Assembly: GCA_001780275.1 (NCBI GenBank)
Contig: MFGB01000020.1
Coordinates: 104,813-168,812, forward strand
DNA: 64,000 nucleotides
Direction: 5' to 3'
DNA from: Candidatus Falkowbacteria bacterium RIFOXYA2_FULL_47_19
GTDB taxonomy: Bacteria > Patescibacteriota > Patescibacteriia > Patescibacteriales > UBA12075
Shown here: positions 1-64,000 of the stretch, piece after piece
Position numbering within the stretch: position 1 is the stretch's first letter
How the letters are laid out: every line of letters begins with the position of its first letter
The notes under the pieces: generated by a model
The model's input: the letters and a program-made list of their open reading frames with translations, nothing else
Databases searched by the model: none
What the model was told of the DNA's origin: nothing
Translations under genes and position numbers: made by a program

Positions 1-885
1 CTGCATGATAACGGCAAAACCGTCGTAATTCTTTTCCATCCATCGGGCGGTCATTATAGGCAGAACGATTCCGGCGAACATGAACGGAAATGTTATAAGC
101 ACGTCGATAACTTTATAGGCGGCGCCATAAAGACCAACTTCAGCGATAATGCCGATTTCAGACGGCCTTTTTATAAGCGACAGAAGCAAGGTGTCGGCCT
201 TAAGATAAATAAGGTTAAATACAATGGTTAACGCCAGGGGCCACGACCGGACGATAATATCTTTCCAGACGGTAAAATCGAAAACCAGTTTTATCCTGGA
301 CAGTGAACGGGAAAAAACGTAGTGCAGGCCGAAATTCACGAAACTTGAAAACACCGTAACCAACATAATGCCGAAAAGCCCGCCATCTTGCCGTATGACC
401 AATATAACTCCGAAAAGCAGAACGATCCTGCCGGACACTTCGGCGACGGATACTTTATCCATGCGCAGATGTTTTTGGAATAATCCGACCAATACCTGAT
501 TTAAAGCGATAAATAAAAAAGACAATGAGGTAATGGCCACCCCCGCCTTAATTTCCGGATCATAAGGAAAAAAGAAAACGCTTAGGGGCGCCAGACCGAG
601 AAGAATGACCGCCGATACAAGCCGCAGGGATAAAAGGTTGCCGAGCATCCTGCTTTCGTCTATGCCGGGTCGGCTGATCATCTGCACGGTCACCAGCGTC
701 AGGCCCAGGTCGGCCAGAATCGCGAAAAAGGACAGAAGAGTGATAATAGTGGTATATTGGCCGAAACCGAACTGGCCCAGATAACGGGTGATCATGGCGA
801 TCGCCACCAAACCCAAAACAGTGCCCGCGATCTTGCCGGCGGCCTGGACAACGGTATTGTAAGCGATTTTCCTGGCTAAATGCAT
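1..885 (-). CDS. Wzx/MOP-superfamily polysaccharide (oligosaccharide) flippase-like membrane protein, C-terminal part cut by window edge
   Basis: Absent from the ORF track because it runs off the window. My reverse-complement translation from ATG at 885..883 (MHLARKIAYNTVVQAAGKIAGTVLGLVAIAMITRYLGQFGFGQY...) stays open for 295 codons to base 1. It is multi-TM with a flippase-like N-terminus. Confidence 0.55.
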   Translation of the reverse strand, partial: MHLARKIAYNTVVQAAGKIAGTVLGLVAIAMITRYLGQFGFGQYTTIITLLSFFAILADLGLTLVTVQMISRPGIDESRMLGNLLSLRLVSAVILLGLAPLSVFFFPYDPEIKAGVAITSLSFLFIALNQVLVGLFQKHLRMDKVSVAEVSGRIVLLFGVILVIRQDGGLFGIMLVTVFSSFVNFGLHYVFSRSLSRIKLVFDFTVWKDIIVRSWPLALTIVFNLIYLKADTLLLSLIKRPSEIGIIAEVGLYGAAYKVIDVLITFPFMFAGIVLPIMTARWMEKNYDGFAVIMQ

Positions 886-967
886 AAAATTGTAATCTAG
901 GGATAATTTCTGGTATAATACTATTATCAGTGGTATTTTTTCATAATTCAATTATAACATATCCTTT

Positions 968-1411
968 ATGAAAATTGCTAACAAAAAAATCCTGGTTTTC
1001 GTATTAATATCGTCCGTCCTGAGCGTCATGGCGGCTACCGGGGCTATGGCCGGATCGTTGTGGGACAGCCAACAGGGAATGGGGGCGACTTCCGATGAAA
1101 TCGGGGCCGCCTTCGGACAAACAAGCGGCACTCCTACCGATATCTGGACAACGGTCGCGCTGATCGTAAAGGTCTTTCTTGGATTTTTAGGGATAATATT
1201 CTTCGGCTTGATGCTTTGGGCCGGTTTTAAGTGGATGAGCTCCCGGGGAAATGAGAGCACTATCAACGAGGCTAAGGCGCAAATGAGCGCAGCTGTTATC
1301 GGATTAATAATAATCCTTATGTCTTACGCGATCGCTTCTTTCGTGTCCAGGTGCTTCTTCGATATCTCGACCGGCAACGGATCTTCGGGTAGCTGGATGT
1401 GCGTCTTTTAG
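968..1411 (+). CDS. TrbC/VirB2-like 'T4SS pilin' family small membrane protein (CPR-type)
   Basis: Signal peptide followed by two TM helices around a GFKWMSSRGNES..EAK loop. Same architecture as the paralogs at 3427-3801 and 7509-7919. Confidence 0.6.
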   Translation: MKIANKKILVFVLISSVLSVMAATGAMAGSLWDSQQGMGATSDEIGAAFGQTSGTPTDIWTTVALIVKVFLGFLGIIFFGLMLWAGFKWMSSRGNESTINEAKAQMSAAVIGLIIILMSYAIASFVSRCFFDISTGNGSSGSWMCVF

Positions 1412-1421
1412 AAAAAATAAC

Positions 1422-2411
1422 ATGTTAAGGATATTGAAAAAAATATTCATCGCTCTTATCGTATTTTTGTTCATCGTGTTTATTTTAAGCCGAGGCCGCG
1501 TTTACGGCCGGACGGAATTAGAATACGGGGTGACTTTTTCCAAAAAACAGGCGTTAACCCTAAATTTAGATTGGCGAAAACTATATAGTGATGTTTTGGG
1601 TGATCTGGGAGTACGGCGCCTGCGCTTGCCGGCCTACTGGGATGAGATCGAAAACTTCGACGGACAATATGACTGGACCGACCTGGACTGGCAGATAGAC
1701 GAGGCGGAAAAAGCCGGCGCCGAAGTGATTTTGGCCGTCGGAGGACGGTTGCCACGCTGGCCGGAGTGTCATTTCCCCGTCTGGGCGAAAGCCCTGCCGA
1801 AAGCCGAACGCGAGGCGCGGATACTTTCTTACCTGGAAAAAACTATCTTGCGGTATCTGGACCGCGATATCATCGTCGCCTGGCAGGTGGAAAACGAACC
1901 CTTCTTGTCGCATTTCGGTGACTGTCCGAAACTCGACGAATCATTTTTGGATAAAGAGTTGGCGCTCGTAAAAAAATATGACGACCGGCCTATAGTCGTA
2001 AGCGATTCGGGCGAATTGTCTATCTGGATACCGGCGGCGCGGCGGGCCGATATTTTCGGTACCACCATGTACCGCGATACTTATTCGGAACACCTCAAAA
2101 GATATATTCATTATCCGATAACGCCCGGTTTCTTTCGTCTGAAGAAAAACCTGGCCGGCCTGTTCGCCCATCCTGAAAAATGGATCGTGATCGAATTACA
2201 GGCCGAACCCTGGACGCCGGTTCCGTATCATCTGGCCACGCAAGAAGAACGAGATCGGACCATGAATTTGCAAAAATTCCGGGAGATTCTTGAATTCTCG
2301 CGCCAATCCGGTTTTAGGGAATTTTATCTTTGGGGCGTGGAATGGTGGTATTGGGAAAAAACTATAAACAACAATGACGACTTATGGAATGAAGCCCGCG
2401 GACTCTTTTAA
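1422..2411 (+). CDS. Membrane-anchored glycoside hydrolase, clan GH-A TIM-barrel-like (GH5/GH42-like)
   Basis: N-terminal TM helix. WQVENEP (the NEP acid/base motif of clan GH-A) and LRLPAYWDEIE..YDW resemble beta-glycanases. Confidence 0.4.
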   Translation: MLRILKKIFIALIVFLFIVFILSRGRVYGRTELEYGVTFSKKQALTLNLDWRKLYSDVLGDLGVRRLRLPAYWDEIENFDGQYDWTDLDWQIDEAEKAGAEVILAVGGRLPRWPECHFPVWAKALPKAEREARILSYLEKTILRYLDRDIIVAWQVENEPFLSHFGDCPKLDESFLDKELALVKKYDDRPIVVSDSGELSIWIPAARRADIFGTTMYRDTYSEHLKRYIHYPITPGFFRLKKNLAGLFAHPEKWIVIELQAEPWTPVPYHLATQEERDRTMNLQKFREILEFSRQSGFREFYLWGVEWWYWEKTINNNDDLWNEARGLF

Positions 2412-2450
2412 TCACATGGATAATTTATTAAACCTGCTTATAAACCTTAT

Positions 2451-3314
2451 ATGCCAAACAAAAAATATTCAATAGGAATCGATGTCGGGGGCACTAAAAT
2501 GGCGGCCATACTTTTCGACGGCGGAAAGATCGTCGCGGACAGTATCCTGGCCACGCCCAAAGATAATATCGATCATTTCATGATCATGTTAAAAGCCCTG
2601 ATTGATCCTTTGCTGGATAAAGCCCGCGAGATGAGGGTAAGGGTCGAAAGTATCGGATTGGGCGCGGCTGGCGTGCCTGATTCGGCAAGAAAAAAGATCC
2701 TCCATTCCCCCAACATCCCGATTATCAACGGGGTTGATCTCGTTTCCCGGCTTGAAAGCATCCTGGAATTGCCGGTTCTCATGGATAATGACGCGAGCTG
2801 CTTCGTTCGGGCCGAAGCGATCTTGGGGGCGGGAAAAAAATACAAGAATATTTACGGAATAATCATCGGCACCGGCATCGGCGGCGGATGGTGGTTCAAC
2901 AATGATGTTTACAACGGCGCCCATGGCGGCGGCGGCGAACCGGGCGAAACGGTCATCGATTTTGGCGACGGCGTCAGACTGGAAGAGGCCTACCACAAAC
3001 TGACCCAGAATAATCCGGCGCAATTAGCCGAGGAAGCTTACCGGGGGGATATTCTCGCGGAAAAAACGTTCGCGGAAGTGGGCAGTTTCTTGGGGATCGC
3101 TTTTGCCAATATCGTCAATCTGATCGACCCGGAAGTCATAATCATCGGCGGCGGCGTCGTCGAATCGAGCGATCTTTTTCTCTCGGCCACGAAAAAATCC
3201 ATGCAGAAATATATCGATTCGGCCGAGGCCAGAAAAAAGATAAAAATTATGAAGTCGAAATTAGGCCCGATGGCCGGCGCGATCGGCGCGGCCCTATTAA
3301 CGCATAACGCATAA
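2451..3314 (+). CDS. ROK-family sugar kinase (glucokinase-like)
   Basis: IGIDVGGTK ATP-binding motif, DNDASCF, GIIIGTGIGGG. Confidence 0.8.
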   Translation: MPNKKYSIGIDVGGTKMAAILFDGGKIVADSILATPKDNIDHFMIMLKALIDPLLDKAREMRVRVESIGLGAAGVPDSARKKILHSPNIPIINGVDLVSRLESILELPVLMDNDASCFVRAEAILGAGKKYKNIYGIIIGTGIGGGWWFNNDVYNGAHGGGGEPGETVIDFGDGVRLEEAYHKLTQNNPAQLAEEAYRGDILAEKTFAEVGSFLGIAFANIVNLIDPEVIIIGGGVVESSDLFLSATKKSMQKYIDSAEARKKIKIMKSKLGPMAGAIGAALLTHNA

Positions 3315-3334
3315 CGCATAACGCATAACGCATT
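3299..3334. repeat. Tandem heptamer CGCATAA x4 plus a partial copy, straddling the ROK stop codon
   Basis: Direct reading: aacgcataacgcataacgcataacgcataacgcatt. TAA recurs every 7 nt, so a stop is present in all three frames. Confidence 0.9.
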
Positions 3335-3371
3335 AACGGTTATAAATTTTATCACATTTATTATAATAAAA

Positions 3372-3399
3372 ACCCGTTCGGCTATTCGAACGGTTTTTA
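3372..3399 (+). terminator. Rho-independent terminator after the ROK kinase gene
   Basis: Stem CCGTTCG/CGAACGG (3374-80 / 3387-93) followed by a T-run. Confidence 0.7.
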
Positions 3400-3426
3400 T
3401 TACAGTAAATTAATACTCAATGAATA

Positions 3427-3801
3427 TTATTGCGTAATCCCCAATCCCTCAAAAACGAACCTGACCAAAGCGTAGGCGGAAAATATCACGACCAATCCGA
3501 TCGTGGCCCAGATTAGTATATTCTTGCCTTTCTGGACTTTTTCCGCGCTCCCGGCCGCCAGCATCCAGGTAAAACCGCCGTAAATGAACATGATCAGGGC
3601 CAGAGATCCGACTATACCCAAAAGACCCCTTATGGCTATACCGATCAACTCCTGCGGATTTTCAGCGGTAATTGGAGATTCAAGGCAGACCTGGGTAGCT
3701 CCGTCCTGGCTGGTGCCGGAACAATCCGCTAAAACCGGAACTGCATTTACGAAAAGCGAAAATACCATTATCGATATTATGCTTAATTTAAGAACCTGCA
3801 T
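3427..3801 (-). CDS. TrbC/VirB2-like pilin-family small membrane protein
   Basis: MQVLKLSIISIMVFSLFVNAVPVLA signal peptide. C-terminal LLGIVGSLALIMFIYGGFTWMLAAGSAEKVQKGK... matches the paralogs. I chose the start at 3801 because the longer ORF (to 3885) overlaps the upstream terminator hairpin. Confidence 0.6.
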   Translation of the reverse strand: MQVLKLSIISIMVFSLFVNAVPVLADCSGTSQDGATQVCLESPITAENPQELIGIAIRGLLGIVGSLALIMFIYGGFTWMLAAGSAEKVQKGKNILIWATIGLVVIFSAYALVRFVFEGLGITQ

Positions 3802-3842
3802 ATAGTACTGATGTTTATTATATAAGACTATTATTATTATAA

Positions 3843-3880
3843 CAAAAAAATAAAAAAGGGGGTAGATATGATCTACCCCC
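3843..3880 (-). terminator. Rho-independent terminator after the 3900-5036 gene
   Basis: Stem GGGGGTAGAT/ATCTACCCCC (3858-67 / 3871-80) with a long T-run in minus orientation. Confidence 0.75.
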
Positions 3881-3899
3881 GGCATAGGTTTCCTTAAGC

Positions 3900-5036
3900 C
3901 TATGCTTCTTTAATAAGAACGATTAGTTTTACCGGCTGATCACCGGCTTTTACCTGGAGTTTTCCCGCCCACTCGGATTTCCAGGGTTTTGCGTTATCGA
4001 CCCTCTTCCAGCAGGCGCGGCCGTCGCCCTTGTCGACCCGGTGCTTAAAGACACCGTTAAAGGACACGTATTTCCAGGCCGCTCCGGCTTTGAGGTTATC
4101 AATTTCATATTCCTCGTTGGAAGACAGGGATATTTCCAGCTCTTTCCAGCCGATCTCCTGCGAATGTTGGCCGGCGATTGTCGAAGATGGGGGGGGACTC
4201 GTAAATAAGCCCTTAATTCCGTCAACTGTTGCGGACGCGCCATTGGCCACTTTTCTGGGAAGGGTATTTTCTTTCCGTTCTCTCCTTAATCTATCCAATA
4301 AATCCTTTTCGCCGGAACCCAAAGCCTTCCCGTCTATAATCTTTTCCTCGATCTTTTTCAGGGCATCGGCGTTGTTTGTATCCGTTCTCACGGCCTCAGC
4401 CTCGTCGATATCTGATAGAACCTTTGCTGTTTCGGAAGTGATCATGTGCTCAAACGGGTAAAACGCAATCCAGTTCAAGTACGTTGCCCGGGGAACGCAT
4501 AGCGCGACTCCCACAATTATCGTTCCGACTACGTAAGCATAAGCGATCTTTTTGGCGTACTTGATCTCTAGCTGCCAGGCGATCGACATGAGACCGATGA
4601 TAAAGAGGGAGAAAATTACCAGCGGAAATCCCATCGGAAAAGATTTAACCGGCATCGTGGCCATAAAAACAGAGATCAGATTGAACCATAAGAGTATCTT
4701 TACCATCAGACTGAAATATAAAGAGCTAATATCCCTAATGCCTTGGGTGGCTTTTTTGCCTTCCGGTAAAGCCGCGCCGATTGCCGCTATTTCAGCCAGG
4801 ATCTTAGGACGGGTAGCGGCAAACGCTACGATAAAGCTTACCGCCGCCGCTAAAAAAATAATCCAAAGCCCGCAATTCAAGATATTCAAAATGAATTCGG
4901 CCAGCAGTATCGGCAGGAAAGCCAGTAGGGTTAAGGCGATCTTAAAGTGGATGAATTCCGCCTCTTCCAGAATATCCCGGAAAAGGCCGTTTGGGGAAAA
5001 CGAGTATACGATCAAATTCCAGATATTTCTCATCAC
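3900..5036 (-). CDS. Hypothetical polytopic membrane protein with a soluble C-terminal domain
   Basis: 378-aa ORF with several hydrophobic helices. Its start overlaps the stop of the upstream ORF by 4 bp (5033-5036), suggesting an operon. Confidence 0.5.
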   Translation of the reverse strand: MMRNIWNLIVYSFSPNGLFRDILEEAEFIHFKIALTLLAFLPILLAEFILNILNCGLWIIFLAAAVSFIVAFAATRPKILAEIAAIGAALPEGKKATQGIRDISSLYFSLMVKILLWFNLISVFMATMPVKSFPMGFPLVIFSLFIIGLMSIAWQLEIKYAKKIAYAYVVGTIIVGVALCVPRATYLNWIAFYPFEHMITSETAKVLSDIDEAEAVRTDTNNADALKKIEEKIIDGKALGSGEKDLLDRLRRERKENTLPRKVANGASATVDGIKGLFTSPPPSSTIAGQHSQEIGWKELEISLSSNEEYEIDNLKAGAAWKYVSFNGVFKHRVDKGDGRACWKRVDNAKPWKSEWAGKLQVKAGDQPVKLIVLIKEA

Positions 5037-5722
5037 AGCACCCCCTTATTCTTGAACCAACGGAATAACCCGCCGGTTATCGTTTTATCCCTGTTTGCCC
5101 TTCTTTCAGCCATAATTTCTTTGAGATTACCCCCGTTTACCGAACCGGCCCACTGATCCAGGGGTTTCAGGATTTTATCTCCCAGGTCGAAATCATTCCA
5201 AAGTTCGTAAACAACCCTAATCATCTCGAGGATATTTTTGGATGTCGTGTCAAGAGCGCCAAACCCGGCGAGAAAATTTAAGATCTCCTCATCGGTCATT
5301 TTAGACATGGCGACGATAAGGGCCGCTCCCCGCAAATTCATCTTGAGGGCGATTTCCCGATCCTCTTTCTCCTGTTTTTTATTCTGCCCCTTTTTATACA
5401 TCGAGCTTGTGATGTCGATGACCTGCTCATCGCGGCCGATAATGCTAGTGATCTTGTTGCGCTCTTCCCTGGATAAACTCTTAAAGATATTGGCTATGCG
5501 GATTATATCGGCTGTCGATACGTTAAATTGCGCTTGTGCGATTTGGCATGCCGACAACGACAAGATCTCGTCAGTGGGCCCGAAGCCGCCGAATTTAGCT
5601 TCCAGGGTTTTAGAGATTTTTTCCCTGGTTTTTTCTTTAACTACTCCCCCGGCAGTCTCCATGATTGTTTCCAGGATTTCGCCGAGAACGAATTGCTGAA
5701 CATCTAATCCCATTATTCTCAT
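5033..5722 (-). CDS. Hypothetical protein (first gene of the 5722->3427 operon)
   Basis: 229-aa ORF with GGGGG upstream of the ATG and a promoter at 5832-5860. I recognise no family. Confidence 0.45.
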   Translation of the reverse strand: MRIMGLDVQQFVLGEILETIMETAGGVVKEKTREKISKTLEAKFGGFGPTDEILSLSACQIAQAQFNVSTADIIRIANIFKSLSREERNKITSIIGRDEQVIDITSSMYKKGQNKKQEKEDREIALKMNLRGAALIVAMSKMTDEEILNFLAGFGALDTTSKNILEMIRVVYELWNDFDLGDKILKPLDQWAGSVNGGNLKEIMAERRANRDKTITGGLFRWFKNKGVL

Positions 5723-5831
5723 ACTACCCCCTATATGGATGATTGTTGTTTATTCTATTTTCAATGTGCCAGCAAATACCGCAGCACATAGTCGTAAATT
5801 TTATACCTGTGTACAATTCGGGTATCATAAT

Positions 5832-5860
5832 AATATAGCACAAAAATAAAAAAATGTCAA
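5832..5860 (-). promoter_or_regulatory. Sigma70-type promoter TTGACA-N17-TATATT for the 5722->3427 operon
   Basis: Minus-strand TTGACA is plus tgtcaa at 5855-5860. TATATT is plus aatata at 5832-5837. Spacer is 17 nt. Confidence 0.6.
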
Positions 5861-5948
5861 GGAATATTGACACTTTTGGCTTATTTTAAATAAAAATTAT
5901 TCGTGATTCACGCAAATTTATTATAAATTCAGGGTTTTTCGTCTTTTA

Positions 5949-7397
5949 CTAGAAACTTCCAAGCCCCGTATATTCCTGGATAAGATAAACCGCTTTTTTT
6001 AAACCGCTTTCATCTTTATAAGCGTCATAACCGACCGTATAGTATGATCCGTTGTCGTTATTCCAGATCTTCTCGAAATAACTTTTTATTTCGCGCATAA
6101 GATCGGTGTCTGTCTTTGCCGTAACCTCGATATCCGCCTCAAGATTATAATTTTCAAGATTCCTTCTAGTAAGATTTGCCGACCCCAATATCACGGTTGA
6201 AAGTCCATTCGCTTTTTCGATCAGGGTCATCTTCGCGTGGAACTGTTCTTTATGCGTATCGTACCAGCGGACCTTTAAAAATCCGCCTGATTTTTTTATA
6301 AGTTCGGCCGCTACCGGCTGGTTGGGAACGCCGATCTTCTTATATCCGAAAGCATCCTTGTTGGGGTCCAATATCACGCGGACATCAGCGTTTCTTTTCG
6401 CCGCGGATATAAGAGCTTTAATTATCTTCCGGTCCGCCAAATAGAACTGGGCTATCATTATTCGATCGCCTTGCCCGGCGTCATTAATGCGCCTAAGAAG
6501 CTCTTCCTTTATGGCTTTTTCTGTCAAAAATAGCGCCTTGACCCGTTCTTCGTTGCCCTCGGTCCGGGTTTCCGCCTCCGGCTTGCCGATTGATAGTTTT
6601 CCGTCCGAAAGATCCGCTACGGCCGCTTCGGTCGCGAAAACGTCCGGCCAGATGCCGCCTTTTATGGCCATCGCCACGTTCGAGTGAGCGGAACTGCCGT
6701 CGTGAGGATTTGCCGAAGCGATGATCACGGCCATTTCTTCGCCGGAATCAGCCGCGAATACTTTCCGGTGATTGGCTTTAAAATTAAACATCTCCAGATA
6801 GCTTCTCGCGGTTACCTTGTCGCCGGAACGCGCGAAAGGATGCGGAAGCAGGCCTCGTTCAGAATTACCGAACCACCGGAAGAAAGTCCGCCAAAACGGG
6901 GAATAAAACGGATTGCTGTCGCGCAAGGGTTTTAAATCCGTTACAATGACATTTACGCCGATTTTTTTCAACCCTTCGATTTCCTCGCTTCTGGCGCCGC
7001 CGTAAACCGTGTTGATCGGATCCGTAAGGAAATCGATCTTTATATCCGGTAAAGATCGCTTCTTTTCTATGAGCTTATCAGCCATCTCCGAAGAGAGCCG
7101 CCGATAGGCGGGTTCAGTGCCGGTCAGATAGGAATTAAAGAGAAACGCGTCGATCAGTATATATCGTTTTGCGTCATCGATCAGTTTAAAGATCGAATCG
7201 AATATTTCCTGTTCATATATGATCTCACCGTTAAGATCTTCATAAGTGAGGTCAAAAAGAAAATCTATGCTGTCGACCGGCACGCCCCTTTCCTCGCCCT
7301 TATGCGCCAGACCGGCGGGCAGATCTTTTAACACATGGAATAATCCGACGCCGGTAAACCAGATAATTGCCACTAATATTATTTTGACGATCTTCAT
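5949..7397 (-). CDS. Phospholipase D / cardiolipin synthase-like protein (two HKD motifs), N-terminal TM anchor
   Basis: HRKVFAAD...ASANPHDGS and HAKMTLIEK...GSANLTRRN HKD motifs. Confidence 0.75.
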   Translation of the reverse strand: MKIVKIILVAIIWFTGVGLFHVLKDLPAGLAHKGEERGVPVDSIDFLFDLTYEDLNGEIIYEQEIFDSIFKLIDDAKRYILIDAFLFNSYLTGTEPAYRRLSSEMADKLIEKKRSLPDIKIDFLTDPINTVYGGARSEEIEGLKKIGVNVIVTDLKPLRDSNPFYSPFWRTFFRWFGNSERGLLPHPFARSGDKVTARSYLEMFNFKANHRKVFAADSGEEMAVIIASANPHDGSSAHSNVAMAIKGGIWPDVFATEAAVADLSDGKLSIGKPEAETRTEGNEERVKALFLTEKAIKEELLRRINDAGQGDRIMIAQFYLADRKIIKALISAAKRNADVRVILDPNKDAFGYKKIGVPNQPVAAELIKKSGGFLKVRWYDTHKEQFHAKMTLIEKANGLSTVILGSANLTRRNLENYNLEADIEVTAKTDTDLMREIKSYFEKIWNNDNGSYYTVGYDAYKDESGLKKAVYLIQEYTGLGSF

Positions 7398-7508
7398 AAT
7401 CTATTCCTTATTTAAAATATGGAGATAATTAATGATATTATAACATAAAATTAAAATTACCGCTGTATGATTAAAAAAAGATGAACTTATTGTGAAGAAT
7501 CGATATAT

Positions 7509-7919
7509 ATGAAAAATAAAAAGATCAAATTGTTATTATTCATTATAATTCTAAACGCGGCCGGCTTATTTTTCGGGTCGGCGGCTTTGGCGCAAAGCGA
7601 GGCCGATAATCTTCTCTGGGGCGGATTTGAATCCAATGTACAGGAAACCACCGGACTCGGAAACGAAGATCCGCGAGAGATAGTGGCTCAAGTTATAAAT
7701 ATTCTTTTGGGTTTTTTGGGCATTATCGCGGTCCTGATCATTATTCTGGGCGGTTTCAGGTGGATGCTTTCCGGAGGCGACTCGGAACGGGCCGACGAAT
7801 CCCGGCGAATGATCGTTTCCGGTATTTTGGGCATTCTTCTTATTCTGGCCGCCTTCGCGATCGCCCAATTCGTCCTGAACTCGCTATATAACGCGACAAA
7901 TGCGATAAGCAAGTTATAA
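7509..7919 (+). CDS. TrbC/VirB2-like pilin-family small membrane protein
   Basis: Signal peptide, then ILLGFLGIIAVLIIILGGFRWMLSGGDSERADESRR...ILAAFAIAQFV. Third paralog. Confidence 0.6.
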   Translation: MKNKKIKLLLFIIILNAAGLFFGSAALAQSEADNLLWGGFESNVQETTGLGNEDPREIVAQVINILLGFLGIIAVLIIILGGFRWMLSGGDSERADESRRMIVSGILGILLILAAFAIAQFVLNSLYNATNAISKL

Positions 7920-7927
7920 AATTTAAA

Positions 7928-7950
7928 GGACGGATCATTACGATCCGTCC
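7928..7950. terminator. Hairpin between convergent genes
   Basis: Stem GGACGGATC/GATCCGTCC. Confidence 0.55.
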
Positions 7951-7974
7951 TCTTGTGTTGATATTTAATCGTCT

Positions 7975-9807
7975 TTACTGCGAGTTATTTAAAACCTTTT
8001 CCGAAATAATACGGGATTTCATCTCCCTGATATTATATTTTAATATCTGATCATGAGAAGTCTGTCTTAAGGCCAAAGACAGCCATTGTGCGGCGTTGGC
8101 GGGGGTTAAATAACGGGTGTCGATCGTTGTCCGCGCGAGATAGCTCATTTTCCGGTACAGCTTTTTATCTAACAGCAATTTTAACGCCTTATCTGCCACT
8201 TCATCGGTATTGTTAATAGCTGTAAGAAAACCGGTTTTGCCGTGCTTTATCTGCAGGGGAATGCCGCCCGCCCGGTAAGCGATGACCGGCTTACCCTTCA
8301 TCAGGCATTCAGTAACCTTTATCTCAAAACCTTCCTTGTGGGAAAGTTGAAAGGCGAGATAAGAATCGGCTAACAGCGTATTAAGCAACTGGTCGTTGTG
8401 CGGCAAGCGGGCAAGTTTTACGTCCTCGGCCAGATGGATATAAGTATTAAGACTAAGCATGCGCCGCGTTTCTTCGTATATGGGGGCTCCTTCCGGATCA
8501 TCGATCGAGCCGTTACCGACGATTAACAGCTGTGGGGTCCGCCGATCGGTAAAACCGAGAGCGGCCATCTTCTTGCGCAGTATCCGAAAAGCCTCAAGAA
8601 CATCGGGTATCCCCTTAGAAGGATCGAAGCGGGCGACTTGGATAAGATATGGCCGGTCAGGATCAAGAGGCGCCTGGCCCTCCTGGCGCAAGTGCTCTGA
8701 AAAAACCTGCCAATAATATGCTTTTTGCTCCCGAGTCAGTTTTTTATTAAGGCCGTCAAGGGGATCGGTATTGGCCGGAACATAAACCAGCCGCCGGCGA
8801 TCCACCTCCCCGGGAACGAAACCCGGTATCGGATGTGCCACGAAAAAATCGGCTTGCCGGATGCGCTTCCATAAAAATTTCCAAACCGCGTGCTGCTGTA
8901 CTCGGCAACGATCGATCAGATCGGCCACGATCTGTATATGCGACCGGTATATGATCCCGGAAAACCGGTTATATTCCTTGATGTACGGTATCAGGCCGGC
9001 CGGCTGCGGATCGTCGATTATTACCGCGTCCGTTTTTTTAAAATTATCCTTAAAAAATACGGCGTTAAGTCGCGACCATTCATTATACAAATGCCGATCA
9101 GCGGCCGTCAACCTGGTATCGGCGGGACAAACCGCCTGAAGTATATTGTGGATTTTTTTCTTGGTTACGTTAAAAACATCCGCATCCGGCTTTAAAACCA
9201 ACCAATGGGCATCGACGCCCAAGAGCCGGTAAAATCTTATCAGGGCGTGGCGCATGATGGCAACTCCGCCGCCTGCAGCCGTGGCGTTAACGAATATGAT
9301 CCGAAGTTTTTGCTTTCGGCAACGGTCGGCCAGGTCTAAAAGAATATCAAAATCTTTTTTGGAGGAGAATTTTTTATAAACGGCCAAGCCTGTCAAAGGG
9401 ATGGTTTTTACCTTTCGATCTGCCGTTATCGTTATTTTAGCGCGATGTTCGGGGCTAAATTGGCGGCGGGCGTTTTGACAAAGGCTTCGGGCGGCTGAAG
9501 CGCCTAAACGCCCTACGGGCTTATGGGCGAAAGGAACGATGTCCTGGTTTAGCCACAATCTTTCGCCGATCTTGGGCACGTCTCCGAAACCACCCAGTCC
9601 TACGGCAATGAATTTAAGCCGTTTTTCGGCGGAAAAAGCGCGGAGCCATTTTTCTGCCCGTGTTTCCGGTTTATCATTTTCTAAATTTATAACAATATCA
9701 ATCTTTTTTCCTCCCACAATCTCTAAATTTATAAAAATCTTATTTTTCTCCGCCCATAAACCGGCATAAGCCGGCTTTATGCCGAAATTATCGTGTGTTT
9801 TTTGCAT
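7975..9807 (-). CDS. GT4 glycosyltransferase, trehalose synthase/phosphorylase (TreT)-like, with a ~190-aa N-terminal extension
   Basis: FVNATAAGGGVAIMRHALIRFYRLLGVDAHWLVL...FNVTKKKIHNILQA resembles the TreT N-domain. C-terminal GT4 motif KEGFEIKVTECLMKGKPVIA. Confidence 0.55.
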   Translation of the reverse strand: MQKTHDNFGIKPAYAGLWAEKNKIFINLEIVGGKKIDIVINLENDKPETRAEKWLRAFSAEKRLKFIAVGLGGFGDVPKIGERLWLNQDIVPFAHKPVGRLGASAARSLCQNARRQFSPEHRAKITITADRKVKTIPLTGLAVYKKFSSKKDFDILLDLADRCRKQKLRIIFVNATAAGGGVAIMRHALIRFYRLLGVDAHWLVLKPDADVFNVTKKKIHNILQAVCPADTRLTAADRHLYNEWSRLNAVFFKDNFKKTDAVIIDDPQPAGLIPYIKEYNRFSGIIYRSHIQIVADLIDRCRVQQHAVWKFLWKRIRQADFFVAHPIPGFVPGEVDRRRLVYVPANTDPLDGLNKKLTREQKAYYWQVFSEHLRQEGQAPLDPDRPYLIQVARFDPSKGIPDVLEAFRILRKKMAALGFTDRRTPQLLIVGNGSIDDPEGAPIYEETRRMLSLNTYIHLAEDVKLARLPHNDQLLNTLLADSYLAFQLSHKEGFEIKVTECLMKGKPVIAYRAGGIPLQIKHGKTGFLTAINNTDEVADKALKLLLDKKLYRKMSYLARTTIDTRYLTPANAAQWLSLALRQTSHDQILKYNIREMKSRIISEKVLNNSQ

Positions 9808-9888
9808 ATTTTATCTCTTGATAAATTTGTCATGGTAACTATCTTATTGCTATAATAAAATGGTCGGAATTTTAAAAATAAATTTTTT

Positions 9889-10146
9889 ATGGACAAGCTA
9901 AAATCACTATTATCGGACTCTTCCCTGGCCGATCATGAGCAAAAAGAACTTTTTGAAATATTCGCCAATTTGTCGAAAGATGAGCTGGGCGAATTGAGTG
10001 ATTTTTTGAGTATCCATCCGGAATGGGTGGATGTGCTGTATCGCAATTACGAAAAAAAGAAAAAAGCTGCCGTTTCGATGGACATCAAAAAATGGCGGGA
10101 AATTTTCGATGAAGAGAAAAGAGAACTGGAAAAGCTGGCGGATTAA
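9889..10146 (+). CDS. Small acidic hypothetical protein
   Basis: 85-aa ORF in its own intergenic slot. No family recognised. Confidence 0.35.
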   Translation: MDKLKSLLSDSSLADHEQKELFEIFANLSKDELGELSDFLSIHPEWVDVLYRNYEKKKKAAVSMDIKKWREIFDEEKRELEKLAD

Positions 10147-10151
10147 AAATT

Positions 10152-10856
10152 TTATTTTATAGTTGTCCCGAGGAATCTTTTTCCATCGAGGCATTTTTTC
10201 AGATTATCGATCTTCCGGCCGTTTATTATAATGACCTTTAAACCTGATCTCTCGGCTTGTTTCGAGGCAACCGGATCGAACGGAGCCGACAGACCCGGAT
10301 CCCACTTATTTCCGACGATGCGCCGGAAAGCTGACCAGGAAATCTCTTTTACGGACTTGGCGTCTTTGTGCTTATCCGGATCTTTATCATAAACCAGGTC
10401 AATATTAGAAAGATTGATTATCGTTTTAGCGGAAAACCGTTCAGCTAAAATAACCGAGACATAATCGGTTGACCATCCCGGCCGCCACCCGGCCGCCACC
10501 ATAACACCCTCATCTTTTTTAAAATTCTTCGTTAGATCCTCCTTGGTACGGGGATTTTTATTTATGCGCGGATGCGCCACGTTTCGAAAGATTGTTTTGA
10601 TCAAATGCGCGTTAAGGCGCGTGGCGTGGACGCCAAGCCAATCGCTGTCGTCTCGCGTAAATTTCACTACCCGGTTAGCCGCTTTCTGGTATGATCTGGC
10701 GGTCGAGCCTCCGCCGGTTATTATTACGAAACGGTTTCCTCTTTTTATTTCCTTCAAAATAAGCTCCCTGAATTTTCTTAAAAATTTCCAATCAATACCC
10801 GCTGCCGGAACGATTAAAGAACCGCCCAAAGACAATACGTATATTTTTTTTTCCAT
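10152..10856 (-). CDS. pyrH: UMP kinase, archaeal-type (amino-acid-kinase fold)
   Basis: YVLSLGGSLIVP and FVIITGGGSTAR motifs, ~230 aa. Confidence 0.7.
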   Translation of the reverse strand: MEKKIYVLSLGGSLIVPAAGIDWKFLRKFRELILKEIKRGNRFVIITGGGSTARSYQKAANRVVKFTRDDSDWLGVHATRLNAHLIKTIFRNVAHPRINKNPRTKEDLTKNFKKDEGVMVAAGWRPGWSTDYVSVILAERFSAKTIINLSNIDLVYDKDPDKHKDAKSVKEISWSAFRRIVGNKWDPGLSAPFDPVASKQAERSGLKVIIINGRKIDNLKKCLDGKRFLGTTIK

Positions 10857-11041
10857 ACGAATTTTTATGTTTATGCTTTTACTTTACCACTTTTAAAATA
10901 GAAACGCAAAATACTTTTAATTTTAAAAAAGATAAAATTAGTTGCCCGGAACGACGGACTCAACCTAGGGGATTATAATGATCAAAAACCAACCGATAGG
11001 TGGTCAACCTAAATATCGATCTTAATTCAACAACTGTTCAT

Positions 11042-11073
11042 AAAAAAACAACCCCCCGATCAGTTCGGGGGGT
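11042..11073 (-). terminator. Rho-independent terminator after the LigD-pol gene
   Basis: Stem ACCCCCCGA/TCGGGGGGT followed by a T-run in minus orientation. Confidence 0.75.
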
Positions 11074-11096
11074 ATCGTTAATCTTCAAAAATAAAA

Positions 11097-11987
11097 TTAA
11101 AGATATTTTTCTCTTAGTCTATAAAAAGCGCCCTCAATATCAGTATAATGATCAAATATTCCTTGCCAGGGATCGCCTCGGCGGCCAAGACGGCTAAAGA
11201 TGGTTTTTATGTTGAATTTTTTTGGATCAAGGTCCGGCTTAACTTCCGACCAATCCAAAGGAGTGGAAACGGTGGCCCCCGGTTTGGGGCGAAGTGAATA
11301 AGCGGAAACGATCGTTTGTCCCTTGTTATTCTGCAGATAATCAAAATATATCCGTCCTTGCCCCTCCCCATGCGCCCTCTCCAGACTGACGATATCCGGA
11401 AGTAAATCGCGCGTAACAAGACCGACCAGTTTAGTGAAACGCACAATGCTTTTATAATGGTATTTTGCGCCAAGAGGAATAAAGATATGCAAGCCCTTTC
11501 CGCCGGAGGTCTTACAGAAAGATTTGATTTTAATACTGTCGAGCAGACCCTTAACGACCAGAGCTGTTTTTACGGTTTCTTTGAAATTAATTTTTTCAGG
11601 GTCAAGATCTATAACCGCATAGTCCGGCTTTTCAATGTTATCCTGCCGGGCGTTCCAGGGATAAAATTCGATACAACCGAGATTGACCATATAAAGCAGG
11701 GTGGGCCTGTCCCGGCAGACCATGTAGTTTATATATTTTTCATTGGATACTGAATAAATTTTAGCGATCTCAACCCAGTCCGGAGGCAAATTTCCTACGT
11801 CTTTTTGAAAAAAACTTTTTTTCTTTATCCCGTTGGGATGGCGGTTAAGGTTTTGTGGACGGCAACGCAAATATGGCAGGATATAATCCGCGATCCGATC
11901 ATAATATTCTATAACATCCCCTTTCGTATAGCCCTCTTCCGGCCAAAAAATCTTACTTAAATTACTTAAGCCAGCCTGAGTGTTCAT
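11097..11987 (-). CDS. Standalone LigD-type primase-polymerase domain protein (NHEJ PolDom)
   Basis: LSKIFWPEEGYTKGDVIEYY...RPQNLNRHPNGI..FFQKD, VIDLDP, KTSGGKGLHIFIPL. These are the hallmark LigD PolDom motifs. Confidence 0.8.
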   Translation of the reverse strand: MNTQAGLSNLSKIFWPEEGYTKGDVIEYYDRIADYILPYLRCRPQNLNRHPNGIKKKSFFQKDVGNLPPDWVEIAKIYSVSNEKYINYMVCRDRPTLLYMVNLGCIEFYPWNARQDNIEKPDYAVIDLDPEKINFKETVKTALVVKGLLDSIKIKSFCKTSGGKGLHIFIPLGAKYHYKSIVRFTKLVGLVTRDLLPDIVSLERAHGEGQGRIYFDYLQNNKGQTIVSAYSLRPKPGATVSTPLDWSEVKPDLDPKKFNIKTIFSRLGRRGDPWQGIFDHYTDIEGAFYRLREKYL

Positions 11988-12184
11988 AAATGTTAATTCA
12001 TAATCACTGTTATATTTTAAAAGATATCATTTTACGATTAAGAAAAAATTAATATAAATAAAAGCCAAGATAGCGACTTTATTGTTTTTCAAATATTGTT
12101 AAATATCAATAAAACAGCTGTGTGTTACAAAATTATCAATGATCACAAAAATAATTTAAACATATATAATAATTAAAAAACCGG

Positions 12185-12394
12185 CTATTCGGCCGGTTTA
12201 TCTTTTTTTTCTTTATCTTTTTGATATCCTTCGGCATACCATCCTCCGCCCTTAAGGCGGAAACTGTTCAGGGAAACTATTTTTTTAAAATTTCCGCCGC
12301 ACTCTTCACAGGTCTTTAGCGGCAGATCATCCATTTTTTGCATCACCTCTTTAGTGACGCCGCATTTCTCGCATTGATATTCATAGATCGGCAT
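12185..12394 (-). CDS. FmdB-family zinc-ribbon protein
   Basis: MPIYEYQCEKCG...CEECGG (CxxC...CxxC). Confidence 0.7.
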   Translation of the reverse strand: MPIYEYQCEKCGVTKEVMQKMDDLPLKTCEECGGNFKKIVSLNSFRLKGGGWYAEGYQKDKEKKDKPAE

Positions 12395-12488
12395 TCATCC
12401 CTCCCGAATTCCGCGGACATCGTATTTTACCCCATACGTTTACGGCGGTATACGCGGTGTATATAGATTATTTACTTTCTTTTGTTTG

Positions 12489-12570
12489 TGCGGACGGAGG
12501 GACTTGAACCCACACGGATTTCTCCACTAGCTCCTAAGGCTAGCGTGTCTACCAGTTTCACCACGTCCGC
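12489..12570 (-). tRNA. tRNA-Leu (anticodon TAG)
   Basis: Minus-strand cloverleaf. Acceptor GCGGACG/CGTCCGC, anticodon arm CTAGC-CTTAGGA-GCTAG, long variable arm, T-loop GGTTCAAGTCC. No encoded CCA. Confidence 0.9.
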
Positions 12571-12714
12571 GACTTAATTTAAATTGTATTTCTTATAACT
12601 TTTACCATATTTCAAATAAAAAGTCAACGTGAACTTAAAATTATCATAATAATTCAATTATAACAAGTTTTATGGTATAATAAAATCATAATAATTAACT
12701 AAGAGAAAAAAATT

Positions 12715-13044
12715 ATGTCAGAAGAAATAAAATCCTCCTCGCCGGTGGATAATGATATCGAAAAAAACAAAACCGTCGCCGCTCTTTCTTACGCCTGGAT
12801 ACTGTTTTTGGTGCCGCTACTGAGCAAGCGCCATTCAAAATTCGCGCAATTCCACGCCAAGCAAGGATTGGTTCTTTTTATCGTTGAGCTGGCCGCCGGT
12901 CTTTTTATGTGGTTTCCGTTCTTCGGGCAGCTTCTCATGCTCGCCCTGGTGGTAGTTTCCGTGATGGGAATTATAAAAACCTTAAATGGCGAGTGGTGGA
13001 AAATGCCCTACATCTACGATTGGAGCAAAAAATTCAATCTCTAA
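12715..13044 (+). CDS. DUF4870-like small membrane protein
   Basis: KTVAALSYAWILFLVPLL...FHAKQGLVLFIVE pattern with 3 TM helices. Confidence 0.55.
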   Translation: MSEEIKSSSPVDNDIEKNKTVAALSYAWILFLVPLLSKRHSKFAQFHAKQGLVLFIVELAAGLFMWFPFFGQLLMLALVVVSVMGIIKTLNGEWWKMPYIYDWSKKFNL

Positions 13045-13072
13045 AATATATTTCATCCTATTTAACCCGCGA

Positions 13073-13152
13073 ATTTACAAATCGGATACAAGTTTACAAA
13101 TTCCAATATAACCGCATTATTTAATGTTTGTAAATTTGTAATAGATTTGTAG
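13073..13152. promoter_or_regulatory. Cluster of TTTACAAAT / ATTTGTAAA motifs upstream of ppsA (candidate operator array)
   Basis: Forward copies at 13073-82 and 13092-101. Reverse copies at 13127-34, 13134-41 and 13145-52. Confidence 0.4.
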
Positions 13153-13196
13153 ATCTGTGGGCATTAAAATATACAAATAACTAATATCTTAATACC

Positions 13197-15584
13197 ATGT
13201 CCAACTTCATTAAATTTTTCGATGAACTCGGAATCAAAGATGTGCCTTTGGTCGGCGGAAAAAACGCTTCCCTGGGCGAGATGTACCGAAAATTAACAAA
13301 AAATGGCGTACGCGTGCCGAATGGGTTCGCCACCACGTCCGCGGCTTATAATTTTTTTCTGGAAAGAGCGGGACTTAAAAAAGAATTGCAAAGAATCCTT
13401 AAGGGACTGGATACGCGCAATGTCATGGATCTCGTAAAGCGGGGCGCTCTGGTGCGCAAAACCATTATGGCGGCTAAATTTCCGGAAGAACTGGAGAAAG
13501 AAGTAATTACAGCCTACAAAAAACTATCCCGGGAAAGTAAAACCGCGAACATTGACGTGGCGGTGCGATCATCGGCCACGGCCGAAGACCTGCCCGACGC
13601 TTCTTTCGCCGGCCAGCAGGAAACCTTTTTAAATATCCGCGGAACCGGCAACCTTATAAAGGCGGTGCACAAATGTATTGCCTCTCTCTTTACCAATCGG
13701 GCCATTTCCTACCGCACGGATAAGGGTTTTGACCATTTTAAAATCGCCTTATCGGTCGGTGTCCAAAAAATGGTCAGAAGCGACCTGGCCGCTTCCGGAG
13801 TTATGTTTTCGATTGACACCGAGTCCGGCTTTGCCAACGCGGTTATCATTAACTCTATTTACGGCTTAGGGGAAAATATCGTACAGGGCAAAGTTAATCC
13901 GGATGAATTCTATGTCTTTAAGCCGACCGGGGCGATCATCTCGCGCTCTATCGGACATAAGGCCTTGCGGATGATCTATAACAATAAACCCGGCAAGCCG
14001 GTCAAAGATATAATTGTGTCGGCGGCGGACCAGCAAAAACAATCTATTACGGATGAACAGGTAAAAAAACTCGCCGAGTGGGCCATGATCATAGAAAAGC
14101 ACTATAATCGCCCCATGGACATGGAGTGGGCATTAGACGGCAAAGACGGAAAATTATATATTATCCAGGCCCGCCCGGAAACGGTTCAGAGCCAAAGAAA
14201 CGTTAATGTTTTAGAGGCTTACCGCCTGGAAAAAAAGGGTAAACTCATAGTCAGCGGACAAAGCGTGGGCAATAAGATCGGTGCCGGCAAGGCTAACCGG
14301 ATCATGGGCATAAAAGACCTTAAAAAATTCAAAAAAGGCGAGGTGCTTGTTACCGACATGACCGACCCGGACTGGGAGCCGATCATGAAAATCGCCTCCG
14401 CTATCATTACCGATAAAGGCGGCCGCACCTGCCACGCCGCCATCATCTCCCGGGAAATGGGCATTCCCTGCGTAGTCGGTACGGAAAACGGCAGTCGGAA
14501 AATAAAATCCGGACGCGCCGTTACCGTCAGCTGCGCTGAAGGCGAAGAGGGCTTCGTTTATGAGGGGGTACTGCCGTTCAAGGTCAATAAAACAGATATA
14601 AAAAATCTGAAAAAACCGCGGACGAAAATTATGATGAATGTCGGCGAACCGGATCAGGCCTTCCTGGATTCTTTTATCCCGAACGATGGCGTAGGGCTCG
14701 CCCGGCTGGAATTCATAATCAACAACGCCATTAAGATCCACCCCCTGGCGCTTCTTAATTACGGTAAATTAAAAGACAAAACCGTAAAAAACAAGATTGA
14801 TAAGATCACCTTTGGTTATAGCGATAAAAAGAAATTTTTTATAGACAAGATGGCCGAGGGCGTAGCTATGATCGCGGCCGCTTTTTACCCGAAAGACGTG
14901 ATCATCCGCCTATCGGATTTTAAATCTAACGAATACGCCAATTTGATCGGCGGCAAAGAATACGAACCGGTCGAATCGAACCCGATGATCGGCTGGCGCG
15001 GAGCGAGCCGTTATTACAGCCCGGCCTTCCTGCCCGCCTTTGAACTCGAATGCCAGGCATTTAAAAAAGTGCGCGATGACATGGGATTGACCAATTTAAA
15101 GGTCATGGTTCCTTTCTGCCGCACCGTGGAAGAGGGTAAACGCGTTAAAGAGATCATGGCCAAACACGGTCTCGTCCGGGGCAAAAACGGCCTTGATATT
15201 TACGTGATGGCGGAAATTCCTTCCAACATCATCCTGGCGCATGAATTCGCTAAAGAATTCGACGGTTTCTCTATCGGTTCTAACGATTTAACACAGCTGA
15301 CCCTAGGCATCGATCGCGATGCCGGCGGCACGCTTGAGGTGGCGGGGGTTTCCAACGAGAAGAATGAAGCCGTCCGTACTCTTATTAAATATCTGATCCA
15401 GGTCGGCAAGGAAACAAAAACCAAGGTCGGTATCTGCGGACAGGCGCCTTCGGACTTTCCGGATTTCGCGGCCTGGCTGGTCGAATGCGGCATAGATTCG
15501 ATCTCCCTGATCCCGGACACGGTCGTAAAAACCACTTTAGCGGTCTTGAAAAAAGAGGAAGAATTAATAAAAAAGAAAAAATAA
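13197..15584 (+). CDS. ppsA: Phosphoenolpyruvate synthase (pyruvate, water dikinase)
   Basis: 795 aa. N-terminal VPLVGGKNASLGEMY, phosphohistidine region GGRTCHAAIISRE, C-terminal PEP-utilising domain. Confidence 0.9.
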   Translation: MSNFIKFFDELGIKDVPLVGGKNASLGEMYRKLTKNGVRVPNGFATTSAAYNFFLERAGLKKELQRILKGLDTRNVMDLVKRGALVRKTIMAAKFPEELEKEVITAYKKLSRESKTANIDVAVRSSATAEDLPDASFAGQQETFLNIRGTGNLIKAVHKCIASLFTNRAISYRTDKGFDHFKIALSVGVQKMVRSDLAASGVMFSIDTESGFANAVIINSIYGLGENIVQGKVNPDEFYVFKPTGAIISRSIGHKALRMIYNNKPGKPVKDIIVSAADQQKQSITDEQVKKLAEWAMIIEKHYNRPMDMEWALDGKDGKLYIIQARPETVQSQRNVNVLEAYRLEKKGKLIVSGQSVGNKIGAGKANRIMGIKDLKKFKKGEVLVTDMTDPDWEPIMKIASAIITDKGGRTCHAAIISREMGIPCVVGTENGSRKIKSGRAVTVSCAEGEEGFVYEGVLPFKVNKTDIKNLKKPRTKIMMNVGEPDQAFLDSFIPNDGVGLARLEFIINNAIKIHPLALLNYGKLKDKTVKNKIDKITFGYSDKKKFFIDKMAEGVAMIAAAFYPKDVIIRLSDFKSNEYANLIGGKEYEPVESNPMIGWRGASRYYSPAFLPAFELECQAFKKVRDDMGLTNLKVMVPFCRTVEEGKRVKEIMAKHGLVRGKNGLDIYVMAEIPSNIILAHEFAKEFDGFSIGSNDLTQLTLGIDRDAGGTLEVAGVSNEKNEAVRTLIKYLIQVGKETKTKVGICGQAPSDFPDFAAWLVECGIDSISLIPDTVVKTTLAVLKKEEELIKKKK

Positions 15585-15613
15585 TCCGATATAACCAATA
15601 TACCGAATTCATT

Positions 15614-15641
15614 GTAGAGACGCCCGTCGGGGCGTCTCTAC
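15614..15641 (+). terminator. 12-bp-stem hairpin GTAGAGACGCCC-gtcg-GGGCGTCTCTAC after ppsA
   Basis: Perfect 12-bp stem with a weak T tract (gcgttttg). Related to the hairpin at 21343-21370. Confidence 0.6.
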
Positions 15642-15857
15642 GCGTTTTGCGCATTTTCACGCTCTTTGACACTCGCGTTGCCGATAAATTAATAATGCGT
15701 TAAAATGACAGAAAGACTTTTTAATCTGTGTATAACTAAAAATAAGACCCGCTCATTAAAAAATAATACGGGGGGAACGCCATGATTTCAACTTAAAATT
15801 CTTTATCCGTTTGAATATGACGCAACAAATGACAACCGGGGAATCTGGAGGATAAAA

Positions 15858-16640
15858 ATGAACCTGAAAAAAGAATTTTCGGATCTGATCGAACTTCACA
15901 ATTTTTTTACAGAAACCAAATACGGCCAGACCTTGGCCAAGAATATCCGCTACGGGCGATATAAACCGGAACATTGGACCAATGAAAAATGGGAAGAAAT
16001 TTTAGGGATTGACGTTAATAATCTCAGGCACCTCTTAAACATTCTGATGTTCACGAAAAAATTCGTTGAAACGACGGAGAGGATGTTTTCCGAAAAGACG
16101 AAATTTATCTTAATGTTGTCCGCCGTCACCCACGACTGGGGCGAAGCTGTTGTCGGCGATATTATAACCGACCTCAAGACCGGCGAACAGGAAAAAAAGG
16201 AACTGATCGCTTTCCGTGAAGTCGCCTCGGAAACGCTTTCGCTTTATAAGAAAAAAGAATATTACGCGGCCATCAACTCGATAGAAGAAGTGGTTTTCAA
16301 CGACAGCTTCCTGCATTCTGTTTTTAAAAACGTCGTTGAGGAGTTGGCCGCCTTTAATACCGCCATCAAAGCCTGGCGGGAAGCCAAAAACTATCCGGCC
16401 GAGGCGTCTTGTTTACAATGGATTACCGTCAATGTTTTCGTGTATATCCATAAACCCTTAAAATGGACCGGGTACTTTGAGCTTGTTCCGAAATTCTTTG
16501 CCGCCAACCGGGACCTGATCACGGAAATTTTTACAGCCATGCCCGCTTCTGTTTTTGAGCACTATAATTACGACCTCAAGGAAAAAGCCCAGAAGATCGA
16601 GATGTTCGAAAAAGCCAAAACCCTATGGTTTCAGGCCTAA
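15858..16640 (+). CDS. Hypothetical protein, possibly HD-domain phosphohydrolase-like
   Basis: GGAGG RBS. THDWGEAVVGDI resembles the HD...E..GD motif of YfbR-type nucleotidases. This is weak evidence. Confidence 0.3.
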   Translation: MNLKKEFSDLIELHNFFTETKYGQTLAKNIRYGRYKPEHWTNEKWEEILGIDVNNLRHLLNILMFTKKFVETTERMFSEKTKFILMLSAVTHDWGEAVVGDIITDLKTGEQEKKELIAFREVASETLSLYKKKEYYAAINSIEEVVFNDSFLHSVFKNVVEELAAFNTAIKAWREAKNYPAEASCLQWITVNVFVYIHKPLKWTGYFELVPKFFAANRDLITEIFTAMPASVFEHYNYDLKEKAQKIEMFEKAKTLWFQA

Positions 16641-16729
16641 TACGCTAATTGATTTGAAAAAAATTTTGCCAAAACAAAAAGGCCGCTGTATAATACTAAA
16701 ACAGCGGTTTTTATTTATAAATTTAAATT

Positions 16730-17275
16730 ATGGAATTAATTTTAATACTGGGACCGATGAAAAGCGGCAAATCATTCGAGCTCATAAACTATTTCGCCCC
16801 CTTAAAATATACCGACGAAAAATTCGCCTTATTCCATTCGATAAACAACGTCCGTGATGAAGCGATACAATCGCGTAATAACGTCGTAGCGGAAGCACGA
16901 AAAATAAAAAGTATTAAGGAGATAGTGAACGGCGGCTACGCGGCGGTGGGCATCGACGAGATCCATATGTTTCCGGATACGGACGCGAAATACGTGGCCG
17001 AACTTCTGCGCTGGGGGACACGGGTCGTTATTTCCGGCCTTGATACCGATTATCAGGGTCGGATGTTCAAGATAATTAAGGAGCTCCTGGAATTGGGTCC
17101 TAATACAGTAAACTATAAACGGGCGGTCTGCGACCATTGCCGCCAGCCCGATGCGGTTTATACGCAAGTACTTAAAGATAGTGTTCCGATATTTAAGGGA
17201 CTGCCGCCCTCCATACCGGATGACGGCACCTACGCCTATCGCGCACTCTGCCGGCGCTGTTTTAAAAAATTATAA
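16730..17275 (+). CDS. tdk: Thymidine kinase
   Basis: GPMKSGKSFELI P-loop, GIDEIHMF, C-terminal Cys pairs (CDHC...CRRC). Confidence 0.8.
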   Translation: MELILILGPMKSGKSFELINYFAPLKYTDEKFALFHSINNVRDEAIQSRNNVVAEARKIKSIKEIVNGGYAAVGIDEIHMFPDTDAKYVAELLRWGTRVVISGLDTDYQGRMFKIIKELLELGPNTVNYKRAVCDHCRQPDAVYTQVLKDSVPIFKGLPPSIPDDGTYAYRALCRRCFKKL

Positions 17276-17366
17276 CCCGACCGTCTTGACTTTTTATAAT
17301 AATACACTAATATAGATAAATAAAATAGGCTCTTTTAAACAACGCATCGGCAAAAGGAGAAGAAAG

Positions 17367-18095
17367 ATGCAAAAAAACGATCCGCTCTGGGCAGCAAAAA
17401 TATCTTCTTTTATCGGCTTTTTAATCCTGGCGATTTCCGGCATAATTCTTTTTCCCTCGACCCATGTTACGCCAATTGCCGTGATTATTTTTTTAGGACT
17501 GATAGCCGCGTATGTTTTTTTATACATATTCTATGAGGATCGGTTTGAAAAAAAATACGGAAAAAACTGCTTGTCAGGCGCGTCGTTTTGTATTTCTATG
17601 TTTATCACAACGACGGCGCTTCTTTTGTGGTTTTGGTTTTTCGGCCTTCTTTTTAAATGGGTATCCCCCGATAATGGGGTGGCAATTTTAAAAATGGTCG
17701 CGGTCGCATTTTTCTTATCTTTAATTATCACTGCCGCTTCCGTCCGCCGCGCGAAAAAAGAGGCAAAAAATCATAGGGCGACCGAATATACCAGTGAGTA
17801 CGCGGGAAAATCCATTCTTCGGGGAAAACATGGTGATTTTAATTTAAGTTACAAATTAGTCTGCGTCTACGAATTAAAGAATAGCGACTTCCCGGACCCG
17901 CACCTGTTCATTAGAACCGTTAAAAAAATGTATGAGATCTTAGATAAACTAAATCTAGACCGCTATACCCGAGAACTGCTTCTTGATAGTTCTAAAAAAA
18001 GCCTATCGATCGATCCTCAAATCTTCGTGTCCGGAAATAACCCGTTATTTTATGCGGGACGAATCAATGATCTGACCATCACAAAAATCCAATAA
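17367..18095 (+). CDS. Hypothetical membrane protein
   Basis: 242-aa ORF with about 4 TM helices. No family recognised. Confidence 0.45.
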   Translation: MQKNDPLWAAKISSFIGFLILAISGIILFPSTHVTPIAVIIFLGLIAAYVFLYIFYEDRFEKKYGKNCLSGASFCISMFITTTALLLWFWFFGLLFKWVSPDNGVAILKMVAVAFFLSLIITAASVRRAKKEAKNHRATEYTSEYAGKSILRGKHGDFNLSYKLVCVYELKNSDFPDPHLFIRTVKKMYEILDKLNLDRYTRELLLDSSKKSLSIDPQIFVSGNNPLFYAGRINDLTITKIQ

Positions 18096-18131
18096 AAAAT
18101 AAAGGGCCGTCTATGGTCCTTTTTATAATTC

Positions 18132-18347
18132 CTATTTTTTATTTTTTTGGCCGCGGCCGGAAACCCCTTTGCTGGTTTCGGGGAATCTTCGTATTTCCGC
18201 AATAATTTCTTCGTAAGTACGATATTTGAATCGTTTGTATTTGGGCCGCGGGCGGCGATAACCGAATATACTCGCCATGCCGGCGCCGACAGAAGCCATG
18301 CCGTAAAGGATGTTTCTCCAAAAACCCATTATAGCTCCTTTCTTCAA
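18132..18347 (-). CDS. Small basic hypothetical protein
   Basis: 71-aa ORF in an otherwise empty gap. Weak support. Confidence 0.25.
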   Translation of the reverse strand: MKKGAIMGFWRNILYGMASVGAGMASIFGYRRPRPKYKRFKYRTYEEIIAEIRRFPETSKGVSGRGQKNKK

Positions 18348-18381
18348 CCGCTTATCTAAAAAAATTGCGCCTTAAACGCCG

Positions 18382-19416
18382 TTACTTTAATTCTAAATTA
18401 CAATCCACTTTTAATTTTTCCCAGGGCGTAAAGTTTTTTTTCAGTGCGCGGAAATATCCGGCCGCAGCGACCATGGCCGCGTTATCCGTAGTATATATTA
18501 AATCCGGCATGACAAATGCCGCTTTTAGTTTTTCCTTAACCGCTTTTTCAAGCTGTTTCCGTAATTCCGTATTAGCCGCCACGCCGCCGGCAAGCATGAC
18601 CGTTTTAGCTTTATATTTTTCCGCCGCCTTGATGGTTTTAAAAACAAGCGTATCAACCGCCGCCTGCTGGAATTCATAACAGTATTCCGGAATGCGTTTT
18701 TTCCAATTTTTATCTTTTTTCAACTCATAGAATAAAGCGGTTTTTAATCCGGAAAAAGAAAAATCAAAATCTCCGGAATTAATCATCGGCCGCGGCAAGA
18801 CAATTTTCGAATTTCGAATTTCGAATTTATTTGTGGTTTGGAATTTTTCTGCCTGAGCGGCTATGGCGGGGCCGCCGGGGTAGCCGATTCCCATAAGCTT
18901 CGCCGCTTTATCAAAGGCCTCTCCGGCCGCGTCGTCGCGCGTTTCGCCGATCGTCTTATAGCGGCCGTGCCCGCGCATAAGCACAAGCATGGTGTGTCCA
19001 CCCGACACGGTTAAAATCATGGCCGGAAACTCAACATCCTTTTTTCTATTTATAAAATTAGCATACACATGGCCCTCGATATGGTTAATGCCGATTACCG
19101 GCAATTTTCGCGCATAGGCTAAAACCTTGGCGGTTTCAATACCGACAACCAGCGATGTGATCAGACCCGGTCCGATCGTAACCGAAATCGCGTCGATTTT
19201 CTTTTTTCCGGACTTTTCCAGCGCAGAATCGACCACGGAGAGGATATTTAAAACATGCTCGCGCGCGGCCACTTCCGGCACGACGCCGCCGTATTTTTTA
19301 TGTATCTCTATCTGCGAAGAAACCACGTTAGATAAAATTTTCACGTTTTTCCCTTTGCCCTCGGCGATAGCCGCGGCGGTTTCGTCGCAGGAGGTTTCTA
19401 TTCCTAGCATTATCAT
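18382..19416 (-). CDS. tsaD: tRNA N6-adenosine threonylcarbamoyltransferase
   Basis: LGIETSCDETAAAI, HIEGH, Kae1/Gcp family. Confidence 0.9.
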   Translation of the reverse strand: MIMLGIETSCDETAAAIAEGKGKNVKILSNVVSSQIEIHKKYGGVVPEVAAREHVLNILSVVDSALEKSGKKKIDAISVTIGPGLITSLVVGIETAKVLAYARKLPVIGINHIEGHVYANFINRKKDVEFPAMILTVSGGHTMLVLMRGHGRYKTIGETRDDAAGEAFDKAAKLMGIGYPGGPAIAAQAEKFQTTNKFEIRNSKIVLPRPMINSGDFDFSFSGLKTALFYELKKDKNWKKRIPEYCYEFQQAAVDTLVFKTIKAAEKYKAKTVMLAGGVAANTELRKQLEKAVKEKLKAAFVMPDLIYTTDNAAMVAAAGYFRALKKNFTPWEKLKVDCNLELK

Positions 19417-19539
19417 AGTAATAACAAAAATAACACTAATTTCTTATTTTGTAAAGCGATTATTGACTTTTTTTTATTTTTAGGCTATATTGATTTTAGT
19501 CCTAATTTCCTTATTAAGGACTTTATTTTTTACCATCAA

Positions 19540-19611
19540 GGCGCCATCGTCTAGTGGTTAGGACATGAGGTTTTCATCCTCACAACCGGGGTTCGATTCC
19601 CCGTGGCGTCA
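19540..19611 (+). tRNA. tRNA-Glu (anticodon TTC)
   Basis: Acceptor GGCGCCA/TGGCGTC, anticodon arm TGAGG-TTTTCAT-CCTCA, T-arm CGGGG-TTCGATT-CCCCG. Confidence 0.9.
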
Positions 19612-19619
19612 CAACAAAA

Positions 19620-19644
19620 AACCATACCAATAGTATGGTTTTTG
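19620..19644 (+). terminator. Terminator after tRNA-Glu
   Basis: Stem AACCATAC/GTATGGTT followed by TTT. Confidence 0.65.
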
Positions 19645-19826
19645 CGTACACCTTCGGAAATCAAACCCTTGTATTTTTTTATATATTATAATAAAATTTT
19701 TTAATCTTAGGTCTTTAAAATCACACAAACTCAAATTAGAAAGAAGGTTGTTTAATAAAATACAAATTTTTTGACAAAAACCCATAAAACCTCAAGTATT
19801 TTGTTAAACCTGCAAAGAGGAGAAAA

Positions 19827-20147
19827 ATGAAATTAAAGGTTGTGGCAATTATAATTGAAGATGTCGGTATGTGCGATGTCATGCCAAGATTTCAGCTCAA
19901 AATGGAATCATCCAAACAAAAACCTCCGATTTTATTTCAGCCCATGGGCGATAAATTTATTGATGCGCATGACACCCTCAACAAACTGGATATGTGTCTA
20001 AAACACCGAAAACACAAATTAACTATTGGTATGGAGTGGGGCGCAACAAAACCATCTTATCAGCTACACTGCAATTATTGTGGTTTTAATTTAATTGTAA
20101 AAAAAACAGACGAGACATTTCCGTCTTCACACGAACATAGATTTTAA
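19827..20147 (+). CDS. Hypothetical protein (AT-rich, Cys/His-containing)
   Basis: AGGAG RBS and a terminator at 20163-20197. No family recognised. Confidence 0.45.
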   Translation: MKLKVVAIIIEDVGMCDVMPRFQLKMESSKQKPPILFQPMGDKFIDAHDTLNKLDMCLKHRKHKLTIGMEWGATKPSYQLHCNYCGFNLIVKKTDETFPSSHEHRF

Positions 20148-20162
20148 AATTAACAACAACAA

Positions 20163-20197
20163 GACCTCGAATATTATCGAGGTCATTTTATTTATTT
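20163..20197 (+). terminator. Rho-independent terminator
   Basis: Stem GACCTCGA/TCGAGGTC followed by attttatttattt. Confidence 0.7.
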
Positions 20198-20316
20198 GAA
20201 AATATTTTAATACCATCTTATAATTTCTTTAATTATGGGTTTGGAATACTTGGGTTCACAAACAAAAACACTGCCCTAGGTTGCGGTGTTTTTATTTTTA
20301 TCAAAAATACGGCGGG

Positions 20317-20373
20317 AATAAAAACACCCCGCTTATGAGTCAGCACGTTTTTTGTGCTTTCTCACAAGCGGGG
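20317..20373 (-). terminator. Terminator after the GC-rich gene
   Basis: Stem CCCCGCTT/AAGCGGGG (20327-34 / 20366-73) with an inner hairpin, followed by TGTTTTTATT in minus orientation. Confidence 0.6.
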
Positions 20374-20387
20374 GAAAGTTGTTACTG

Positions 20388-21194
20388 TTAGGCGGTGGCG
20401 GCCAGACGCTCCGCCCGTAGCCTTTTGGATATGGCCGGCGTCCGCCGGAGCAGGTCGGCAAATTCTACTTCGCCGTAGATGGCCCGGCCGAGTCGGATCC
20501 AATCCGGCTCATCCTCGTACACCTCCTCTGCCTTGGCATTATAGCGGAGAAAACGCTCGGCCTGCACCGAAATCTTAGGTACACAACCGCACCACTCTCG
20601 AATCCGGCGGCAAAGTGCCGGAACAAAGGAGTGAAGAAAAGCCGTGCCGTCATTGTCGGCCGTTTGGTGGTACAGGGCGATCAGGCCGTCCAAACCGAAA
20701 ATATCACGGTTGCGGGTCAGCGACTTCTCGACGTACACCTTGGCGGCGAGCATCATCAGCCGCGCCTTTTCCGGCTCATCGAAACGATCGGGGTCGCAAC
20801 CAACCGTCAGGAGAAGCTCGCGGGCGGCCCGACGAATGGCGTTTGGCCCGAGCTCCTTTGCGGTGTAGTCGGTGATAAGATCATCATCCCAATCATCATC
20901 TGGCACTATGCCTACGGCCCATTCCTCGAACGGAACCCAGCGCTTTCCCCGATACTCCGACGGGGAGCCGTAGGCGCGTTCATCCGGGTCCAGGCAATCT
21001 TCGGGCCAGTTATCAATGCTGCCGATGGCGGTGTGTAGTGGAACAATTCCGAGGTATTCGTCGGAGAGTCGGCAACCACAATCATCCTCCCCCCCCATAG
21101 TGCCCTGAAAGTCTTTCTCTTCGATCACAGCTTTTTCCCAGGGAAATTTTACCCTGGCGGACCTGACATTGGGTTTGCGTAAATAACGAGCCAT
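20388..21194 (-). CDS. Hypothetical acidic protein encoded by a strikingly GC-rich gene (likely horizontally acquired)
   Basis: 268-aa ORF with a GGGGGG RBS. Sampled stretches are roughly 60% GC against roughly 30-35% in the flanks. The spurious antisense ORFs here are a typical symptom of high GC. Confidence 0.6.
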   Translation of the reverse strand: MARYLRKPNVRSARVKFPWEKAVIEEKDFQGTMGGEDDCGCRLSDEYLGIVPLHTAIGSIDNWPEDCLDPDERAYGSPSEYRGKRWVPFEEWAVGIVPDDDWDDDLITDYTAKELGPNAIRRAARELLLTVGCDPDRFDEPEKARLMMLAAKVYVEKSLTRNRDIFGLDGLIALYHQTADNDGTAFLHSFVPALCRRIREWCGCVPKISVQAERFLRYNAKAEEVYEDEPDWIRLGRAIYGEVEFADLLRRTPAISKRLRAERLAATA

Positions 21195-21257
21195 AGGTCA
21201 CCCCCCTTTCTATGTGTGGGTTAATTGTAATGTTCAAAAAAATAAAACGTCTTTTTT

Positions 21258-21286
21258 AATATAGCATAATTCAATAAAAAAGTCAA
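21258..21286 (-). promoter_or_regulatory. Sigma70-type promoter TTGACT-N17-TATATT for the GC-rich gene
   Basis: Plus agtcaa at 21281-86 and aatata at 21258-63, spacer 17 nt. Confidence 0.6.
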
Positions 21287-21342
21287 GTACTTTAATTATT
21301 TTTTAACTAATTTTAAACAAATAGTTAATTTATAAATAAACC

Positions 21343-21370
21343 GTAGAGGCGCGATTAATCGCGTCTCTAC
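21343..21370. repeat. Hairpin GTAGAGGCGCGAT-TA-ATCGCGTCTCTAC (same family as 15614-15641)
   Basis: The GTAGAG(A/G)CGC...GCGTCTCTAC arms are shared with the ppsA terminator hairpin. Confidence 0.6.
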
Positions 21371-21372
21371 AC

Positions 21373-21410
21373 AAAAAAATAATAAAAAACCACCCTTTTA
21401 CGCGGTGGTT
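21373..21410 (-). terminator. Terminator after the 21447-21668 gene
   Basis: Stem AACCACC/GGTGGTT with a long T-run in minus orientation. Confidence 0.65.
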
Positions 21411-21446
21411 TCCTGTAGAACTTTGCTTTATTTTTATAATCTGCGC

Positions 21447-21668
21447 TTATTGCTGCTTTCCTTGTCCGGCCAGGCCGTACATCGTAGTCGATCCGCTCGA
21501 CCAGTATTCCAGTAGGCCTTCGGCCACCATCCGATTAATAAGCGGTTTCGCCTCCCGCGGCTTTACACCCAAAATGGCGACCAGATCATTAAAGTAAACC
21601 TTACTCTTGGTTTTAAGTTTTTTCGTCAACTCGTCCACGACCAGTTTTTTCGCGTCCTCGTAATCCAT
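21447..21668 (-). CDS. Small winged-helix-like DNA-binding protein
   Basis: 73 aa. FNDLVAILGVKPREAKPLINRMVAEGLLEY looks like a wHTH. GGGGG RBS. Confidence 0.4.
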   Translation of the reverse strand: MDYEDAKKLVVDELTKKLKTKSKVYFNDLVAILGVKPREAKPLINRMVAEGLLEYWSSGSTTMYGLAGQGKQQ

Positions 21669-21828
21669 CTTTTACCCCCCCTGTTTTTTTTAAAATGTGC
21701 ATTTAATGATTTTTATAATAAAAACAAACAACGCTTTCAATTTAACACGTTTTCCGAAAAAGTCAATCTAAAAACCATTATCCACCAAGAATCCAAACCC
21801 TAAAAGCTATAACCTAAAACCTAAAAAC

Positions 21829-22902
21829 CTATTGGAGCATCTTCTTAAACCAGTCGACATAAGGAATGGCGGCCGGATTAACCTTATAGGCGATACCCAG
21901 ATAATAACTCACCCAGGCTCCCAACTGCAAAAGCTCAAAATTCTGTAATAATTTTTTATCGCCCCTCATCTCATAGGCGATAACGGTTACTTTATTTTTT
22001 TTAACCACCTGTTTGGTAAGCTGGCTCCGTTTCTGTACTCGCGGATTATAAAAAGCTGAATCAAAAAATAAAAACGCCAGGTTTTTTCGATTGCTTGCCG
22101 GATTAACCAGTCCTTCCATTGTATAGTGATTCAGGTCGGGGAGTTCCAAGAAAGAAGCGAACGATTTTGAGCATTCATTGATCTGGTTGCGCGTCGCGTG
22201 TATATTTCCCGTTAAATGTTCAGCCGCGACCAGAACCGGTATGCGCCCGAATATTTTTTGCGCGATCTGTTTCGCCGCGTTTACCCGGGTCGGCGCTTCC
22301 GGCCGAAGGCGCCGGGTCCAGATTTCCAAGGAAGCGATAATATCCTCAATCTCACGCACGTTTATTTTAAACAGTCCGGCTTTGGCGATCATGCTGGCGA
22401 TCCCGAATATAGAATATCCGAGCCCCAGGCGCGGCTGGAGAGACGGGTTGAATTGCGGCTTAAAAATATAACCGGGAATATCATCTCTCATCATTAGTTT
22501 TACCAGTTTACTTTTCGGATCATCCGAGCTTATCGCCATGATCTTCGCGCCGCGTTTTTTCACTTCGCGGTAAACGCTTAATGGCTCTTCGGTGGTGCCG
22601 GAATATGAGGACAAGATATATAAAGTATTCTCATTGACGTGGGCCGGAACGCTGTATCCGGGTGTAATGGTAATAGGCACCTTAATCTTGTCGGCAAAGG
22701 CCGAGCGCAGGATATGCGCGCCGATATTAGAGCCACCCATACCGTTTAACACTATCTGAGAAACGCGGCTGTATTCCGCGGGCACTTTTATCAGCCGCGC
22801 CTCGTCTAAAACCTGCCGCATCTGGTCCGGCAAGGATTCCATAGCCTCGCCGACCCGGCCGGTGTCCAGTTTTTTATAGATTTTAAGATCATCTAGATTC
22901 AT
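21829..22902 (-). CDS. Bifunctional phosphoglucose/phosphomannose isomerase (SIS domain, archaeal type)
   Basis: The N-terminal MESLPDQMRQ pattern, GMGGSNIG, and a size of ~350 aa are all typical of the PGI/PMI family. Confidence 0.65.
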   Translation of the reverse strand: MNLDDLKIYKKLDTGRVGEAMESLPDQMRQVLDEARLIKVPAEYSRVSQIVLNGMGGSNIGAHILRSAFADKIKVPITITPGYSVPAHVNENTLYILSSYSGTTEEPLSVYREVKKRGAKIMAISSDDPKSKLVKLMMRDDIPGYIFKPQFNPSLQPRLGLGYSIFGIASMIAKAGLFKINVREIEDIIASLEIWTRRLRPEAPTRVNAAKQIAQKIFGRIPVLVAAEHLTGNIHATRNQINECSKSFASFLELPDLNHYTMEGLVNPASNRKNLAFLFFDSAFYNPRVQKRSQLTKQVVKKNKVTVIAYEMRGDKKLLQNFELLQLGAWVSYYLGIAYKVNPAAIPYVDWFKKMLQ

Positions 22903-23021
22903 ATTTTTCTTCGCTTAATGATTAACATGTCTTAATTTTACCAATTCTTTCGCTTATTGTCTATAAATACCGGCGAATTTTAAAATAATAAAACCGCCCC
23001 GGATTTGAAGGGCGGTATTTT

Positions 23022-24245
23022 TTATAAACGGAAATATGCTTTTTTCAAGGCTTCTTCCAGATTGGCGATCAGGTCGTCCGGGTGTTCGGCGCCGATAGAT
23101 AAGCGGATAAAACCGGGAGTGATACCGGCTTCTAGTTTATCGCTGTCTCTATAAGAAACGTGGGTGGTGGACCAGGGATGGGTAATCAGGGATTCAAGGT
23201 CGCCTAAACTTACCGAATTGATAAATGCCGTAGCGTGATCTATGAATCTCCACGCTTTTTCCTGTCCCCCTTTAAGCTCGAAAGAAACCATGCCGCCGAA
23301 TTTTCCGTCCATCTGCCTTAAAGCGGTATGATGGCCGGGGTGCTTAGGTAGGCCGGGATAATAGACCCGGTTTACCATTTCCTGTTTCTGTAGCCACTCG
23401 GCGATTTCTTTGGCGCTTTTACAGAACCGCTCCATGCGCAGATGAAGGGATTTTAGTCCGCGCACGATCTCGTGGGCATCCCGGGGGCTTAGCATCGGAC
23501 CGAAGTGGTTCATGTATTCATTTCTGATCTTCTGTAGATCCGAAATATTCCTGCATACGATCGCGCCGGCGGTCACGTCTCCGTGGCCGTTTATGTATTT
23601 TGTGGCCGAGTGGACCACGATGTTAGCGCCCAGATCCAGCGGCCTCAATAAATACGGCGTCGCAAAGGTATTGTCGGTAATCAACGGAATTTTGTGTTTA
23701 TTGGCGATTTCTGCCCAAAAAGAAATATCGATAACATCCAACACCGGGTTTGTAACGGTTTCAGCATAAAGAAACCTGGTTTGATGGTCGATCATTTTTT
23801 CAATGACCGCGGAATTGCCGTAATCTTTCCTGGCGACAAACCTCGCTTTCATGAAATATCTTTTTAGGTCATTATCAAATAAAGCGTGTGTTCCGCCGTA
23901 AGCCGTGGCGCAGGCCACAAAATTATCGCCTGGCCGGAGAAATGTCATAACAGTAGCCGCGATCGCCGCCATGCCGGAAGACGTGGCAATAGCTCCCGTC
24001 CCGTTTTCAAGCAGGGCCAGTCTTTCTTCGAGATCAGTAATATTTGGATTTCCGCCGCAACGAGTGTATACGCAGCTATTTTCAGTTTTTCCACTCATAA
24101 CATCGGAGATCTCTCGAGCGGTTTTAAATTGAAAAGGTGCGCTCGCGTAGATTGGATGAACCAGTGGACCATTTTCCCGTTTTCCAAAATGCGAACCGTG
24201 AACGATTAAAGATTCCGTTTTTAATGATCGTCTTTTGGTTTCCAT
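23022..24245 (-). CDS. Cys/Met-metabolism PLP enzyme (O-acetylhomoserine sulfhydrylase / methionine gamma-lyase family)
   Basis: HSATKYINGHGDV PLP-lysine motif, ~400 aa. Confidence 0.8.
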   Translation of the reverse strand: METKRRSLKTESLIVHGSHFGKRENGPLVHPIYASAPFQFKTAREISDVMSGKTENSCVYTRCGGNPNITDLEERLALLENGTGAIATSSGMAAIAATVMTFLRPGDNFVACATAYGGTHALFDNDLKRYFMKARFVARKDYGNSAVIEKMIDHQTRFLYAETVTNPVLDVIDISFWAEIANKHKIPLITDNTFATPYLLRPLDLGANIVVHSATKYINGHGDVTAGAIVCRNISDLQKIRNEYMNHFGPMLSPRDAHEIVRGLKSLHLRMERFCKSAKEIAEWLQKQEMVNRVYYPGLPKHPGHHTALRQMDGKFGGMVSFELKGGQEKAWRFIDHATAFINSVSLGDLESLITHPWSTTHVSYRDSDKLEAGITPGFIRLSIGAEHPDDLIANLEEALKKAYFRL

Positions 24246-24474
24246 TTTAACCTCGCCGTTTGTTATTAAATTAACCGTACATTGTTAAAGTTCTTTAAAC
24301 TGACTTTACCTTAGCAAAAATGAACGGTTTTGTCAAAGAGCTCCGCTTGCTTTTTTTTTAACTATATGCTAATCTTAAGGGTAAATAATGTTATTAAGAA
24401 ATTATTCTAAACTTACCTTATCTTGGTTCTTGGAATTAGTGATTTTTTCCATTTCTCGGATAAGGAAAAAACCA

Positions 24475-24861
24475 ATGTTAGACAAAAAAATCAAGCAAAA
24501 AATTATCAGCAAGTTTAAGGTGCATGATAACGACACCGGTTCTACCCAGGTGCAGATCGCTATCCTTACCGAAGAGATCAAGGAATTATCCGAACACCTT
24601 AAAAAGCATAAACACGATCATTCTTCCCGCCGCGGTCTTTTAAAAAAAGTCGGCGAGAGAAGAAAACTCTTAAAATATCTCCAAAAGGAAGATGAAAAAT
24701 CATTTGCTGATCTCGCTAAACGGTTAAAATTAAAAATAGCCAAAAAACTTATCGAAGAAGAAGATGAAAGACTAAGATTAGAACAGGAATTAATGGCTAA
24801 AGACGAGATCAAGGTGGAAGAAGAGGAAATCGCGGAAGAAGCCGCTGCTGAAAAAGAATAA
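24475..24861 (+). CDS. rpsO: 30S ribosomal protein S15 with a ~40-aa Glu-rich C-terminal extension
   Basis: MLDKKIKQKIISKFKVHDNDTGSTQVQIAILTEEIKELSEHLKKHKHDHSSRRGLLKKVGERRKLLKYL. AAGGA RBS 9 nt upstream of the ATG at 24475. The track ORF start at 24388 looks like a non-coding extension. Confidence 0.85.
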   Translation: MLDKKIKQKIISKFKVHDNDTGSTQVQIAILTEEIKELSEHLKKHKHDHSSRRGLLKKVGERRKLLKYLQKEDEKSFADLAKRLKLKIAKKLIEEEDERLRLEQELMAKDEIKVEEEEIAEEAAAEKE

Positions 24862-24923
24862 ATTAATTAACGTGCGATTCTGGATACCTTTACTCGGCAT
24901 TCCATGGCTCACTGATATTTAAT

Positions 24924-25427
24924 ATGATAAAACACAAAGACCAACGGGTTGGTATTTTGGTTGATGTATCCAATATGTACCACTCGGCTAAGAATTTATA
25001 TAAATCCAGGGTTAATTATAAAGAGGTTTTAAGGGCGGTGGTAGCCGGGCGAAAACTGATCCGGGCGACTGCTTATGTTATAAAAACCGAGTCAGAGGAA
25101 GAAACTTCATTTTTCGAGGCCTTAAGCCAGCAAGGATTCGAAGTAAAAATGAAAGAGCTGCAGATCTTTGCGGGTGGCGCTAAAAAGGCCGATTGGGACG
25201 TCGGCATCGCCATGGACGCGATCAAGCTTGGGAAAAAACTGGACGTGATCGTGATCGTTTCCGGCGACGGGGATTATGTTCCTTTGGTAAGTTATCTTCA
25301 AAATACCATGGGTTGTCTGGTGGAAATAGCCGCTTTTAAACAAACCGCCTCATCGCGATTAATAGAAGAGTCGGATGATTTCCTGAATTTAAGCGAAGAC
25401 AAAAGATTCCTGTTAAAAACGAATTAA
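24924..25427 (+). CDS. NYN-domain (LabA/DUF88-like) putative RNase
   Basis: VGILVDVSNMYHS...DVGIAMDAI...IVSGDGDYVPLV. Confidence 0.7.
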   Translation: MIKHKDQRVGILVDVSNMYHSAKNLYKSRVNYKEVLRAVVAGRKLIRATAYVIKTESEEETSFFEALSQQGFEVKMKELQIFAGGAKKADWDVGIAMDAIKLGKKLDVIVIVSGDGDYVPLVSYLQNTMGCLVEIAAFKQTASSRLIEESDDFLNLSEDKRFLLKTN

Positions 25428-25572
25428 ATAATAAAAAACTTGGTCATCGGATAGATAGTACTGCGTGGTGATTCACCAGTCCTTTAATCTGGTGGCCAAG
25501 CCTACAGCGATCCCTTATTCCTATGTTATCCGAAACGTAACATATTTTATTGGATTCGCGAAACAAAAAAAC

Positions 25573-27849
25573 ATGAACAACGAAAAAATGTTCTCAACTG
25601 AGTGGCTTGGCCGCACACTCACTCTTAAAACCGGAAGGTTGGCCCGCCAGGCCAATGCCGCCGTAACCGTACAATACGGGGATACGGTGGTTTTAGCAAG
25701 CGTCGTCGAATCAAAAGAAGAACGGGAAGGTATTGATTTCTTCCCACTGATGGTAGATTTCGAGGAACGACTTTACGCCGCCGGCATCATAAAAGGTTCC
25801 CGCTGGATTAAGCGGGAGGGGCGCCCGTCCGATGAAGCTATTCTTACGGGACGGATGATCGATCGTTCGATCCGCCCCTTATTTCCCGAGGGTTCCCGCA
25901 AAGACGTGCAAGTGGTTATTACCGTCCTCTCAACCGACCATGAGAACGATTATGATATCGTTTCCCTTGTAGCCGCTTCAGCCGCCCTGTCTCTTTCCGG
26001 TGTCGCTTGGTCCGGACCGATCGGCGGTATTAGAGTCGGCCGCGTTGAAGGAAAGCTGATCTTTAATCCCACCTATGAAGAACGGACAAAAAGCGATCTG
26101 GATCTGATCGTGGCGGGAACTGAAAAAAAGGTGATCATGATTGAAGCTGGAGGAAGCGAGATAAAAGAGGATGATATGTACGCGGCAATAATAGCCGGCC
26201 AAAAAGAACTTTTAGGCGCTATCGACCTGATCAAAAAAATGGTTTCCGAGGTTGGGGTAAAAAAAATAGACAACAAAAAAAAGAGGGTCAGCGCCGAAGA
26301 AACAGAATCCCAAAAAGAAAAAGAAGTATTGATCAAAACCGCCGAGAAATGGCTTGAAAGCAATATAAATAAAATTCTTTTCGATAAGACCTACTATACC
26401 AAAGGCGAGCGTAAATTAGCGGTGCAGGCGATCAAAGACGGCTTGGACGAATATTTGTTCGACCAGAATATCAGCCGTGATAAACGCGAGTTCGCCATCA
26501 AAAAAACAGTGGAAGCGGCCGTAGACGCGGCTATAACCCGGGAAATAATCGAAAATAAGCGGCGGGTGGACGGCCGGAAACTTGACGAGATCAGACCCCT
26601 TTCAGCTGACGTAGAAATACTTCCCAGAAATCACGGCGCCGGGCTCTTCTCCCGGGGGGAAACCCAAATTATGTCGATTGTGACTTTGGGCGCTCCCGGA
26701 TTGGCACAATCCCTGGAGGGAATCGAGGGTGTTGGTGAAAAAAGATTCATGCATCATTATAATTTTCCCCCGTTTTCAGTTGGCGAAGCTAAACCCATGC
26801 GCGGACCGGGCAGGAGAGAAATCGGGCATGGTGCACTAGCCGAAAAAGCCCTTTTACCCCTTATCCCCTCAAAAGACGATTTTCCTTACACGATCCGGGT
26901 GGTGTCGGAAACGCTGGGCTCTAACGGCTCATCTTCTATGGGTTCAACCTGCGCTATGTCCCTGGCCTTAATGGATGCCGGCGTCCCGATTAAAAAAGCG
27001 GTGGCTGGTATAGCGATCGGCTTGGCTTCGAACGAGGATATGAGCCGCTGGGAGGTATTAACCGATATCCAGGACCTTGAAGATGGTAAAGGAGGCATGG
27101 ACTTTAAGATCACCGGTACAATAGACGGGGTTACCGCTATTCAACTCGACACAAAAACAAACGGCCTCACCGATGAAATAATAAAAGAAGCTCTGGACCG
27201 CGGCCGGACCGCCCGGAAGGAAATACTTAAGGTTATGGCCGGAGCGATCGAGGCTCCGCGTCCGGAATTATCTCCTTACGCGCCGCGCATCATCACTATC
27301 CATATAAATCCGGATAAGATCCGCGATGTGATCGGTGCCGGCGGCAAGGTTATTAACGGTATTATAGCCGAAACCGGCGTTTCGATCGACATTGAAGATG
27401 ACGGTACGGTCTTTATCTGCTCCACCGACGAAGAAAGCAGTAAAAAGGCCCTGAAGATGGTAGAAGATATCACTCGTGAATTCGAGCCAGGCGAAATCTT
27501 TAAAGGCAAGGTCGTCCGCATGCTGGATTTCGGCGCATTTGTGGAGATAGCTCCCGGGCGCGACGGTATGGTGCACGTTTCCAAACTTGCCCCTTACCGC
27601 GTTTCAAAACCGTCTGACTTTTTCGCGGTCGGCGACGAAGTTTACGTAAAAGTGGAAGAAATAGACGATCAGGGACGGCTGAATCTGACCATGGTCGGGC
27701 TTACGGAAAACGAACCGCTTTGGCTCAACCGCAAAGGCGAGCAATCCGGCGGAGGATTCGGCGGCGGAAGGGATAGAGGTGGATTCGGCGGGAATCGTAA
27801 TGGGCGCGACAGGCGCGATAGCGGCGGACGAGGAGGATTTCGAAGATAA
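25573..27849 (+). CDS. pnp: Polyribonucleotide nucleotidyltransferase (PNPase) with a C-terminal RGG-rich tail
   Basis: Two RNase PH domains plus KH and S1 domains. I chose the start at MNNEKMFSTEW (ATG 25573). The track ORF begins at a GTG at 25465. The tail reads GGGFGGGRDRGGFGGNRNGRDRRDSGGRGGFRR. Confidence 0.9.
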   Translation: MNNEKMFSTEWLGRTLTLKTGRLARQANAAVTVQYGDTVVLASVVESKEEREGIDFFPLMVDFEERLYAAGIIKGSRWIKREGRPSDEAILTGRMIDRSIRPLFPEGSRKDVQVVITVLSTDHENDYDIVSLVAASAALSLSGVAWSGPIGGIRVGRVEGKLIFNPTYEERTKSDLDLIVAGTEKKVIMIEAGGSEIKEDDMYAAIIAGQKELLGAIDLIKKMVSEVGVKKIDNKKKRVSAEETESQKEKEVLIKTAEKWLESNINKILFDKTYYTKGERKLAVQAIKDGLDEYLFDQNISRDKREFAIKKTVEAAVDAAITREIIENKRRVDGRKLDEIRPLSADVEILPRNHGAGLFSRGETQIMSIVTLGAPGLAQSLEGIEGVGEKRFMHHYNFPPFSVGEAKPMRGPGRREIGHGALAEKALLPLIPSKDDFPYTIRVVSETLGSNGSSSMGSTCAMSLALMDAGVPIKKAVAGIAIGLASNEDMSRWEVLTDIQDLEDGKGGMDFKITGTIDGVTAIQLDTKTNGLTDEIIKEALDRGRTARKEILKVMAGAIEAPRPELSPYAPRIITIHINPDKIRDVIGAGGKVINGIIAETGVSIDIEDDGTVFICSTDEESSKKALKMVEDITREFEPGEIFKGKVVRMLDFGAFVEIAPGRDGMVHVSKLAPYRVSKPSDFFAVGDEVYVKVEEIDDQGRLNLTMVGLTENEPLWLNRKGEQSGGGFGGGRDRGGFGGNRNGRDRRDSGGRGGFRR

Positions 27850-27870
27850 AAAATAATTTTACATAAAACG

Positions 27871-27899
27871 ATCCCCGGGTGTACCGGGGATTGTTTTTT
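27871..27899 (+). terminator. Terminator after pnp
   Basis: Stem ATCCCCGG/CCGGGGAT followed by TGTTTTTT. Confidence 0.8.
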
Positions 27900-27963
27900 A
27901 TAAAAGTTTTTTATTTTTCCCAAATTTTGTTAAAATAAATATATGACGGACAAATAAATAATT

Positions 27964-29007
27964 ATGCGATTCAAAACAATAAAGCACAACCCGATCCTCA
28001 GGCCGGATCCGAAAAGCGTCTGGCAATCGCTTATGGTCTATAATCCGGGAGTTATACGTAAAAACGGCGTTTACCATCTTTTTTATCGCGCGGTCGGAGC
28101 CGGCTGGATATCAAAGATCGGACACGCGGTATCGGGCGATGGAAAAAAATTCATTTGTGATAAAAAACCGCTTTTATCACCCGAAATGACCATTGAAAAA
28201 AACGGGTTGGAGGATCCGCGCATTGTGGTTATAGATGGCCTTTATTACCTTACCTATACGGCCTATGACGGTTTTTCGGCCCGATTGTGCCTGGCAACAT
28301 CGAAAGATCTTAAAAACTGGATCCGGCACGGCGAGATGATCCCCGATTGGGATTTTAAACGCGCGCATGGTTTTATCGTCCCCTGGGATAGCGCCCAAAA
28401 AACGCCGGCTGCGGCCAAATACTGGTCTAAAGCCGGAGGTATTTTTCCGGAAAAAATCAACAATAAATTTTATATGCTTTTCGGCGACCGCCATATCTGG
28501 CTGGCAAATTCCGATGATGGGTTAAGTTGGCGGCCGACCTATAAACCCTTTTTAAAACCGCGACTTAACTTTTTCGACAGTGCCCATATTGAAATGGGAC
28601 CGCCGCCTTTAAAAACTAAAAAAGGTTGGTTGGTTTTATACCACGGCATAGAGAATAAAAAGGGCCGGATAATTTACCGTCTGGGTTTTGTACTGCTGGA
28701 TTTAAAAAATCCGTCTAAAATTTTATACAGAACCTCAAAGCCGGTTTTTGCGCCGCCAGCCGGACATATTACGTCCGGATTTATTAATATTTTACCGGGC
28801 GGTTTTAAGGCTATGGAAATAATGGAACAAAAAAATTTAAAAAAATTCATAAAAAAAACGGCCCAAAAACGTGAATTGCCGCGTATAATATTTTGCAATG
28901 GAGCGGTTATTGTGGGTGATATTTTAAAAATCTATTACGGAATAAGCGATACAACAATCGGGTCCGCCGCCGTAAAATTAAAAACCCTTTTGAGTATCAA
29001 AAAATAA
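27964..29007 (+). CDS. GH130-family glycoside phosphorylase/hydrolase (DUF377-type beta-propeller)
   Basis: NPGVIRKNGVYHLFYRAVG, EDPRIVVIDGLYYLTYTAYDG, WLVLYHG. Confidence 0.7.
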   Translation: MRFKTIKHNPILRPDPKSVWQSLMVYNPGVIRKNGVYHLFYRAVGAGWISKIGHAVSGDGKKFICDKKPLLSPEMTIEKNGLEDPRIVVIDGLYYLTYTAYDGFSARLCLATSKDLKNWIRHGEMIPDWDFKRAHGFIVPWDSAQKTPAAAKYWSKAGGIFPEKINNKFYMLFGDRHIWLANSDDGLSWRPTYKPFLKPRLNFFDSAHIEMGPPPLKTKKGWLVLYHGIENKKGRIIYRLGFVLLDLKNPSKILYRTSKPVFAPPAGHITSGFINILPGGFKAMEIMEQKNLKKFIKKTAQKRELPRIIFCNGAVIVGDILKIYYGISDTTIGSAAVKLKTLLSIKK

Positions 29008-29024
29008 ATTTCTCCATCCCCGAA

Positions 29025-29049
29025 CGATCCGGCAAGGATCGCTTTTTTA
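29025..29049 (+). terminator. Terminator after the GH130 gene
   Basis: Stem CGATCC/GGATCG followed by TTTTTT. Confidence 0.65.
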
Positions 29050-29177
29050 TTATTATAACTATGTTTTTAATCTTATTTTAAATAAATATTAATAAATCCA
29101 TTTTTTTCTTTCTCTTTAATAATTGCCCTTGATTTGGTATACTTTATATTGTATAGTTATTCTAAATTTACGATTTT

Positions 29178-30107
29178 ATGAAATTTAAATCTGAGATCCG
29201 TAAGGCGTATTTACAGGATAAATACGTAATCATAACCCCCGGCCGGGCTAAACGGCCGCGCGACATTAAAGAAGAAACGGTTATTAAGCGGACAGCGGAG
29301 TGCCCCTTTTGCCCGGGTAACATCAAAAATAATATCCTGAAGGATAAAATTATGAAACCGGATGAAGAAAAAAAATGGCTGGTGGCCTCTATTGATAATA
29401 TTTTCCCGGCGGTAACACTCGACAACAAACGCGCCTATGGCTCCCAGGAAGTGATTATAGAAACGCGGCGGCATACCGATGATCTTGATGATTTAAACAT
29501 TGATGAAATCGAACAGGTTTTAAGGATGTACGCCCGCCGCACAGAGGTGATGAGCAAGATTGATAACATTGATTATGTTCTTTGTTTTAAGAATCAGGGT
29601 TCAAAAGCCGGCGCCTCCATCGTACACGCTCATTCCCAGGTATTCGCCACCGACATCATACCTCCGGAAGTGAACAGTGAGATTGCCGCGGCCCAATCAT
29701 ATAAAATAAAACACGGCACTTGTCCTTATTGCGATATAATAAAAAAAGAAATGCATTCTGAACGTAAAATATTCGAAGATAGGTATGTAGCGGCAATCGC
29801 GCCTTACGCCTCTGAATTCCATTATGAAGCCTGGATTTTCACAAAACGACACATTGATAATATCACTTTAATGAAACCGATGGAGTTCAGGTCTTTTGCG
29901 GCCGCATTAAAAAAAATCCTGGTAAAAATCGGAAGGCTTGATCTGTCTTTTAATTATTTCCTGCATCAGCTTATCTCAAATCATGACCAGCATTTATATT
30001 TAAAGATCCAGCCTCGGGATTCTATCTGGGCCGGCATTGAACTGGGCAGCGGCCTGATCATAAATTCAGTCTCTCCGGAAACCGCCGCCAAATATTACCG
30101 GGAATAA
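29178..30107 (+). CDS. Galactose-1-phosphate uridylyltransferase-like HIT-superfamily nucleotidyltransferase
   Basis: CPFCPGN zinc motif and SIVHAHSQVFA (HxHxQ). Confidence 0.7.
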   Translation: MKFKSEIRKAYLQDKYVIITPGRAKRPRDIKEETVIKRTAECPFCPGNIKNNILKDKIMKPDEEKKWLVASIDNIFPAVTLDNKRAYGSQEVIIETRRHTDDLDDLNIDEIEQVLRMYARRTEVMSKIDNIDYVLCFKNQGSKAGASIVHAHSQVFATDIIPPEVNSEIAAAQSYKIKHGTCPYCDIIKKEMHSERKIFEDRYVAAIAPYASEFHYEAWIFTKRHIDNITLMKPMEFRSFAAALKKILVKIGRLDLSFNYFLHQLISNHDQHLYLKIQPRDSIWAGIELGSGLIINSVSPETAAKYYRE

Positions 30108-30196
30108 TTTAAATTGCCGCAAAAATACCTAAAGATACTTAAATAAAACAAGAGTAAAAAAATTACTTATATAAAATTATTATTCGATTTTCTTAA

Positions 30197-33157
30197 ATGC
30201 CGATTCCGCAAATAAAAAACAAAAGCCAAAGCTGGCGGGCCAACAAGAAAAAATATTACATTAACCGTCCGCAAAAAAATATTCGTCCCGCAAAAAAAAT
30301 TATCCGCAAACAGGAGCGATTCAGTTTTAATTTTAATTATACGGACATAAAAAGAAAAATTATCCTGGCGGCGATAGTTTTATTTTTGGGCGGAGTTTTA
30401 TTTTCTTTAACGGCCGTAGCCTGGATATCGCGCGACCTGCCGGATCCAGACGGCCTCCTGGACCGTCAATTAGCGCAGAGCACGATCATTTATGACCGCA
30501 CCGGGGAACAGGTATTATACGAGATCCACGGCGATCAAAAAAGAACTCTGGTTAATTTAGTTGATTTGCCGGTTTATATCAAACAAGCGACGATCGCCAT
30601 TGAAGACAAAGATTTTTATAACCATGGCGGTGTTAGTTTATGGGGAATATTCCGCGGCGTCGTTTGGCAAAAAATCAAAGGGCGCGACGCGCAGGGCGGA
30701 TCCACGCTAACCCAACAATTTATCAAAAACGCTATTTTAATGTCAGAAAAGAGCCGGTACGTAAGAAAAATAAAAGAATGGGTGTTAGCTTATCGGTTAG
30801 AAAAAAAATACAACAAGGATGAAATATTACAAATGTATTTTAATGAAATACCTTATGGTTCTAACGCATATGGAATTGAAGCTGCAAGTGAAAAATATTT
30901 CGGAAAAAACGCTAAAGACTTAACTTTGGCGGAAGCCGCTGTTTTTGCGGCCCTAACACAATCTCCAAGTAGATACTCTCCTTACGGGCCGAACAAAGAT
31001 ATACTTTTAGGCAGACAGAAGTATATTCTCGATCTGATGGTCAACCAGGGTTATATTACAAAAGAGGAAGCGGAAGTCGCTAAAACTCAAGAAATAGTGT
31101 TTAAGGGGCCGGAGACGAACATAAAAGCGCCGCATTTCGTTATGTATGTCAAGGAAATGCTTTCCGAGAAATACGGCGAAAAAACAGTTGAACAAGGCGG
31201 ATTAAAAATTTATACCACCCTTGATCTATATAAACAAAACATCGCTGAAGAAGTGATCAATGAGATCGCTCCGAAAAATGCAGAAAAATGGAACGCTTCC
31301 AACGCCGCCTTGGTTTCCCTTGATCCTAAAACCGGGCAAATACTGGCTATGGTCGGATCGCGTGATTATTTTAATGATGAAATTGACGGCCAGGTAAATA
31401 TCTGCACCAGCAACCGGCAACCCGGCTCATCACTTAAACCTTTAGTATACGCGACCGCGTTTATCAAGGGTTATACCCCTAACACCATTCTTTATGACGT
31501 TGTAACGAATTTTACACCAGAAGGGGTGAAACAACCTCCTTATGAACCGCATAATTATGACCTACAAGAACATGGTCCGATCACTATGCGCAAAGCCTTA
31601 GCGGGCTCACTCAACATCCCGGCGGTAAAAACCTTATATTTAGCCGGGGTTGATAAAGTAATAGATATCGCCCAACAACTCGGTTATTCAACCTTAAATG
31701 ATCCTAATCGTTATGGATTATCTTTGGTTTTAGGCGGGGGGGAAGTAAAACTCCTGGAACACGCCAACGCTTATAGCGCTTTCGCCCGCGAAGGAATAAT
31801 ACACCCAACGGTTAGTATTTTAAAAGTAGAAGATAAAGATGGGAATATATTGGAAGAATATAAAGAAACGCCGGAAAAAAAGGTTCTTGATCCTAAGATA
31901 TCCCGGATGATCAATGATGTATTATCAGATAACAGTGCGCGGGCCTATGTTTTTGGGGAATCGAATTGGTTGACCTTGGGTTCACGGCCTGTAGCCGCTA
32001 AAACCGGCACCACCAACGATTATCACGATGCCTGGACGATGGGTTATACCCCTTCGCTTGTTACCGGCGTCTGGGTTGGGAATAATGATAACTCAGAGAT
32101 GAAACGGGGGGCTGATGGCAGTGTGGTGGCCGCTCCGATCTGGCATGATTACATGAAAAGAGTTTTGGGCGACACCCCGATCGAAGAATTCAGGAAACCG
32201 GAAATCCCTAAAACCAATAAACCGATATTAGACGGGGAGGCAGGCGCAGCCACAACCGTTAAAATCGATAAAACTACCGGTTTATTGGCCACGGAATTTA
32301 CGCCGCCGGATTCAATTGAGGAAAAAACGTTTTTTGAACCTCATTCAATTTTATATTTCGTTGATAAAGATAACCCCTTAAGCGAGCCGCCGCAAAACCC
32401 GGAAAATGACCCTCAGTTCATTTTATGGGAAAGCCGCGTTTTAGCTTGGGCCGAAAAACAGGCCGCCTCCGGAACTGAGTCGGGCTTAATTATTTCAAGT
32501 TCTACTCCACCTAAGGAATATGACAACCTGCACACCGCCGAAAACCAGCCGCAGATGGAAATTTTAGCTCCGGAAAATAACCAGTTAATCACCAATCCTT
32601 TGTTGATCGGGCGTGTTCGGGCTACGGCGCCTCGCGGAGTTTCCCGGGTTGAATATTATATAAACGGCAATCTGTTTTTTACCAACAATTCCTATCCTTT
32701 TAACCTGCAAAAATCGATCGACTTTCTTAATAATGGTTTTCACAATTTAAAAATACGCGTCTGTGATGATGTTGATAATTGCACCGCCAAAGAGGTGGAA
32801 TTTAATTTAGCTTTAGAAAATAATATTAATATTAACGACCAACAGCCGGAATTATCGCTTATCTCCCCTCGAAGCGGCTTAGCTTTGTCTAATATTGATT
32901 TCCCGTTAACAGTTAAATTTGAAATTAAAAATTCCAATCGGGTATCTAAAATAAACGTATATTCTTTAGGGGAGGGTGGCGCGCCAAAGTTAATATCAGT
33001 AATAGATCCGGCCGGAGAAAATATCGCCGCCGGATTATGGGAGCACACTCCCGCCTCCGGCACTTATAAGATTTACGGTGAAGCGCTTACCTGGGATAAT
33101 AAAATAATTAAAACAGAGGATATTATAATTATTGTTAATAATATCGCGTCTCAATAG
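30197..33157 (+). CDS. Class A penicillin-binding protein (PBP1A: glycosyltransferase plus transpeptidase) with a ~250-aa C-terminal extension
   Basis: GT51 motifs (EDKDFYNHGG, GGSTLTQQ), transpeptidase SxxK (SSLKP) and KTGTT. N-terminal TM helix. Confidence 0.9.
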   Translation: MPIPQIKNKSQSWRANKKKYYINRPQKNIRPAKKIIRKQERFSFNFNYTDIKRKIILAAIVLFLGGVLFSLTAVAWISRDLPDPDGLLDRQLAQSTIIYDRTGEQVLYEIHGDQKRTLVNLVDLPVYIKQATIAIEDKDFYNHGGVSLWGIFRGVVWQKIKGRDAQGGSTLTQQFIKNAILMSEKSRYVRKIKEWVLAYRLEKKYNKDEILQMYFNEIPYGSNAYGIEAASEKYFGKNAKDLTLAEAAVFAALTQSPSRYSPYGPNKDILLGRQKYILDLMVNQGYITKEEAEVAKTQEIVFKGPETNIKAPHFVMYVKEMLSEKYGEKTVEQGGLKIYTTLDLYKQNIAEEVINEIAPKNAEKWNASNAALVSLDPKTGQILAMVGSRDYFNDEIDGQVNICTSNRQPGSSLKPLVYATAFIKGYTPNTILYDVVTNFTPEGVKQPPYEPHNYDLQEHGPITMRKALAGSLNIPAVKTLYLAGVDKVIDIAQQLGYSTLNDPNRYGLSLVLGGGEVKLLEHANAYSAFAREGIIHPTVSILKVEDKDGNILEEYKETPEKKVLDPKISRMINDVLSDNSARAYVFGESNWLTLGSRPVAAKTGTTNDYHDAWTMGYTPSLVTGVWVGNNDNSEMKRGADGSVVAAPIWHDYMKRVLGDTPIEEFRKPEIPKTNKPILDGEAGAATTVKIDKTTGLLATEFTPPDSIEEKTFFEPHSILYFVDKDNPLSEPPQNPENDPQFILWESRVLAWAEKQAASGTESGLIISSSTPPKEYDNLHTAENQPQMEILAPENNQLITNPLLIGRVRATAPRGVSRVEYYINGNLFFTNNSYPFNLQKSIDFLNNGFHNLKIRVCDDVDNCTAKEVEFNLALENNININDQQPELSLISPRSGLALSNIDFPLTVKFEIKNSNRVSKINVYSLGEGGAPKLISVIDPAGENIAAGLWEHTPASGTYKIYGEALTWDNKIIKTEDIIIIVNNIASQ

Positions 33158-33173
33158 ATCATAACCGATTATA

Positions 33174-33206
33174 CAAAAAATCCTCCGTCCGTGGAGGATT
33201 TTTTTA
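33174..33206. terminator. Bidirectional terminator between PBP1A and dnaN
   Basis: Stem AATCCTCC/GGAGGATT flanked by an A-run and a T-run. Confidence 0.8.
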
Positions 33207-33222
33207 TATACACTTAATAAAA

Positions 33223-34362
33223 TTATTGCTTTATCGGCATTATTATATATAAATAATGATCGCCTTTTTTATTTTCATCATACGGCCTTAATACGCAGGG
33301 GGTATTACAATCAATAACCTCGAATTTTATTTTATCCGTGTCGATATTATTAATTCCATCTAAGAGGTAGCGATAATTCACGACAATACCATTGTCTTTA
33401 CCGCTAACATCCGCTTCCAGATCAGTAGTATTCTCTCCCGCTTGACTTGAGGTTGCGGTGATGATTATTTTTTTCTTACCTAAAGGAAAATCAAGATTAA
33501 CATCGTTAATTCCGGTTTTAGAAAATAGAGCAGCCGCCTTTACTGCACGAATGAATTCAGCGCGTTCTATTATGGCGCTGGTTTCATTATTTAAAGGAAT
33601 GATCTGTTTATAATCAGGATATTGCCCTTCAATTAAACGGGAAACTATCTCCGTATTCCCGGCAGCGAACAGCACCTGGTTGTCAGTTATAAAAAAATTA
33701 ATTTCTCCACCTTCTGCGGATAATTCCTCGGCGCGAATAGAACCTAAAACCCTCATTAACTCGGATAGTGTTTTAGCGGGAATAATAATTTTCTTTTCTT
33801 CGTGGGTGTTAGATGTTAATTTAACTTCTTTTTCCGCCAACCGATAACTGTCAGTAGCCGCCATGATTAATTTTTGCGTAGTAAAGTTAAATAATACGCC
33901 GGATAATTCCGCTCTTGTGTCTGAATTAGAAACAGCGAATATTACCTGGGATAGCGATTTCTTAAAATCATCGATTTTTGCTTTATAAAAATTATCCCTC
34001 GGTACCTCCGGTATTAAAGGAAAATCATCAGCTTCCTGCCCCTTAATAACTGTTTTATAATTATCGCTTTTGATAAATAATTTATTTTCCTTTTTTTCTA
34101 AATCTATTTTTTTATTCGGTAACAAAGAAATAAAATCAGTAACTAATTTAGAGTCAATAGTAAACACCCCTTCTTTTTCAATTTTTCCCCTGATTTTAGT
34201 TGTGATTCCTATTTCCAAGTCAGTGGTGGTAAGTTTTATATTACCACCTTCGGTTTCTATTTTTATATTACTTAAAATCGGCAAATTTACGTTTTTACCG
34301 GCGATATGACTTACAATATGCAAGCCGTTCTTTAAATTTTCCTGTAAACTTGATAATTTCAT
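33223..34362 (-). CDS. dnaN: DNA polymerase III beta sliding clamp
   Basis: 379 aa, directly downstream of dnaA. N-terminus MKLSSLQENLKNGLHIVSHIAGKNVNLPILSNIKIE. Confidence 0.9.
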   Translation of the reverse strand: MKLSSLQENLKNGLHIVSHIAGKNVNLPILSNIKIETEGGNIKLTTTDLEIGITTKIRGKIEKEGVFTIDSKLVTDFISLLPNKKIDLEKKENKLFIKSDNYKTVIKGQEADDFPLIPEVPRDNFYKAKIDDFKKSLSQVIFAVSNSDTRAELSGVLFNFTTQKLIMAATDSYRLAEKEVKLTSNTHEEKKIIIPAKTLSELMRVLGSIRAEELSAEGGEINFFITDNQVLFAAGNTEIVSRLIEGQYPDYKQIIPLNNETSAIIERAEFIRAVKAAALFSKTGINDVNLDFPLGKKKIIITATSSQAGENTTDLEADVSGKDNGIVVNYRYLLDGINNIDTDKIKFEVIDCNTPCVLRPYDENKKGDHYLYIIMPIKQ

Positions 34363-34368
34363 ATATAT

Positions 34369-35721
34369 TTACGCGTTACTGTATATCAACTGTTTAATAG
34401 ATTCTATATCCTGCTTGGTTTTTTCATTATCACTTACTTCTTTTAAGATCTTATTGTAAGCATGTATTGCCGTTGTGTGGTCGCGTCCGCCTAATTCATT
34501 ACCGATGGTCGGATATGAATTATTAATTTCTTTACGCATTAAGAACATAGTGATCTGCCGCGGATAAACCAATTCTTTTTTCCGGCTTTTGCCGATTATT
34601 TCCTTATTTGAGATATCGAAAAAACGGGAAACAGCTTCAATTATATCCTTGCCGGTAACCGATTTCGATTGAATATTCATTATTAAGCTATTTAGAATAT
34701 TTTTCGTGGTATCAATAGTGGGGAAAGAATTATTAAATTCATGAAAAGCGATCAAGCGATTCAAAGCGCCTTCTAACTCCCTGATATTATTCTGAACGTT
34801 GTTAGCGATATAATAAAGAACTTCCGAATCAAGGGAATAATTTTTCTCTTTACATTTCGCCTCTAATATCGCCACTCTGGTTTCTATATCGGGTTGTGTG
34901 ATATCGGCGATCATGCCCCACTCAAACCTGGATAATAATCTTTTTTCCAGAGCAGGGATGGATTTCGGCGGGCGATCGGAAGTTAAGATTATTTGTTTAT
35001 TGGTTTGATGCAGCTCGTTAAAAGTATGAAAAAATTCCTCCTGGGTGCCGTCTTTACCGCCCATAAACTGAATATCATCTATTAAAAGCAGATCAACATT
35101 CCGATACCGGTCTTTAAAATCTTTAGCTTGGCCGCTTTTTACCGCCTGAACATAATCATTGGTAAATTTTTCACAAGTAGCGTATAAAATTTTATCTGTA
35201 TTTTTAACAACTTCGTGTCCGATCGCTTGGAGTAAGTGAGTTTTTCCTAATCCTACTCCGCCGTAGATAAATAAAGGATTATAAGCGTTTCCGGGGTTTG
35301 CGGCTACCGCCTGGCAAGCCGCATGGGCTAATTCATTGCCTTTGCCGACTATAAAATTATCAAAAGTATAGCGGGCATTCAAACCGAATCTATTGATTGA
35401 TACCGGTTCTTTATTATTACCGTCTTTTTTAATTTTGATCTTTTTAAGTAGGTCGCCGACCGGATTGGTTTTTCTGGTTTCTATTTTATAAAAAATTTTA
35501 TCTATCTTTTTATTACTGATATTTTGTAAAGCTTCCATTATTTGTTTGTGATATTTCTTTTCCAACCAGGCTTTCGTAAACATATTAGGGACACAGATAA
35601 CCACTTTATCTTCTTCAAAAGAGGAAATGAAGGTGTTTTTAAACCAGGTGGTGAAATTAGCTCTGGATAAACTTAACTCGATCTCCCCTAATACCGCCTG
35701 CCACAATTGTTCATTATTCAT
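34369..35721 (-). CDS. dnaA: Chromosomal replication initiator protein DnaA
   Basis: GGVGLGKTHLLQAIG, LLIDDIQF, C-terminal DNA-binding signature GGRDHTTAIHAYNKI. Confidence 0.95.
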   Translation of the reverse strand: MNNEQLWQAVLGEIELSLSRANFTTWFKNTFISSFEEDKVVICVPNMFTKAWLEKKYHKQIMEALQNISNKKIDKIFYKIETRKTNPVGDLLKKIKIKKDGNNKEPVSINRFGLNARYTFDNFIVGKGNELAHAACQAVAANPGNAYNPLFIYGGVGLGKTHLLQAIGHEVVKNTDKILYATCEKFTNDYVQAVKSGQAKDFKDRYRNVDLLLIDDIQFMGGKDGTQEEFFHTFNELHQTNKQIILTSDRPPKSIPALEKRLLSRFEWGMIADITQPDIETRVAILEAKCKEKNYSLDSEVLYYIANNVQNNIRELEGALNRLIAFHEFNNSFPTIDTTKNILNSLIMNIQSKSVTGKDIIEAVSRFFDISNKEIIGKSRKKELVYPRQITMFLMRKEINNSYPTIGNELGGRDHTTAIHAYNKILKEVSDNEKTKQDIESIKQLIYSNA

Positions 35722-36394
35722 AAATAAAAAATTATTTATATTAAATTTTCACTCTTTTATATACTATAACGTATAGTAAAAAATAAAGATTGTAAACCTG
35801 AAATGGCAAGTTTTGTTTTTAAATTTTGTTTTTAAACAGTAAAAGATCTTTTTTTGTTTAATAGGATTTTAATAATAAAATTATAGCAGTTAATTTAAAA
35901 ACATAAAACCCCTGTAAATTTCTTAATTTTGTTTATAAGGTGTTGATAATAAGTGGGAAAGTAATTTACAGTCTGTAGAGTGATTTTACACAGTAAAATT
36001 TTTTAGGATTTTGATTTTCAAAAAATATAAATTTTATAAAACATTTTTTAGGTGTATAAAAGTCCGCTATATTCATATCTTTAACTAATAATAATAATAA
36101 GACTGTTGGTAAAATCGACTTTTGGTTGTTTTTTATCGATTATAAAATAAAAACCGGGCGGAAAAACTGTGTAAAAAAAAATAAAAACAGTGAGTAAGTA
36201 TATGAGTTATACAGAGCGGTATTCTAAGAGTTAAAAAGAATGAACATATCATCACAATCGATTCCTCCAGTAAAACACATTGTTATAAACAGAGTAGTCA
36301 ACATGTTCTGTGGTTAACTAATTGGTTTATATTGACTTAAAACAAATAAGGTGTTATGTTAGTAATGTTATTTATTATAAATAAAAAATATTAT
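35722..36394. other. Probable oriC (AT-rich dnaA-rpmH intergenic region with degenerate DnaA boxes)
   Basis: Boxes with one mismatch to TTATCCACA: TGTTGATAA (35941-49, reverse) and TGTGGTTAA (36309-17, reverse). TTTTACACA occurs at 35984-92 and, inverted, at 36168-76. TTATACAGA at 36207-15 and TTATAAACA at 36283-91. Classic dnaA/rpmH position. Confidence 0.65.
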
Positions 36395-36532
36395 ATGCCT
36401 AAACGAACTTATCAACCTAATGTAAAGAGAGCTAAAAAGAAGCATGGTTTTATGAAGCGTATGCTCACGAAGGATGGTCGCGACGTAATAAAAAACCGAA
36501 GAGATAAAGGTAGAAAAAAATTAACCAAATAA
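36395..36532 (+). CDS. rpmH: 50S ribosomal protein L34
   Basis: Below the ORF-track size cutoff. My translation is [45 protein letters not shown]. Confidence 0.9.
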
Positions 36533-36534
36533 GA

Positions 36535-36885
36535 ATGTTAAAAAAAATAAACCGGCTGACCAAGAAAAAAGAATTTGAAAATGTTCACAAAAAAGGAAGG
36601 CCAAGTTTTGATAAGATAATGGGAGTAAAAACCGTTGGTAATGAATTAAAGTTAAATCGCTTCGGAATAATAGTCAGTATTAAAATTAGCAAGCAGGCAG
36701 TGATCAGAAATAAAGTAAAAAGACGTTTACGGGAAGCGGTGCGGTTGGAAATTGATGATTTAAAACCAGGAAATGATATTATAATAATCACCCTTCCCTT
36801 GATTAAGAGTTGTGAATTAAAAGATATTAGCGATTCATTGAAGAAGCATTTTTACCGGCTTTATCTCTATAAAACAAAAAGATGA
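36535..36885 (+). CDS. rnpA: Ribonuclease P protein component
   Basis: Follows rpm[22 protein letters not shown] pattern, 116 aa, basic. Confidence 0.85.
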
Positions 36886-37133
36886 AAATCTTTTTTTATT
36901 TACCAAGATCAACAGCTATTTGGATCATTAAGATTTATCAAAAAACCCTCTCCCTGGATCATGGTATCTTGAAATTTTTTTATCCTTATGGATTTTGCCG
37001 TTTTCATCCAACATGCTCACAGTACGCCATTGATGTTATAGAAAAATACGGTATCATTAAAGGTGGTTTTAAGGCGGTTTGGCGTGTTTTAAGATGCAAC
37101 CCCTGGAATAAGGGGGGGTATGATCCTGCTTAG
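36882..37133 (+). CDS. yidD: Membrane protein insertion efficiency factor YidD
   Basis: [19 protein letters not shown]...RVLRCNPW. Confidence 0.85.
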
Positions 37134-37151
37134 TAATTAATTATCAATTTC

Positions 37152-37880
37152 ATGTTCCAAATATTTTTTTATCAACCTATTTTTAATCTGGTTATTTTTT
37201 TGTACAATATTGTTCCCGGGCATGATCTTGGGGTGGTAATAATTTTATTAACCATAATTATAAAATTATTATTATTACCCTTATCAAAGAAAGCGTTAAA
37301 ATCACAAAAAGCCCTCCAGGATCTGCAGCCGCATATTGAAGAGATAAAAAAGAAATACAAAGACCGGAAGGATGAAATGGGAAGGGCGATGATGGAGTTA
37401 TATAAAAATAACAAGGTTAATCCCCTATCATCATGCTTACCGCTTTTAATTCAACTGCCCTTTTTATGGGCGGTTTTCCGGGTTTTTAGCAACGGCTTTG
37501 AAAATCTTGATTTAGTTTATTCATTTATCCAAAAGCCGGAAATAATCAACTATATTTCTTTTGGCTTTATAGATCTTCAGAAGCGCAATATTACTTTTGC
37601 CGTATTAGCGGGTTTGGCGCAATTTTGGCAATCAAAAATGATGATGACTAAACGGCCGGCAGTTAAGTCGTCCGGAGCTCGCGACGAGGATATGATGTCG
37701 ATAATGAATAAGCAAATGCTTTATTTTATGCCGTTCATGACTGTTTTTATTGGCATGTCCTTTCCGGGCGGGCTGGCGCTTTATTGGTTGGTTACCACAT
37801 TATTAACTGGTTTACAACAATTATTTATTTTTAGAAAAAGTAAAGATAAAAACATAATTGAAGGCGAGGTGGTTAAGTAG
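37152..37880 (+). CDS. yidC: Membrane protein insertase YidC (short form)
   Basis: Position after rnpA-yidD. LPLLIQLPFLWAVF and GLALYWLVTTLLTGLQQ. Confidence 0.85.
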   Translation: MFQIFFYQPIFNLVIFLYNIVPGHDLGVVIILLTIIIKLLLLPLSKKALKSQKALQDLQPHIEEIKKKYKDRKDEMGRAMMELYKNNKVNPLSSCLPLLIQLPFLWAVFRVFSNGFENLDLVYSFIQKPEIINYISFGFIDLQKRNITFAVLAGLAQFWQSKMMMTKRPAVKSSGARDEDMMSIMNKQMLYFMPFMTVFIGMSFPGGLALYWLVTTLLTGLQQLFIFRKSKDKNIIEGEVVK

Positions 37881-38006
37881 TATTTAGTAATATTATTTTA
37901 TATTTTAATTTTAGTTCGCTTAAATATAAAATACTATATACTAAATACTTTTTATTTTATAAAATAATAATATAATATATTTATTATTAATTAATTTATT
38001 AAAACC

Positions 38007-38840
38007 ATGATCGGTGTATTTGATTCCGGTTTCGGCGGTTTAACGGTTTTAAGCGGATTGGTGAAAGAATTACCGGAATATAATTATATTTATTTAGGTG
38101 ATAACGCTCGCGCGCCCTACGGCAATAAATCGCTTGATGTAATTTATAATTATACCTGTGAAGCGGTAGATTTTTTATTTAAACATAATTGTGAACTTAT
38201 TATCATTGCTTGTAACACCGTTTCCGCGAAAGCTTTAAGGAAAATTCAGCAGGAATATTTACCGAAAAACTACCCAGGTAAAAGAGTTTTAGGGGTAATA
38301 ATACCGGTTGTGGAAACAGTTATAGAAGAGGCGCGGCAAAATTTAGGAAATAAACCGGTTAAAATCGGACTTATCGGTACAAAGACAACTATAAACTCAA
38401 AAGTATACGACGAGGAAATAAAAAAATTATCAAACGAAAATACGCCTGAAATTTTTTCAGTAAGCACACCCCTTTTAGTTCCGTTAATTGAAGAGGGTTG
38501 GATAAAAAAAATCGAGACGAAAATGATTTTAAGGAAATATTTACGCTCACTTAAAAAAGAGAAGATCGATTATTTAATTCTAGGTTGTACGCATTATCCG
38601 TTTTTACAAAAAGATATCCAGGGTATAGTTGGAAAAAAAATAAAAATCATAAGTACCCCGGCCGCCGCCGCCGTAAAATTAAAAGACTATTTATTAAAAC
38701 ACAACGAAATTGACATAAAATTAATAAAAAATAAACAAAGGCGTTATTTTACCACTGATGATCCGGATAAATTCCGTGAGTTCGGAAACAAATTTTTACC
38801 AGAGCTTAATATAATTAAAATAGATAAAGTAGAATTATAA
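38007..38840 (+). CDS. murI: Glutamate racemase
   Basis: IGVFDSGFGGLTVL, IIACNTVSA, LGCTHYP. Confidence 0.9.
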   Translation: MIGVFDSGFGGLTVLSGLVKELPEYNYIYLGDNARAPYGNKSLDVIYNYTCEAVDFLFKHNCELIIIACNTVSAKALRKIQQEYLPKNYPGKRVLGVIIPVVETVIEEARQNLGNKPVKIGLIGTKTTINSKVYDEEIKKLSNENTPEIFSVSTPLLVPLIEEGWIKKIETKMILRKYLRSLKKEKIDYLILGCTHYPFLQKDIQGIVGKKIKIISTPAAAAVKLKDYLLKHNEIDIKLIKNKQRRYFTTDDPDKFREFGNKFLPELNIIKIDKVEL

Positions 38841-38872
38841 AAAAATTACCCGGATCAAGGGTAATTTTTTTA
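38840..38872. terminator. Bidirectional terminator
   Basis: Stem AATTACCC/GGGTAATT flanked by an A-run and a T-run. Confidence 0.75.
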
Positions 38873-38891
38873 TTGTAGCTTTATTGATTTT

Positions 38892-39671
38892 TTAAAAACT
38901 CCTATTCTTCCCAACAATAAGATTGATTTTTTCATTAGCTATAGTAATATTAACCGGCGTGGTGATTTTTATTGAATTATCTATTAAAACAGAGTGTTTA
39001 GGGTTGGTAATTTTTAATTTTTTAAAAGAAAAAACACTTTGATTTGGTTTACCCGTGCTTATCGGTAGGAATTTTTTAGTGTTCTTGGTTTTTATATAAA
39101 GCTCCAAAACACCATCTTTAGCATTTGATTTTATATTATCGGGCAGATCAACATTGATCGGCAGATTAACAACCCCCACCTCCCCTTTTTCCAGGATTTC
39201 AATTGAATAATTCTTGTCGATCTCGATAGTTGTTCCTTCGGTAGTGATCGTAGCTTGGGTTAGAAAATAATAATTATTAATAAGACCGAGGTCAAGTTTT
39301 TGCACACGGCGAGCCGACAAAATATCACACGCCTCTTCATTAATACTGATACCTAAATGATCAGCTATTTCATTATCCTTATTACCTACCGGAATAAAAC
39401 CGATCGGTATGTTTTTATTAACAGAATTCAGCGCCGTCAGCCTGGCTACGGAGTTTATTACTTGGTTTAAAAGACTATTATTTCCCACAGCGATTATCGT
39501 CTTTGCGCCTTTAATTAATTCATTTTCAATTGAATCATAAAGCGAGCTCATAATCCCTAATCGGATTATTTTTCCGTTTAACCCTAAATCAGTGATCCTG
39601 GTTTCTACCCTGGCAATAATACTATTAAACCTTTTTTCGTTAACGTATGAATCGTATATATAGATATGCAT
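38892..39671 (-). CDS. Diacylglycerol/lipid kinase catalytic-domain-like protein (YegS/NAD-kinase fold)
   Basis: N-terminal IYIYDSY...TIIAVGNNSLLNQV resembles the DAGK_cat GGDG region in degenerate form. Low certainty. Confidence 0.35.
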   Translation of the reverse strand: MHIYIYDSYVNEKRFNSIIARVETRITDLGLNGKIIRLGIMSSLYDSIENELIKGAKTIIAVGNNSLLNQVINSVARLTALNSVNKNIPIGFIPVGNKDNEIADHLGISINEEACDILSARRVQKLDLGLINNYYFLTQATITTEGTTIEIDKNYSIEILEKGEVGVVNLPINVDLPDNIKSNAKDGVLELYIKTKNTKKFLPISTGKPNQSVFSFKKLKITNPKHSVLIDNSIKITTPVNITIANEKINLIVGKNRSF

Positions 39672-39706
39672 ATATTTAAAAGGCCCCTAATAACATCCGG
39701 GAAAGA

Positions 39707-40090
39707 TCATTTTTTCTCCGCCGCTGTTTCACCTTTAGACATTCGGCAGGTGCCGTTTAAGATAGCATTTTTTTCAATAGAAATTTTATTAGCCTCAATA
39801 TCGCCGAAAATTTTAGCGGTTGAAGAAATTTCAAGATAGCCATCGACTTTAATATTACCATGAATCTCCCCTCCGATTTTAGCTTCCTTGGCCTCAATTG
39901 TGGCTGTAACTTTGGCTTTATTACCGATCAATAGAAAATTACTGGTTTTTATGCTACCCTCGACCACACCTTCGATAATAATATTTCCCTGTCCATGAAA
40001 ATTACCCTTAACTTTTATTGATGGACCAATAATAGTTTCCGCTTCTTTGTAATTAATTTCGTTGTTTTCTTTATTAAACATATAAGGCAT
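39707..40090 (-). CDS. Bactofilin (polymer-forming cytoskeletal protein)
   Basis: Repetitive beta-helix pattern: IKVKGNFHGQGNIIIEGVVEGSIKT...AKIGGEIHGNIKVDGYLEISSTAKIFGDIEA. Confidence 0.8.
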   Translation of the reverse strand: MPYMFNKENNEINYKEAETIIGPSIKVKGNFHGQGNIIIEGVVEGSIKTSNFLLIGNKAKVTATIEAKEAKIGGEIHGNIKVDGYLEISSTAKIFGDIEANKISIEKNAILNGTCRMSKGETAAEKK

Positions 40091-40311
40091 ACGAATTAAT
40101 AGTGATAAATACTTATAATTCGTAAATAAATTATTTTTATAAAATATTTAAATATAAAATTAGTTTAGATTTATATTTATACTTTAATATAACTCTTAAT
40201 AAAAAACAAGGAATAAATATTGCCAAATTAGATTATTTATTATATCATGAAAACATATTTGTGCGTTGATATTTTAGGGTTATGGATATTTAGGTTTTAG
40301 TGGTTACATTA

Positions 40312-40383
40312 GCTCTTGTAGTTCAATGGATAGAACGGGGGTTTCCTAAACCCTAAATAGAGGTTCGATTCCTCTCAAGAGCA
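40312..40383 (+). tRNA. tRNA-Arg (anticodon CCT)
   Basis: Acceptor GCTCTTG/CAAGAGC, D-arm GTTC-AATGGATA-GAAC, anticodon loop TTCCTAA, T-arm AGAGG-TTCGATT-CCTCT. Confidence 0.9.
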
Positions 40384-40414
40384 CAAATATTTGCTAATAT
40401 TAAATAAAATATTA

Positions 40415-40488
40415 GGGCCATTAGCTCAGTTGGCTAGAGCGCTTCCATGGCATGGAAGAGGTCAAGGGTTCAAGTCCCTTATGGTCCA
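40415..40488 (+). tRNA. tRNA-Ala (anticodon GGC)
   Basis: Acceptor GGGCCAT/ATGGTCC with the G3:U70 identity pair. Anticodon arm CTTCC-ATGGCAT-GGAAG. T-loop TTCAAGT. Confidence 0.9.
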
Positions 40489-40603
40489 CTAATAAAATTT
40501 AACCCTTTCTTTTTATAGAAAGCTATAGAAAATATTTTAATTAAATATTTATTGTGATTATTTTAAAGTAGGTAAAACCACTATTGGCTAGAGGTGAATA
40601 ATA

Positions 40604-40765
40604 ATGAATCATTTTAAAACCGCTCTCCTTGATCCAGAAATAATTCAAAAATATAAAAACAAACCATTCCATCAAGCTATTTTACATGCTCTTTCAGTAT
40701 ATGTTGAGCAAGGAAATAATATTTCAGATTTACCATGGTTTATTTTTAAAAAATCACAAAAATAA
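40604..40765 (+). CDS. Small ORF (53 aa) with its own RBS and terminator
   Basis: GAGGTG sits 7 nt upstream of the ATG. MNHFKTALLDPEIIQKYKNKPFHQAILHALSVYVEQGNNISDLPWFIFKKSQK*. Terminator 23 nt downstream. Below the ORF-track cutoff. Confidence 0.45.
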   Translation: MNHFKTALLDPEIIQKYKNKPFHQAILHALSVYVEQGNNISDLPWFIFKKSQK

Positions 40766-40787
40766 TTTAATTAAAATTAAAAACACA

Positions 40788-40809
40788 AAACCCTGTTCAG
40801 GGTTTTTTA
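40788..40809 (+). terminator. Rho-independent terminator after the small ORF
   Basis: Stem AACCCT/AGGGTT, loop GTTC, then TTTTTT. Confidence 0.7.
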
Positions 40810-40810
40810 T

Positions 40811-40824
40811 GTTCCACGTAGAAC
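40811..40824. repeat. 14-bp palindromic site GTTCCACGTAGAAC (copy 1 of 3)
   Basis: Half-sites GTTCYAC/GTAGAAC. Related copies at 41294-41307 and 41320-41333. Confidence 0.6.
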
Positions 40825-40896
40825 TGTACAAGGTTTATTTCTAAATCAATTTTTTAAAACCTTTTAAAATTAAAGGGTTTTTAATTGTTTAAAAAA

Positions 40897-41140
40897 TCCA
40901 CCGGCGAATCCGGTCGTCTACGGTTACATGTTGCGGACGAAGTCAGATATGCTCATTATAAGAATAAACGGATTTGAAATATATCGATAGTGGGTTTACT
41001 TGTATAATGGTTGTTGTTTGTTATTCCCGCCTGCCTGCCAACAGGCGGGGGGTTGGCGGGATAAGCTATGTGCTATATGTGGTTGTATGTACGGATCAAT
41101 CCCGGATCCCCGATATACGCCCCGGTCGGATTCGGTGATG
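40897..41140. ncRNA. Candidate structured RNA/DNA element (~240 nt, GC-rich island in AT-rich DNA), class unknown
   Basis: Long-range closing helix CGAATCCG (40905-12) / CGGATTCG (41127-34), extended by CAC/GTG. Internal hairpin CCCGCC..GCCTG-CCAA-CAGGC..GGCGGG (41026-41060). No ORF of 60 aa or more on either strand. Confidence 0.35.
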
Positions 41141-41293
41141 ACAAATTAACTTTTTAAAAAAAGGGCGAAGTCTGTTAATTTATAACCCCACTGACTAAGT
41201 CGGTGTGTAGTTTAATTAAATTACTAATCAATAAATAATGGCTATTTATTTTTAAAGATTGTCCTAAAAACTATTTATTAATTATATACAAAA

Positions 41294-41307
41294 GTTCCAC
41301 AAAGAAC
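41294..41307. repeat. 14-bp site GTTCCACAAAGAAC (copy 2 of 3)
   Basis: Direct reading. Confidence 0.5.
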
Positions 41308-41319
41308 AATTATCAAAAA

Positions 41320-41333
41320 GTTCTGCGTAGAAC
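41320..41333. repeat. 14-bp palindromic site GTTCTGCGTAGAAC (copy 3 of 3)
   Basis: Direct reading. 26 bp start-to-start from copy 2. Confidence 0.6.
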
Positions 41334-41732
41334 AATTTAAATATAACATTTTTATCTAATATTCAAATAACGTTAAAATTATTAAAATTTAAATTAAATT
41401 AAGGCTGACTTAAAAATTGTACAATAAATATTAATACAATTTAATTATTTGTAGGCAAGGCATTATTAATAGAATAAATAGATATTATTTAAAATTTATT
41501 TTTAAAATATCATAAAAAATCAAAAAATAATGACAGTGGAAAAGTCTACAAAAATGTGGACTATTAATTTATATTTATACTAATATTAAATAAAAAATAA
41601 GCAGGGGATAAGATGAGGATAAGCTATTATAATATAAAAATTAAACTTATTTAAATAAAATTGATTATTTTAATATTAGCAAAAAGATAAAAATACTAAA
41701 AATATAAATAACCCAATAATAGAAAAAATATT

Positions 41733-41761
41733 TTGACAGTCTTATTTTTTTATAATATAAT
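41733..41761 (+). promoter_or_regulatory. Consensus sigma70-type promoter TTGACA-N17-TATAAT
   Basis: TTGACA at 41733-38 and TATAAT at 41756-61. Predicts a ~125-nt 5' UTR for the 41893 gene. Confidence 0.6.
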
Positions 41762-41792
41762 ATTAATGTAAGCATTATCAAATAATTTTCCG

Positions 41793-41885
41793 CACCTTTT
41801 TAGCAGTTCGTATCCCACTCCGAAAGCATCCCCTAATACTGTTTCACGGCGGTGTCCCGCCAAACAGTATTAAAGGTGTGGGATA
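41793..41885 (+). promoter_or_regulatory. Nested-hairpin 5' leader (riboswitch-like candidate) ending 7 nt before the start codon
   Basis: Outer stem TATCCCAC (41811-18) / GTGGGATA (41878-85). Inner 10-bp stem AATACTGTTT (41835-44) / AAACAGTATT (41862-71) capped by GGCGG-TGTC-CCGCC. Alternative pairing CACCTTT (41793-99) / AAAGGTG (41872-78). Confidence 0.45.
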
Positions 41886-41892
41886 AAAAAAT

Positions 41893-42354
41893 ATGCGGCA
41901 CGTGGCTCAACAAATCGGACCATCTGTCACATTTTTAAACAGGAACTGGAAATTTTTACGTTTTTGGTTCAAGATCTATACCTTGGCGGTATGGTGTGGT
42001 TTAATTATTGATTTTTTCACTAATTCGCTTACGTTTACCAGTGGACTACTGGTATTTTATTTAGCCTTTCTTTCGTTATATAATGTCAGTAAAGAGGTTG
42101 ATAGATGGCTTACTAATCTTCATAATTGGCGACTCGGTGAAATTTGGGTGGCGGTATGGCTGGTTACTAATTTAGTGATCGGCTATATCTATATGATGCA
42201 CCCCGATGAATTTAAGGGTGGGGCAGAGGCATTAAATCAGATAAGTTCAGTAACGATCGGTGTTCTGGCTAATTTTATCGGATCAGAGGTTTCTAAAAGG
42301 ATTTATAAGATCAAACGGCTTAAAAAAGCGAATCGTATCATTAGAATAATTTAA
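41893..42354 (+). CDS. Hypothetical 4-TM membrane protein
   Basis: 153-aa ORF with a terminator at 42375-97. No family recognised. Confidence 0.5.
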   Translation: MRHVAQQIGPSVTFLNRNWKFLRFWFKIYTLAVWCGLIIDFFTNSLTFTSGLLVFYLAFLSLYNVSKEVDRWLTNLHNWRLGEIWVAVWLVTNLVIGYIYMMHPDEFKGGAEALNQISSVTIGVLANFIGSEVSKRIYKIKRLKKANRIIRII

Positions 42355-42374
42355 ACTAATTGTTACAGATAGTT

Positions 42375-42397
42375 AAATCCCGAATATCGGGATTTTT
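42375..42397 (+). terminator. Rho-independent terminator
   Basis: Stem AAATCCCGA/TCGGGATTT followed by TT. Confidence 0.8.
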
Positions 42398-42463
42398 AGT
42401 TGCGATTTTTCGGTTTATCGGATAAAATAAAATATATTAATTATAAATTGACGTGATAAAAAT

Positions 42464-43420
42464 ATGTATGACCTAATTATAATCGGCGCCGGTCCAGCCG
42501 GCATTACGGCCGGCATATATGCCGTCCGGCGGGAGATGAAAGTTTTAATTATAGGGACCCAGACCGGCGGTCAGGTTGTTTGGGCTTCGGAAATAGAGAA
42601 TTACCCGGGATTTAAAAATATCCAGAGTTACGATTTTATCTCAAAATTGCACGAGCAGATAACCGGCTTAGGCGTAGAGATAAAAAATTTTGAAATTAAA
42701 AGAATTGAAAAAACAACGGACGGCGTCTTTAAACTTTTTACTGAAAAAGAAGAGTTTGAAGCGAAGACCGTGATCATAGCCATGGGGCTGCAGCCGCGTC
42801 GGCTGGCGATACCCGGCGAAGAAAAATTCGGCGGTCGGGGAATTTCTTATTGCGCTAATTGCGACGGCCCTTTTTATAAAAATAAAACAGTGGCTGTGGT
42901 CGGCGGTGGAAATTCCGCTTTAGACGCGGCGGAAGTTCTTTCTAAGATCGCGAGTAAAGTTTATCTTATCCACCATAATCAGAGCCTTAAAGCTTTTGAA
43001 GGACTTGTAGATGAGGTAAAAAGCCGTGAAAATATCGAGATGATGCTGGATAGGGAGGTAAAAGAAATATCCGGCAATGATAAATTAGAGAAAATCAAAA
43101 TTTTAAATTGTCGGACTAAAGAGGAAACAGATCTAATAGTCGACGGCCTTTTTATAGAAATCGGACGAATAGCGCACACCGACCTGGTTAAAGATCTTGT
43201 TAAACGGGATGAACGCGATCAGGTTATAGTTGATGAAAAATGCGCGACTAGCGAACCGGGGATTTTTGCCGCCGGAGACGTTACCCAGGTTCCCTACAAG
43301 CAAATCACGATCGCAACCGGCCAGGCGACGATCGCGGCTTTAGCGGCTTACCAATATTTACAGGTAAAGAGCGGAAAAAAGATCGGATTGGTCATGGATC
43401 GAAGTTTGCCTAAAAAATAA
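42464..43420 (+). CDS. trxB: Thioredoxin-disulfide reductase
   Basis: IIIGAGPAGITAGIY FAD motif, redox-active CANCDG, GGGNSALD NADPH motif. Confidence 0.9.
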   Translation: MYDLIIIGAGPAGITAGIYAVRREMKVLIIGTQTGGQVVWASEIENYPGFKNIQSYDFISKLHEQITGLGVEIKNFEIKRIEKTTDGVFKLFTEKEEFEAKTVIIAMGLQPRRLAIPGEEKFGGRGISYCANCDGPFYKNKTVAVVGGGNSALDAAEVLSKIASKVYLIHHNQSLKAFEGLVDEVKSRENIEMMLDREVKEISGNDKLEKIKILNCRTKEETDLIVDGLFIEIGRIAHTDLVKDLVKRDERDQVIVDEKCATSEPGIFAAGDVTQVPYKQITIATGQATIAALAAYQYLQVKSGKKIGLVMDRSLPKK

Positions 43421-43443
43421 ATTGCAGATTTAATTTGATTATA

Positions 43444-43475
43444 AAACCCGGTTCATTATAACCGGGTTTATTGAT
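43444..43475. terminator. Terminator hairpin between trxB and the convergent gene
   Basis: 10-bp stem AAACCCGGTT/AACCGGGTTT. Confidence 0.75.
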
Positions 43476-43527
43476 TTAAGGGGAGCGCCAACGAACGGCG
43501 GCTGCACGCGTTTAAACAGGGATTAAT

Positions 43528-44070
43528 TTAATCGTTTTCACTTCTTAATTTATCCAGACGCTCTTTTATTTTTTTATTTTCTTCTTCCAGTATTTTTTCT
43601 TTGATGTCTCGCGCCATTCCTAAGCGTAAAGTATAAAAATCGTCGAGGGTTTTATCAAGCTCCATGGAACGTTCTTTGTATTTCTGTTTTGACGATTTTA
43701 ATTCTTCGGTATGGCGGCGCAACTCCAGGTTTTTATTTTCTATGTCGCTATTTAATTTTTTAAGATCCGCTGATTTTCGCATCAAGTCGTATATTAATCG
43801 GTTGTTGATCTTTAAAACCGTTACAACGAAAATAGCGCCAAAGAAAAAAATAACGCTAACCAATAATTCGTTCGTCGTATGGACGGGGGAGTAGATCAGA
43901 CGGGCAAAGAACGCCAGGTAACCGAAAATAAACAAGCAGATCAGAGCCAGTAGGACCCAGTAATGGTTGGCGGCGGTATTGTTTTTTACCGAGTTATTCA
44001 ACTTATAACAAAGCCAGGTTGAATAAAAAAGAATAATCGCGCCGGCGGACACAAGAATCATGTTAAACAT
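43528..44070 (-). CDS. Hypothetical membrane protein with a C-terminal coiled coil
   Basis: 180 aa. About 4 N-terminal TM helices, then a charged heptad-like region. Confidence 0.45.
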   Translation of the reverse strand: MFNMILVSAGAIILFYSTWLCYKLNNSVKNNTAANHYWVLLALICLFIFGYLAFFARLIYSPVHTTNELLVSVIFFFGAIFVVTVLKINNRLIYDLMRKSADLKKLNSDIENKNLELRRHTEELKSSKQKYKERSMELDKTLDDFYTLRLGMARDIKEKILEEENKKIKERLDKLRSEND

Positions 44071-44104
44071 AGAACATTTATTAAATTATAATTTTTTATA
44101 AAAA

Positions 44105-44698
44105 TTATTTTATAATAAAAGAGTCTGAATAAATTATTTCCGGCTCGAAAAGAAGTTGGGCGTTATCGTGCAAATTAAAACTAAACTGGAACGCGAGCCG
44201 GTATTCGCCGCTTTCAATACGCCGGACGACAGACGCTTCGCTAAAACCACCTTCTTTGAATGGGCAAATTTTCTGATCCCAGGCTGTGCTTATTTTTAAA
44301 CCAGTCCCGAGCGCCATAGGCGGAACCTGCTCATAAAGAGCGATGTAGCAACTATCGCCAAGCCGTTCATCGGTTAATTGAAAACCTTCGCGTCCGCCAT
44401 AACCGAATTTTTTCCACTCGCTTTTTTCTAAATATTCTATTTCCCAAACCCTGTCGCCGCCCGGATAATAAAAAATATTTTCTTCCAGGCCGTTTTTAAT
44501 GATGATATTAATTGTTTCGCCGGAGCTGTAAATTTTTTTATCAGTGGAGATGCTTATTTCCGCGGCCGGCGGCGCGGGCAGTAGCGGCGGCGTCGGCGGA
44601 GTGATCTTATTTTGCCGAAAAAACAAAAAAATAAAAATAAAAATCAATAGCGCGATGATAATAATAACAGACAATTTAAATTTTTTATTTTTTGCCAT
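44105..44698 (-). CDS. Hypothetical membrane-anchored/secreted protein with a Pro-rich linker
   Basis: 197 aa. N-terminal TM helix, then PPTPPLLPAPPAAE. Confidence 0.45.
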   Translation of the reverse strand: MAKNKKFKLSVIIIIALLIFIFIFLFFRQNKITPPTPPLLPAPPAAEISISTDKKIYSSGETINIIIKNGLEENIFYYPGGDRVWEIEYLEKSEWKKFGYGGREGFQLTDERLGDSCYIALYEQVPPMALGTGLKISTAWDQKICPFKEGGFSEASVVRRIESGEYRLAFQFSFNLHDNAQLLFEPEIIYSDSFIIK

Positions 44699-44834
44699 AT
44701 TTATTAAATTAAGAATTATTATGTAAAATCAATTTTACGTCTTCTTAAGTCAGTCGGCGGGATTGAGCCGCTTATTGCGGCGTTATATGGTGTAAAAAAT
44801 ACGTATATTTCGTACAACAGCTTCGGGATATCTG

Positions 44835-44899
44835 AAATTCAGTTGGCGTAATCTGCTAAAATTGTGCGAACGCACTAGCAGATTATGGAAACTGAATTT
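44835..44899. repeat. Long imperfect hairpin in the spacer downstream of the 44928 gene
   Basis: AAATTCAGTT/AACTGAATTT (44835-44 / 44890-99), ATCTGCTA/TAGCAGAT (44851-58 / 44876-83), GTGCG-AA-CGCAC (44864-75). Confidence 0.7.
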
Positions 44900-44927
44900 G
44901 GGAAAGCGATCGTCAAAAATAAAATAT

Positions 44928-45476
44928 TTAATCTTTGATCTCGTATTCCCAGCCAGCTCGCCATTTTTTTGCTTTACGCCAATCTTCCTCGATAGCCGTC
45001 TCCCAGGTTTTGTCTCTAAGAACAACATCTAAAGCTAGTTGCGGTGCTTGATGGGCGACGATGGCAACGCGTTTTCCGTTATAATTAATTTTTAAATATT
45101 CACAAAACTCTCTAATACGATTTTCAACATCTTTATAGCTTTCACCGTTTGGAAAAGGAGTATCAACATAGTCATTCATTTTGTTTTTAAAAACTTTCGC
45201 TTCTTTTTGCGTATAGTCGCCATAATTTACTTCTCTGAGTCTTTTGTCGCGAATTATTTCATATTTGTCGCCAAAGGCAAGTTCGGCGGAATTAATGGCG
45301 CGTTGTAAATCGGAACAAAAGACGATGTCATATGCCTGCTTCGCAACTAGCTGTCCAAGGTTTTTGGCCTGCTGTTTTCCTATCTCGGATAATTCACCCG
45401 GTGCCCAACCAGTTGCTAGGTCATGTTCGTTGTCGGTAGTGGTGCCGTGGACAAAGTATGTGATTTTAACACTCAT
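44928..45476 (-). CDS. Histidine phosphatase (phosphoglycerate-mutase-like) family protein
   Basis: MSVKITYFVHGTTTDN (RHG-like motif) and later AIVAHQAPQ. I chose the ATG at 45476. The track ORF starts at a TTG at 45491. Confidence 0.6.
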   Translation of the reverse strand: MSVKITYFVHGTTTDNEHDLATGWAPGELSEIGKQQAKNLGQLVAKQAYDIVFCSDLQRAINSAELAFGDKYEIIRDKRLREVNYGDYTQKEAKVFKNKMNDYVDTPFPNGESYKDVENRIREFCEYLKINYNGKRVAIVAHQAPQLALDVVLRDKTWETAIEEDWRKAKKWRAGWEYEIKD

Positions 45477-45660
45477 AAGATTAGAGATCAAATATTTTAT
45501 TAAGTTCGCTGACCAGATACGCCGTGTTGTATGTAGTAAATTTTTTATCTTTTTGCAGTAGTATTAAATCTTGTCTACTAGTAGAGAAATTTGATTTTTT
45601 GTTTTAAAAAAATAAAAGAGGGGATGTGAAGGGGATGAATTCTTTTTTCAAAACTCCTTA

Positions 45661-46167
45661 TTATTTATTTTTTATCCATTTCTTCGTTTCCTGATAGCTT
45701 ATTTTACACCGAACTTTAAAGTCATCATCTGAAATATGCAAAGCAATATCGTTATTGTAAGTGTTTAAAAAAATATCGTGATCATTTATTATCTTATCTA
45801 TAATTTTTAAAGATTCCAAATAATCTTTTGACTTATAAAGACGTGTCAAAAATTCCTTGCTTAAGTCAATGCTAATTATAAAATAGCGGTACTCATTTAA
45901 AGTCAACTGCTTTTTAAATTCTTCCCATTCTCTGTCTACGCTTAGGTCACAAATAAAAGAAACTCCATTTTCCATAATTTCTTTCAATCTTTCATTACGC
46001 CTTTTAACGTGTTCGTTAGAATCAAATATTCCTAAATCTTCTGTAACTTCGCTACGAATAGCGTCATTGTTAAAAACTGGTAGATTCAGTTTTGTGCTTA
46101 AATAATTTGTAATGGGTGTTTTGGAGCTACCAACAGCTCCTGCAAAAGTAATACAAATTTTATTCAT
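45661..46167 (-). CDS. P-loop kinase/NTPase-like protein (AAA_33/zeta-toxin-like fold)
   Basis: Walker A FAGAVGSSKT near the N-terminus, 168 aa. Confidence 0.45.
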   Translation of the reverse strand: MNKICITFAGAVGSSKTPITNYLSTKLNLPVFNNDAIRSEVTEDLGIFDSNEHVKRRNERLKEIMENGVSFICDLSVDREWEEFKKQLTLNEYRYFIISIDLSKEFLTRLYKSKDYLESLKIIDKIINDHDIFLNTYNNDIALHISDDDFKVRCKISYQETKKWIKNK

Positions 46168-46291
46168 AAATTTAAATTTAATTTGGAGCGAAGCGACTTC
46201 AACTTTCCCCTTTAAATTATTTAAAAAACAAAACTTTCGGTCGTGACTAAATCGTCAAACCTTGAATTCAAGAAAGATAAAAATTTATTTC

Positions 46292-46391
46292 GTCTAACGG
46301 CTTCGGGATAAGCGAAGTCCTGAGAAGTGAAGTGAATCGGGATTTGGGAAAATGCCGAGCCGAGGCATTTTCCGGTTATCACTTGTTAAGC
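46292..46391. repeat. Structured spacer segment bounded by integron-core-like heptamers GTCTAAC ... GTTAAGC
   Basis: GTCTAAC (46292-98) fits RYYYAAC and GTTAAGC (46385-91) fits GTTRRRY. The enclosed imperfect hairpin pairs AAGTGA..GGAAAATGCC with GGCATTTTCC..TCACTT (46330-84) and has a bulge. A side hairpin (46299-320) makes it non-canonical for attC. Confidence 0.3.
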
Positions 46392-46470
46392 GAGGGCTCG
46401 GCTGAATTCTTTATTATTGAGAAGAGTCTGACGTAAGCGCAGCGTCCGTATGAGTTTTTGAAAATAACAT

Positions 46471-46944
46471 TTATAATTTTTGGCTATTTAAATACTCAAA
46501 GAATTCTTTACCCCAAGCCAGAATAATTCCATTCTCTTTAAGAACTTTTAGTGATTTATTTTTGAACTTCAAATAATCATTAAGAAATTTTGCGGCAATG
46601 TCTGGCCAAATATCTCCAATAACACAATCATACTTTTTATCTTCGTCGATATTAAAAAAATCACCAATTATTAATTCGCCAAAAATTTGGCCGGACATTG
46701 CTTTCATTTTTTCTATAACCTCAGGATATTTTTCTACAGTCGTGACAGATTTTACTTTTGGATTTTTTAGCAGGTACTCGGGAAGTAAGCCCAGGCCATA
46801 TCCTGCAACCAAAACATCGCCACATGCACCATCGGCCAATTCTTGCTGAAGCTCTTTTTCTTGCGGAGTGTCCCACATCCAAAGATAGTCATCCAGATAC
46901 ATAAATCTGTGTCCTTTGTGCTGCAAAATTTCTATTTGGGCCAT
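46471..46944 (-). CDS. Class I SAM-dependent methyltransferase / spermidine-synthase-like fold protein
   Basis: VLVAGYGLGLL (GxGxG-like), VEKYPEVI, VIGDIW. Confidence 0.45.
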   Translation of the reverse strand: MAQIEILQHKGHRFMYLDDYLWMWDTPQEKELQQELADGACGDVLVAGYGLGLLPEYLLKNPKVKSVTTVEKYPEVIEKMKAMSGQIFGELIIGDFFNIDEDKKYDCVIGDIWPDIAAKFLNDYLKFKNKSLKVLKENGIILAWGKEFFEYLNSQKL

Positions 46945-47125
46945 AAAATAAATGTTATCTTAAAAATTTCGTATCTTTTAGTTGTGTCTGAAGTTTCTGT
47001 TCCTCTTCTTTTAAAAATTAATAATGAAAAAAGGAATAGAAATTTGGGTCGGAATCCGCCTTGGGCGGATTGAGCCGCTAATCGCGATGTTAGATGATGT
47101 TGGTGTGCGGTCGTGAATATTGCAA

Positions 47126-47506
47126 TTATTTGTTATCTAGATAATCAATTACTTTATCAAGTATCGTATTGCACTTATCAATTTCTTCCCGAGTCGTGAA
47201 TTTACCTTCGCTAAAGCCAAATTTAAATTTTAAAAACTCTTTTACGTCTTTTTTTAATGACTCATCACGGATCATGCCGTCCATTAAAGCACTTTCAAGA
47301 TCGTACTTTAAACCAGAGATGTAATTACCTTGGCACTTGAACATATTGTAACGTGGGTCGTTAGAAGGGATAATATTTCTTACATCTTCTTCTGGTAAAT
47401 CATCAAGGTGTTCATCTCGGAGCCAATGGAAACGCTCCTGATACCATTTTTTATCAAAAAGAGTTTCTTTTTCTTTATTTTTTAAATTTGGCTGTTCGTG
47501 TTTCAT
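47126..47506 (-). CDS. Hypothetical protein (126 aa)
   Basis: Clean ORF in the cassette-like array. No family recognised. Confidence 0.4.
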   Translation of the reverse strand: MKHEQPNLKNKEKETLFDKKWYQERFHWLRDEHLDDLPEEDVRNIIPSNDPRYNMFKCQGNYISGLKYDLESALMDGMIRDESLKKDVKEFLKFKFGFSEGKFTTREEIDKCNTILDKVIDYLDNK

Positions 47507-47675
47507 ACAAAGGAATTTGTTTTTATAGTATTAGCACACCAATTTCACATAACATCGGGCTTTAGGGAAGTTTTTTGCGTAGCAAAAATTTGGGAGAGTG
47601 AAGTGCAACAAGCAAACTATTTAAGCCCCGCTAAATAAGGTAAGGACGAAGTCCGAAAGCGCAACGTCACCTGAG

Positions 47676-48203
47676 TTATTTTTCAGCCCCGTAGAATTCA
47701 TCGAAATACTTCTTTATACCTTCAACAAAAGGTGGTGTGTATATGTCAGGATTTTCAATAATATCTTTTTTTAATTCATCTGCATTAATCCATTTAATTT
47801 TTGAAATTTCTCTTGCATCGGGATTGATACCATCATCAGATTTACCAACAAAAACACAATGCCAAGCTTTATCAAATGTGTCAAAAAACGGATATGTAAA
47901 TAATCTTTTTACATTTGTTGAAATTCCAATTTCCTCTTGCATTTCTTTTTGAATACAATCTTCATAAGATTCATTAGCCACAGTTCCACTAACCGAATAT
48001 GTAAAAAGATTTGGGTACCATTTTTTTGTTGGCGCCCTATGTTGCAAGAGAATTTCGTTTTTTGAATTAAAAAGTATTAAATGAGATGAACGATGAATAT
48101 ATTTCCCTGTATAAAAATCATCTCTTGGCCTTAAGCCAATTTGATTATCGTTTTTATCAACTTCGATATTTTGCTCTACCATTTTTAATTTAAATCCTGA
48201 CAT
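47676..48203 (-). CDS. NUDIX hydrolase (isopentenyl-diphosphate-isomerase-like subfamily)
   Basis: Nudix box GTVANESYEDCIQKEMQEEIGI. N-terminal VDKNDNQIG...HRSSHLILFN resembles IDI-type Nudix proteins. Confidence 0.7.
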   Translation of the reverse strand: MSGFKLKMVEQNIEVDKNDNQIGLRPRDDFYTGKYIHRSSHLILFNSKNEILLQHRAPTKKWYPNLFTYSVSGTVANESYEDCIQKEMQEEIGISTNVKRLFTYPFFDTFDKAWHCVFVGKSDDGINPDAREISKIKWINADELKKDIIENPDIYTPPFVEGIKKYFDEFYGAEK

Positions 48204-48229
48204 ATATATAAATTTATTTCACTGAACGA

Positions 48230-48316
48230 CCTGTCCGCCTCTGGCGGAAGGGTTTGCCCGCGGCTGGAGAGCATTATACGAGCACCGACCCGCCATAGGC
48301 GGGGAGGGCGGAGCGA
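48230..48316. repeat. GC-rich repeat R1a (~87 nt), about 90% identical to 48980-49064
   Basis: CCTGTCCGCCTCTGGCGGAAGGG(T/C)TTGCCCGCGGC...GAGCACCGACCCG(C/T)CAT(A/G)GGCGGGGAGGGCGGAGCGA. Confidence 0.85.
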
Positions 48317-48376
48317 TGGCGGAGGAGTAATAAAAAATTTCGCTCCTTATTTATAATTTTGGCAATTTGTTAATAT

Positions 48377-48781
48377 TTAAGAAGAAACATTAATTTTTCC
48401 ACCCTCTATATTATCTATTGTGTTTTCTAATTTTGATTCAGCTTCATCCAGACCACCGAGAATATCGCTAATTTTTTCATTCTCGAAATTAAAGACTGAT
48501 TTTTTATCAGAAATTCCACGAACTGCATTACCCAATTCTTTTCCCCACCCCTGTTCTTCTTTTGGCACAAAATCATCAATGTTGTCTTCGATTTCTTTCC
48601 AGGTTTTATCTTTAATACTTTTACCATGCCTTTTTATTAACATGTTAAAACCCGATTTCATAACTTTAACGTGATCTAAAGTTTTTTTTGCCTCCTTTAA
48701 TGTTTTTTGCTCTTCGGCTATTTTTCGAGAAAAATTTAGCTCTTTTTCGTTTTTTGGTTGAAAAGTTGTTTCTTTTTCCAT
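48377..48781 (-). CDS. Hypothetical protein (134 aa, charged)
   Basis: Clean ORF. Bracketed by an 18/19 inverted repeat (48353-71 / 48801-19). Confidence 0.4.
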   Translation of the reverse strand: MEKETTFQPKNEKELNFSRKIAEEQKTLKEAKKTLDHVKVMKSGFNMLIKRHGKSIKDKTWKEIEDNIDDFVPKEEQGWGKELGNAVRGISDKKSVFNFENEKISDILGGLDEAESKLENTIDNIEGGKINVSS

Positions 48782-48854
48782 AGATTTGTTATTTGTGACA
48801 AATAAATTGCCAAAATTATTAATTAATATAGTGATTTTTTATTATTGCGTATAA

Positions 48855-49120
48855 CGGGCCGCGGGATTTGCGATGCGCGTGGCTCCGCCTCGCAGGCGGG
48901 GACAGGCGTTTCGCATATCCCGAGTAGGGCGTGTTCGCTCCGGCTGCCCGCAGGGCAGGCGAGCGGCAGCGGCGAACAGCCTGTCCGCCTCTGGCGGAAG
49001 GGCTTGCCCGCGGCCGGAGCATTATGCGAGCACCGACCCGTCATGGGCGGGGAGGGCGGAGCGATTTTTTCCGAACCGTGGTAATATCTGAGGTTTTGTC
49101 ACCTCCTTATTGAATTTATT
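48855..49120 (+). ncRNA. Candidate multi-hairpin structured RNA (~265 nt, very GC-rich), contains repeat R1b (48980-49064); class unknown, strand tentative
   Basis: Long-range GGCCGCGGG (48857-65) / CCCGCGGCC (49007-15). Hairpins: GGGATTTGCG/CGCATATCCC (48863-921) with inner CCGCC-TCGCA-GGCGG; GTTCGC..CTGCCC-GCA-GGGCAG..GCGAAC (48933-77); CCGCC-TCT-GGCGG (48985-97); CCCGTC-ATG-GGCGGG (49037-51). A terminator-like GAGGT-TTTGTC-ACCTC plus a T-rich tail (49090-49120) occurs on the plus strand. Confidence 0.35.
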
Positions 49121-49154
49121 TGGTAATAAAATTTGGGTGAATCCGATTAATTAA

Positions 49155-49607
49155 TTATTTTATTATGTTCTCAAGGTTTCCGTTGATAATAATCGGTTTT
49201 AAATCTTCTAACTCGTCAACATAATGCATTCTTTCACTTCGTTCAGGAATTGGATTATAAAGGTATATTGTTTTCTCATGTCCGTAAGCAAAGCCCATTT
49301 CCATTAAAGTGCTACCACCAATGTAATTATCTATACCTTTCTTTTCCATATTCAGAACAAGTATAGCATCAGAATGTTTTATATAATTCCAATATCTTTT
49401 TATCATATCAACAGGCTCAGCGTTCCTAAGTCCAATATCCCCACCTTCTTCCTTGGCTTTGAGATAATCTTCAAATTTTAGTTTGCCGTCAATCATCTTT
49501 TGAGTAAAAAGTGGGATATTAACCGTCCATCCTTTATCCTCCAATTCTTTTTTAAGCTCGATTATCTTCGGGGAGAAATCGACGCTCGAACATATTGTTA
49601 TAGTCAT
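49155..49607 (-). CDS. Nucleoside 2-deoxyribosyltransferase-like (NDT/DUF4406-like) protein
   Basis: MTITICSSVDF...ILVLNMEKKGIDNYIGGSTLMEMGFAYGHEKTIYLYNPIPE resembles the NDT-like Rossmann family. I chose the start at 49607. The longer track ORF (49682) adds an implausible leader that overlaps the upstream gene. Confidence 0.45.
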   Translation of the reverse strand: MTITICSSVDFSPKIIELKKELEDKGWTVNIPLFTQKMIDGKLKFEDYLKAKEEGGDIGLRNAEPVDMIKRYWNYIKHSDAILVLNMEKKGIDNYIGGSTLMEMGFAYGHEKTIYLYNPIPERSERMHYVDELEDLKPIIINGNLENIIK

Positions 49608-49666
49608 ACTAAATAAAAAAATAATAATCTGGCGTAGCCAGTTATGCCGTGATAGGCGAAGTAATA

Positions 49667-49993
49667 TTAACATTTTCCACAAGTGCCCAGACCAGAATTG
49701 TTAGCTTTTTGGCACACCCATCTGAGTATTCCAGAATATCCTTTTTCGGGCTCTACTTCATCTAAAGAGGCAATTGATTTATCTATTGGCAACCCGCTAT
49801 TTTCGCAGATTCCTTTAAATGGATAACGTTTTTTTGCAGAAATCCGTCCTTTGTTTCTGTGTTTGGTCGCAATTACACCAATTCTCTTTGCAACTGCGAC
49901 AGGATTATGCGCAGAAACAATCGCCTCTTTAATTTGCCCCTGAATGCATTCCGTGAGCCCCTTATCGTGTTGGTCAAGTTTTAATGCTGTCAT
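49667..49993 (-). CDS. Hypothetical protein (108 aa, C-terminal Cys cluster)
   Basis: Clean ORF. Its 5' UTR and its stop-codon region form a 17/18-nt inverted repeat (49663-80 / 49994-50010). Confidence 0.4.
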   Translation of the reverse strand: MTALKLDQHDKGLTECIQGQIKEAIVSAHNPVAVAKRIGVIATKHRNKGRISAKKRYPFKGICENSGLPIDKSIASLDEVEPEKGYSGILRWVCQKANNSGLGTCGKC

Positions 49994-50260
49994 GTGGAAA
50001 TGTTAATATTATTTAGCCTATCAAGTTATATGTGAACTTATTGCGGATTGTTTAAAAATTAGTTAAAATATGTTTATTAACTTCTTAGCATAAGGCTTTA
50101 TGCCGGGAAATATTTATATCCGAGCAAGGATTTCGTGTAGAAATTTTTCAGGGAAATGCGGATTCGTAATTTTAGCGGGAAAACCAGTAGGGCCTATTTG
50201 TATTATAACAGGAATTTATAAGTGATTACAATGCTAAAACCCTCGATGTTCAACTGAATT

Positions 50261-50968
50261 ATGCTTAATCTTAAAGAAGAAGAAAACCTGTTCACACTAG
50301 GATATAGATTCGTTGGCGGACTAGACGAAGCCGGACGCGGGCCTTTGGCCGGACCGGTCGTGGCCGCCTGCGTTATTTGTGAACGCGATCATAAAATCAA
50401 CATGGAGACCCTTAAAGACGTAAAAGACTCGAAGAAGCTCACGGAAAAGAAAAGGGAAAAGCTCTTTGGACTTATCCAGGAGAATGTTTTTGAGGTCGGG
50501 GTCGGGGTTTGCGACCAGGATACCATAGACAGAATAAATATATTCCAGGCTTCTCTCTTGGCCATGAAAAAAGCGATCGGCGCGCTTAAAAATAAGCCGG
50601 AATTCATAATGCTTGACGGAAAATTCCCGATTCCAAATATCAGTCTAAAACAAAGAGCGATCATCGGCGGCGATAACCTCGTCTTTTCCATAGCCGCGGC
50701 TTCAATTATCGCAAAAGTAACCCGCGATCGGATCATGCGCACCCACCATGAAGAATATCCGGAATACGGCTTTGATAAGCATAAGGGCTATGGGACAAAA
50801 TTCCACATAGAACAACTGGCAAAACACGGACCCTGCCGTCTCCACCGGAAAAGCTTTGAGCCAATAAGGAAATTCTATAATAATACGGCCAATATTTTAA
50901 AATCCCCCTTAATCCTTGTTAATAATAAAAAAATTAACTATAATAATAATGTAATCAAGGAGAATTAA
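50261..50968 (+). CDS. rnhB: Ribonuclease HII
   Basis: GLDEAGRGPLAGPVVAACV, DSKKLTEKKRE, HKGYGT. Confidence 0.9.
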   Translation: MLNLKEEENLFTLGYRFVGGLDEAGRGPLAGPVVAACVICERDHKINMETLKDVKDSKKLTEKKREKLFGLIQENVFEVGVGVCDQDTIDRINIFQASLLAMKKAIGALKNKPEFIMLDGKFPIPNISLKQRAIIGGDNLVFSIAAASIIAKVTRDRIMRTHHEEYPEYGFDKHKGYGTKFHIEQLAKHGPCRLHRKSFEPIRKFYNNTANILKSPLILVNNKKINYNNNVIKEN

Positions 50969-50982
50969 CAATCCAAGTTTTT

Positions 50983-51537
50983 ATGCATAATATCACTGGC
51001 GGGGATAAATTATTGGACGTTAAGGTAATTTTAAATAAAGCGGAAATAGGCGAGGGTATGAAAGTGGCCGATTTGGGCTGCGGCTCGACCGGACACTTTG
51101 TTTTTCCGGCTTCCGCTATGGTCGGCGAGAAAGGCCTTGTATACGCGGTCGATATATTAAAAACCGTATTGGAAACCATTAACCGGCGGATAAAGTATGA
51201 GAACGCAAAGAATATAATTACCGTCTGGAGCAATATTGAAATATTCAAAGCCACTAAAATAGAATCCGGAAGCCTTAACGTCGCTCTGTTGGTTAATACT
51301 CTTTATCAGTCGCATAAGCGGGCCGAAATAATCCGCGAATCGGTCCGGATGATAAAAAAGGGCGGTAAACTTATAATCGTAGAATGGAAAAACACGGCTT
51401 TGCCCTTTGGTCCCCCGACAGAGGAACGCGTTAATAAGGATGCTTTAATAAAAAGCGGTCCCCGGCTCGGTCTTGAGTTTGAGGAGGAATTTTTTGCGGG
51501 ACATTATCATTACGGCCTTATTTTTACAAAATCATAA
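50983..51537 (+). CDS. Class I SAM-dependent methyltransferase
   Basis: VADLGCGSTGHF motif I, 184 aa. Confidence 0.65.
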   Translation: MHNITGGDKLLDVKVILNKAEIGEGMKVADLGCGSTGHFVFPASAMVGEKGLVYAVDILKTVLETINRRIKYENAKNIITVWSNIEIFKATKIESGSLNVALLVNTLYQSHKRAEIIRESVRMIKKGGKLIIVEWKNTALPFGPPTEERVNKDALIKSGPRLGLEFEEEFFAGHYHYGLIFTKS

Positions 51538-51559
51538 TTAACCATAATTAATTTAATTT

Positions 51560-51946
51560 ATGAGTAATTTTTTAAGCATTAAGTTCTGGTTGAACACCGG
51601 GCCCGGCGGACTAAGTCCGACCTCCTTTAAAATATTCGTTATTTTTATCGGCGCGATGCTAGTGGGCGCCTTTATTTCCTACCTAATTAAGAATCGAAAA
51701 AAAAGCCTTTACACGAAAATATGGCTGAGGCTTAGTTCGTTTTTTCTGACGAATTTTTTTCTGGGACTGATGTTTTTATTTTTTACTTACGAATTAATAC
51801 CCTTTTTATCGGCCCGGATACTGCTTCTACTCTGGGTAATCGGCGTACTTGTCTGGCTTGTTTTAATTTTGCGCCATGTTTTGACCATTCCGAAGATCAA
51901 AGAAGAAAAAGAAAAAGAACAGGAATTCAAGAAGTATATACCGTAA
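51560..51946 (+). CDS. Hypothetical membrane protein
   Basis: 128 aa, 3-4 TM helices. Confidence 0.45.
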   Translation: MSNFLSIKFWLNTGPGGLSPTSFKIFVIFIGAMLVGAFISYLIKNRKKSLYTKIWLRLSSFFLTNFFLGLMFLFFTYELIPFLSARILLLLWVIGVLVWLVLILRHVLTIPKIKEEKEKEQEFKKYIP

Positions 51947-51974
51947 TATTTTAAGCTCGGAATAAGACTATTTA

Positions 51975-51999
51975 AACAGCAGATCTTTCTGCTGTTTTT
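51975..51999 (+). terminator. Rho-independent terminator
   Basis: Stem AACAGCAG/CTGCTGTT followed by TTT. Confidence 0.7.
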
Positions 52000-52016
52000 A
52001 AAAATCTGGATTGATC

Positions 52017-52391
52017 ATGATTTTATTTATGATGAATTATAAACAAAAAATCGGTCAGTATGGTGAAAATCTGGCCGTTGAATATTTAAATAGAAAAAAT
52101 TATCTGATCATTGGCCGCAACCTCAGGGCCAGTTATCAGGAAATAGATATTATCGCTAAGGTAAAAGAAAAAACCATAATAATAGAGGTAAAAACACGGG
52201 TTTCAAATAGCCCGGGATTGGCGGAAGAAAATTTCAGTCGACGAAAAATAAATAATTTAATGAGAGCCCTTAAATTATACGCCCTTAAAAATGAGATAGA
52301 TCCGGACGAAATTCAACTCGATCTTATCACCATAGATATTAATCGTCTAAATAAAATAGCTAATATAAAGCATTATAAAGACGTATATTAG
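52017..52391 (+). CDS. YraN-family (UPF0102) endonuclease-like protein
   Basis: GQYGENLAVEYLNRKNYLIIGRN...EIDIIA...IIEVKTR. The start is ambiguous: TTG at 52011 or ATG at 52017, 52029 or 52032. Confidence 0.7.
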   Translation: MILFMMNYKQKIGQYGENLAVEYLNRKNYLIIGRNLRASYQEIDIIAKVKEKTIIIEVKTRVSNSPGLAEENFSRRKINNLMRALKLYALKNEIDPDEIQLDLITIDINRLNKIANIKHYKDVY

Positions 52392-52402
52392 TTATCCAGA
52401 GC

Positions 52403-52581
52403 TTGTCAACAGGCCTTAAGTTGATAATATTACTTAAGGGGTGTTAATAAAGAAAAAGATTATTACACAACCTTATCCACTGAAAAATCGGGGTTAAACA
52501 CAGCCTATGAACGGGTTATGTACTTGACCCTAAGTATAGCACGGAGATAAAGTATTAATACCGATTAGGATCGGTTTTTTT
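52403..52581 (+). ncRNA. Candidate small RNA transcription unit (promoter to terminator, ~145-nt transcript)
   Basis: TTGTCA (52403-08) - N16 - TAATAT (52425-30). No ORF. Terminator CCGAT-tagg-ATCGG plus T7 (52561-81). ACTTAAGGGG near the 5' end can pair with CCCTAAGT (~52527). Confidence 0.35.
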
Positions 52582-52614
52582 AATTCAGAACAGGTATAAC
52601 TTCATCAGATTTTT

Positions 52615-52677
52615 GCGCTAGGGTTAAGGGGGCGTTTTGTCGGGTTTTCCTGATTCGTTTCCCCTTAACCCTAGCGC
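52615..52677. repeat. Perfect 17-bp inverted repeat GCGCTAGGGTTAAGGGG / CCCCTTAACCCTAGCGC with a 29-nt loop
   Basis: Arms at 52615-31 and 52661-77. Lies ~70 nt upstream of the 52746 gene. No T-run follows. Confidence 0.85.
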
Positions 52678-52745
52678 GTTATCTTAATATTAAAAGTTTA
52701 AATACAAGATAAGACTAAAAATATATAGAAGGAGGCACGATATTT

Positions 52746-53741
52746 ATGTTGCGATATGGCAAATACTTTATTATTTTAATTTTTTTAGGTTTAAGTCTTT
52801 TTCTGATTAATCCGGTTGAGGCCGCAGATAATAGCGCCGGAGCTGTACCGCCGGCACCAACGCTTATCGGGCCGGACGGTTTTAAAAAAATAGGCCGGGC
52901 CAAACCGAAGATAACCGGTTTAACGAAGAGCGGTACCGCGGTTTATGTTTATATTGACGGGGTATATAACGGCAAGACCGATGTTCTCGCTGACGACTCC
53001 GGTACAGCCGATTTCGCCTATGATCCGTTCCTGAATCTAAGTAAGGGCGAGCACATAGTCTGGGCCGTCGCTAAAGACAGCCAGGGAAACAAGAGCTTTA
53101 TATCAAATACGCTAAAGTTCTCCATAGAGCTTCCATTCCCCGCCCCGACGCTTTTTAAACCAGTGGTTAACAGCGGTACGAATTTTGAAAAACCGTATAT
53201 CGTCGGATTGGCGAAGAATGATTCTAGGGTTAAAATATTTATTGATAAAAAGTTTTTCGGGGAATTTGATGTAAAAAACCATAATTCAGGAACGACCGAT
53301 TTTGCTTATTTGCCGTTCTTGCCGCTTACAGAGGGGCGGCACATGGTTTATAGCGTATCAACCGACAAGGAGGGCAAGGAAAGCGCCTGGTCGAACATTG
53401 TTTATTTTACTGTCGAGCGCCAAAAAGAATCATCCGCTCCTATAGTAGCGGCGGCAGAGTCTGAATTTCCGGATGATTCCGAAAAAACCAATTTCGGAAA
53501 AGTTACCGAAGCGGCCGCGTCCGAAGAAATCGCGGAGATCAAGGCCCTGATCAACCGGGACGCGGAAAATACCGATTCAACGGGGGCGATCAATGAAAAG
53601 GAAGAAAGCCAGGGCAGACTTAATTTAAACTCAATTATATTTATCGTTTTTCTATTGGCTGTGATCAGCTGGATATTCTGGGTTAATCGCGAGCTTATAA
53701 AGGAAAGAAGAGAAGCGGTAAAAAGCGATCCCGGCGATTAA
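52746..53741 (+). CDS. Secreted protein with duplicated Ig-like domains and a C-terminal TM anchor
   Basis: AAGGAGG RBS and a signal peptide. Two homologous modules (PAPTLIGPDG...TADFAYDPFLNLSKGEH and PAPTLFKPVV...TTDFAYLPFLPLTEGRH). C-terminal hydrophobic helix. Confidence 0.55.
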   Translation: MLRYGKYFIILIFLGLSLFLINPVEAADNSAGAVPPAPTLIGPDGFKKIGRAKPKITGLTKSGTAVYVYIDGVYNGKTDVLADDSGTADFAYDPFLNLSKGEHIVWAVAKDSQGNKSFISNTLKFSIELPFPAPTLFKPVVNSGTNFEKPYIVGLAKNDSRVKIFIDKKFFGEFDVKNHNSGTTDFAYLPFLPLTEGRHMVYSVSTDKEGKESAWSNIVYFTVERQKESSAPIVAAAESEFPDDSEKTNFGKVTEAAASEEIAEIKALINRDAENTDSTGAINEKEESQGRLNLNSIIFIVFLLAVISWIFWVNRELIKERREAVKSDPGD

Positions 53742-53784
53742 TAAAAGTTTATATAAAAGCCCAATGGGCCCCTTCTTTAAGCCT

Positions 53785-53817
53785 AAAGGACCCTGTTTCA
53801 ACGGAACAGGGTCCTTT
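53785..53817 (+). terminator. Strong hairpin terminator
   Basis: 13-bp stem AAAGGACCCTGTT/AACAGGGTCCTTT. Confidence 0.75.
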
Positions 53818-53881
53818 GTTATCGGGATTGTCAAAAAGGATAAATAATAGTATGATAATAGAAGATTTTTCTGTAACTATT

Positions 53882-55150
53882 ATGATAAAATTTAAATTAA
53901 AAAAAGCGATCAATTTGATTATAATTTGTTTTTTTCTGTTTGCGGCGTTTAATTCTGTTTTTGCCCAGAACAATAAAGTTTATCTTTATTTTTTTTATGG
54001 CGACGGCTGTCCGCATTGCGCGAAAGAGGAGAAATTTTTAGATAAGATAGAAAAAGATAATTCTAATATCATAATAAAGCGCTATGAAGTCTGGAAAGAT
54101 CGGGATAACGCCAGGCTTTTGTCCGGCATCGCCAAAGAGTTAAATTTATCTGTTTCCGGCGTCCCCCTTCTTATTATCGGCGACGAAACTGTTTCCGGTT
54201 ATTATAGCGATGAAACTACGGGCGCTGAAATTAAGTCGATCGTTTTTGATCATATAAAAAACGGCTGCAACGATATCGTAGCGCCCCTTCTTAACGATGA
54301 ACCCGGTCCGGACAACGGACAGTGTATTCATGGCTGCGACTTGGGAGACACGGAGTGTATACATAACTGCGGCTGCGAGACCGACGCAAAGAAAGAGATC
54401 CCCGACCGGGTCAATATACCGATACTGGGAGAAGTTGAAGTAAAAAATTTGTCTTTGCCGTTTTTAACTTTTATTATCGCCGCCGCCGACGGCTTTAATC
54501 CCTGCGCGATGTGGGTGCTTTTGTTTTTGATCAGCTTGCTTTTGGGAGTGGAAAACAAAAAACGGATGTGGATATTGGGAATAGTCTTTATCGCGGTTTC
54601 CGGGGCGGTTTATTTCCTGTTTTTAGCGGCCTGGCTCAACCTTTTTTTGTTTTTAGGTTTTGTTACATGGATCAGGTCGGTCGTCGGCTTGATAGCCCTC
54701 TTAAGCGGCGGCTATCATCTTTACGATTATTACCGCAACCGGGACGGAACCTGCCGCGTTACCGATAATGAAAAGAGAAAAAAAGTTTTCGATAAATTGC
54801 GGACGATAGTGATGGAAAAGAAATTCATCCTGGCTTTGTCCGGAATTATTTTGCTGGCCGCGGCCGTTAATCTGGTTGAGCTTGTCTGCTCCGCCGGACT
54901 GCCCGCGGTTTATACTCAGGTAATCGCCTTGGCCGGATTGCCGTCCTGGCAATATTACGGATATCTTCTTCTTTATATATTGATTTTCATGCTGGACGAT
55001 CTTTTGATCTTCTTTGTCGCCATGTTCACTCTGCGGATGAAAGCTATAAGTTCGCGCTATACCCGCTGGTCGAACGCGATTGGCGGAATTATTATGCTTA
55101 TTGTCGGATTATTGCTGCTGTTCAAACCCGGGTGGATCATGTTCGGTTAG
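53882..55150 (+). CDS. Thioredoxin-fold (CPHC) domain fused to a CcdA/DsbD-like transmembrane domain
   Basis: Signal peptide MIKFKLKK...VFA, YGDGCPHCAKEE, then membrane helices with DGFNPCAMWVL and ELVCSAGLP. I moved the start from the track's 53816 because that overlaps the terminator. Confidence 0.6.
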   Translation: MIKFKLKKAINLIIICFFLFAAFNSVFAQNNKVYLYFFYGDGCPHCAKEEKFLDKIEKDNSNIIIKRYEVWKDRDNARLLSGIAKELNLSVSGVPLLIIGDETVSGYYSDETTGAEIKSIVFDHIKNGCNDIVAPLLNDEPGPDNGQCIHGCDLGDTECIHNCGCETDAKKEIPDRVNIPILGEVEVKNLSLPFLTFIIAAADGFNPCAMWVLLFLISLLLGVENKKRMWILGIVFIAVSGAVYFLFLAAWLNLFLFLGFVTWIRSVVGLIALLSGGYHLYDYYRNRDGTCRVTDNEKRKKVFDKLRTIVMEKKFILALSGIILLAAAVNLVELVCSAGLPAVYTQVIALAGLPSWQYYGYLLLYILIFMLDDLLIFFVAMFTLRMKAISSRYTRWSNAIGGIIMLIVGLLLLFKPGWIMFG

Positions 55151-55208
55151 CTCCCGGGTTAAATGAAAATTCGGCAAAGCCGCGAAAAAGGGCAGACGTA
55201 AACTTTAT

Positions 55209-56687
55209 ATGAAAATAGTTTTGGAAGTAATTTTATTTATTACCGGAGCCGCCGGCATGATCTTCGAGATCGCGGGCGCGCGGGTATTAGCTCCTTACCT
55301 CGGGACATCGCTCGTCGTTTGGACAAGTCTTATAGGAATAATTTTAGGAAGCCTGAGTTTTGGTTATTTAATCGGCGGAAAGCTGGCCGATAGGCGTCAG
55401 GATATAAAAGTACTGGCGGCGGTCCTGGGGGCCGCGGCTTTTTTTGTCGGATTAACCGCGTCCGGCAAGGATATTTTTCTTGTTTTACTGGATAGCCTGG
55501 CTTTAACGGTCAATTCGGGGAGTATATTGGCGGCGATAGTCCTTTTCGCTCCCGGAAGCGCGTTCCTGGGAATGGCGACGCCTTACGCGGTTAGGCTTAA
55601 ATTGCGGTCGCTAGATAAAAGCGGCGGAGTGGTCGGCCGTTTATACGCGATATCCACCATCGGCAGTATCGCCGGCACTTTCGCGGCCGGTTTTTGGCTT
55701 ATTCCATATTTCGGCACCACTATGGTTCTCTGGGTTCTGGCGCTTATTCTCGCCTTAACCGCTTTAATTATCTCCGGCCGGCGTTTTTGGATAGAAAAAA
55801 TTTCGATACTGGCCGTAGCCTCGATCATATTTTATTCCGGCAGCCTCGCCGTAACCGCTTATCCCGGAATGGCCGATGTTGACACGGCTTATAACCGCTA
55901 CTGGATATATGAGCGTGATTATGAGGGACGGTCGATCCGGGTAATTAAAACCGATCCCTTCGGCACTCAAGCGGCGGTTTATACGGATAATCCGGATGAG
56001 ATAGTTTTTGATTATCTTAAATTTTTTCACGTCGCTGAACATTTTCATCCCCGGGCGGACCGCGCGCTTCTCGTTGGCGGAGGGATATTCACCTTTCCCC
56101 GCGATTACATTTTAAGGAACCCGGATTCGGAAATGGATGTGGTCGAACTTGATGGGAGACTTATAGATCTGGCGCGGGAGCATTTTTATTACCGGGATGA
56201 CCCGAGAATCGGCGTCTTTCACGAAGACGGACGCATATTTTTAAACCGGAATAAAACGGTCTATGATCATATTTATCTTGATGCCTTTAATTCCCATATT
56301 TCGATCCCTTTCCAGCTGACCACGCGGGAGGCGGTACAAAAAATTCACGACTCCTTGTCCGATGACGGCGTGGTTGTTCTAAATTTGATCTCAGCTTTCA
56401 GGGGTGATAAGGGAAAATTCTTGCGGGCGGAGCTAGCGACCTATAAAGAGATTTTTCCGCAGGTTTTTTTGTTTGCCGTGCACAAAGGAAGCGATCCCGC
56501 GGAGCGGCAAAATCTTATTCTCATAGCTACTAAAAAAACGGAGAAAATACTTTTTTATAGCGATGACCAAGAAATCAATGATTCTTTAGAAAATATCTGG
56601 ACGGAAGAGCTTGATTCCGATTTGCCGGTTTTGACCGATGATTACGCGCCAGTCGATTTTTATACCAAAGAGATGATGTTTAAATAA
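55209..56687 (+). CDS. Fused membrane domain plus spermidine-synthase-like (polyamine aminopropyltransferase fold) protein
   Basis: About 7 N-terminal TM helices. C-terminal LLVGGGIFTFPR, VVELDGRLIDLA, HIYLDAFNS. Confidence 0.6.
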   Translation: MKIVLEVILFITGAAGMIFEIAGARVLAPYLGTSLVVWTSLIGIILGSLSFGYLIGGKLADRRQDIKVLAAVLGAAAFFVGLTASGKDIFLVLLDSLALTVNSGSILAAIVLFAPGSAFLGMATPYAVRLKLRSLDKSGGVVGRLYAISTIGSIAGTFAAGFWLIPYFGTTMVLWVLALILALTALIISGRRFWIEKISILAVASIIFYSGSLAVTAYPGMADVDTAYNRYWIYERDYEGRSIRVIKTDPFGTQAAVYTDNPDEIVFDYLKFFHVAEHFHPRADRALLVGGGIFTFPRDYILRNPDSEMDVVELDGRLIDLAREHFYYRDDPRIGVFHEDGRIFLNRNKTVYDHIYLDAFNSHISIPFQLTTREAVQKIHDSLSDDGVVVLNLISAFRGDKGKFLRAELATYKEIFPQVFLFAVHKGSDPAERQNLILIATKKTEKILFYSDDQEINDSLENIWTEELDSDLPVLTDDYAPVDFYTKEMMFK

Positions 56688-56738
56688 CCCCTCAGGACCG
56701 GAGAATAAAGCCGAGATTCTGGACGTTCGGGAGGTGGT

Positions 56739-56927
56739 ATGAAAACTGAGCGTTGTTTTTTTTGCGGAGCGCCGCCGGGCCGGAATCAGGCAGACGCGCG
56801 CAAGCCGCTTCAATGCGAAGACTGCCAAAAAATAATTTGCGGCCGATGCGTCGTCTACGGCCTGGATTGCGTGGCGCGCTGCGAACGCTGCTATTTTAAG
56901 AAGTATAAAAAAGAAACAAAAAAATAA
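56739..56927 (+). CDS. Small Cys-rich zinc-ribbon-like protein
   Basis: 62 aa with CFFCG...CEDC...CGRC...CERC pairs. Confidence 0.4.
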   Translation: MKTERCFFCGAPPGRNQADARKPLQCEDCQKIICGRCVVYGLDCVARCERCYFKKYKKETKK

Positions 56928-56964
56928 TAATAAAACCGCTCCGCGTGAACGGTTTTTTAATAGC

Positions 56965-57016
56965 TTGACAAAAAATATCGATATGATATAATTTAGATAG
57001 TTGTCTAAATATCTAA
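56965..57016 (+). promoter_or_regulatory. Consensus promoter TTGACA-N16-TATAAT with an overlapping inverted-repeat operator
   Basis: TTGACA at 56965-70 and TATAAT at 56987-92. Inverted repeat TTAGATA (56993-99) / TATCTAA (57010-16) just upstream of the ArsR-family gene. Confidence 0.65.
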
Positions 57017-57026
57017 TTATATTAAA

Positions 57027-57290
57027 ATGACATTAAGTAAAACCATGCACGCGTTAGCTGATCCGACCAGGCTTAAGATCCTCGAGATACTTAAAAAGAA
57101 AGATTTGGGCGTTTCTGAGATCGCTAAAAATTTTTCCATTACGTCCCCTTCTTTATCACACCACCTGAACATCCTCAAGCAGGCTGATCTTGTCAGCTTC
57201 CGGCGGGAGGGCCAAAACCTGATATACTCGCTTAATTTAAGCGTGTTTGAGGAGGTGGCGGAAAAGTTAATTAAATTTTTTAAGAAATAA
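57027..57290 (+). CDS. ArsR/SmtB-family (SdpR-like) transcriptional regulator
   Basis: LADPTRLKILEILKKKDLGVSEIAKNFSITSPSLSHHLNILKQADLV. Confidence 0.85.
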   Translation: MTLSKTMHALADPTRLKILEILKKKDLGVSEIAKNFSITSPSLSHHLNILKQADLVSFRREGQNLIYSLNLSVFEEVAEKLIKFFKK

Positions 57291-57295
57291 ATCTT

Positions 57296-57994
57296 ATGAA
57301 TCCGATCAAACCTACCGTTAAAACCGAAGTAATCCCTGTTTTGGGGGTAGCTCTGACCATAATTTCTTCTTTTTATTTTTATGCCCATTTTCCGGAACGC
57401 GTGCCGATGCACTGGAACGTGGCCGGCGAGATTGATAGCTGGGGTCCGCGCTGGGCCGGTGCGTTCATAATACCGGTTGTTATTTTAGGAATATATTTAT
57501 TATTTTTAGGGATCCCCTACCTTGATCCCAAAAAGGACAGATATGAGCAGTTTCGAAAAGTGTACCACGTATTCAAGGGTTTTATCGTGATGTTCATGGC
57601 GATTATTTATTTTCTTACCTCTTTTAGCGCCCTGGGAAGCGATATTAATATCGGATTGTGGGTGCCGGGCATGGTCGGTGTTTTATTTATTCTGCTTGGT
57701 AATTATATGGGCAAGATTAAGCCTAATTGGTTTATGGGCATCCGTACCCCCTGGACGCTCTCCTCGGAAGAGGTCTGGAATAAAACCCACCGGTTCGGAG
57801 GAAAAATATTCATGCTGGCCGGACTGGTTTTTCTGGTAATGAACTGGATGCCGGTTTCCTGGCGCACACCCCTCTTTATGGCCGATATGATCTTTATTTT
57901 ATTGGGGACGGTAGTTTATTCTTATGTTGTTTATCTTTTGGAAAATAAAAAGAACCGGATAAAAAACGATAACAGTACTAAACATAAAGAGTGA
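57296..57994 (+). CDS. SdpI/YhfL-family membrane protein (DUF1648 plus SdpI domains)
   Basis: PERVPMHWNVAGEIDSWG (DUF1648-like) and WFMGIRTPWTLSSEEVWNKTHR (SdpI-like). Confidence 0.7.
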   Translation: MNPIKPTVKTEVIPVLGVALTIISSFYFYAHFPERVPMHWNVAGEIDSWGPRWAGAFIIPVVILGIYLLFLGIPYLDPKKDRYEQFRKVYHVFKGFIVMFMAIIYFLTSFSALGSDINIGLWVPGMVGVLFILLGNYMGKIKPNWFMGIRTPWTLSSEEVWNKTHRFGGKIFMLAGLVFLVMNWMPVSWRTPLFMADMIFILLGTVVYSYVVYLLENKKNRIKNDNSTKHKE

Positions 57995-58001
57995 AGCATA
58001 T

Positions 58002-58775
58002 ATGAGAATTATAAGCGCGCAAAATCCAAAGATCAAAGAAGTTTTGAAATTGCGTAAGGCGGGCAAGAGGAGGGAGGAGGGTCTCATAATAATCGAGGGA
58101 AAAAAAGAAGCGGAAATGGCGCTGGCCGCCGGATTAAAACCTGAAGCGTTTTTTTTCTGTCCGGAATACGGAACAGCGCCGGTTTTTCCGTCCGGAATCA
58201 TACCCCTTGAAACAACCCCGGAAATATTCAAAAAGATTTCTTTGCGCGAAAATCCGGACGGATGGCTTATGCTGGCCAGGCCGGGATATTTAAAACTGGG
58301 TAAGGTCCGGTTATCCGGGAACCCCCTTGTGATCATTCTGGAAACAGTGGAAAAGCCAGGCAACCTGGGCGCGATCCTTCGAACGGCGGATGCCGCCGGA
58401 GCGGACGCGGTCGTAGTAACCGACCCTAAGACCGATATTTACAACCCAAATGTTATCCGCGCCAGCCGGGGAACCGTTTTCGCCGTCCAAACAGCTGTTG
58501 GTACAGCCGATGAGGTTATATCCTGGCTTAGAAAAAATAAAATAAATATTTTAGCCGCCGCGCCCGAGACCGACATGTTCTACACGGAACCGGACTATCG
58601 TGGCCCGACGGCCATAGTCATCGGCGCCGAACACGAAGGCCTGAGCGAAACCTGGCTTAAGGCGGCCGATAAAAAGATAAAAATACCGATGAAAGGTAAA
58701 ATTGATTCACTTAACGCTTCCGTGAGCGCGGCTGTTATAGTTTATGAGGTGGTCAGACAGAGGGATAAAAAGTAA
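58002..58775 (+). CDS. TrmH/SpoU-family RNA 2'-O-methyltransferase
   Basis: EKPGNLGAILRTADAAGADAV and SLNASVSAAVIVYE. Confidence 0.85.
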   Translation: MRIISAQNPKIKEVLKLRKAGKRREEGLIIIEGKKEAEMALAAGLKPEAFFFCPEYGTAPVFPSGIIPLETTPEIFKKISLRENPDGWLMLARPGYLKLGKVRLSGNPLVIILETVEKPGNLGAILRTADAAGADAVVVTDPKTDIYNPNVIRASRGTVFAVQTAVGTADEVISWLRKNKINILAAAPETDMFYTEPDYRGPTAIVIGAEHEGLSETWLKAADKKIKIPMKGKIDSLNASVSAAVIVYEVVRQRDKK

Positions 58776-58792
58776 ATTATATTTAAAATAAA

Positions 58793-58819
58793 AAACCCGC
58801 TCAAAACACGAGCGGGTTT
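58793..58819 (+). terminator. Rho-independent terminator
   Basis: 10-bp stem AAACCCGCTC/GAGCGGGTTT. Confidence 0.7.
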
Positions 58820-58965
58820 ATGATATTATCATTAATCGCTGTTTTCAAGTCTTTTTTGTCTTCCGCACATTTAGTCCGCGGGCGCGGTACTTTTATTATT
58901 TGAGTTTGCCGTACCGACTTAATTATTATATAATTAAGTTATAATTTATTTAATAATTTATTGTT

Positions 58966-61737
58966 ATGGAAAAATTAAATATCGGAAAAACGCATCGATT
59001 ATTGTTCGGAGCGCTGCTAATAGCGGGTTTTTGTCTGGTTATGCCGATATTGCCCGCGAACGCCCAGGATTGTTCTAAAGCTATAACGATTATCGCCCGC
59101 GATACTGACGGGAACTTTATTCCTAACGCGAATTTCAGCGTCTATGAGCAGGCAGTGGATGTTGACGGTAACCCTAAGCCGGGCAAACTCGTGGGATCCG
59201 GAAAAACGGATGCCTTGCTGGGCAAAGGAACGGTAATTTTTCAGAGCCCGGACGCCGTTAATTATGCTTTAAAAATAAACGTTGTCAATAAGGATTTTAC
59301 GTCATTTTATTATTATAACGAGATCAGCCTGGATTGCGGTCAGTCCGCGGAAATCACGAAAGTGCTTTCAGCGCTGAAATTCACGCTACGCAATACCAAC
59401 GGCAACCTGCAAAAGAACCGAAAATTTTCGCTATACACACAGAGGAAGGACGCTGATTCCGAACCTATCAAAGAAAAAGAGGATCTGGTAGCGGTCTTTG
59501 ATTCTTCGGGCGAGGGAATGGTAAAGATCTATCTGCCGAGCGACGATCAGTCGGTAGACGGCAAAACCGGTGGAATATTCGTGTTTGAATCGGGAGACGA
59601 TAAATCCGGCATTTATACCCAATATGATATTTATGCCAGCTTTGAGCACACGACCAACATTAATTATGTCTATAGCGACATGAGGCTGGTTTTCCGCGAC
59701 TCAAATAACGTATTTTTTCCGGCTAACACAAAAATCAATATTTATAAACAGGAAACGGGGGTTAACGACGAAGATAAGATGGGGGCGCTTGTCGGGACAG
59801 TTATTACGAACGACAAGGGTGAGGCCGTTTTTGAATATCCGGCCGGACGGTATATGGCCCGGATCACGGGAACCGATAAACAATATATATACTTCCTTGA
59901 TCTATACATAGCGGACCAGAAACGCAAAACCTATGAATTGACCACCGCCGAGGACCAGGAACTTGGAAGCGGCGCTTGCGCGGCGGCCTCGACGTTTACG
60001 CTTATTACCAAGGACAATCAAAATAATTTGATTCCTGGTCTTAGTTATGAATTATACGAACAGATCGAGGACGCCAACGGAAAATCGGCGGCCGGAACAA
60101 AAATAAAATCCGGTAAAATAGATTCTAACGGCCAGGCTACCGCGGTCTTTAATCCGGATCCGCGCAAATTGTATGCTTTAAAAATCTATGACAAGAACGC
60201 TAATGTCGGCGATTACTGGTTTATGGACGAGATTCGTTTTATCTGCGGCCGGGACAAGGAGGTCGTTAAAAAACTGCCGGTTATTCATGTTATCCTGCGG
60301 AATGCCGACGGTACGCTCAGGAAAAACCAAAAATTTTCCGTCTATACGCAGAAATTCGACGTTGACGGCAATCCGGTTAAAGAAAAAAAAGACCTGGTAA
60401 GTTCAGCTTTAAGCACCTCGGAAGAAGGGAAGGCTGTGGTTTTCGTCGCGCCCGCGCACCCCCACGATAAGAATAAGCGGGGCGTTTACGTATTATCGGT
60501 AAGCGGAGGCGGTAAGGTTGAGTATAATGAATATAATATTATCGTACCCGCTTATCAGGATGTTTATCTGGATTATTATTTAAGCGATATTATCGTTAAG
60601 CTCTCCAGTCCCGCCGGATCGGCCATAAAGAATAAAGCGATCAATTTTTACGAGCAGATCCAGACGCCTTCGGGGGGGAAGTCTTTGGGTAAGTCGTTGG
60701 GCTCGGCCAAAACCAACAATGAGGGCGCGGCCGGTTTCGCCTATCCGGCCGGAAAATACGCCTTCGTAATAGCGGACGATCTTAAGCAGAATATTATTTT
60801 TTGGGATACGGAAATAAAGAACCGACAACGGACGGGAAAAACCCTGACGCCTAATTTAACCCGGATAGGCGCGGTCGGTCCGGACGGCGCGCCCTTGCCG
60901 GCCAACACCACGGTATCGGTTTATACTTTGGAAGCGGATGAAAATAATAATTATTACAAAGGCAAACGCCTGTCAACCGTAAAAACAACGGATAAGGGCT
61001 ACGCGGAAGTGATAATTTCCCCCGGACCTTATTTATTTACGGTTACTTTCAATAAAACGGATTATGGATCGGCGCTTTATATAACCAACGGCGAACTTCA
61101 GAGTTTAACGATTAGAACCGTTAACGAGCAGGTTATTTCCGCCGGGCAGAAATTTTCGCCGGCGAAGCACGTGAGCGCCGGGGGGATGGCGGCTAAACTT
61201 AAAGGCAGGATATTATTACAGGTAGAGTCGAAGGGCGAGGCCTGGTACGTGAGCCCGGATAACGGGAAGAGGTTTTATATGGCCAACGGCACGACAGCCT
61301 ATGAGATAATGCGACGTTTCGGGCTGGGCATTTCGAATGAAAATCTGGCGAAAATCCCGATCGGTCTTGACCGCCGGTTCAACGAAATCGATTCAGATAA
61401 AGACGGCGTAGCCGATAAAATGGAGGAGGCCCTGGCAACAAATCCGGAAGATCCTGATTCGGACGGCGACGGCTACGATGATTATGCCGAGATCATGAAC
61501 GGCTATAATCCGAAGGGATCGGGACAGCTGCCGCCGGATTTCGGATTGAGCGACCGTCTTAAGGGGCGGATCATACTACAGGTAGAGTCGAAGGGCGAGG
61601 CCTGGTACGTGAGCCCGGATGACGGGCGACGCTATTATATGCAAAATGGCGCTTCGGCTTACGAGATCATGCGATTTTTAAGCTTGGGGATAACGAACGA
61701 TGATTTGGGAAAAATCGAAGAAGGAAAGTTGGATTAA
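58966..61737 (+). CDS. Large secreted surface protein: duplicated prealbumin/Cna-B-like modules, TSP3-like Ca-binding repeats and two C-terminal repeat domains
   Basis: Signal peptide. Two ~300-aa homologous modules. DSDKDGVADKMEE...DPDSDGDGYDDYAE. Duplicated LKGRI(L/I)LQVESKGEAWYVSPD(N/D)G(K/R)R(F/Y)YM domain. Confidence 0.7.
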   Translation: MEKLNIGKTHRLLFGALLIAGFCLVMPILPANAQDCSKAITIIARDTDGNFIPNANFSVYEQAVDVDGNPKPGKLVGSGKTDALLGKGTVIFQSPDAVNYALKINVVNKDFTSFYYYNEISLDCGQSAEITKVLSALKFTLRNTNGNLQKNRKFSLYTQRKDADSEPIKEKEDLVAVFDSSGEGMVKIYLPSDDQSVDGKTGGIFVFESGDDKSGIYTQYDIYASFEHTTNINYVYSDMRLVFRDSNNVFFPANTKINIYKQETGVNDEDKMGALVGTVITNDKGEAVFEYPAGRYMARITGTDKQYIYFLDLYIADQKRKTYELTTAEDQELGSGACAAASTFTLITKDNQNNLIPGLSYELYEQIEDANGKSAAGTKIKSGKIDSNGQATAVFNPDPRKLYALKIYDKNANVGDYWFMDEIRFICGRDKEVVKKLPVIHVILRNADGTLRKNQKFSVYTQKFDVDGNPVKEKKDLVSSALSTSEEGKAVVFVAPAHPHDKNKRGVYVLSVSGGGKVEYNEYNIIVPAYQDVYLDYYLSDIIVKLSSPAGSAIKNKAINFYEQIQTPSGGKSLGKSLGSAKTNNEGAAGFAYPAGKYAFVIADDLKQNIIFWDTEIKNRQRTGKTLTPNLTRIGAVGPDGAPLPANTTVSVYTLEADENNNYYKGKRLSTVKTTDKGYAEVIISPGPYLFTVTFNKTDYGSALYITNGELQSLTIRTVNEQVISAGQKFSPAKHVSAGGMAAKLKGRILLQVESKGEAWYVSPDNGKRFYMANGTTAYEIMRRFGLGISNENLAKIPIGLDRRFNEIDSDKDGVADKMEEALATNPEDPDSDGDGYDDYAEIMNGYNPKGSGQLPPDFGLSDRLKGRIILQVESKGEAWYVSPDDGRRYYMQNGASAYEIMRFLSLGITNDDLGKIEEGKLD
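61217..61620 (+). repeat. 44-bp perfectly identical direct repeat inside the surface-protein gene (61217-61260 and 61577-61620, exactly 360 bp apart)
   Basis: acaggtagagtcgaagggcgaggcctggtacgtgagcccggat occurs twice, while the flanking codons of the two domain copies have diverged. Confidence 0.9.
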
Positions 61738-61746
61738 TAAATATCG

Positions 61747-61776
61747 AACCGCGGTCCGCAAGGACCGCGGTTTTTT
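61747..61776 (+). terminator. Strong rho-independent terminator
   Basis: 11-bp stem AACCGCGGTCC/GGACCGCGGTT followed by TTTT. Confidence 0.85.
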
Positions 61777-61871
61777 GTTTAATTCAACGGTGCGGGCCGT
61801 AATCTTTTTTTAATAAATATCCATTAATATCAATAAACCAGCGAAGTTATAATAAATTAAGGAGGTGGGTC

Positions 61872-62300
61872 ATGCTTAAAATAGTTCTTTTGTCATCATT
61901 CGTGGTTCTTTTTGTGTTAACTTCGGAAACGCGGCCGGCTGAATATGTCGTTAAATCGGGGGATACGGTTAAGGGCATCGCTAATAAACTCGGTATCACG
62001 TCAGATGCGATAATACGGATAAACAGCCTGGATAAAAAAAATTATATCCGGACGGGGCAGACGCTTAAATATGTTTCACGGTCAGATCTTCAGGGGGCGC
62101 TTGATTTTTGGAATAAAGAATTCTCCGGAAGACTTAAAAATCCGGATTTGAGCAGGGAGGAAAAAAGAAATCTTGAATATACGGCTCAAGAGATCGAGTT
62201 CTCTATATTTCGTGCTATTAACGGAGAAAAATTTAAGGACGTAGATCATCGTTATGTTTTAGATAAAGAAAAAACAGCCGCCGGCTTGTTTAAAAGGTGA
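61872..62300 (+). CDS. LysM-domain protein
   Basis: GGAGG RBS and a signal/anchor. YVVKSGDTVKGIANKLGITSDAIIRINSL...IRTGQTLKY. Confidence 0.7.
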   Translation: MLKIVLLSSFVVLFVLTSETRPAEYVVKSGDTVKGIANKLGITSDAIIRINSLDKKNYIRTGQTLKYVSRSDLQGALDFWNKEFSGRLKNPDLSREEKRNLEYTAQEIEFSIFRAINGEKFKDVDHRYVLDKEKTAAGLFKR

Positions 62301-62323
62301 AAACAGCCGCAATTCGCTGTCCA

Positions 62324-62347
62324 GGGGAGAAAAATCTCCCCTTTTTG
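62324..62347 (+). terminator. Rho-independent terminator
   Basis: Stem GGGGAGA/TCTCCCC followed by TTTTT. Confidence 0.8.
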
Positions 62348-62431
62348 CTTTTAAAATTTGTCTTTCACGGGTTGTTCATATATAATAAAATAAGCATTAA
62401 TCTTTAATTATTTTAAGTAACCCACACTCGG

Positions 62432-63760
62432 ATGGACTTAATTTCTTTCGGTCAACGACCCGATATTTTTGCAACCAATGAGATAGAGATAACCCCGGAA
62501 TTCCGGCGGGCTTTGGATCTTCTTGAATACACAAAAGAAAATATATTTATTACGGGTAAGGCCGGTACCGGCAAATCCACTCTTTTAAAGCATTTTTGCG
62601 GCAACACGGGAAAGAAAATAGTAGTATTGGCGCCTACCGGCGTCGCCGCCCTAAACGTCGAAGGAGCGACCATTCATTCGTTTTTTCAATTCCATTTCGG
62701 ACTGCTTGAGGGCAGAAACGAAGAGATAAAGCGCCTGGCGCGGAAGTCTGAAATATTCCATAATCTGGACGCGGTCGTGATCGATGAAATTTCGATGGTC
62801 AGGGCAGATCTTATGAACGCTATCGACCTTTCCCTCAGGAAAAATGTCGGCTGTGACAGACCTTTCGGCGGAAAGCAGCTTATAGTCTGCGGCGATCTTT
62901 ACCAACTGCCGCCGGTCGTGGCGTCTGACGAAGAAAAAAATTATCTTTTCGATCGTTATGGCGGAATATATTATTTTTGCGCTCCGGTATTCCGGGAGAT
63001 CGATCTTAAAAAAATCGTTTTAAATAAAATTTTCCGGCAGACGGAAGACGATTATCGGAATATTCTGGAAAAGATCAGGGAAAATTCCCTGTCTCCCGCC
63101 GACCTGGAACGCCTTAATTCGCGTTGCGGCATAGTTCAGCCGTCAGAACCGATCGTTACTCTGGCGACCACCAACGCGATCGTAGAGCGTATAAATACGG
63201 GCAAGCTCAACGAGCTTAACGGCCGGGAAATGGTTTATGACGCCTTAATAAGCGGCGATTTCGGCGCCGGAGATTATCCGGCAGACAAGACGCTTCGTCT
63301 GAAAAAAGGAGCGCAGATAATGATGGTAAAAAATGACAGCGGCGGAGAACGGCGCTGGGCTAACGGCTCTCTGGGAGTAGTTAAAAATTTCGGGGCGGAT
63401 TATGTGGAGGTGGATATAAACGGAGCCTCTTATGTCGTTCTAAGCGCGGAGTGGCAGGTTTTCGATTATACTTACGATCGGCAACGGGAGAAAATAGAGA
63501 AGCGGACCAGGGGTGTTTTTCGCCAATTCCCTCTTAAGCTCGCGTGGGCAGTAACGATCCATAAAAGCCAAGGCAAGACCTTTGACCGGGTAATCGTCGA
63601 TTTCGGCCGCGGTGCCTTCGCTCACGGTCAAGCCTACGTGGCTTTATCACGCGCCAAAACCTTTGACGGTCTTTATCTTAAAACCCCTGTTCAGTATAAG
63701 GATATTATCCTGGACGAGGACATAAAGACCTTTCACGGGGATAAAACCGAAGTTTTTTGA
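62432..63760 (+). CDS. Pif1/RecD-like SF1B DNA helicase
   Basis: GKAGTGKSTLLK (Walker A), VVIDEISMV, GDLYQLPPV, TIHKSQGKTFD. Confidence 0.8.
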   Translation: MDLISFGQRPDIFATNEIEITPEFRRALDLLEYTKENIFITGKAGTGKSTLLKHFCGNTGKKIVVLAPTGVAALNVEGATIHSFFQFHFGLLEGRNEEIKRLARKSEIFHNLDAVVIDEISMVRADLMNAIDLSLRKNVGCDRPFGGKQLIVCGDLYQLPPVVASDEEKNYLFDRYGGIYYFCAPVFREIDLKKIVLNKIFRQTEDDYRNILEKIRENSLSPADLERLNSRCGIVQPSEPIVTLATTNAIVERINTGKLNELNGREMVYDALISGDFGAGDYPADKTLRLKKGAQIMMVKNDSGGERRWANGSLGVVKNFGADYVEVDINGASYVVLSAEWQVFDYTYDRQREKIEKRTRGVFRQFPLKLAWAVTIHKSQGKTFDRVIVDFGRGAFAHGQAYVALSRAKTFDGLYLKTPVQYKDIILDEDIKTFHGDKTEVF

Positions 63761-63835
63761 TCAGAACGCGCTTTAGCGCGCTGTTCATCGGTGCTTTATT
63801 CGTTGTCATTTTTTATTAGAATTATACATAAAAAC

Positions 63836-64000
63836 ATGTCTAAAGAAAAACTCGGCGGTTTTACCGAATCGCCAAAACCGAAAAAAGAAAAAATCTCCCG
63901 TCCCGGAGAGAAATTGAAAGGCTTCCGGGCGGAATTATGGCAACGGGCAAAAAGCGTATTAACTCGCTTAGGCTTCGATCTGTCGGCGAGAGAGACCGTC
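63836..64000 (+). CDS. Hypothetical protein, N-terminal fragment (runs off the window)
   Basis: The ATG at 63836 opens MSKEKLGGFTESPKPKKEKISRPGEKLKGFRAELWQRAK..., which has no stop before the window end. Confidence 0.3.
   Translation, partial: MSKEKLGGFTESPKPKKEKISRPGEKLKGFRAELWQRAKSVLTRLGFDLSARETV

Follow-up and report, generated by a model that had tools for sequence, protein, structure and literature searches.

The window analyzed here, a stretch of 64,000 nucleotides, is matched by contig MFGG01000008 (GCA_001778165.1), a MAG from Rifle-aquifer groundwater, and related samples give identical contigs. Homologs of the window's proteins are named Patescibacteria, Falkowbacteria or Parcubacteria. 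The element that we studied lies in the AT-rich spacer that separates tRNA-Ala from an ORF of 153 aa; the gene order around it, and the coordinates of the features discussed below, are collected in Table 1. A homolog search with the 153-aa ORF returned two clusters only, and Pfam found no transposase, integrase, Y1 or RT domain in the window ORFs of at least 100 aa. Within the first 8 kb of the window, the ORFs at 968-1411, 3427-3885 and 7509-7919 match the type IV secretion system pilin family (PF18895).

Table 1. Features of the locus and of the corresponding sites in related contigs (window positions unless a contig is named)
Feature	Position	Strand	Description
dnaN-dnaA	33.2-35.7 kb	-	
rpmH-rnpA-yidD-yidC		+	followed by racemase and DAGK-like kinase genes
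Bactofilin	39707-40090	-	
tRNA-Arg(CCT)	40312-84		
tRNA-Ala(GGC)	40415-89		
AT-rich spacer	between tRNA-Ala and 153-aa ORF		1.4 kb
53-aa ORF	40604-40765	+	ribosome-binding site present; intrinsic terminator at 40787-40806 (terminator scan)
GTTC-N6-GAAC box	40811-40824		GTTCCACGTAGAAC, upstream of the element; two more downstream, 41294-41307 and 41320-41333
AT-rich direct repeat	40881-40896 / 41146-41161		TTAATTGTTTAAAAAA / TTAACTTTTTAAAAAA; 14 of 16 positions match
Fragment A	40897-41012	+	end motif CCGGCGAATCCG (40901-12), small hairpin UCGUC/GACGA, AT-rich stretch
Unit B-C	41013-41150	+	138-nt inverted-repeat unit; left end TTTGTTATTCCCGCC
GC hairpin	41021-41064	+	TTATTCCCGCC...GGCGGGATAA; forms the left end of unit B-C
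7-bp hairpin	41189-41216	+	CACTGAC-TAA-GTCGGTG, then TGTAGTTTAAT; kept downstream of the L040 element
Box-rich module, window	40811-40824, 41294-41307, 41320-41333, 41543-41562, 41575-41625		
Box-rich module, relatives	L040 3537-4275; L048 4410-4900; L050 4440-4770; L053 1860-2060		
Leader, window	41790-41892		directly upstream of the 153-aa ORF
Leader, relatives	L020 604-720; L021 944-1050; L040 3032-3148	L040 minus	directly upstream of the 153-aa ORF
153-aa ORF	41893-42354		no Pfam domains; trxB next

A first-pass annotation of this DNA had described a GC-rich structured element, closed by a long-range helix, inside an ORF-free region. The label 'GC-rich' holds relative to the surrounding intergenic DNA: the element has about 45% GC, compared with 16-25% in the rest of the spacer and 41.6% in the window overall. 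There is indeed no ORF of 60 aa or more in 40100-41890, but the region does contain a gene of 53 aa. Its homolog search returned only itself, and it is 63% identical to a 55-aa ORF that occupies the same position in the related contig L040. We conclude that the 'ORF-free' region has a real small gene on its 5' side.

The non-coding DNA around and downstream of tRNA-Arg and tRNA-Ala forms a module that lies about 5 kb from dnaA and is kept in all relatives, even in those without trxB. Three of the four window matches to the box GTTC-N6-GAAC fall in this intergenic region, where the entire window would be expected to contain 0.46. Conserved copies of the boxes are present in contigs L020, L021, L040, L041 and L050, with seven in L040 and four in L041. 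Further components of the module are AGTCYACA-N4-TGTRGACT palindromes, GCTAATATTAAATAA and GGGGATAA(G). The module may possibly represent an origin- or partition-type region, or else an operator array.

The structural claims made for the element fared unevenly. All the sequences that the annotation quoted were found where it had placed them, and the long-range helix between CGAATCCG (40905-12) and CGGATTCG (41127-34) is present, but its 8-bp stem is at chance level: 46 of 300 dinucleotide shuffles of 40890-41150 (15%) had a Watson-Crick stem of at least 8 bp enclosing at least 100 nt. This 261-nt segment folds no better than dinucleotide shuffles on either strand (-79 kcal/mol, z -0.91, on the plus strand; -66.7 kcal/mol, z -1.55, on the minus strand). 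Among the noted features, only the central hairpin at 41021-64 is clearly non-random. On the plus strand it has a predicted energy of -27.2 kcal/mol and a z-score of -3.7, with none of 200 shuffles as good, and on the minus strand its z-score is -2.5. The extended -10-like sequence TGTATAAT is present at 41001-08, inside fragment A and 7 nt ahead of the part that is homologous to L040. In summary, the observation is real, yet as 'structure' it is largely at chance level.

Short words in the element had also been compared with the spacers of a cassette array further along the window. The word GGACGAAGTC does occur both at 40935-44 and at 47644-53, but its frequency is that of chance; with up to one mismatch allowed it was found 4 times, compared with 2.25 expected, and 19 of 100 shuffles equalled this. 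The words GGCGAAGTC at 41164-72 and ACTAAGTCGGTG at 41194-205 were confirmed. The short-word matches as a whole are at chance level, and the annotation itself had judged them uncompelling. The suggested kinship with the cassette spacers was not borne out, as no spacer is significantly similar to the element. Compared with each other, the spacers reach z-scores of 4.4-35; the best match of the element to them has a z-score of 3.6 and lies in an AT-rich stretch.

The array region has features of its own. A run of small minus-strand ORFs at 43500-50250 is absent from L050, where rnhB directly follows trxB, implying that the run is a variable island. It encodes a histidine phosphatase, a NUDIX protein and several ORFs without a Pfam family, and no integrase or integron features were found in it. 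The island's spacers are mosaically similar to each other (z 4-35) and share the recurring sequence AATTTGGG. It also carries a very GC-rich direct repeat of about 95 nt (48224-48317 and 48974-49065, 91-94% identical, with GC up to 79% at 48941). This repeat is built of several CCGCC-loop-GGCGG hairpins, and its copies lie in adjacent spacers that flank a 134-aa ORF (48377-48781).

What the closing helix consists of became apparent from the ends of the element. Alignment of the ends of the window element and of the elements in relatives gives a common end motif, approximately TTTGTCATTCCCGCGAATCCGCC. On this alignment, the two ends of 41013-41150 are inverted copies of the motif, and the fragment 40897-41012 carries a third. 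Both arms of the closing helix fall in inverted copies of the end-motif sequence GCGAATCCG; the helix is thus the pairing of fragment A's GCGAATCCG with the right-end copy. The right end of unit B-C reads TTTGTCATCACCGAATCCGACC on the opposite strand, with the inverted motif GTCATCACCGAATCCGACC, and in the alignment the two ends of the unit are inverted copies of TTTGTYATYMCCG..AATCCG, imperfect and with indels. In the fold the two ends are paired (z -1.7). Fragment A folds no better than shuffles (z +0.6), and nhmmer found no homology to 40897-41013 in relatives. Its 12-mer CCGGCGAATCCG recurs unchanged where the L040 element has its 5' end, an identity for which we estimate a chance expectation of about 2e-4.

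The edges of the element are less sharply defined. The direct repeat that brackets it (40881-96 and 41146-61) is not significant, its score being equalled by 33 of 500 shuffles. Either a target duplication or the terminus of the repeat itself could account for it, and its right copy, which aligns with the flank of the copy in contig L044, may belong to the element. Further downstream, the terminator scan classed the hairpin at 41189-41216 as a weak terminator-like site without a clean T-run. Compared with L040, this hairpin has one compensatory change, from G-C to A-U, and one U.G pair on the plus strand.

It is the comparison with relatives that decides between repeat DNA and a conserved RNA gene. 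Fifteen contigs that share the window's flanking proteins show no variation over the region (100% identity); more divergent relatives were gathered through homologs of the 153-aa ORF and of bactofilin. Contig L040 is fully syntenic with the window (bactofilin 89% and 153-aa ORF 90% identical) and has an element of about 100 nt in the same place; two GTTC-N6-GAAC boxes enclose it, and the conserved hairpin follows about 45 nt downstream. The L040 element starts with GTTATTCCGGCGAATCCGCC and ends with CCGGGTGGATTC. It shares with the window element the end motifs (GGCGAATCCG / GGATTC) and the start TTTGTTATTCC, and the downstream hairpin and GGTGTGTAGTTTAAT are also common to both, but the interior of the window element cannot be aligned to that of the L040 element. 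nhmmer aligned L040 3979-3832 to window 41014-41215 with an E-value of 0.026, and L020 80-133 to window 41088-41147 with an E-value of 0.044. From a functional structured RNA one would expect conservation no lower than that of the neighboring proteins (89-90% identical). The element falls short of this.

Presence of the element also varies. L041, which is 97-99% identical to L040 and belongs to the same species, lacks 443 nt that include the element. This difference, within L040 3612-4161, is bounded by direct repeats of about 140 nt, each of which ends in a GTTC-N6-GAAC box, implying that the box array expands and contracts by recombination between repeats. In L021, where the 153-aa ORF is 74% identical, 126 nt lie between two boxes and the element is absent. 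In L048, L050 and L053 (bactofilin 73-77% identical) the 53-aa ORF, the element and the 153-aa ORF are all absent, and the tRNA region directly precedes trxB or rnhB. The presence or absence of the segment from tRNA-Ala to trxB, which the annotation had proposed to check, is therefore variable, with the whole segment absent in distant relatives.

A different kind of element is found in L052 (contig JAANSX010064274.1, GCA_024449895.1). At 520-850 on the minus strand, downstream of the real tRNA-Ala, there is a tRNA-Ala pseudogene (z 4.4 against tRNA-Ala) with a GC-rich hairpin in place of the D-arm region and a second hairpin in the variable-loop region. Upstream of the pseudogene, 13 nt of the tRNA 5' end are duplicated, and a further GC-rich insert comes after them. 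A tRNA-derived origin holds for this L052 element; for the window element (z 0.3) we rejected it.

The end motif is not confined to one site. Contig L044 ends in a copy without mismatches, which lies in the racemase-yidC spacer; in both the window and L040 that spacer is empty, AT-rich and about 110-130 nt long. The L040 element has the motif, with two mismatches, at its 5' end, and in diverged form the motif occurs at window position 41017 and, on the opposite strand, at the 3' end of the window element. The 3' end of the window element aligns with the end of L044 over 40 nt (z 6.4, 0 of 500 shuffles as good), and window 41089-41145 aligns equally well with L020 81-131 (z 6.4, 0 of 500); for the downstream hairpin region and L040 the z-score is 5.8, with 1 of 500 shuffles as good. 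L020 itself starts with a related unit of 135 nt, which lies just upstream of the last box, a position different from that of the L040 element. Members of the family are thus present at three or more positions in close relatives. The start of L020 and the end of L044 are both places where contigs of one sample break inside such units, as assemblies do at repeats. End-to-end folding of the units gave z-scores of -5.5 for L020, -2.7 for L040 and -1.7 for window unit B-C.

Wider searches for further copies gave little. The 64-kb window contains no second copy of the element, which speaks against a repeat; an apparent copy at 20311-20326 was rejected because it is the terminator hairpin of a gene ending at 20388. 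Exact scans, which detect near-identical copies only, returned only the same locus or chance matches in GC-rich genomes: the 5' 20-mer was scanned against JGI metagenomes, and the 3' 20-mer against the GTDB species genomes (the source MAG is not among them). BLAST of the element against phage and plasmid collections gave no match, and a scan of viral contigs for the end motif found none. A 25-nt identity to L022, an unrelated contig of 52% GC, lies in frame in a 70-aa ORF (NPPANPVV); there is no similarity beyond it, and we attribute it to chance among hundreds of Gb. A literature search on MITEs or intergenic repeats in Patescibacteria found nothing relevant.

These observations lead us to conclude, with a probability of roughly one half, that the element is non-coding intergenic repeat DNA of a REPIN-, MITE- or NIME-like kind. 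This reading draws on the elements with different interiors at the same place, their presence and absence between relatives, the dispersal of the end motif, the contig breaks, the end-to-end hairpins and the lack of an alternative identity; against it, the inverted ends are short and imperfect. Most likely, what lies here is not a conserved RNA gene but a fairly ordinary, small inverted-repeat DNA that changes fast, in one copy or two. It would be a small hairpin-forming unit bounded by inverted repeats, one of a low-copy family in the AT-rich intergenic DNA of a Patescibacteria lineage. An enzyme acting in trans from another locus, such as a transposase, a RAYT-type Y1 enzyme or an IS110-type recombinase, might spread or rearrange units of this kind, which might also be reshuffled through recombination between repeats. 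At this locus the element would be a passenger with no required function, and its hairpins would fold in RNA upon read-through transcription, as a side effect.

Membership in any of the known classes is not established. REPINs are doublets of REP sequences that form hairpins and are mobilized by RAYT Y1 transposases, and they usually occur in tens to hundreds of near-identical copies. Our units resemble them in being short, GC-rich and palindromic, in lying in intergenic DNA without coding capacity, in varying in presence between close strains and in their arrangement, in which two inverted units and a spacer form one long hairpin (window 41013-41150 and L020 1-135). They differ in that only a handful of diverged copies was found, none of them elsewhere in the 64 kb, that no RAYT gene is present among the window ORFs of at least 100 aa, and that the spacer, at about 70 nt, is longer than is typical of REPINs. 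The Correia element of Neisseria, a MITE, offers a second comparison (PMC1797815). Shared with it are a length of 100-260 nt, inverted ends, an AT-rich insertion context, the lack of an ORF, a possible outward or internal promoter-like -10 box and occurrence at different loci in related genomes, whereas here the ends are short and imperfect and the flanking direct repeat is not significant.

The third comparison is with NIMEs, in which the 20-bp sequence dRS3 (ATTCCC-N8-GGGAAT) flanks RS units of 50-150 bp; these are reported as Neisseria-specific, and phage integration into dRS3 provides a link to a recombinase (PMC1797815). As in NIMEs, GC-rich palindromic units here are separated by spacers of about 70-110 nt that contain more AT, so that the GC content follows a 'wave', and the number of units in arrays varies between strains. 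The recombinase link has no counterpart here and, unlike in NIMEs, the pattern ATTCCC-N(4-30)-GGGAAT is absent from the whole window, element included. The terminal unit of L020 1-135, GTCATTCCCGCGCAAGCGGGAATCCAGGAG, is in contrast an exact match to the dRS3 pattern ATTCCC-N8-GGGAAT, a type of unit so far reported only in Neisseria arrays. Over its first 34 nt the L020 unit shows 91% identity to a sequence that N. gonorrhoeae carries at 40 or more places, and over its first 27-34 nt it matches multi-copy sequences of several bacteria and a Microcystis phage at 91-96% identity. Matches to the palindrome were found at 40 or more places each in N. gonorrhoeae and Photobacterium and at 14 places in Microcystis phage MaAM05, with further matches in Azospirillum, Cupriavidus and Legionella. 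Judged by these matches, the dRS3-like palindrome of L020 appears to be cosmopolitan.

An unclassified non-coding RNA was the first of the three options that the annotation had raised, and it found no support in the absence of an Rfam match, the lack of excess folding energy, the unconserved interior in L040 and the absence of the element from L041. The Rfam 15 models, which covered RNase P, SRP, 6S, tmRNA, ribozymes, HEARO and OLE, gave no match at the gathering score and none at E<=10 apart from a 17.9-bit chance match. By eye, GGACGAAGUC resembles CR-I of RNase P; this candidate was rejected because the closing helix would not enclose the P4 partner and none of the models matched.

We nevertheless considered a more specific version, namely a fast-evolving, lineage-specific small RNA on the plus strand that would begin near 41015, a few bases after TGTATAAT, include the GC hairpins and terminate with the hairpin at 41189-41205. 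Many sRNAs do evolve fast. The L040-homologous part, 41014-41215, coincides with such a putative transcript, and in L040 a TATAAT lies 5 nt upstream of the TTTGTTATTCC motif, but TATAAT is common in AT-rich spacer DNA. The downstream hairpin is kept with its compensatory change, and its U.G pair works on the plus strand only; however, beyond this 7-bp hairpin there is no structure in common with L040, and it lacks the clean T-run that real terminators here have (e.g., 40787-806). The comparison of folds among homologs that the annotation had put forward covered two or three sequences and yielded, with L040, this hairpin alone, with its single compensatory pair. The plus-strand fold of the element is 12 kcal/mol more stable than that of the minus strand, although the fold z-scores are not significant. 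One position in the stem, compared by eye, changes from G.U in one element to C-G in the other between the window and L040, with both sides changed and pairing kept, and the mismatches in the end stems are G.U on the plus strand. Such pairing-preserving changes fit selection on a plus-strand fold as well as they fit a repeat. Against a small RNA stand also the absence of the element from L041, L021 and all more distant relatives, and the occurrence of the end motif at the unrelated locus in L044; only two sequences can be compared. Overall, we consider a small RNA gene unlikely.

A bolder variant, which we regard as quite unlikely, holds that NIME- or REPIN-like palindromic GC units of this lineage, recognized by a putative recombinase, rapidly remodel the conserved, box-rich and possibly origin-proximal region, or that 41013-41216 is a self-promoted, structured sRNA specific to the lineage.

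The third of the annotation's options, a remnant of an integrated or mobile element, came closest to our result. What stands is that the segment from tRNA-Ala to trxB is lineage-specific and that the inverted-repeat family recurs at another locus; what does not is the expected signature, since neither an integrase nor a repeat of the tRNA 3' end was found. We distinguish this from a scar in the strict sense, such as an att site left behind, or one end of an island since lost, where an element had once integrated next to tRNA-Ala. The segment between tRNA-Ala and the 153-aa ORF is absent in distant relatives, where trxB or rnhB comes directly after the tRNA region, and L052 has tRNA-Ala-derived debris at the locus. 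However, the tRNA-Ala 3' end has no second copy in the window with up to three mismatches, Pfam detected no integrase in the window, and the element has no similarity to either adjacent tRNA (z 0.3). Moreover, the surrounding boxes and palindromes are ancestral to the locus rather than imported, and the end motif was seen once, in L044, at a locus unrelated to tRNA genes. A scar is for these reasons improbable.

A functional DNA structure, such as a cruciform or a protein-binding site, in a box-rich and maybe oriC- or partition-type locus about 5 kb from dnaA is in our view very improbable. The element does lie between GTTC-N6-GAAC boxes, the palindrome module downstream of tRNA-Ala is the part kept in all relatives, even those without trxB, and the sign of the GC skew switches from minus to plus across the window's middle. 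But L021, L041, L048, L050 and L053 keep the module while lacking the GC element, classical DnaA boxes are not enriched there, and the origin nature of the region is itself putative. Least probable of all is a decayed protein-coding fragment or a chance structure in a patch of average GC: the element's GC of about 45% equals that of coding DNA in the genome, and its whole fold and long-range stem are at chance level, but all six reading frames are broken by stops with no domain-like stretch, the sole in-frame outside similarity is the 25-nt identity to a small ORF in the unrelated 52%-GC contig, and the end motifs recur in relatives far above chance.

A by-product of the comparison with relatives is, to us, more interesting than the element. 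A perfect TTGACA-17-TATAAT promoter (41733-61) lies upstream of the leader of the 153-aa ORF, which is conserved in relatives. Within the leader, CCGCACCTTT pairs over a long range with AAAGGTGTGGG, and the latter includes the ribosome-binding site. This helix encloses the invariant CCCACTCCGAAAGCATCCCC and a hairpin whose sequence is different in every relative yet paired. RNAalifold predicted 27 pairs, 8 of them with compensatory changes, and an alternative pairing of CCCAC with GTGGG could form. Comparison with Rfam gave no match at E<=10. The sequence is a candidate for a new riboswitch-like or protein-binding translational leader.

In summary, the first-pass observation is partly confirmed and its interpretation partly supported. 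The long-range helix alone does not make the element fit for annotation as a new RNA gene. The surrounding locus merits more attention than the element itself, with its array of palindromic boxes near dnaA and its covarying leader that sequesters a ribosome-binding site ahead of a lineage-specific membrane protein gene. If the element is repeat DNA, as we favor, it would by itself add little; it would mean that very small Patescibacteria genomes also carry small non-autonomous repeats, and that these are a source of strain-level differences in intergenic DNA.

What the first reader, a model, noticed from the sequence alone, without database searches (positions are those of the whole stretch)
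44740..50260. Cassette-like accessory array: eight small unrelated genes separated by long, structured, motif-sharing spacers (integron/CALIN-like?) with no recombinase in view
SEEN. Between the trxB-side genes and rnhB lie eight short minus-strand genes with unrelated predicted functions: a histidine phosphatase, a P-loop kinase, a SAM-MTase-like protein, an unknown, a NUDIX hydrolase, an unknown, an NDT-like protein and an unknown. None has a visible Shine-Dalgarno sequence, although many core genes in this window also lack one. All look more AT-rich than the core genes.

Spacers. Seven of the genes (all but the most upstream, 49667-49993) are each followed by a spacer of roughly 170-370 bp; the exception is 59 bp (49608-49666). 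Elsewhere in this compact window spacers are mostly under 120 bp. The spacers fold into long imperfect hairpins (44835-44899; 46330-46384) or multi-hairpin GC-rich blocks.

Shared sequence modules:
- GT(A/C)(C/T)AAC(A/G)GCTTCGGGATA at 44812-30 and 46292-310 (16/19 identical).
- A 37-nt module at 44756-92 and 47063-99 (28/37 identical, including 13 contiguous: GGATTGAGCCGCT).
- AAGCGCA(G/A)CGTC at 46435-46 and 47657-68, each just downstream of a stop codon.
- ATTTGGG at 44896, 46342, 47042, 47588 and 49131.
- CGGTCGTGA at 46238 and 47108.
- An ~85-nt repeat pair, 48230-316 and 48980-49064.

Integron-core-like heptamers. One spacer is bounded by GTCTAAC (46292) and GTTAAGC (46385). A GTTAGAT sits at 47089.

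INFERENCE. ORF-plus-structured-site units of unrelated function are the hallmark of integron cassette arrays. Here no intI or attI is visible, most spacers lack a clean RYYYAAC/GTTRRRY pair, and the folds are more complex than a simple attC hairpin. This may therefore be a non-canonical or previously undescribed cassette, recombination-site or ncRNA system. Four of the eight products act on nucleotides or nucleosides. The isolated 9-10-mer matches could be chance; the longer modules are not.
Basis: partly seen in the sequence, partly recalled or inferred. Interest (0 to 1): 0.8.

Follow-up and report, generated by a model that had tools for sequence, protein, structure and literature searches.

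The report
Decayed integron-like cassette array, Patescibacteria
This stretch is a worn-down, integrase-less remnant of a gene-cassette platform that works like an integron but, in intact relatives across the ultra-small Patescibacteria, uses a Xer-type recombinase lacking the domain thought to define integron integrases, and no description of such a system turned up in the literature library I searched.

Summary
Eight unrelated minus-strand genes lie between a Big_14 gene and rnhB in a Candidatus Falkowbacteria MAG, separated by long spacers that share modules.

The modules are fragments of one widespread element family. More than 120 metagenome loci carry a sharply bounded ~275-nt trailer after unrelated ORFs. 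It has three parts:
- M1: TAAGGAG plus a covarying hairpin with a C-rich loop.
- M2: an A-rich segment.
- M3: a ~100-nt attC-like imperfect palindrome (R'' ..TAAC, covarying L stem, R' GTTAKNYGAAAT).

M3 sites form same-strand arrays. At the upstream end of such arrays, always divergent, sits a ~270-aa XerA/IntI-like tyrosine recombinase that lacks the IntI-specific domain.

Three results point to integron-type recombination. Near-identical loci differ by whole cassettes with breakpoints at G|TT. Each cassette's 5' end is complementary to the flank of its own R'' (p=6e-7). The bottom strand folds better in 125 of 126 sites.

The window keeps one intact site (63 bits), one degenerate site, five R' boxes, an attI-like junction and a 32-codon relic of the recombinase beside rnhB. 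It is therefore a CALIN-like fossil of a non-canonical integron-like system. Catalysis, the single-stranded substrate and circular intermediates are inferred, not shown.

The parts
50111..50206 (+). Pseudogene relic of the array-associated tyrosine recombinase: N-terminal ~32 codons with an in-frame stop, cut off by rnhB, which starts at 50261
   Evidence: tblastn of the L017 recombinase gives 47% identity over 32 aa, E 1e-3. The translation YLYPSKDFV*KFFREMRIRNFSGKTSRAYLYY compares with L091 IIYPSKDPIQKFKQEMKLRGFSNKTIKSYLYY. The same relic is in L011 (E 4e-10). Intact genes occupy this position next to rnhB in L017 and L152.
50035..50046 (-). attI-like junction CCGCAATAAG|TT (G = 50037). This is the proximal end of the variable DNA.
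   Evidence: Homology with L011 stops here. All loci with an intact recombinase except L017 (degenerate there) have TCGCATAwnnnnGA|GTTrnnyGAAAT at the equivalent place.
48855..50036 (-). Cassette A. It holds g8 (49667-49993, unknown), g7 (49155-49607, NDT-like), an M1-like TAAGGAG plus hairpin (49089-49109) and a GC-rich site variant: R'' GCATAAT 49021-49027, L'' 49007-49014, L' 48858-48865, R' GTTATAC 48849-48855.
   Evidence: Sequence reading. R' box match GTTATACGCAAT. The GC-rich block folds with z -3.5 to -4.1. A 33-nt inverted repeat brackets g8, at 49643-49675 / 49998-50030. A g7 homolog in L087 is followed by M1. Assignment as a site variant rests on inspection only; the covariance model gives no hit.
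48227..48854 (-). Cassette B. It holds g6 (48377-48781, unknown), bracketed by a 44-nt inverted repeat (48328-48371 / 48801-48844). It ends in a truncated copy of the GC-rich site (48224-48317) with R' GTTCAGTGAAAT at 48216-48227.
   Evidence: (repeat E 3e-26; inverted repeat E 5e-5).
47553..48226 (-). Cassette C. It holds g5 NUDIX (47676-48203) and a degenerate attC-like site at 47545-47641, with R' GTTATGTGAAAT at 47542-47553.
   Evidence: Pfam NUDIX 8e-15. Covariance model 26.2 bits, E 4e-4. R' box. A NUDIX cassette homolog lies between two sites in L060.
46976..47552 (-). Cassette D. It holds g4 (47126-47506, unknown) and a site with an intact 5' half only (R'' CATCTAAC 47089-47096, L'', inner hairpin, CCCAAAT 47042-47048). 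Its R' is decayed (AGATACGAAAT, 46966-46976).
   Evidence: 34-nt module shared with 44760-44793. The cassette's 5' end GTTATGTGAAATTGGTGTGC pairs with the flank of its own R'' at 16 of 22 positions, against 3-11 for the other cassettes' 5' ends.
46298..46975 (-). Cassette E. It holds g3 (46471-46944, SAM-MTase-like) and the one complete attC-like site, 46290-46396 (R'' GCTTAAC 46385-46391, R' GTTAGAC 46292-46298).
   Evidence: Covariance model 63.2 bits, E 1.9e-13. As DNA, the + strand (bottom) folds into a structure closed by the R and L boxes.
44818..46297 (-). Cassette F. In order along the gene strand:
- leader, 46168-46297
- g2, 45661-46167, kinase-like
- M1, 45601-45660
- M2, 45546-45600
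- split site, 5' half: R'' CATACAAC 45526-45533 and L'' 45513-45523
- g1 His_Phos_1, 44928-45476, nested inside the split site
- split site, 3' half: CCCAAAT 44896-44902, hairpin 44835-44899, L' 44825-44834, R' GTTGTAC 44812-44818
   Evidence: M1/M2 align with L017 7471-7631 and 4507-4674 and with more than 120 metagenome copies. The two half-site sequences were read; L''/L' match at 8 of 10 positions and R''/R' at 7 of 8. R' box.
44750..44817 (-). Distal end of the array: a truncated 5' half-site (R'' CATATAAC 44782-44789, L'' CGCAATAAGCGG). It abuts the conserved promoter region of the Big_14 gene.
   Evidence: 34-nt module. Homology with L011 resumes at about 44750.

Best explanation
The region is a decayed, integrase-less (CALIN-type) remnant of a chromosomal, integron-like gene-cassette platform that is widespread in Patescibacteria.

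Intact layout (seen in related loci):
- A ~270-aa XerA/IntI-related tyrosine recombinase gene is transcribed away from a simple attI-like site.
- An array of same-strand cassettes follows.
- A cassette runs from the TT of one R' box to the G of the next.
- Its order is: short leader (GAAAT...), one or two ORFs, then a ~275-nt trailer.

Trailer modules:
- M1: TAAGGAG plus a ~16-bp hairpin with a conserved C-rich 17-nt loop.
- M2: an A-rich, promoter-like segment.
- M3: a ~100-nt attC-like imperfect palindrome. It has R'' RYMTAAC, a 2-nt spacer, a 10-12-bp covarying L stem, two inner hairpins around CCCAWAT, a 4-6-nt bulge, and R' GTTAKNYGAAAT.

Proposed mechanism: the recombinase cuts and rejoins between G and TT of two sites, most likely with M3 folded as a bottom-strand hairpin. 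Cassettes are thereby excised as circles and inserted at the attI-like site.

Shown here:
- the array architecture;
- covariation of the site;
- breakpoints at G|TT between near-identical loci;
- complementarity between each cassette's two ends;
- constant association with, and orientation relative to, the recombinase;
- the bottom-strand folding bias.

Inferred, not shown:
- that this recombinase catalyses the reaction;
- the single-stranded substrate;
- circular intermediates;
- the roles of M1 and M2.

In the window: six cassettes carry eight genes. Only one site is intact and the recombinase is a stub. The array is probably frozen unless a trans-acting copy exists elsewhere in the genome.
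For: Hotspot and relic:
- trxB and rnhB are adjacent in L015, L016 and L018. The slot is filled differently in L011, L014 and L017.
- L017 and L152 have the layout array(-)/recombinase(+)/rnhB. The window and L011 have a recombinase relic at that position.

Element family:
- More than 120 loci carry it.
- In subfamily A, 14 loci are 94-100% identical over ~275 nt with unrelated flanks. The 3' edge falls at ...GAAACGTTA|.

M3 structure:
- 29 pairs were tested.
- In the L helix, 9 of 12 pairs show compensatory double changes, and 94% of cells are paired.
- The covariation score is 0.327, against 0.120 in shuffles (0 of 500 as high) and 0.05-0.095 in slid controls.

Arrays:
- The covariance model gives 159 hits in 74 loci.
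- nhmmer gives 180 sites in 92 loci; 43 loci have 2 or more sites, and none has mixed strands.

Recombinase:
- It is found in 10 array loci (8 independent after removing near-duplicates), always divergent and at the array head.
- In loci fetched independently from recombinase homologs, sites lie on the opposite strand next to the gene: L150 at 86 and 60 bits, L152 at 32 and 21 bits.

Cassette exchange:
- L051 and L102 diverge right after GTT.
- L047 and L133 diverge after the G.
- L090 and L141 carry a 1.5-kb versus a 444-bp cassette between 99.9%-identical neighbours.

End complementarity: 12.6 of 21 positions pair with the cassette's own 5' end, against 7.7 with the next cassette and 7.5 two sites back (n = 51, Wilcoxon p = 6e-7).

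Strand bias: the bottom strand is more stable in 125 of 126 sites.

Cassette content: 141 ORFs fall in 112 Pfam families, with restriction-modification genes, methyltransferases and NUDIX recurring.

Window: 63-bit and 26-bit sites. Five R' boxes, all on the minus strand and all in spacers, make up 5 of the window's 11 matches.
Against: - No intact recombinase lies in the 64-kb window. Most window sites are degenerate, split or truncated. Only cassette D shows a specific match between its two ends.
- The recombinase lacks the IntI-specific domain that canonical integrases need to recognise folded attC. Recombination of folded single strands is therefore unproven.
- The full trailer (~275 nt) is much longer than an attC, and M1 and M2 have no assigned role.
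- Only 22-27% of sites fit the strict RYYYAAC / GTTRRRY consensus.
- The window and L011 share the same truncated recombinase yet have entirely different arrays. That replacement may have happened by homologous recombination rather than cassette exchange.
- L011's array has no model hits.
- One of three evaluable independent recombinase loci (L153) has no site.
- The strand-stability comparison used RNA energy parameters.
Confidence: 0.8

Rival explanations
1. The spacers are copies of a non-autonomous transposable repeat (MITE/PATE type, with hairpin ends like IS200/IS605). Such a repeat would insert after genes on its own. The array would then be an ordinary horizontal-transfer hotspot littered with these repeats.
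For: The element is sharply bounded and 94-100% identical among loci with unrelated flanks. It has hairpins near both ends and no terminal inverted repeats. Modules are mosaic between loci. L014 has IS200/RAYT-like ORF fragments and palindromic repeats in the same hotspot.
Against: Sites are never in mixed orientation (0 of 43 multi-site loci). They cluster in arrays headed by a tyrosine recombinase. No other copy of any spacer module was found elsewhere in the 64-kb window. Differences between near-identical loci are whole ORF+site units, not bare elements. Each cassette's 5' end pairs with its own R'' flank across the ORF, which independent insertion of repeats would not produce. Only L014 showed transposase-like (IS200/RAYT) ORF fragments; the array ORFs scanned with Pfam (top 25 of 112 families listed) include no transposase family, but not every locus ORF was screened.
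Confidence: 0.06
2. The modules are RNA-level signals: a terminator hairpin after each gene, a promoter, and a structured 5' leader or processing site for the next gene. Genes were gathered by ordinary recombination. The inverted repeats flanking genes would be mRNA 5'-3' closing stems.
For: M1 begins at or right after the stop codon and is a strong hairpin followed by T/A runs. M2 contains extended -10-like motifs such as TGGATAAAT. Gene-flanking inverted repeats abut start and stop codons.
Against: The antisense (bottom) strand of M3 folds better in 125 of 126 sites. Promoter and terminator scans of the window array show no excess over shuffles. Conservation and strain-level breakpoints stop exactly at G|TT. 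There is a constant link to a recombinase and an attI-like site. No Rfam family matches. This reading is not exclusive: M1 and M2 may well act in transcription alongside DNA recombination at M3.
Confidence: 0.07
3. A Xer/dif-module-like system. The chromosomal XerA-type dimer-resolution recombinase would act on double-stranded dif-like core sequences at R', as with pdif modules of Acinetobacter plasmids. The long hairpins would be incidental.
For: The recombinase is closest to archaeal XerA structures and lacks the IntI-specific domain. The published 'Cand' subgroup of Xer-related recombinases from candidate phyla is presumed to stand in for Xer (PMC8138268). Genes are flanked by inverted repeats.
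Against: Sites are all in one orientation, not alternating as in pdif modules. The L stem covaries with lineage-specific sequences, which means selection for intramolecular pairing rather than for a fixed protein-binding consensus. There is a bottom-strand bias. Another XerD-like gene exists in at least one related locus, L019.
Confidence: 0.07

Closest known systems
Sedentary chromosomal integrons and CALINs (clusters of attC sites lacking an integrase), for example the Vibrio superintegron with its VCR repeats
   Same: - The integrase gene is divergent from a same-strand array of small, functionally unrelated cassettes.
- A simple attI-like site lies next to the integrase.
- Cassette-end sites are imperfect palindromes with AAC...GTT outer boxes, an inner covarying stem, an asymmetric bulge and a variable inner structure. 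Median length is 100 nt.
- The crossover is at G|TT.
- Each cassette's 5' end is complementary to its own inverse core, which is the logic used to map the crossover in classical integrons (my own recollection of Hall et al. 1991).
- The bottom strand folds better.
- Sites within a lineage are highly similar while the ORFs are unrelated.
- Integrase-less decayed arrays exist, and the window is one.
   Different: - The recombinase lacks the IntI-specific additional domain (I2 helix) and scores below the integron-integrase cut-off.
- The site is the last third of a ~275-nt tripartite trailer (M1-M2-M3).
- The stem extends more than 20 nt beyond the R boxes.
- The strict RYYYAAC/GTTRRRY consensus is met in only about a quarter of sites, and R' carries an extra conserved GAAAT.
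- ORFs can sit inside the site's loop (g1).
- The hosts are Patescibacteria, for which I found no integron report in the searched library.
Archaeal XerA and the bacterial Xer-related 'Cand' subgroup of simple tyrosine recombinases (PMC8138268)
   Same: The best structural-sequence matches are 4a8e and 5hxy (XerA), and NF040815 is matched at or near its cut-off. The protein is ~270-280 aa with SAM-like N-terminal and catalytic domains only.
   Different: Here the gene is consistently placed at the head of cassette arrays, next to an attI-like site, rather than acting (so far as is known) at a single dif site. It is ~80% identical across very different Patescibacteria lineages.
pdif / dif modules of Acinetobacter plasmids (Xer-dependent gene modules; own knowledge)
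   Same: Discrete accessory-gene modules are bounded by sites for a Xer-type recombinase, and modules are bracketed by inverted sequences.
   Different: pdif sites are 28-bp double-stranded sites in alternating orientation. Here the sites are ~100-nt covarying hairpins, all in one orientation.
Intergenic repeat elements such as ERIC, Correia, REP/BIME and PATEs (own knowledge)
   Same: These are short, structured, highly similar repeats in intergenic regions.
   Different: The elements here are not dispersed, never occur in both orientations, and are always ORF-linked and recombinase-linked.

Membership tests
Integron (canonical) | An integrase of the IntI type, that is a tyrosine recombinase with the IntI-specific additional domain (I2 helix) around patch III | tested here: not met
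   The window has only a 32-codon relic. Intact array-linked recombinases score 205-226 bits on TIGR02249 (cut-off 265), in two pieces. When aligned to VchIntIA (2a3v), residues 184-235 of IntI4 have no counterpart.
Integron (canonical) | attC sites: imperfect palindromes R''-L''...L'-R' with RYYYAAC / GTTRRRY, 57-141 nt, conserved in structure rather than sequence | tested here: inconclusive
   The architecture and covariation are met and the median length is 100 nt. Only 33 of 124 R'' and 27 of 124 R' fit the strict consensus. The IntegronFinder attC covariance model could not be run.
Integron (canonical) | An array of same-orientation cassettes with unrelated genes, and an integrase divergent from the array next to attI | tested here: met
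   0 of 43 multi-site loci have mixed strands. All 10 array loci with a recombinase (8 independent after removing near-duplicates) have it divergent at the array head, and all but L017 show the conserved simple site there. Cassette ORFs fall in 112 Pfam families among 141 ORFs. In the window: 8 unrelated genes, a relic and a junction.
Integron (canonical) | Crossover between G and TT of R', so that a cassette's first bases pair with its own inverse core | tested here: met
   Breakpoints in L051/L102, L047/L133 and L090/L141. Own-end complementarity of 12.6 versus 7.7 of 21 positions, p = 6e-7. In the window, cassette D gives 16 of 22.
Integron (canonical) | Recombination of the folded bottom strand of attC | not testable with these tools
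   Only indirect evidence is available. The bottom strand is more stable in 125 of 126 sites with RNA parameters. The window site closes fully only on the + (bottom) strand as DNA.
CALIN (cluster of attC sites lacking an integron integrase) | At least 2 attC sites within a few kb and no integrase nearby | tested here: inconclusive
   The family-specific model gives two hits in the window's array (E 2e-13 and 4e-4). There are also five R' boxes, and the only recombinase is a dead relic. Whether IntegronFinder's generic attC model would call them was not testable.
MITE / PATE (IS200/IS605-derived) repeats | Dispersed copies in either orientation; empty versus filled sites for the element alone; a cognate transposase somewhere | tested here: not met
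   No other copy of any spacer module was found elsewhere in the window; a weak lone model hit at 20314-20386 (+) is the only candidate outside the array. Orientation is uniform. The units exchanged are ORF plus element.
pdif / dif modules | 28-bp XerC/XerD-type double-stranded sites in alternating orientation flanking each module | tested here: not met
   Sites are ~100-nt hairpins in a single orientation.
Known structured RNA families (Rfam 15) | A match to a curated covariance model | tested here: not met
   There is no match in the array at gathering score or at E up to 10 that is more than noise. There is none on six element-bearing loci.

The most novel reading that the evidence does not exclude
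Patescibacteria carry their own widespread class of integron-like platforms. In these, a Xer-type recombinase without the I2 helix exchanges cassettes at long, folded, attC-like sites embedded in a tripartite trailer. This would be either a surviving pre-I2 stage of integron evolution or an independent invention of the same solution. It would also be a major route of gene flux (restriction-modification, nucleotide-metabolism and other accessory genes) in these reduced genomes.
Probability: 0.6. Interest if true: 0.9.

Novelty: new variant of a known kind. Interest (0 to 1): 0.8.

Why it matters
Integron integrases are thought to have become able to recombine folded single-stranded attC sites by acquiring the I2 helix (PMC4792948, PMC7790495; the defining domain is discussed in PMC9668308). 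A natural, widespread system with integron architecture and attC-like hairpins, but a recombinase without that domain, would make the origin of integrons directly testable. The question would be whether an I2-less enzyme already recombines hairpins, or whether a different recognition mode evolved.

It would also identify a dedicated gene-capture mechanism in Patescibacteria. These organisms have tiny genomes, and I know of few well-characterised mobile elements in them.

It would explain a class of hypervariable islands next to rnhB/trxB.

It would give annotators a recognisable ~275-nt marker, and a covariance model, for cassette boundaries that present tools are likely to miss or to label as spurious ORFs.

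Tried and rejected
- Rfam. Gathering and E-value modes on the window array and on six element-bearing loci gave nothing beyond tRNAs and one rRNA.
- Diversity-generating retroelement reading of the 94-nt repeat pair. Rejected on inspection of the repeat alignments: the substitutions are mixed transitions, the repeats are not coding, and there is no reverse transcriptase.
- Small-ORF reading of M1 (SD + ATG). Rejected on inspection of the copies listed, because subfamilies differ in frame and some lack a start codon.
- Naive regex scan for AAC..L''..L'..GTT over long distances. It was useless, giving about 23 chance hits per strand, and was replaced by a covariance model.
- Promoter/terminator consensus scan of the array. 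No excess over shuffles.
- GTTNNNNGMAAT and CCCAAAT. Neither is enriched window-wide; only their clustering and strand within the array are informative.
- Own-end complementarity in the window. It is specific only for cassette D. For cassette F it is confounded by similar leaders.
- Viral contigs. A single hit (L029), so there is no evidence for a phage origin.
- Literature searches for integrons or attC in CPR/Patescibacteria found no description. The library lacks most subscription papers, so absence is not proof.

Full report
**1. Source and observation**

The window is part of contig MFGG01000008.1 of a Candidatus Falkowbacteria MAG (GCA_001778165.1), and the same locus recurs in 22 contigs.

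All eight minus-strand ORFs exist:
- Pfam supports His_Phos_1 and NUDIX firmly.
- It supports the kinase-like, SAM-MTase-like and NDT-like calls only weakly.
- Three ORFs have no hit.

Spacers are 169-373 bp, with one of 59 bp.

Self-comparison confirms the long shared modules. None of them occurs elsewhere in the 64 kb:

| Module | Identity | E-value |
|---|---|---|
| 94-nt GC-rich pair | 90% | 3e-26 |
| 34-nt module | 82% | 4e-3 |
| 25-nt module | 88% | 0.1 |

Rfam gives nothing in the array.

Most array genes are bracketed by their own inverted repeat.
- Same-gene flank scores average 14.2, against 8.2 +/- 1.5 for mismatched flanks (permutation p = 5e-5).
- Five of 8 array genes exceed the window's 99th percentile, against 0 of the 55 other ORFs called in the window.
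- The same holds in the equivalent arrays of L011, L014 and L017.

**2. A hotspot with a recombinase**

Loci fetched through rnhB show that trxB and rnhB are directly adjacent in L015, L016 and L018. The slot holds 2.7 kb in L014 and 7.6 kb in L017.

The closest relative is L011, whose flanking proteins are 80-99% identical. It has none of the window's eight genes. Its slot holds a HIT protein, a CPBP protease, another NUDIX and several unknowns.

L017 fills the slot with minus-strand Fic, KilA-N, glyoxalase and HigBA genes. It also has a divergent 283-aa tyrosine recombinase right next to rnhB.
- The recombinase matches NF040815 (XerA/integron integrase) above its cut-off.
- It matches TIGR02249 (integron integrase) below its cut-off.
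- Against solved structures it is closest to archaeal XerA.
- Aligned to VchIntIA, the 52 residues that include the IntI-specific domain are missing.

The window retains a relic of this gene at 50111-50206 (+), with an in-frame stop, truncated by rnhB. L011 has the same relic.

**3. The spacers belong to a widespread element family**

The g2-g1 spacer aligns with two L017 spacers at 71-75% identity. An exact-pattern scan for its first module found one viral-collection contig and more than 120 metagenome loci from groundwater, sediment and sludge.

Fourteen loci of one subfamily are 94-100% identical over ~275 nt, while both flanks are unrelated. The 5' edge is at (A)ATAAGGAG, just after diverse stop codons. 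The 3' edge is at ...CGCATATACT-GAAAC-GTTA|.

The element has three modules:
- M1: TAAGGAG plus a long hairpin. Its inner stem covaries (ATGGAA/TTCCAT, ATGAAA/TTTCAT, TGGGCA/TGCCCA, AAGGAA/TTCCTT and others). Its 17-nt loop TTCACCCCyrrCCCCTC is conserved.
- M2: an A-rich, subfamily-specific segment with -10-like motifs.
- M3: an attC-like imperfect palindrome.

The modules are mosaic between loci.

**4. M3 is a structured, attC-like site**

An alignment of 30 diverse sites was scored against a stated four-helix structure.
- 86.5% of cells are paired, against 72% in shuffles.
- The covariation score is 0.327, against 0.120 in shuffles (0 of 500 as high) and 0.05-0.095 in slid controls.
- In the 12-bp L helix, 9 pairs show compensatory double changes.
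- AAC/GTT are invariant, while positions beyond GTT pair in only 57-83% of sequences.

Consensus boxes are R'' RYMTAAC and R' GTTAKNYGAAAT. The median length is 100 nt (range 70-152). Only 22-27% of sites fit the strict integron consensus. No Rfam family matches.

**5. Arrays, recombinase and attI-like site**

A covariance model finds 159 sites in 74 loci. nhmmer finds 180 sites in 92 loci. All 43 loci with two or more sites have them on one strand, spaced about 0.5-2.5 kb apart.

Homologs of the L017 recombinase occur in 10 of these loci (8 independent after removing near-duplicates). They are always divergent from the array and at its upstream end. In all but L017, a conserved simple site TCGCATAwnnnnGA|GTTrnnyGAAAT lies between gene and array.

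The recombinase family is large. More than 5,245 proteins score E <= 1e-30, and the best 120 are 77-83% identical across several Patescibacteria lineages. They are annotated only as XerD or tyrosine recombinase.

Loci were then fetched independently from recombinase homologs.
- They again show small divergent genes upstream, with rnhB (L152) or grx-trxB (L150) downstream.
- Model hits lie on the opposite strand in L150 (86 and 60 bits) and L152 (32 and 21 bits).
- L153 has none.

**6. Evidence for cassette-wise recombination at G|TT**

Near-identical loci differ by whole units:
- L051 and L102 diverge immediately after ...GAAACGTT.
- L047 and L133 diverge after ...AAACG.
- L090 carries a 1.5-kb cassette where L141 has a 444-bp one, between 99.9%-identical neighbours. 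The breakpoints fall within about 12 nt downstream of the GTT of one R' box and, on the other side, between L' and R'.

A test in the spirit of the classical crossover mapping used 51 non-redundant cassettes. It scored the 21 positions upstream of each R''.
- They pair with the flank following the previous site's R', which is the cassette's own 5' end, at 12.6 of 21 positions.
- They pair at only 7.7 with the site's own downstream flank and 7.5 two sites back (Wilcoxon p = 6e-7).

This is what is expected if each unit from TT... to ...G was once closed on itself. It also explains the gene-flanking inverted repeats where leaders and trailers are short.

The bottom strand of M3 folds more stably than the ORF-sense strand in 125 of 126 sites. 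This parallels attC and argues against a sense-RNA role.

Cassette ORFs (141) fall in 112 Pfam families. DNA methylases, restriction enzymes, radical-SAM and SAM methyltransferases and NUDIX recur. Homologs of g5 and g7 are cassettes in other arrays.

**7. Reading the window with this key**

The model hits 46290-46396 (63 bits, E 2e-13) and 47545-47641 (26 bits, E 4e-4).

R' boxes of the form GTTNNNNGMAAT occur five times in the array. All are on the minus strand and in spacers. They make up 5 of the 11 matches in the whole window.

|---|---|
| 19-25-nt module | L'-bulge-R' end of M3 |
| 37-nt module | R''-L''-inner hairpin |
| ATTTGGG | CCCAAAT junction |
| AAGCGCAGCGTC | Recurs in GC-rich parts of related trailers |
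| 85-94-nt pair | GC-rich site variant and its truncated copy; both copies end at a GTT |

g1 lies inside a split site. Its R''-L'' half is at 45513-45533 and its CCCAAAT-hairpin-L'-R' half is at 44812-44902.

I propose six cassettes, A to F, listed with coordinates in the parts section, plus a truncated terminal half-site.

Only cassette D shows specific complementarity between its two ends (16 of 22 positions). Only one site is intact. As DNA it closes fully on the + (bottom) strand. The array is therefore a degraded, integrase-less derivative.

**8. Limits**

- Catalysis by this recombinase, a single-stranded substrate, circular intermediates and the functions of M1 and M2 are all inferred.
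- The recombinase fails the defining IntI test.
- The window and L011 share the truncated recombinase yet differ in every cassette. Whole-island replacement by homologous recombination cannot be excluded for that pair.
- L011's array has no model hits.
- Assignment of the GC-rich block as a site variant rests on inspection only.
- Literature searches found no prior description of integron-like arrays in Patescibacteria. The library is incomplete.

**9. Verdict**

The interpretation as a non-canonical integron/CALIN-like array is supported. The system is a new variant of a known kind. Interest is high because it couples integron architecture to an I2-less Xer-type recombinase.

Noticed in passing
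window 20314-20386 (+): A lone attC-like hairpin (AAAAAC-AC-CCCGCTTATGAG...CTCACAAGCGGGG-GAAA-GTTGTTA) scores 19.6 bits (E 0.02) with the site model. It lies between the convergent genes 19827-20147 and 20388-21194, so it may simply be a bidirectional terminator.
   Followed up: no
window 48845-49084 (+): The GC-rich site block carries several spurious ORFs. One of them is annotated as a 79-aa gene in the GenBank assembly (L001 8585-8824).
   Followed up: partly
L014 4135-4164, 6430-6460, 6702-6732 and ORFs 6100-6700: In another MAG, the same trxB|rnhB hotspot holds IS200/RAYT-like ORF fragments and near-perfect 30-nt palindromic repeats. This is a different kind of filler in the same slot.
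   Followed up: no
proteins P0001-P0120; loci L150, L152, L153: The ~270-aa recombinase is 77-83% identical across MAGs labelled Vogelbacteria, Spechtbacterales, Gracilibacteria, Peregrinibacteria and Paceibacterota. That is unusually high for such distant hosts. It sits next to rnhB or grx-trxB, so the platform is syntenic.
   Followed up: partly
L141 1930-2373 versus L090 3804-5305: A 444-bp 'cassette' consists almost entirely of a site with a long inner region and only one short ORF (89 aa, 2015-2281, lying inside the site). Together with g1 nested in a split site in the window, this suggests that ORFs can reside inside the hairpin loop.
   Followed up: partly
L029 (IMG/VR UViG_3300001335_000566) 1212-1495: One complete element follows an 845-aa ORF on a 71-kb contig classified as viral. 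This could be a misclassified Patescibacteria fragment or a phage carrying a cassette.
   Followed up: no
L058 5202-5436 and 5924-6653: A complete element lies about 500 nt upstream of a 23S rRNA gene.
   Followed up: no
window 50202-50231 (-): A strong promoter-like site (TTGTAA-18-TG-TATAAT) on the array strand lies inside the recombinase relic. It recalls the Pc promoter inside intI1 of class 1 integrons. This is a consensus match only.
   Followed up: no
L001 5401-5715 versus L002 5401-5907 (= window g2 region): g2 is annotated as 104 aa in the GenBank MAG but as 168 aa in other assemblies of the same locus. This could be a different gene call or a sequence variant.
   Followed up: no

Follow-up and report, generated by a model that had tools for sequence, protein, structure and literature searches.

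Integron cassettes carry a complementarity of 6–7 nt between their first bases (TTRRRY) and their own inverse core (RYYYAAC). In the XerCD/CTX phage attP system, the site is a folded hairpin of one DNA strand, and the position of the cut in the stem sets how the arms are distributed after integration. The 16S/23S rRNA processing stems, which are RNase III sites, and mRNA panhandles act in RNA and tolerate G–U pairs. The standard description of the cassette recombination site attC (59-base element) holds two sets of repeats only, R and L (PMC8352920), and clusters of attC sites without an integron integrase are referred to as CALIN (PMC4889954; PMC9024848).

A 64,000-nt stretch of DNA from Candidatus Falkowbacteria (the window) was analysed in this study, in which attC-like elements and ORFs follow each other on the minus strand between genes for RNase HII and thioredoxin reductase (Table 1). 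The encoded proteins are cassette-like and include a Nudix protein, a His-phosphatase, a kinase-like protein, and ORFans; a homologue search with the 134-aa protein returned the protein itself only. We conclude that the region 44740–50030 is probably an integron-type cassette array, and that the inverted repeats around its ORFs are probably the split halves of a gene-specific third, outer attC helix. The geometry of the arms, their cognate pairing and covariation, the crossover side, and the independence of the helix from the presence and orientation of an ORF are demonstrated here.

Similar to integron cassettes, the units are compact, promoterless combinations of an ORF and an attC in one orientation, carry diverse small accessory genes, and share the RYYYAAC ... 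GTTRRRY boxes and an inferred crossover side at GTT; a predicted inner L helix, set off by unpaired spacers, may be a further common trait. Different from integron cassettes, they have a third, cassette-specific outer helix of 9–20+ bp beyond a conserved GAAA/CATC bubble, their attC sites of 53 to ~440 nt contain modular internal hairpins, and the host is a candidate-phyla-radiation bacterium. As in CALIN, the cassettes are bounded by attC sites, no intI lies nearby, and some of the sites show the degeneration expected of an array in decay; membership in CALIN is set by the IntegronFinder attC model, whereas the sites here were recognised by their core boxes and geometry, and an outer helix is absent from the CALIN description. 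The XerCD/CTX phage attP is likewise a one-strand hairpin whose cut position distributes the arms, but it involves another enzyme and site and is a single element, not a cassette array. In place of the adjacent intI, attI, and Pc promoter of a complete integron, the array has a promoter-like site upstream (TTGTAA-18-TATAAT, 50231–50202). No tyrosine recombinase, integrase, or invertase was found among the 19 window proteins scanned, and visual inspection of the larger ORFs on related fragments revealed no integrase. Scans against Rfam, which does not include the curated attC model, gave only tRNAs and noise at the gathering threshold as well as at a permissive one, and no hit in the array. In the literature searched, we found no report of an outer attC helix or of integrons in candidate-phyla-radiation bacteria.

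Table 1. Features of the cassette array in window coordinates. X and X' are the names given to the arm at the start of a cassette and the arm before its own attC, respectively.
Feature	Coordinates	Strand	Description
Whole cassette array	44740–50030	-	attC-like elements and ORFs in succession
attC-like elements	~44817–44912, 46292–46450, 47040–47095, 47547–47640, 48221–48327, 48849–48960, 49077–49151	-	
ORF-less cassette	~48961–49083	-	
108-aa cassette, variant core box R'	50016–50022	-	GATAGGC where GTTAGGC is usual; then spacer taaa 50012–50015
108-aa cassette, arm X	49994–50011	-	TAATATTAACATTTCCAC; abuts ATG at 49993
108-aa cassette, 3' side	49651–49680	-	X' 49662–49680, spacer cttc 49658–49661, variant R'' GCCTATC 49651–49657
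134-aa cassette, 5' side	48801–48855	-	R' GTTATAC 48849–48855, spacer gcaa, arm X 48801–48844
134-aa cassette, arm X'	48328–48371	-	then ctcc, then GC-rich element; without recognisable R''
Nudix cassette, 5' arm	48192–48206	-	15/15; 10 nt after GTTCAGT-gaaa
Nudix cassette, partner arm	47740–47754	-	inside ORF, 64 nt before stop; atypical geometry
126-aa cassette, 5' side	47534–47553	-	R' GTTATGT 47547–47553, spacer gaaa, arm X TTGGTGTGC 47534–47542
126-aa cassette, 3' side	47089–47108	-	arm X' GCACACCAA 47100–47108 (9/9), spacer catc, R'' ATCTAAC 47089–47095
157-aa cassette, 5' arm	46940–46973	-	overlaps ATG; R' degenerate (..TAC-gaaa-)
157-aa cassette, 3' arm	46449–46484	-	overlaps stop; then ctca 46451–46454 and CGCTGCGCT extension of long-type attC
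168-aa cassette, 5' side	46276–46298	-	R' GTTAGAC 46292–46298, spacer gaaa, arm X TAAATTTTTATC 46276–46287
168-aa cassette, 3' side	45526–45549	-	arm X' GATAAAAAATTTA 45537–45549, spacer ctac, R'' ATACAAC 45526–45532; attC that follows is truncated
Phosphatase cassette, 5' arm	45478–45501	-	abuts ATG; attC upstream is truncated
Phosphatase cassette, 3' arm	44918–44941	-	contains stop; directly before attC 44817–44912

The inverted repeats that the original prediction had placed around four of the ORFs were all recovered, each over a greater length than had been claimed: around the 108-aa ORF (49650–49681 with 49993–50023, 29/32 positions with one indel), the 134-aa ORF (35/44), the phosphatase gene (21/24), and the 126-aa ORF (47085–47108 with 47534–47557, 20/24 including the 9/9 core). 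The pair of the 134-aa ORF consists of an 11-bp outer helix and a 19-bp inner helix with a 14-nt internal loop between them. Additional pairs flank the 157-aa ORF and the 168-aa ORF (12/13), and a further one belongs to the Nudix ORF (15/15). As had also been stated, each pair is specific to its gene and fits no single IS or MITE family, the arm sequences differing across the array with no target-site duplications seen beside them. The accompanying remark that such gene-specific repeats have no standard annotation class was a fair one, given the R and L sets of the attC description above.

The 5' flank of each of the 58 window genes was aligned to the 3' end of the same gene, with mismatched pairs as the null. 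Mismatched pairs scored 18.3 on average (sd 3.6, 99th percentile 29), and the ten ORFs of the minus-strand block (43528–49993) scored 31, 24, 33, 27, 29, 28, 30, 43, 22, and 47. The 5' flank is thus complementary to the own 3' end in eight of the ten (scores 27–47), and a score of 27 is reached by one of the 48 genes outside the block (score 29). Own pairs of the block exceed mismatched pairs (Mann–Whitney p = 6e-7), none of the derangements reaches the observed sum, and the repeats of the block therefore occur well above the chance rate. It appears scarcely credible that the arms match by chance because the DNA is AT-rich, or that they are the terminal repeats of a MITE or IS family. Some arms are AT-only, such as a 12-mer of the phosphatase pair, and AT-rich DNA holds many short matches (166 pairs listed), but own-gene pairs far exceed mismatched ones in the window as well as across loci, the scanned proteins include no transposase, no target-site duplications accompany the arms, and array members have no arm sequence in common. 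The permutation and covariation tests refute this reading.

The layout G|TTRRRY-GAAA-X ... ORF ... X'-CATC-RYYYAAC-attC was identified in 22 cassettes from the window and nine other candidate-phyla-radiation contigs. These cassettes were picked from 37 candidates, the remainder being truncated or having long-type attCs that were treated separately; the arrays L016 and L042 came from a genome scan and L058–L067 from a metagenome scan. In the same genome scan, motif matches in ~17 genomes of Pyrinomonadaceae and other Acidobacteria were rejected as false positives, since they represent a conserved coding gene with shared coding flanks. A regular-expression listing found GTTRRRY-gaaa-X and X'-catc-RYYYAAC in all related loci, with the boxes at each of their junctions and at most window junctions, and AAC and GTT are invariant in 20–21 of 21 aligned sites. 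Degenerate junctions in the window are those of the 134-aa cassette (without R''), the 157-aa and phosphatase cassettes (without R'), and the Nudix cassette, the 3' arm of which is intra-ORF. Each arm is separated by 4 nt from its conserved core box, and the arm at the start of a cassette pairs with the arm that precedes the attC of the same cassette, which bears out the earlier suggestion that the repeats are a footprint of how cassettes are inserted. The 22 cassettes encode mutually unrelated proteins. The helix is also present in ORF-less cassettes and in a cassette with an antisense ORF that has its own promoter and terminator.

Pairing was scored by an anchored search against a null of non-cognate pairs at curated sites. 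Cognate X/X' pairs of the 22 cassettes scored 6–16, compared with 2.0 +/- 2.0 for non-cognate pairs (Mann–Whitney p = 2e-17). R'' matches the TTRRRY of its own cassette with at most one mismatch in 17 of the 22; in the other five, good pairing is confined to X and does not extend to the R boxes. In an attC of L066 inspected by eye (R'' 3114, R' 3296), the site's own R boxes have three mismatches and R' perfectly matches the R'' of the next cassette. This is the pattern that a crossover at G|TT demands, in which TTRRRY moves along with the downstream cassette and corresponds to the R'' of that cassette. In the covariation analysis, 87% of cells are paired, and the score of 0.731 compares with 0.205 in shuffles (reached in 0 of 500) and 0.15–0.24 when the partners are slid. 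For the outer helix, 15 of 16 pairs changed on both sides, and G–U cells number ~2 among ~231 in the cross-locus set, with no enrichment of wobble pairs. Two class 1 integron arrays served as a control; in the seven cassettes taken from them, complementarity of the ends amounts to only 7–12 nt.

The fixed geometry relative to the core boxes, the cognate covariation, the independence from ORFs, and the small number of G–T pairs together indicate that the arms form the outer helix of a recombination hairpin. The same evidence bears on the possibility that the pairing acts mainly in RNA, as a panhandle or processing stalk between 5' UTR and 3' end that governs how each cassette of a polycistronic array transcript is translated, stabilised, or processed by RNase III. 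Like rRNA processing stems and mRNA panhandles, each unique pair of complementary arms encloses a gene-sized unit; several cassettes have arms that adjoin or run into the start and stop codons, the predicted fold of the 108-aa cassette RNA closes the whole ORF by the helix of these arms in both the minimum-energy and the centroid structure (z = -6.0), and the promoter-like site could serve an array transcript. However, the arms here are tied to DNA core sites with strict Watson–Crick covariation: their distance from the core box is fixed at 4 nt, whereas that from start or stop ranges from about -10 to 144 nt, ORF-less cassettes carry the helix, the arms of the antisense-ORF cassette lie outside its transcript, and wobble pairs are not enriched. 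An mRNA panhandle, which had been put forward earlier, is therefore unlikely as the primary cause. Pairing of X with X' in a transcript is still physically possible, and the arms may genuinely influence expression, though as a secondary effect.

It had also been proposed that the ORFs are gene-sized invertible segments (invertons), each flipped between its own arms. The geometry of inverted repeats around a gene-sized segment fits such a reading, which is nevertheless very improbable: nine array-carrying contigs are collinear with the window array at 99.9–100% and a tenth is collinear over the shared stretch, no two pairs have the same sequence, the window proteins scanned include no invertase, and the arms are positioned relative to attC core boxes. 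Since these contigs are nearly identical, they yield no within-population covariation.

Different from the classical attC, a single imperfect hairpin of ~57–141 nt, the sites of the cassette array and its relatives span 53 to 441 nt from R'' to R' and contain multiple internal hairpins, and in long-type attCs X' lies 60–120 nt upstream of R''; the 3' layout of the 157-aa cassette, which has such a site, also occurs in L058. Short sites are predicted to fold on the bottom strand with an inner helix of 11–12 bp, the R helix being set apart from the L helix by a 3-nt bulge. Inter-ORF elements folded in isolation give no single clean attC hairpin, and their structure becomes clear only on comparison with related arrays. 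Predicted circle junctions fold into one continuous three-helix hairpin (-17.4, -22.4, and -35.1 kcal/mol), compared with predicted values of -6.9, -19.0, and -14.5 kcal/mol for their arrayed counterparts.

In the proposed mechanism, the attC hairpin would extend past the R box through the GAAA/CATC bubble (two pairs and a 2x2 mismatch) into an outer helix of 9–20 bp, once up to 44 nt, with a cassette-specific sequence. Crossover at the conserved G|TT would then fall within the long hairpin, so that insertion leaves TTRRRY-GAAA-X at the 5' end of the cassette and X'-CATC-RYYYAAC-attC at its 3' end. Because the cassettes are compact, X takes up the bulk of the 5' UTR and X' frequently extends across the stop codon, and each ORF consequently seems bracketed by its own inverted repeat. 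The enzyme would be an IntI-type tyrosine recombinase acting on a folded single strand. The outer helix would re-form only in the excised circle, or with the ORF looped out of single-stranded DNA; free cassettes might consequently be much better-folded substrates than arrayed attC sites, or the flanking attC pair might be brought together for excision. What the outer helix does we infer from this model. Tentatively, an outermost helix formed only after excision could act as a sensor of the circular state that favours capture of free cassettes and stable arrays, or else as a cassette-specific guide pairing across the ORF so that the attC sites on either side meet for precise excision.

The 108-aa cassette bears on the origin of the arms. 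Its variant R' is perfectly complementary to GCCTATC in its R'', the same variant pair occurring in L016, and its arms X and X' pair at 14/14 positions when anchored and at 18/19 with one bulged A. X' overlaps the stop codon, as in other cassettes, and also the last codons (CGKC). No flanking repeats accompany the homologues of this gene in three other genomes, and inheritance of the repeat with the gene family was rejected on this basis. Because the C-terminal CGxC beneath the 3' arm is invariant in 13 homologues of the protein, it is the 5' arm that matches a pre-existing coding sequence. The arms may thus also preserve a trace of the way in which a gene's end acquires a recombination hairpin during cassette birth. 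To our knowledge, how new cassettes arise is unsolved, and a 5' arm that mirrors conserved coding sequence is relevant to the question of how genes acquire attC sites.

A third paired element of attC, split by integration and strongly covarying, would add a new determinant to the known structure of this site. As the excised cassette is predicted to fold far better than the arrayed one, a control of directionality is suggested. The outer helix also provides a practical marker, by which the two ends of a cassette can be matched without knowledge of the enzyme, and the arrays described here would extend integron-like cassette arrays to candidate-phyla-radiation bacteria.

A repeat search of 44500-51000 recovered all four inverted-repeat pairs that the original prediction had placed around single ORFs, longer than first described, together with further flanking pairs (see table). 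For all 58 non-overlapping genes of the window, the 5′ flank of every gene was aligned with the reverse complement of the 3′ end of every gene. Mismatched gene pairs scored 18.3 ± 3.6 (99th percentile 29), whereas the ten consecutive minus-strand genes at 43528-49993 gave self scores of 31, 24, 33, 27, 29, 28, 30, 43, 22, and 47; outside this block, one of 48 genes attained 27 (score 29). Within the block, own pairs exceeded mismatched pairs (Mann–Whitney p = 6e-7), and the observed sum of own-pair scores was matched by no derangement. This confirms the observation of ORF-flanking repeats, which are a property of the block rather than general to the genome.

Arms, core boxes, and repeats of the cassette array (window positions). 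Arm extents and percentage matches are from the repeat search; X, arm at the 5′ end of a cassette; X′, its partner before the attC of the same cassette.
Feature	3′ arm	5′ arm	Match	Layout or remark
108-aa cassette	49643-49675	49998-50030	33 nt, 85%	GATAGGC 50016-50022, taaa, X 49994-50011, ATG ... X′ 49662-49680, cttc, GCCTATC 49651-49657
134-aa cassette	48328-48371	48801-48844	44 nt, 80%	GTTATAC 48849-48855, gcaa, X 48801-48844 ... X′ 48328-48371, ctcc
Nudix ORF	47740-47761	48185-48206	15/15	15/15 refers to 47740-47754 with 48192-48206; 3′ arm within ORF
126-aa cassette	47080-47108	47534-47562		GTTATGT-gaaa-TTGGTGTGC ... GCACACCAA-catc-ATCTAAC
157-aa ORF	46449-46474	46948-46973		long-type arm layout, X′-ctca-...CGCTGCGCT; R′ degenerate
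168-aa cassette				GTTAGAC-gaaa-TAAATTTTTATC ... GATAAAAAATTTA-ctac-ATACAAC
Phosphatase cassette	44918-44941	45478-45501	24 nt, 88%	3′ arm immediately ahead of own attC; 5′ arm after truncated attC
G+C-rich direct repeat, ~105 bp			91-94% identical	two copies, 48221-48327 and 48965-49075

The block, which lies between genes for thioredoxin reductase and RNase HII, has a lower G+C content than the sequence around it and encodes small, mixed proteins (Nudix, histidine phosphatase, kinase-like, methyltransferase-like, deoxyribosyltransferase-like, and unknowns). Between its ORFs lie structured, G+C-richer elements carrying RYYYAAC (R″) and GTTRRRY (R′) boxes, and the window proteins that were scanned included no tyrosine recombinase. 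Because of these boxed elements and the lack of a nearby integrase, the block looks like an integron-type cassette array resembling a CALIN (a cluster of attC sites lacking an integron integrase); it is not classed as a complete integron since an integrase was looked for and not found. We file it as such an array, with a putative new attC variant. Several degenerate junctions in the window fit a decaying array. Among ten contigs with the array in public assemblies, nine are collinear with it (99.9-100%) and the tenth likewise over a shared 2.6 kb; no inverted version, as would be produced by the invertons that the original prediction had considered, was seen in them at the assembly level.

A low-coverage contig, L010 (ENA ERZ4902888, NODE_7064), matches the array at 99.9% identity between 50600 and 47955 and passes into unrelated radical-SAM-like sequence mid-Nudix ORF; in the comparison with 47955-50761, its RNase HII gene adjoining the array is only ~84% identical to that of the window. 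L010 is a chimera of the assembly or, alternatively, stems from a recombinant strain that shares the cassettes. A promoter-like site on the minus strand (TTGTAA-18 nt-TATAAT with a TG extension, 50202-50231) lies within the 250 nt that separate RNase HII from the first cassette, oriented toward array transcription. The window also carries dnaA, dnaN, rnpA, and yidC, grouped at 33223-37880; this grouping points to a probable replication origin around 35.7-36.5 kb, although the cumulative GC-skew minimum near 22-23 kb is at odds with this position. With an origin there, replication would meet the ORFs of the array head-on ~8-14 kb to the right of the origin, and the lagging-strand template would be the plus strand, which is the attC bottom strand. 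A stretch of ~1.8 kb at 40090-41893 is very low in G+C (0.28) and has no ORF of at least 100 aa; it contains tRNA-Arg and tRNA-Ala (40312-40489).

Species-representative genomes were scanned with a motif built from two attC ends, which yielded two true relatives, L016 (another Falkowbacteria genome) and L042 (a Patescibacteria genome); further matches were false positives in a conserved acidobacterial gene. Scanning metagenomes with the other attC end added ten fragments (L058-L067). In every array the cassette strand reads G↓TTRRRY-GAAA-X ... ORF ... X′-CATC (or ctac, cttc)-RYYYAAC-attC body-G↓ (arrow, putative cut), in which X is complementary to its own X′ and the sequences vary between cassettes. 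In the 22 clear cases among 37 candidates, which encode mutually unrelated proteins, anchored X/X′ match 9/9 to 16/16 (scores 6-16) versus 2.0 ± 2.0 for non-cognate combinations (Mann–Whitney p = 2e-17), whose high scores came solely from two X sequences recurring in different loci. R″ is complementary, with at most one mismatch, to the starting TTRRRY of the same cassette in 17 of 22, and in one attC of L066 checked by eye the TTRRRY-side box lacks complementarity to the R″ of the attC whose physical end it forms. These findings locate the crossover at GTT, as in integrons.

When the cassette-end alignment was scored against the three-part structure, 87% of cells were paired, and the covariation score was 0.731 versus 0.205 in shuffles (0/500 attained it) and 0.15-0.24 for slid partners. 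The outer helix formed by X and X′ has double-sided changes at 15/16 positions, with G-U cells numbering ~2 among ~231 in the well-paired part of the alignment. The arms covary by strict Watson–Crick pairs, are coupled to the DNA core sites, from which they keep a constant 4 nt, and each pairs with the partner before the same cassette's own attC; they are present with a sense ORF, without an ORF, or with an antisense ORF having its own promoter and terminator (L016). In a second, longer attC type, ctca and a conserved CGCTGCGCT extension precede the site, and X′ lies 60-120 nt upstream of R″ with matches up to 24-27 nt.

The attC-like elements in L016, L042, L060, and L066 range from 53 to ~440 nt, and the long ones have a modular build, contain several internal hairpins together with a recurrent CCCAAAT motif, and are conserved at their ends (R″-ACCGCGATAAGCGG ... 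CTTCGCTTATCCCGAAGCC-R′). A 3-kb cassette of L060 (1285-3365, oriented coordinates) contains one gene resembling a cytosine DNA methyltransferase and another large gene that may encode a restriction enzyme; because a 16/17 outer helix encloses this cassette, multi-gene cassettes obey the same rule.

Read by this layout, the 9/9 pair of the 126-aa ORF, which the original prediction had regarded as possibly due to chance, is a textbook case, and a recognizable R″ is missing in the 134-aa cassette. In both core boxes of the 108-aa cassette, GTT/AAC, as a rule invariant, carries compensating T/A substitutions (GATAGGC/GCCTATC versus GTTAGGC/GCCTAAC); this variant pair recurs, with identical spacers and an identical attC start, on the plus strand of L016 (~977-983 and 1103-1109), where it surrounds a G+C-rich ORF-less insert in place of a gene. 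Compared with L016, the 105-bp repeat of the window seems to represent a cassette that lacks an ORF but has an X/X′ pair (TCGCTCCG / GGAGCGA) of its own. The outer-arm sequence TAAATTTTTTATC / GATAAAAAATTTA is common to the window (46276-46287 and 45537-45549), L066 (2407-3114), L061 (78-1228), and L016 (3134; oriented positions). Cassettes of different genomes sharing these arms have unrelated ORFs (168, 131, and 295 aa), and the window and L066 copies also have ~30 nt upstream of X′ in common, suggesting that the ends of the cassette were retained and its interior exchanged.

The 108-aa protein (49667-49993, minus strand) has 45 homologues (50-71% identity), and none was found for the 134-aa protein. 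The former belongs to a conserved family of ~107-aa proteins without a Pfam match, in which Cys, Gly, and Trp positions are invariant and the C terminus carries CGxC; the homologues occur in diverse genomes including a Rudaea sp. At three homologous loci in other genomes the flanking repeat is absent (scores 14, 14, and 18), indicating that repeat and gene are not inherited together. The CGxC is invariant in 14/14 aligned sequences and the 3′ arm covers precisely its codons and the stop, indicating that the 5′ arm was matched to pre-existing coding sequence.

Integron cassette ends are known to be complementary over the 6-7 nt of the core site. In two arrays of class 1 integrons, L068 and L069, seven cassettes served as controls; they have end complementarity of ~7-8 nt (12 nt for aac(6′)-Ib) and score 14-25, compared with up to 47 on the same scale for Falkowbacteria cassettes. 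A literature search returned nothing on an outer attC helix or on integron-like arrays in candidate-phyla-radiation bacteria, and absence there is no proof of novelty.

When the two ends of a cassette are joined to mimic an excised circle, its bottom strand is predicted to fold as one continuous hairpin in the order outer helix, small bubble, R helix, 3-nt bulge, and L (inner attC) helix, with predicted energies of −17.4, −22.4, and −35.1 kcal/mol at circle junctions versus −6.9, −19.0, and −14.5 for the same attC arrayed. An integron-type tyrosine recombinase would cut the folded strand at G↓TT, so that the 3′ outer arm of the hairpin would land at the far end of the cassette. Predicted whole-cassette folds retain the long-range helix as DNA and as RNA; because the RNA fold also retains it, the helix may have a secondary effect on the transcript. 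For recombination, we infer one of two roles for the outer helix: it would aid the folding of free cassettes and thereby favor their capture and limit their excision, or it would draw the attC sites on either side of a cassette together across an ORF looped out as single-stranded DNA.
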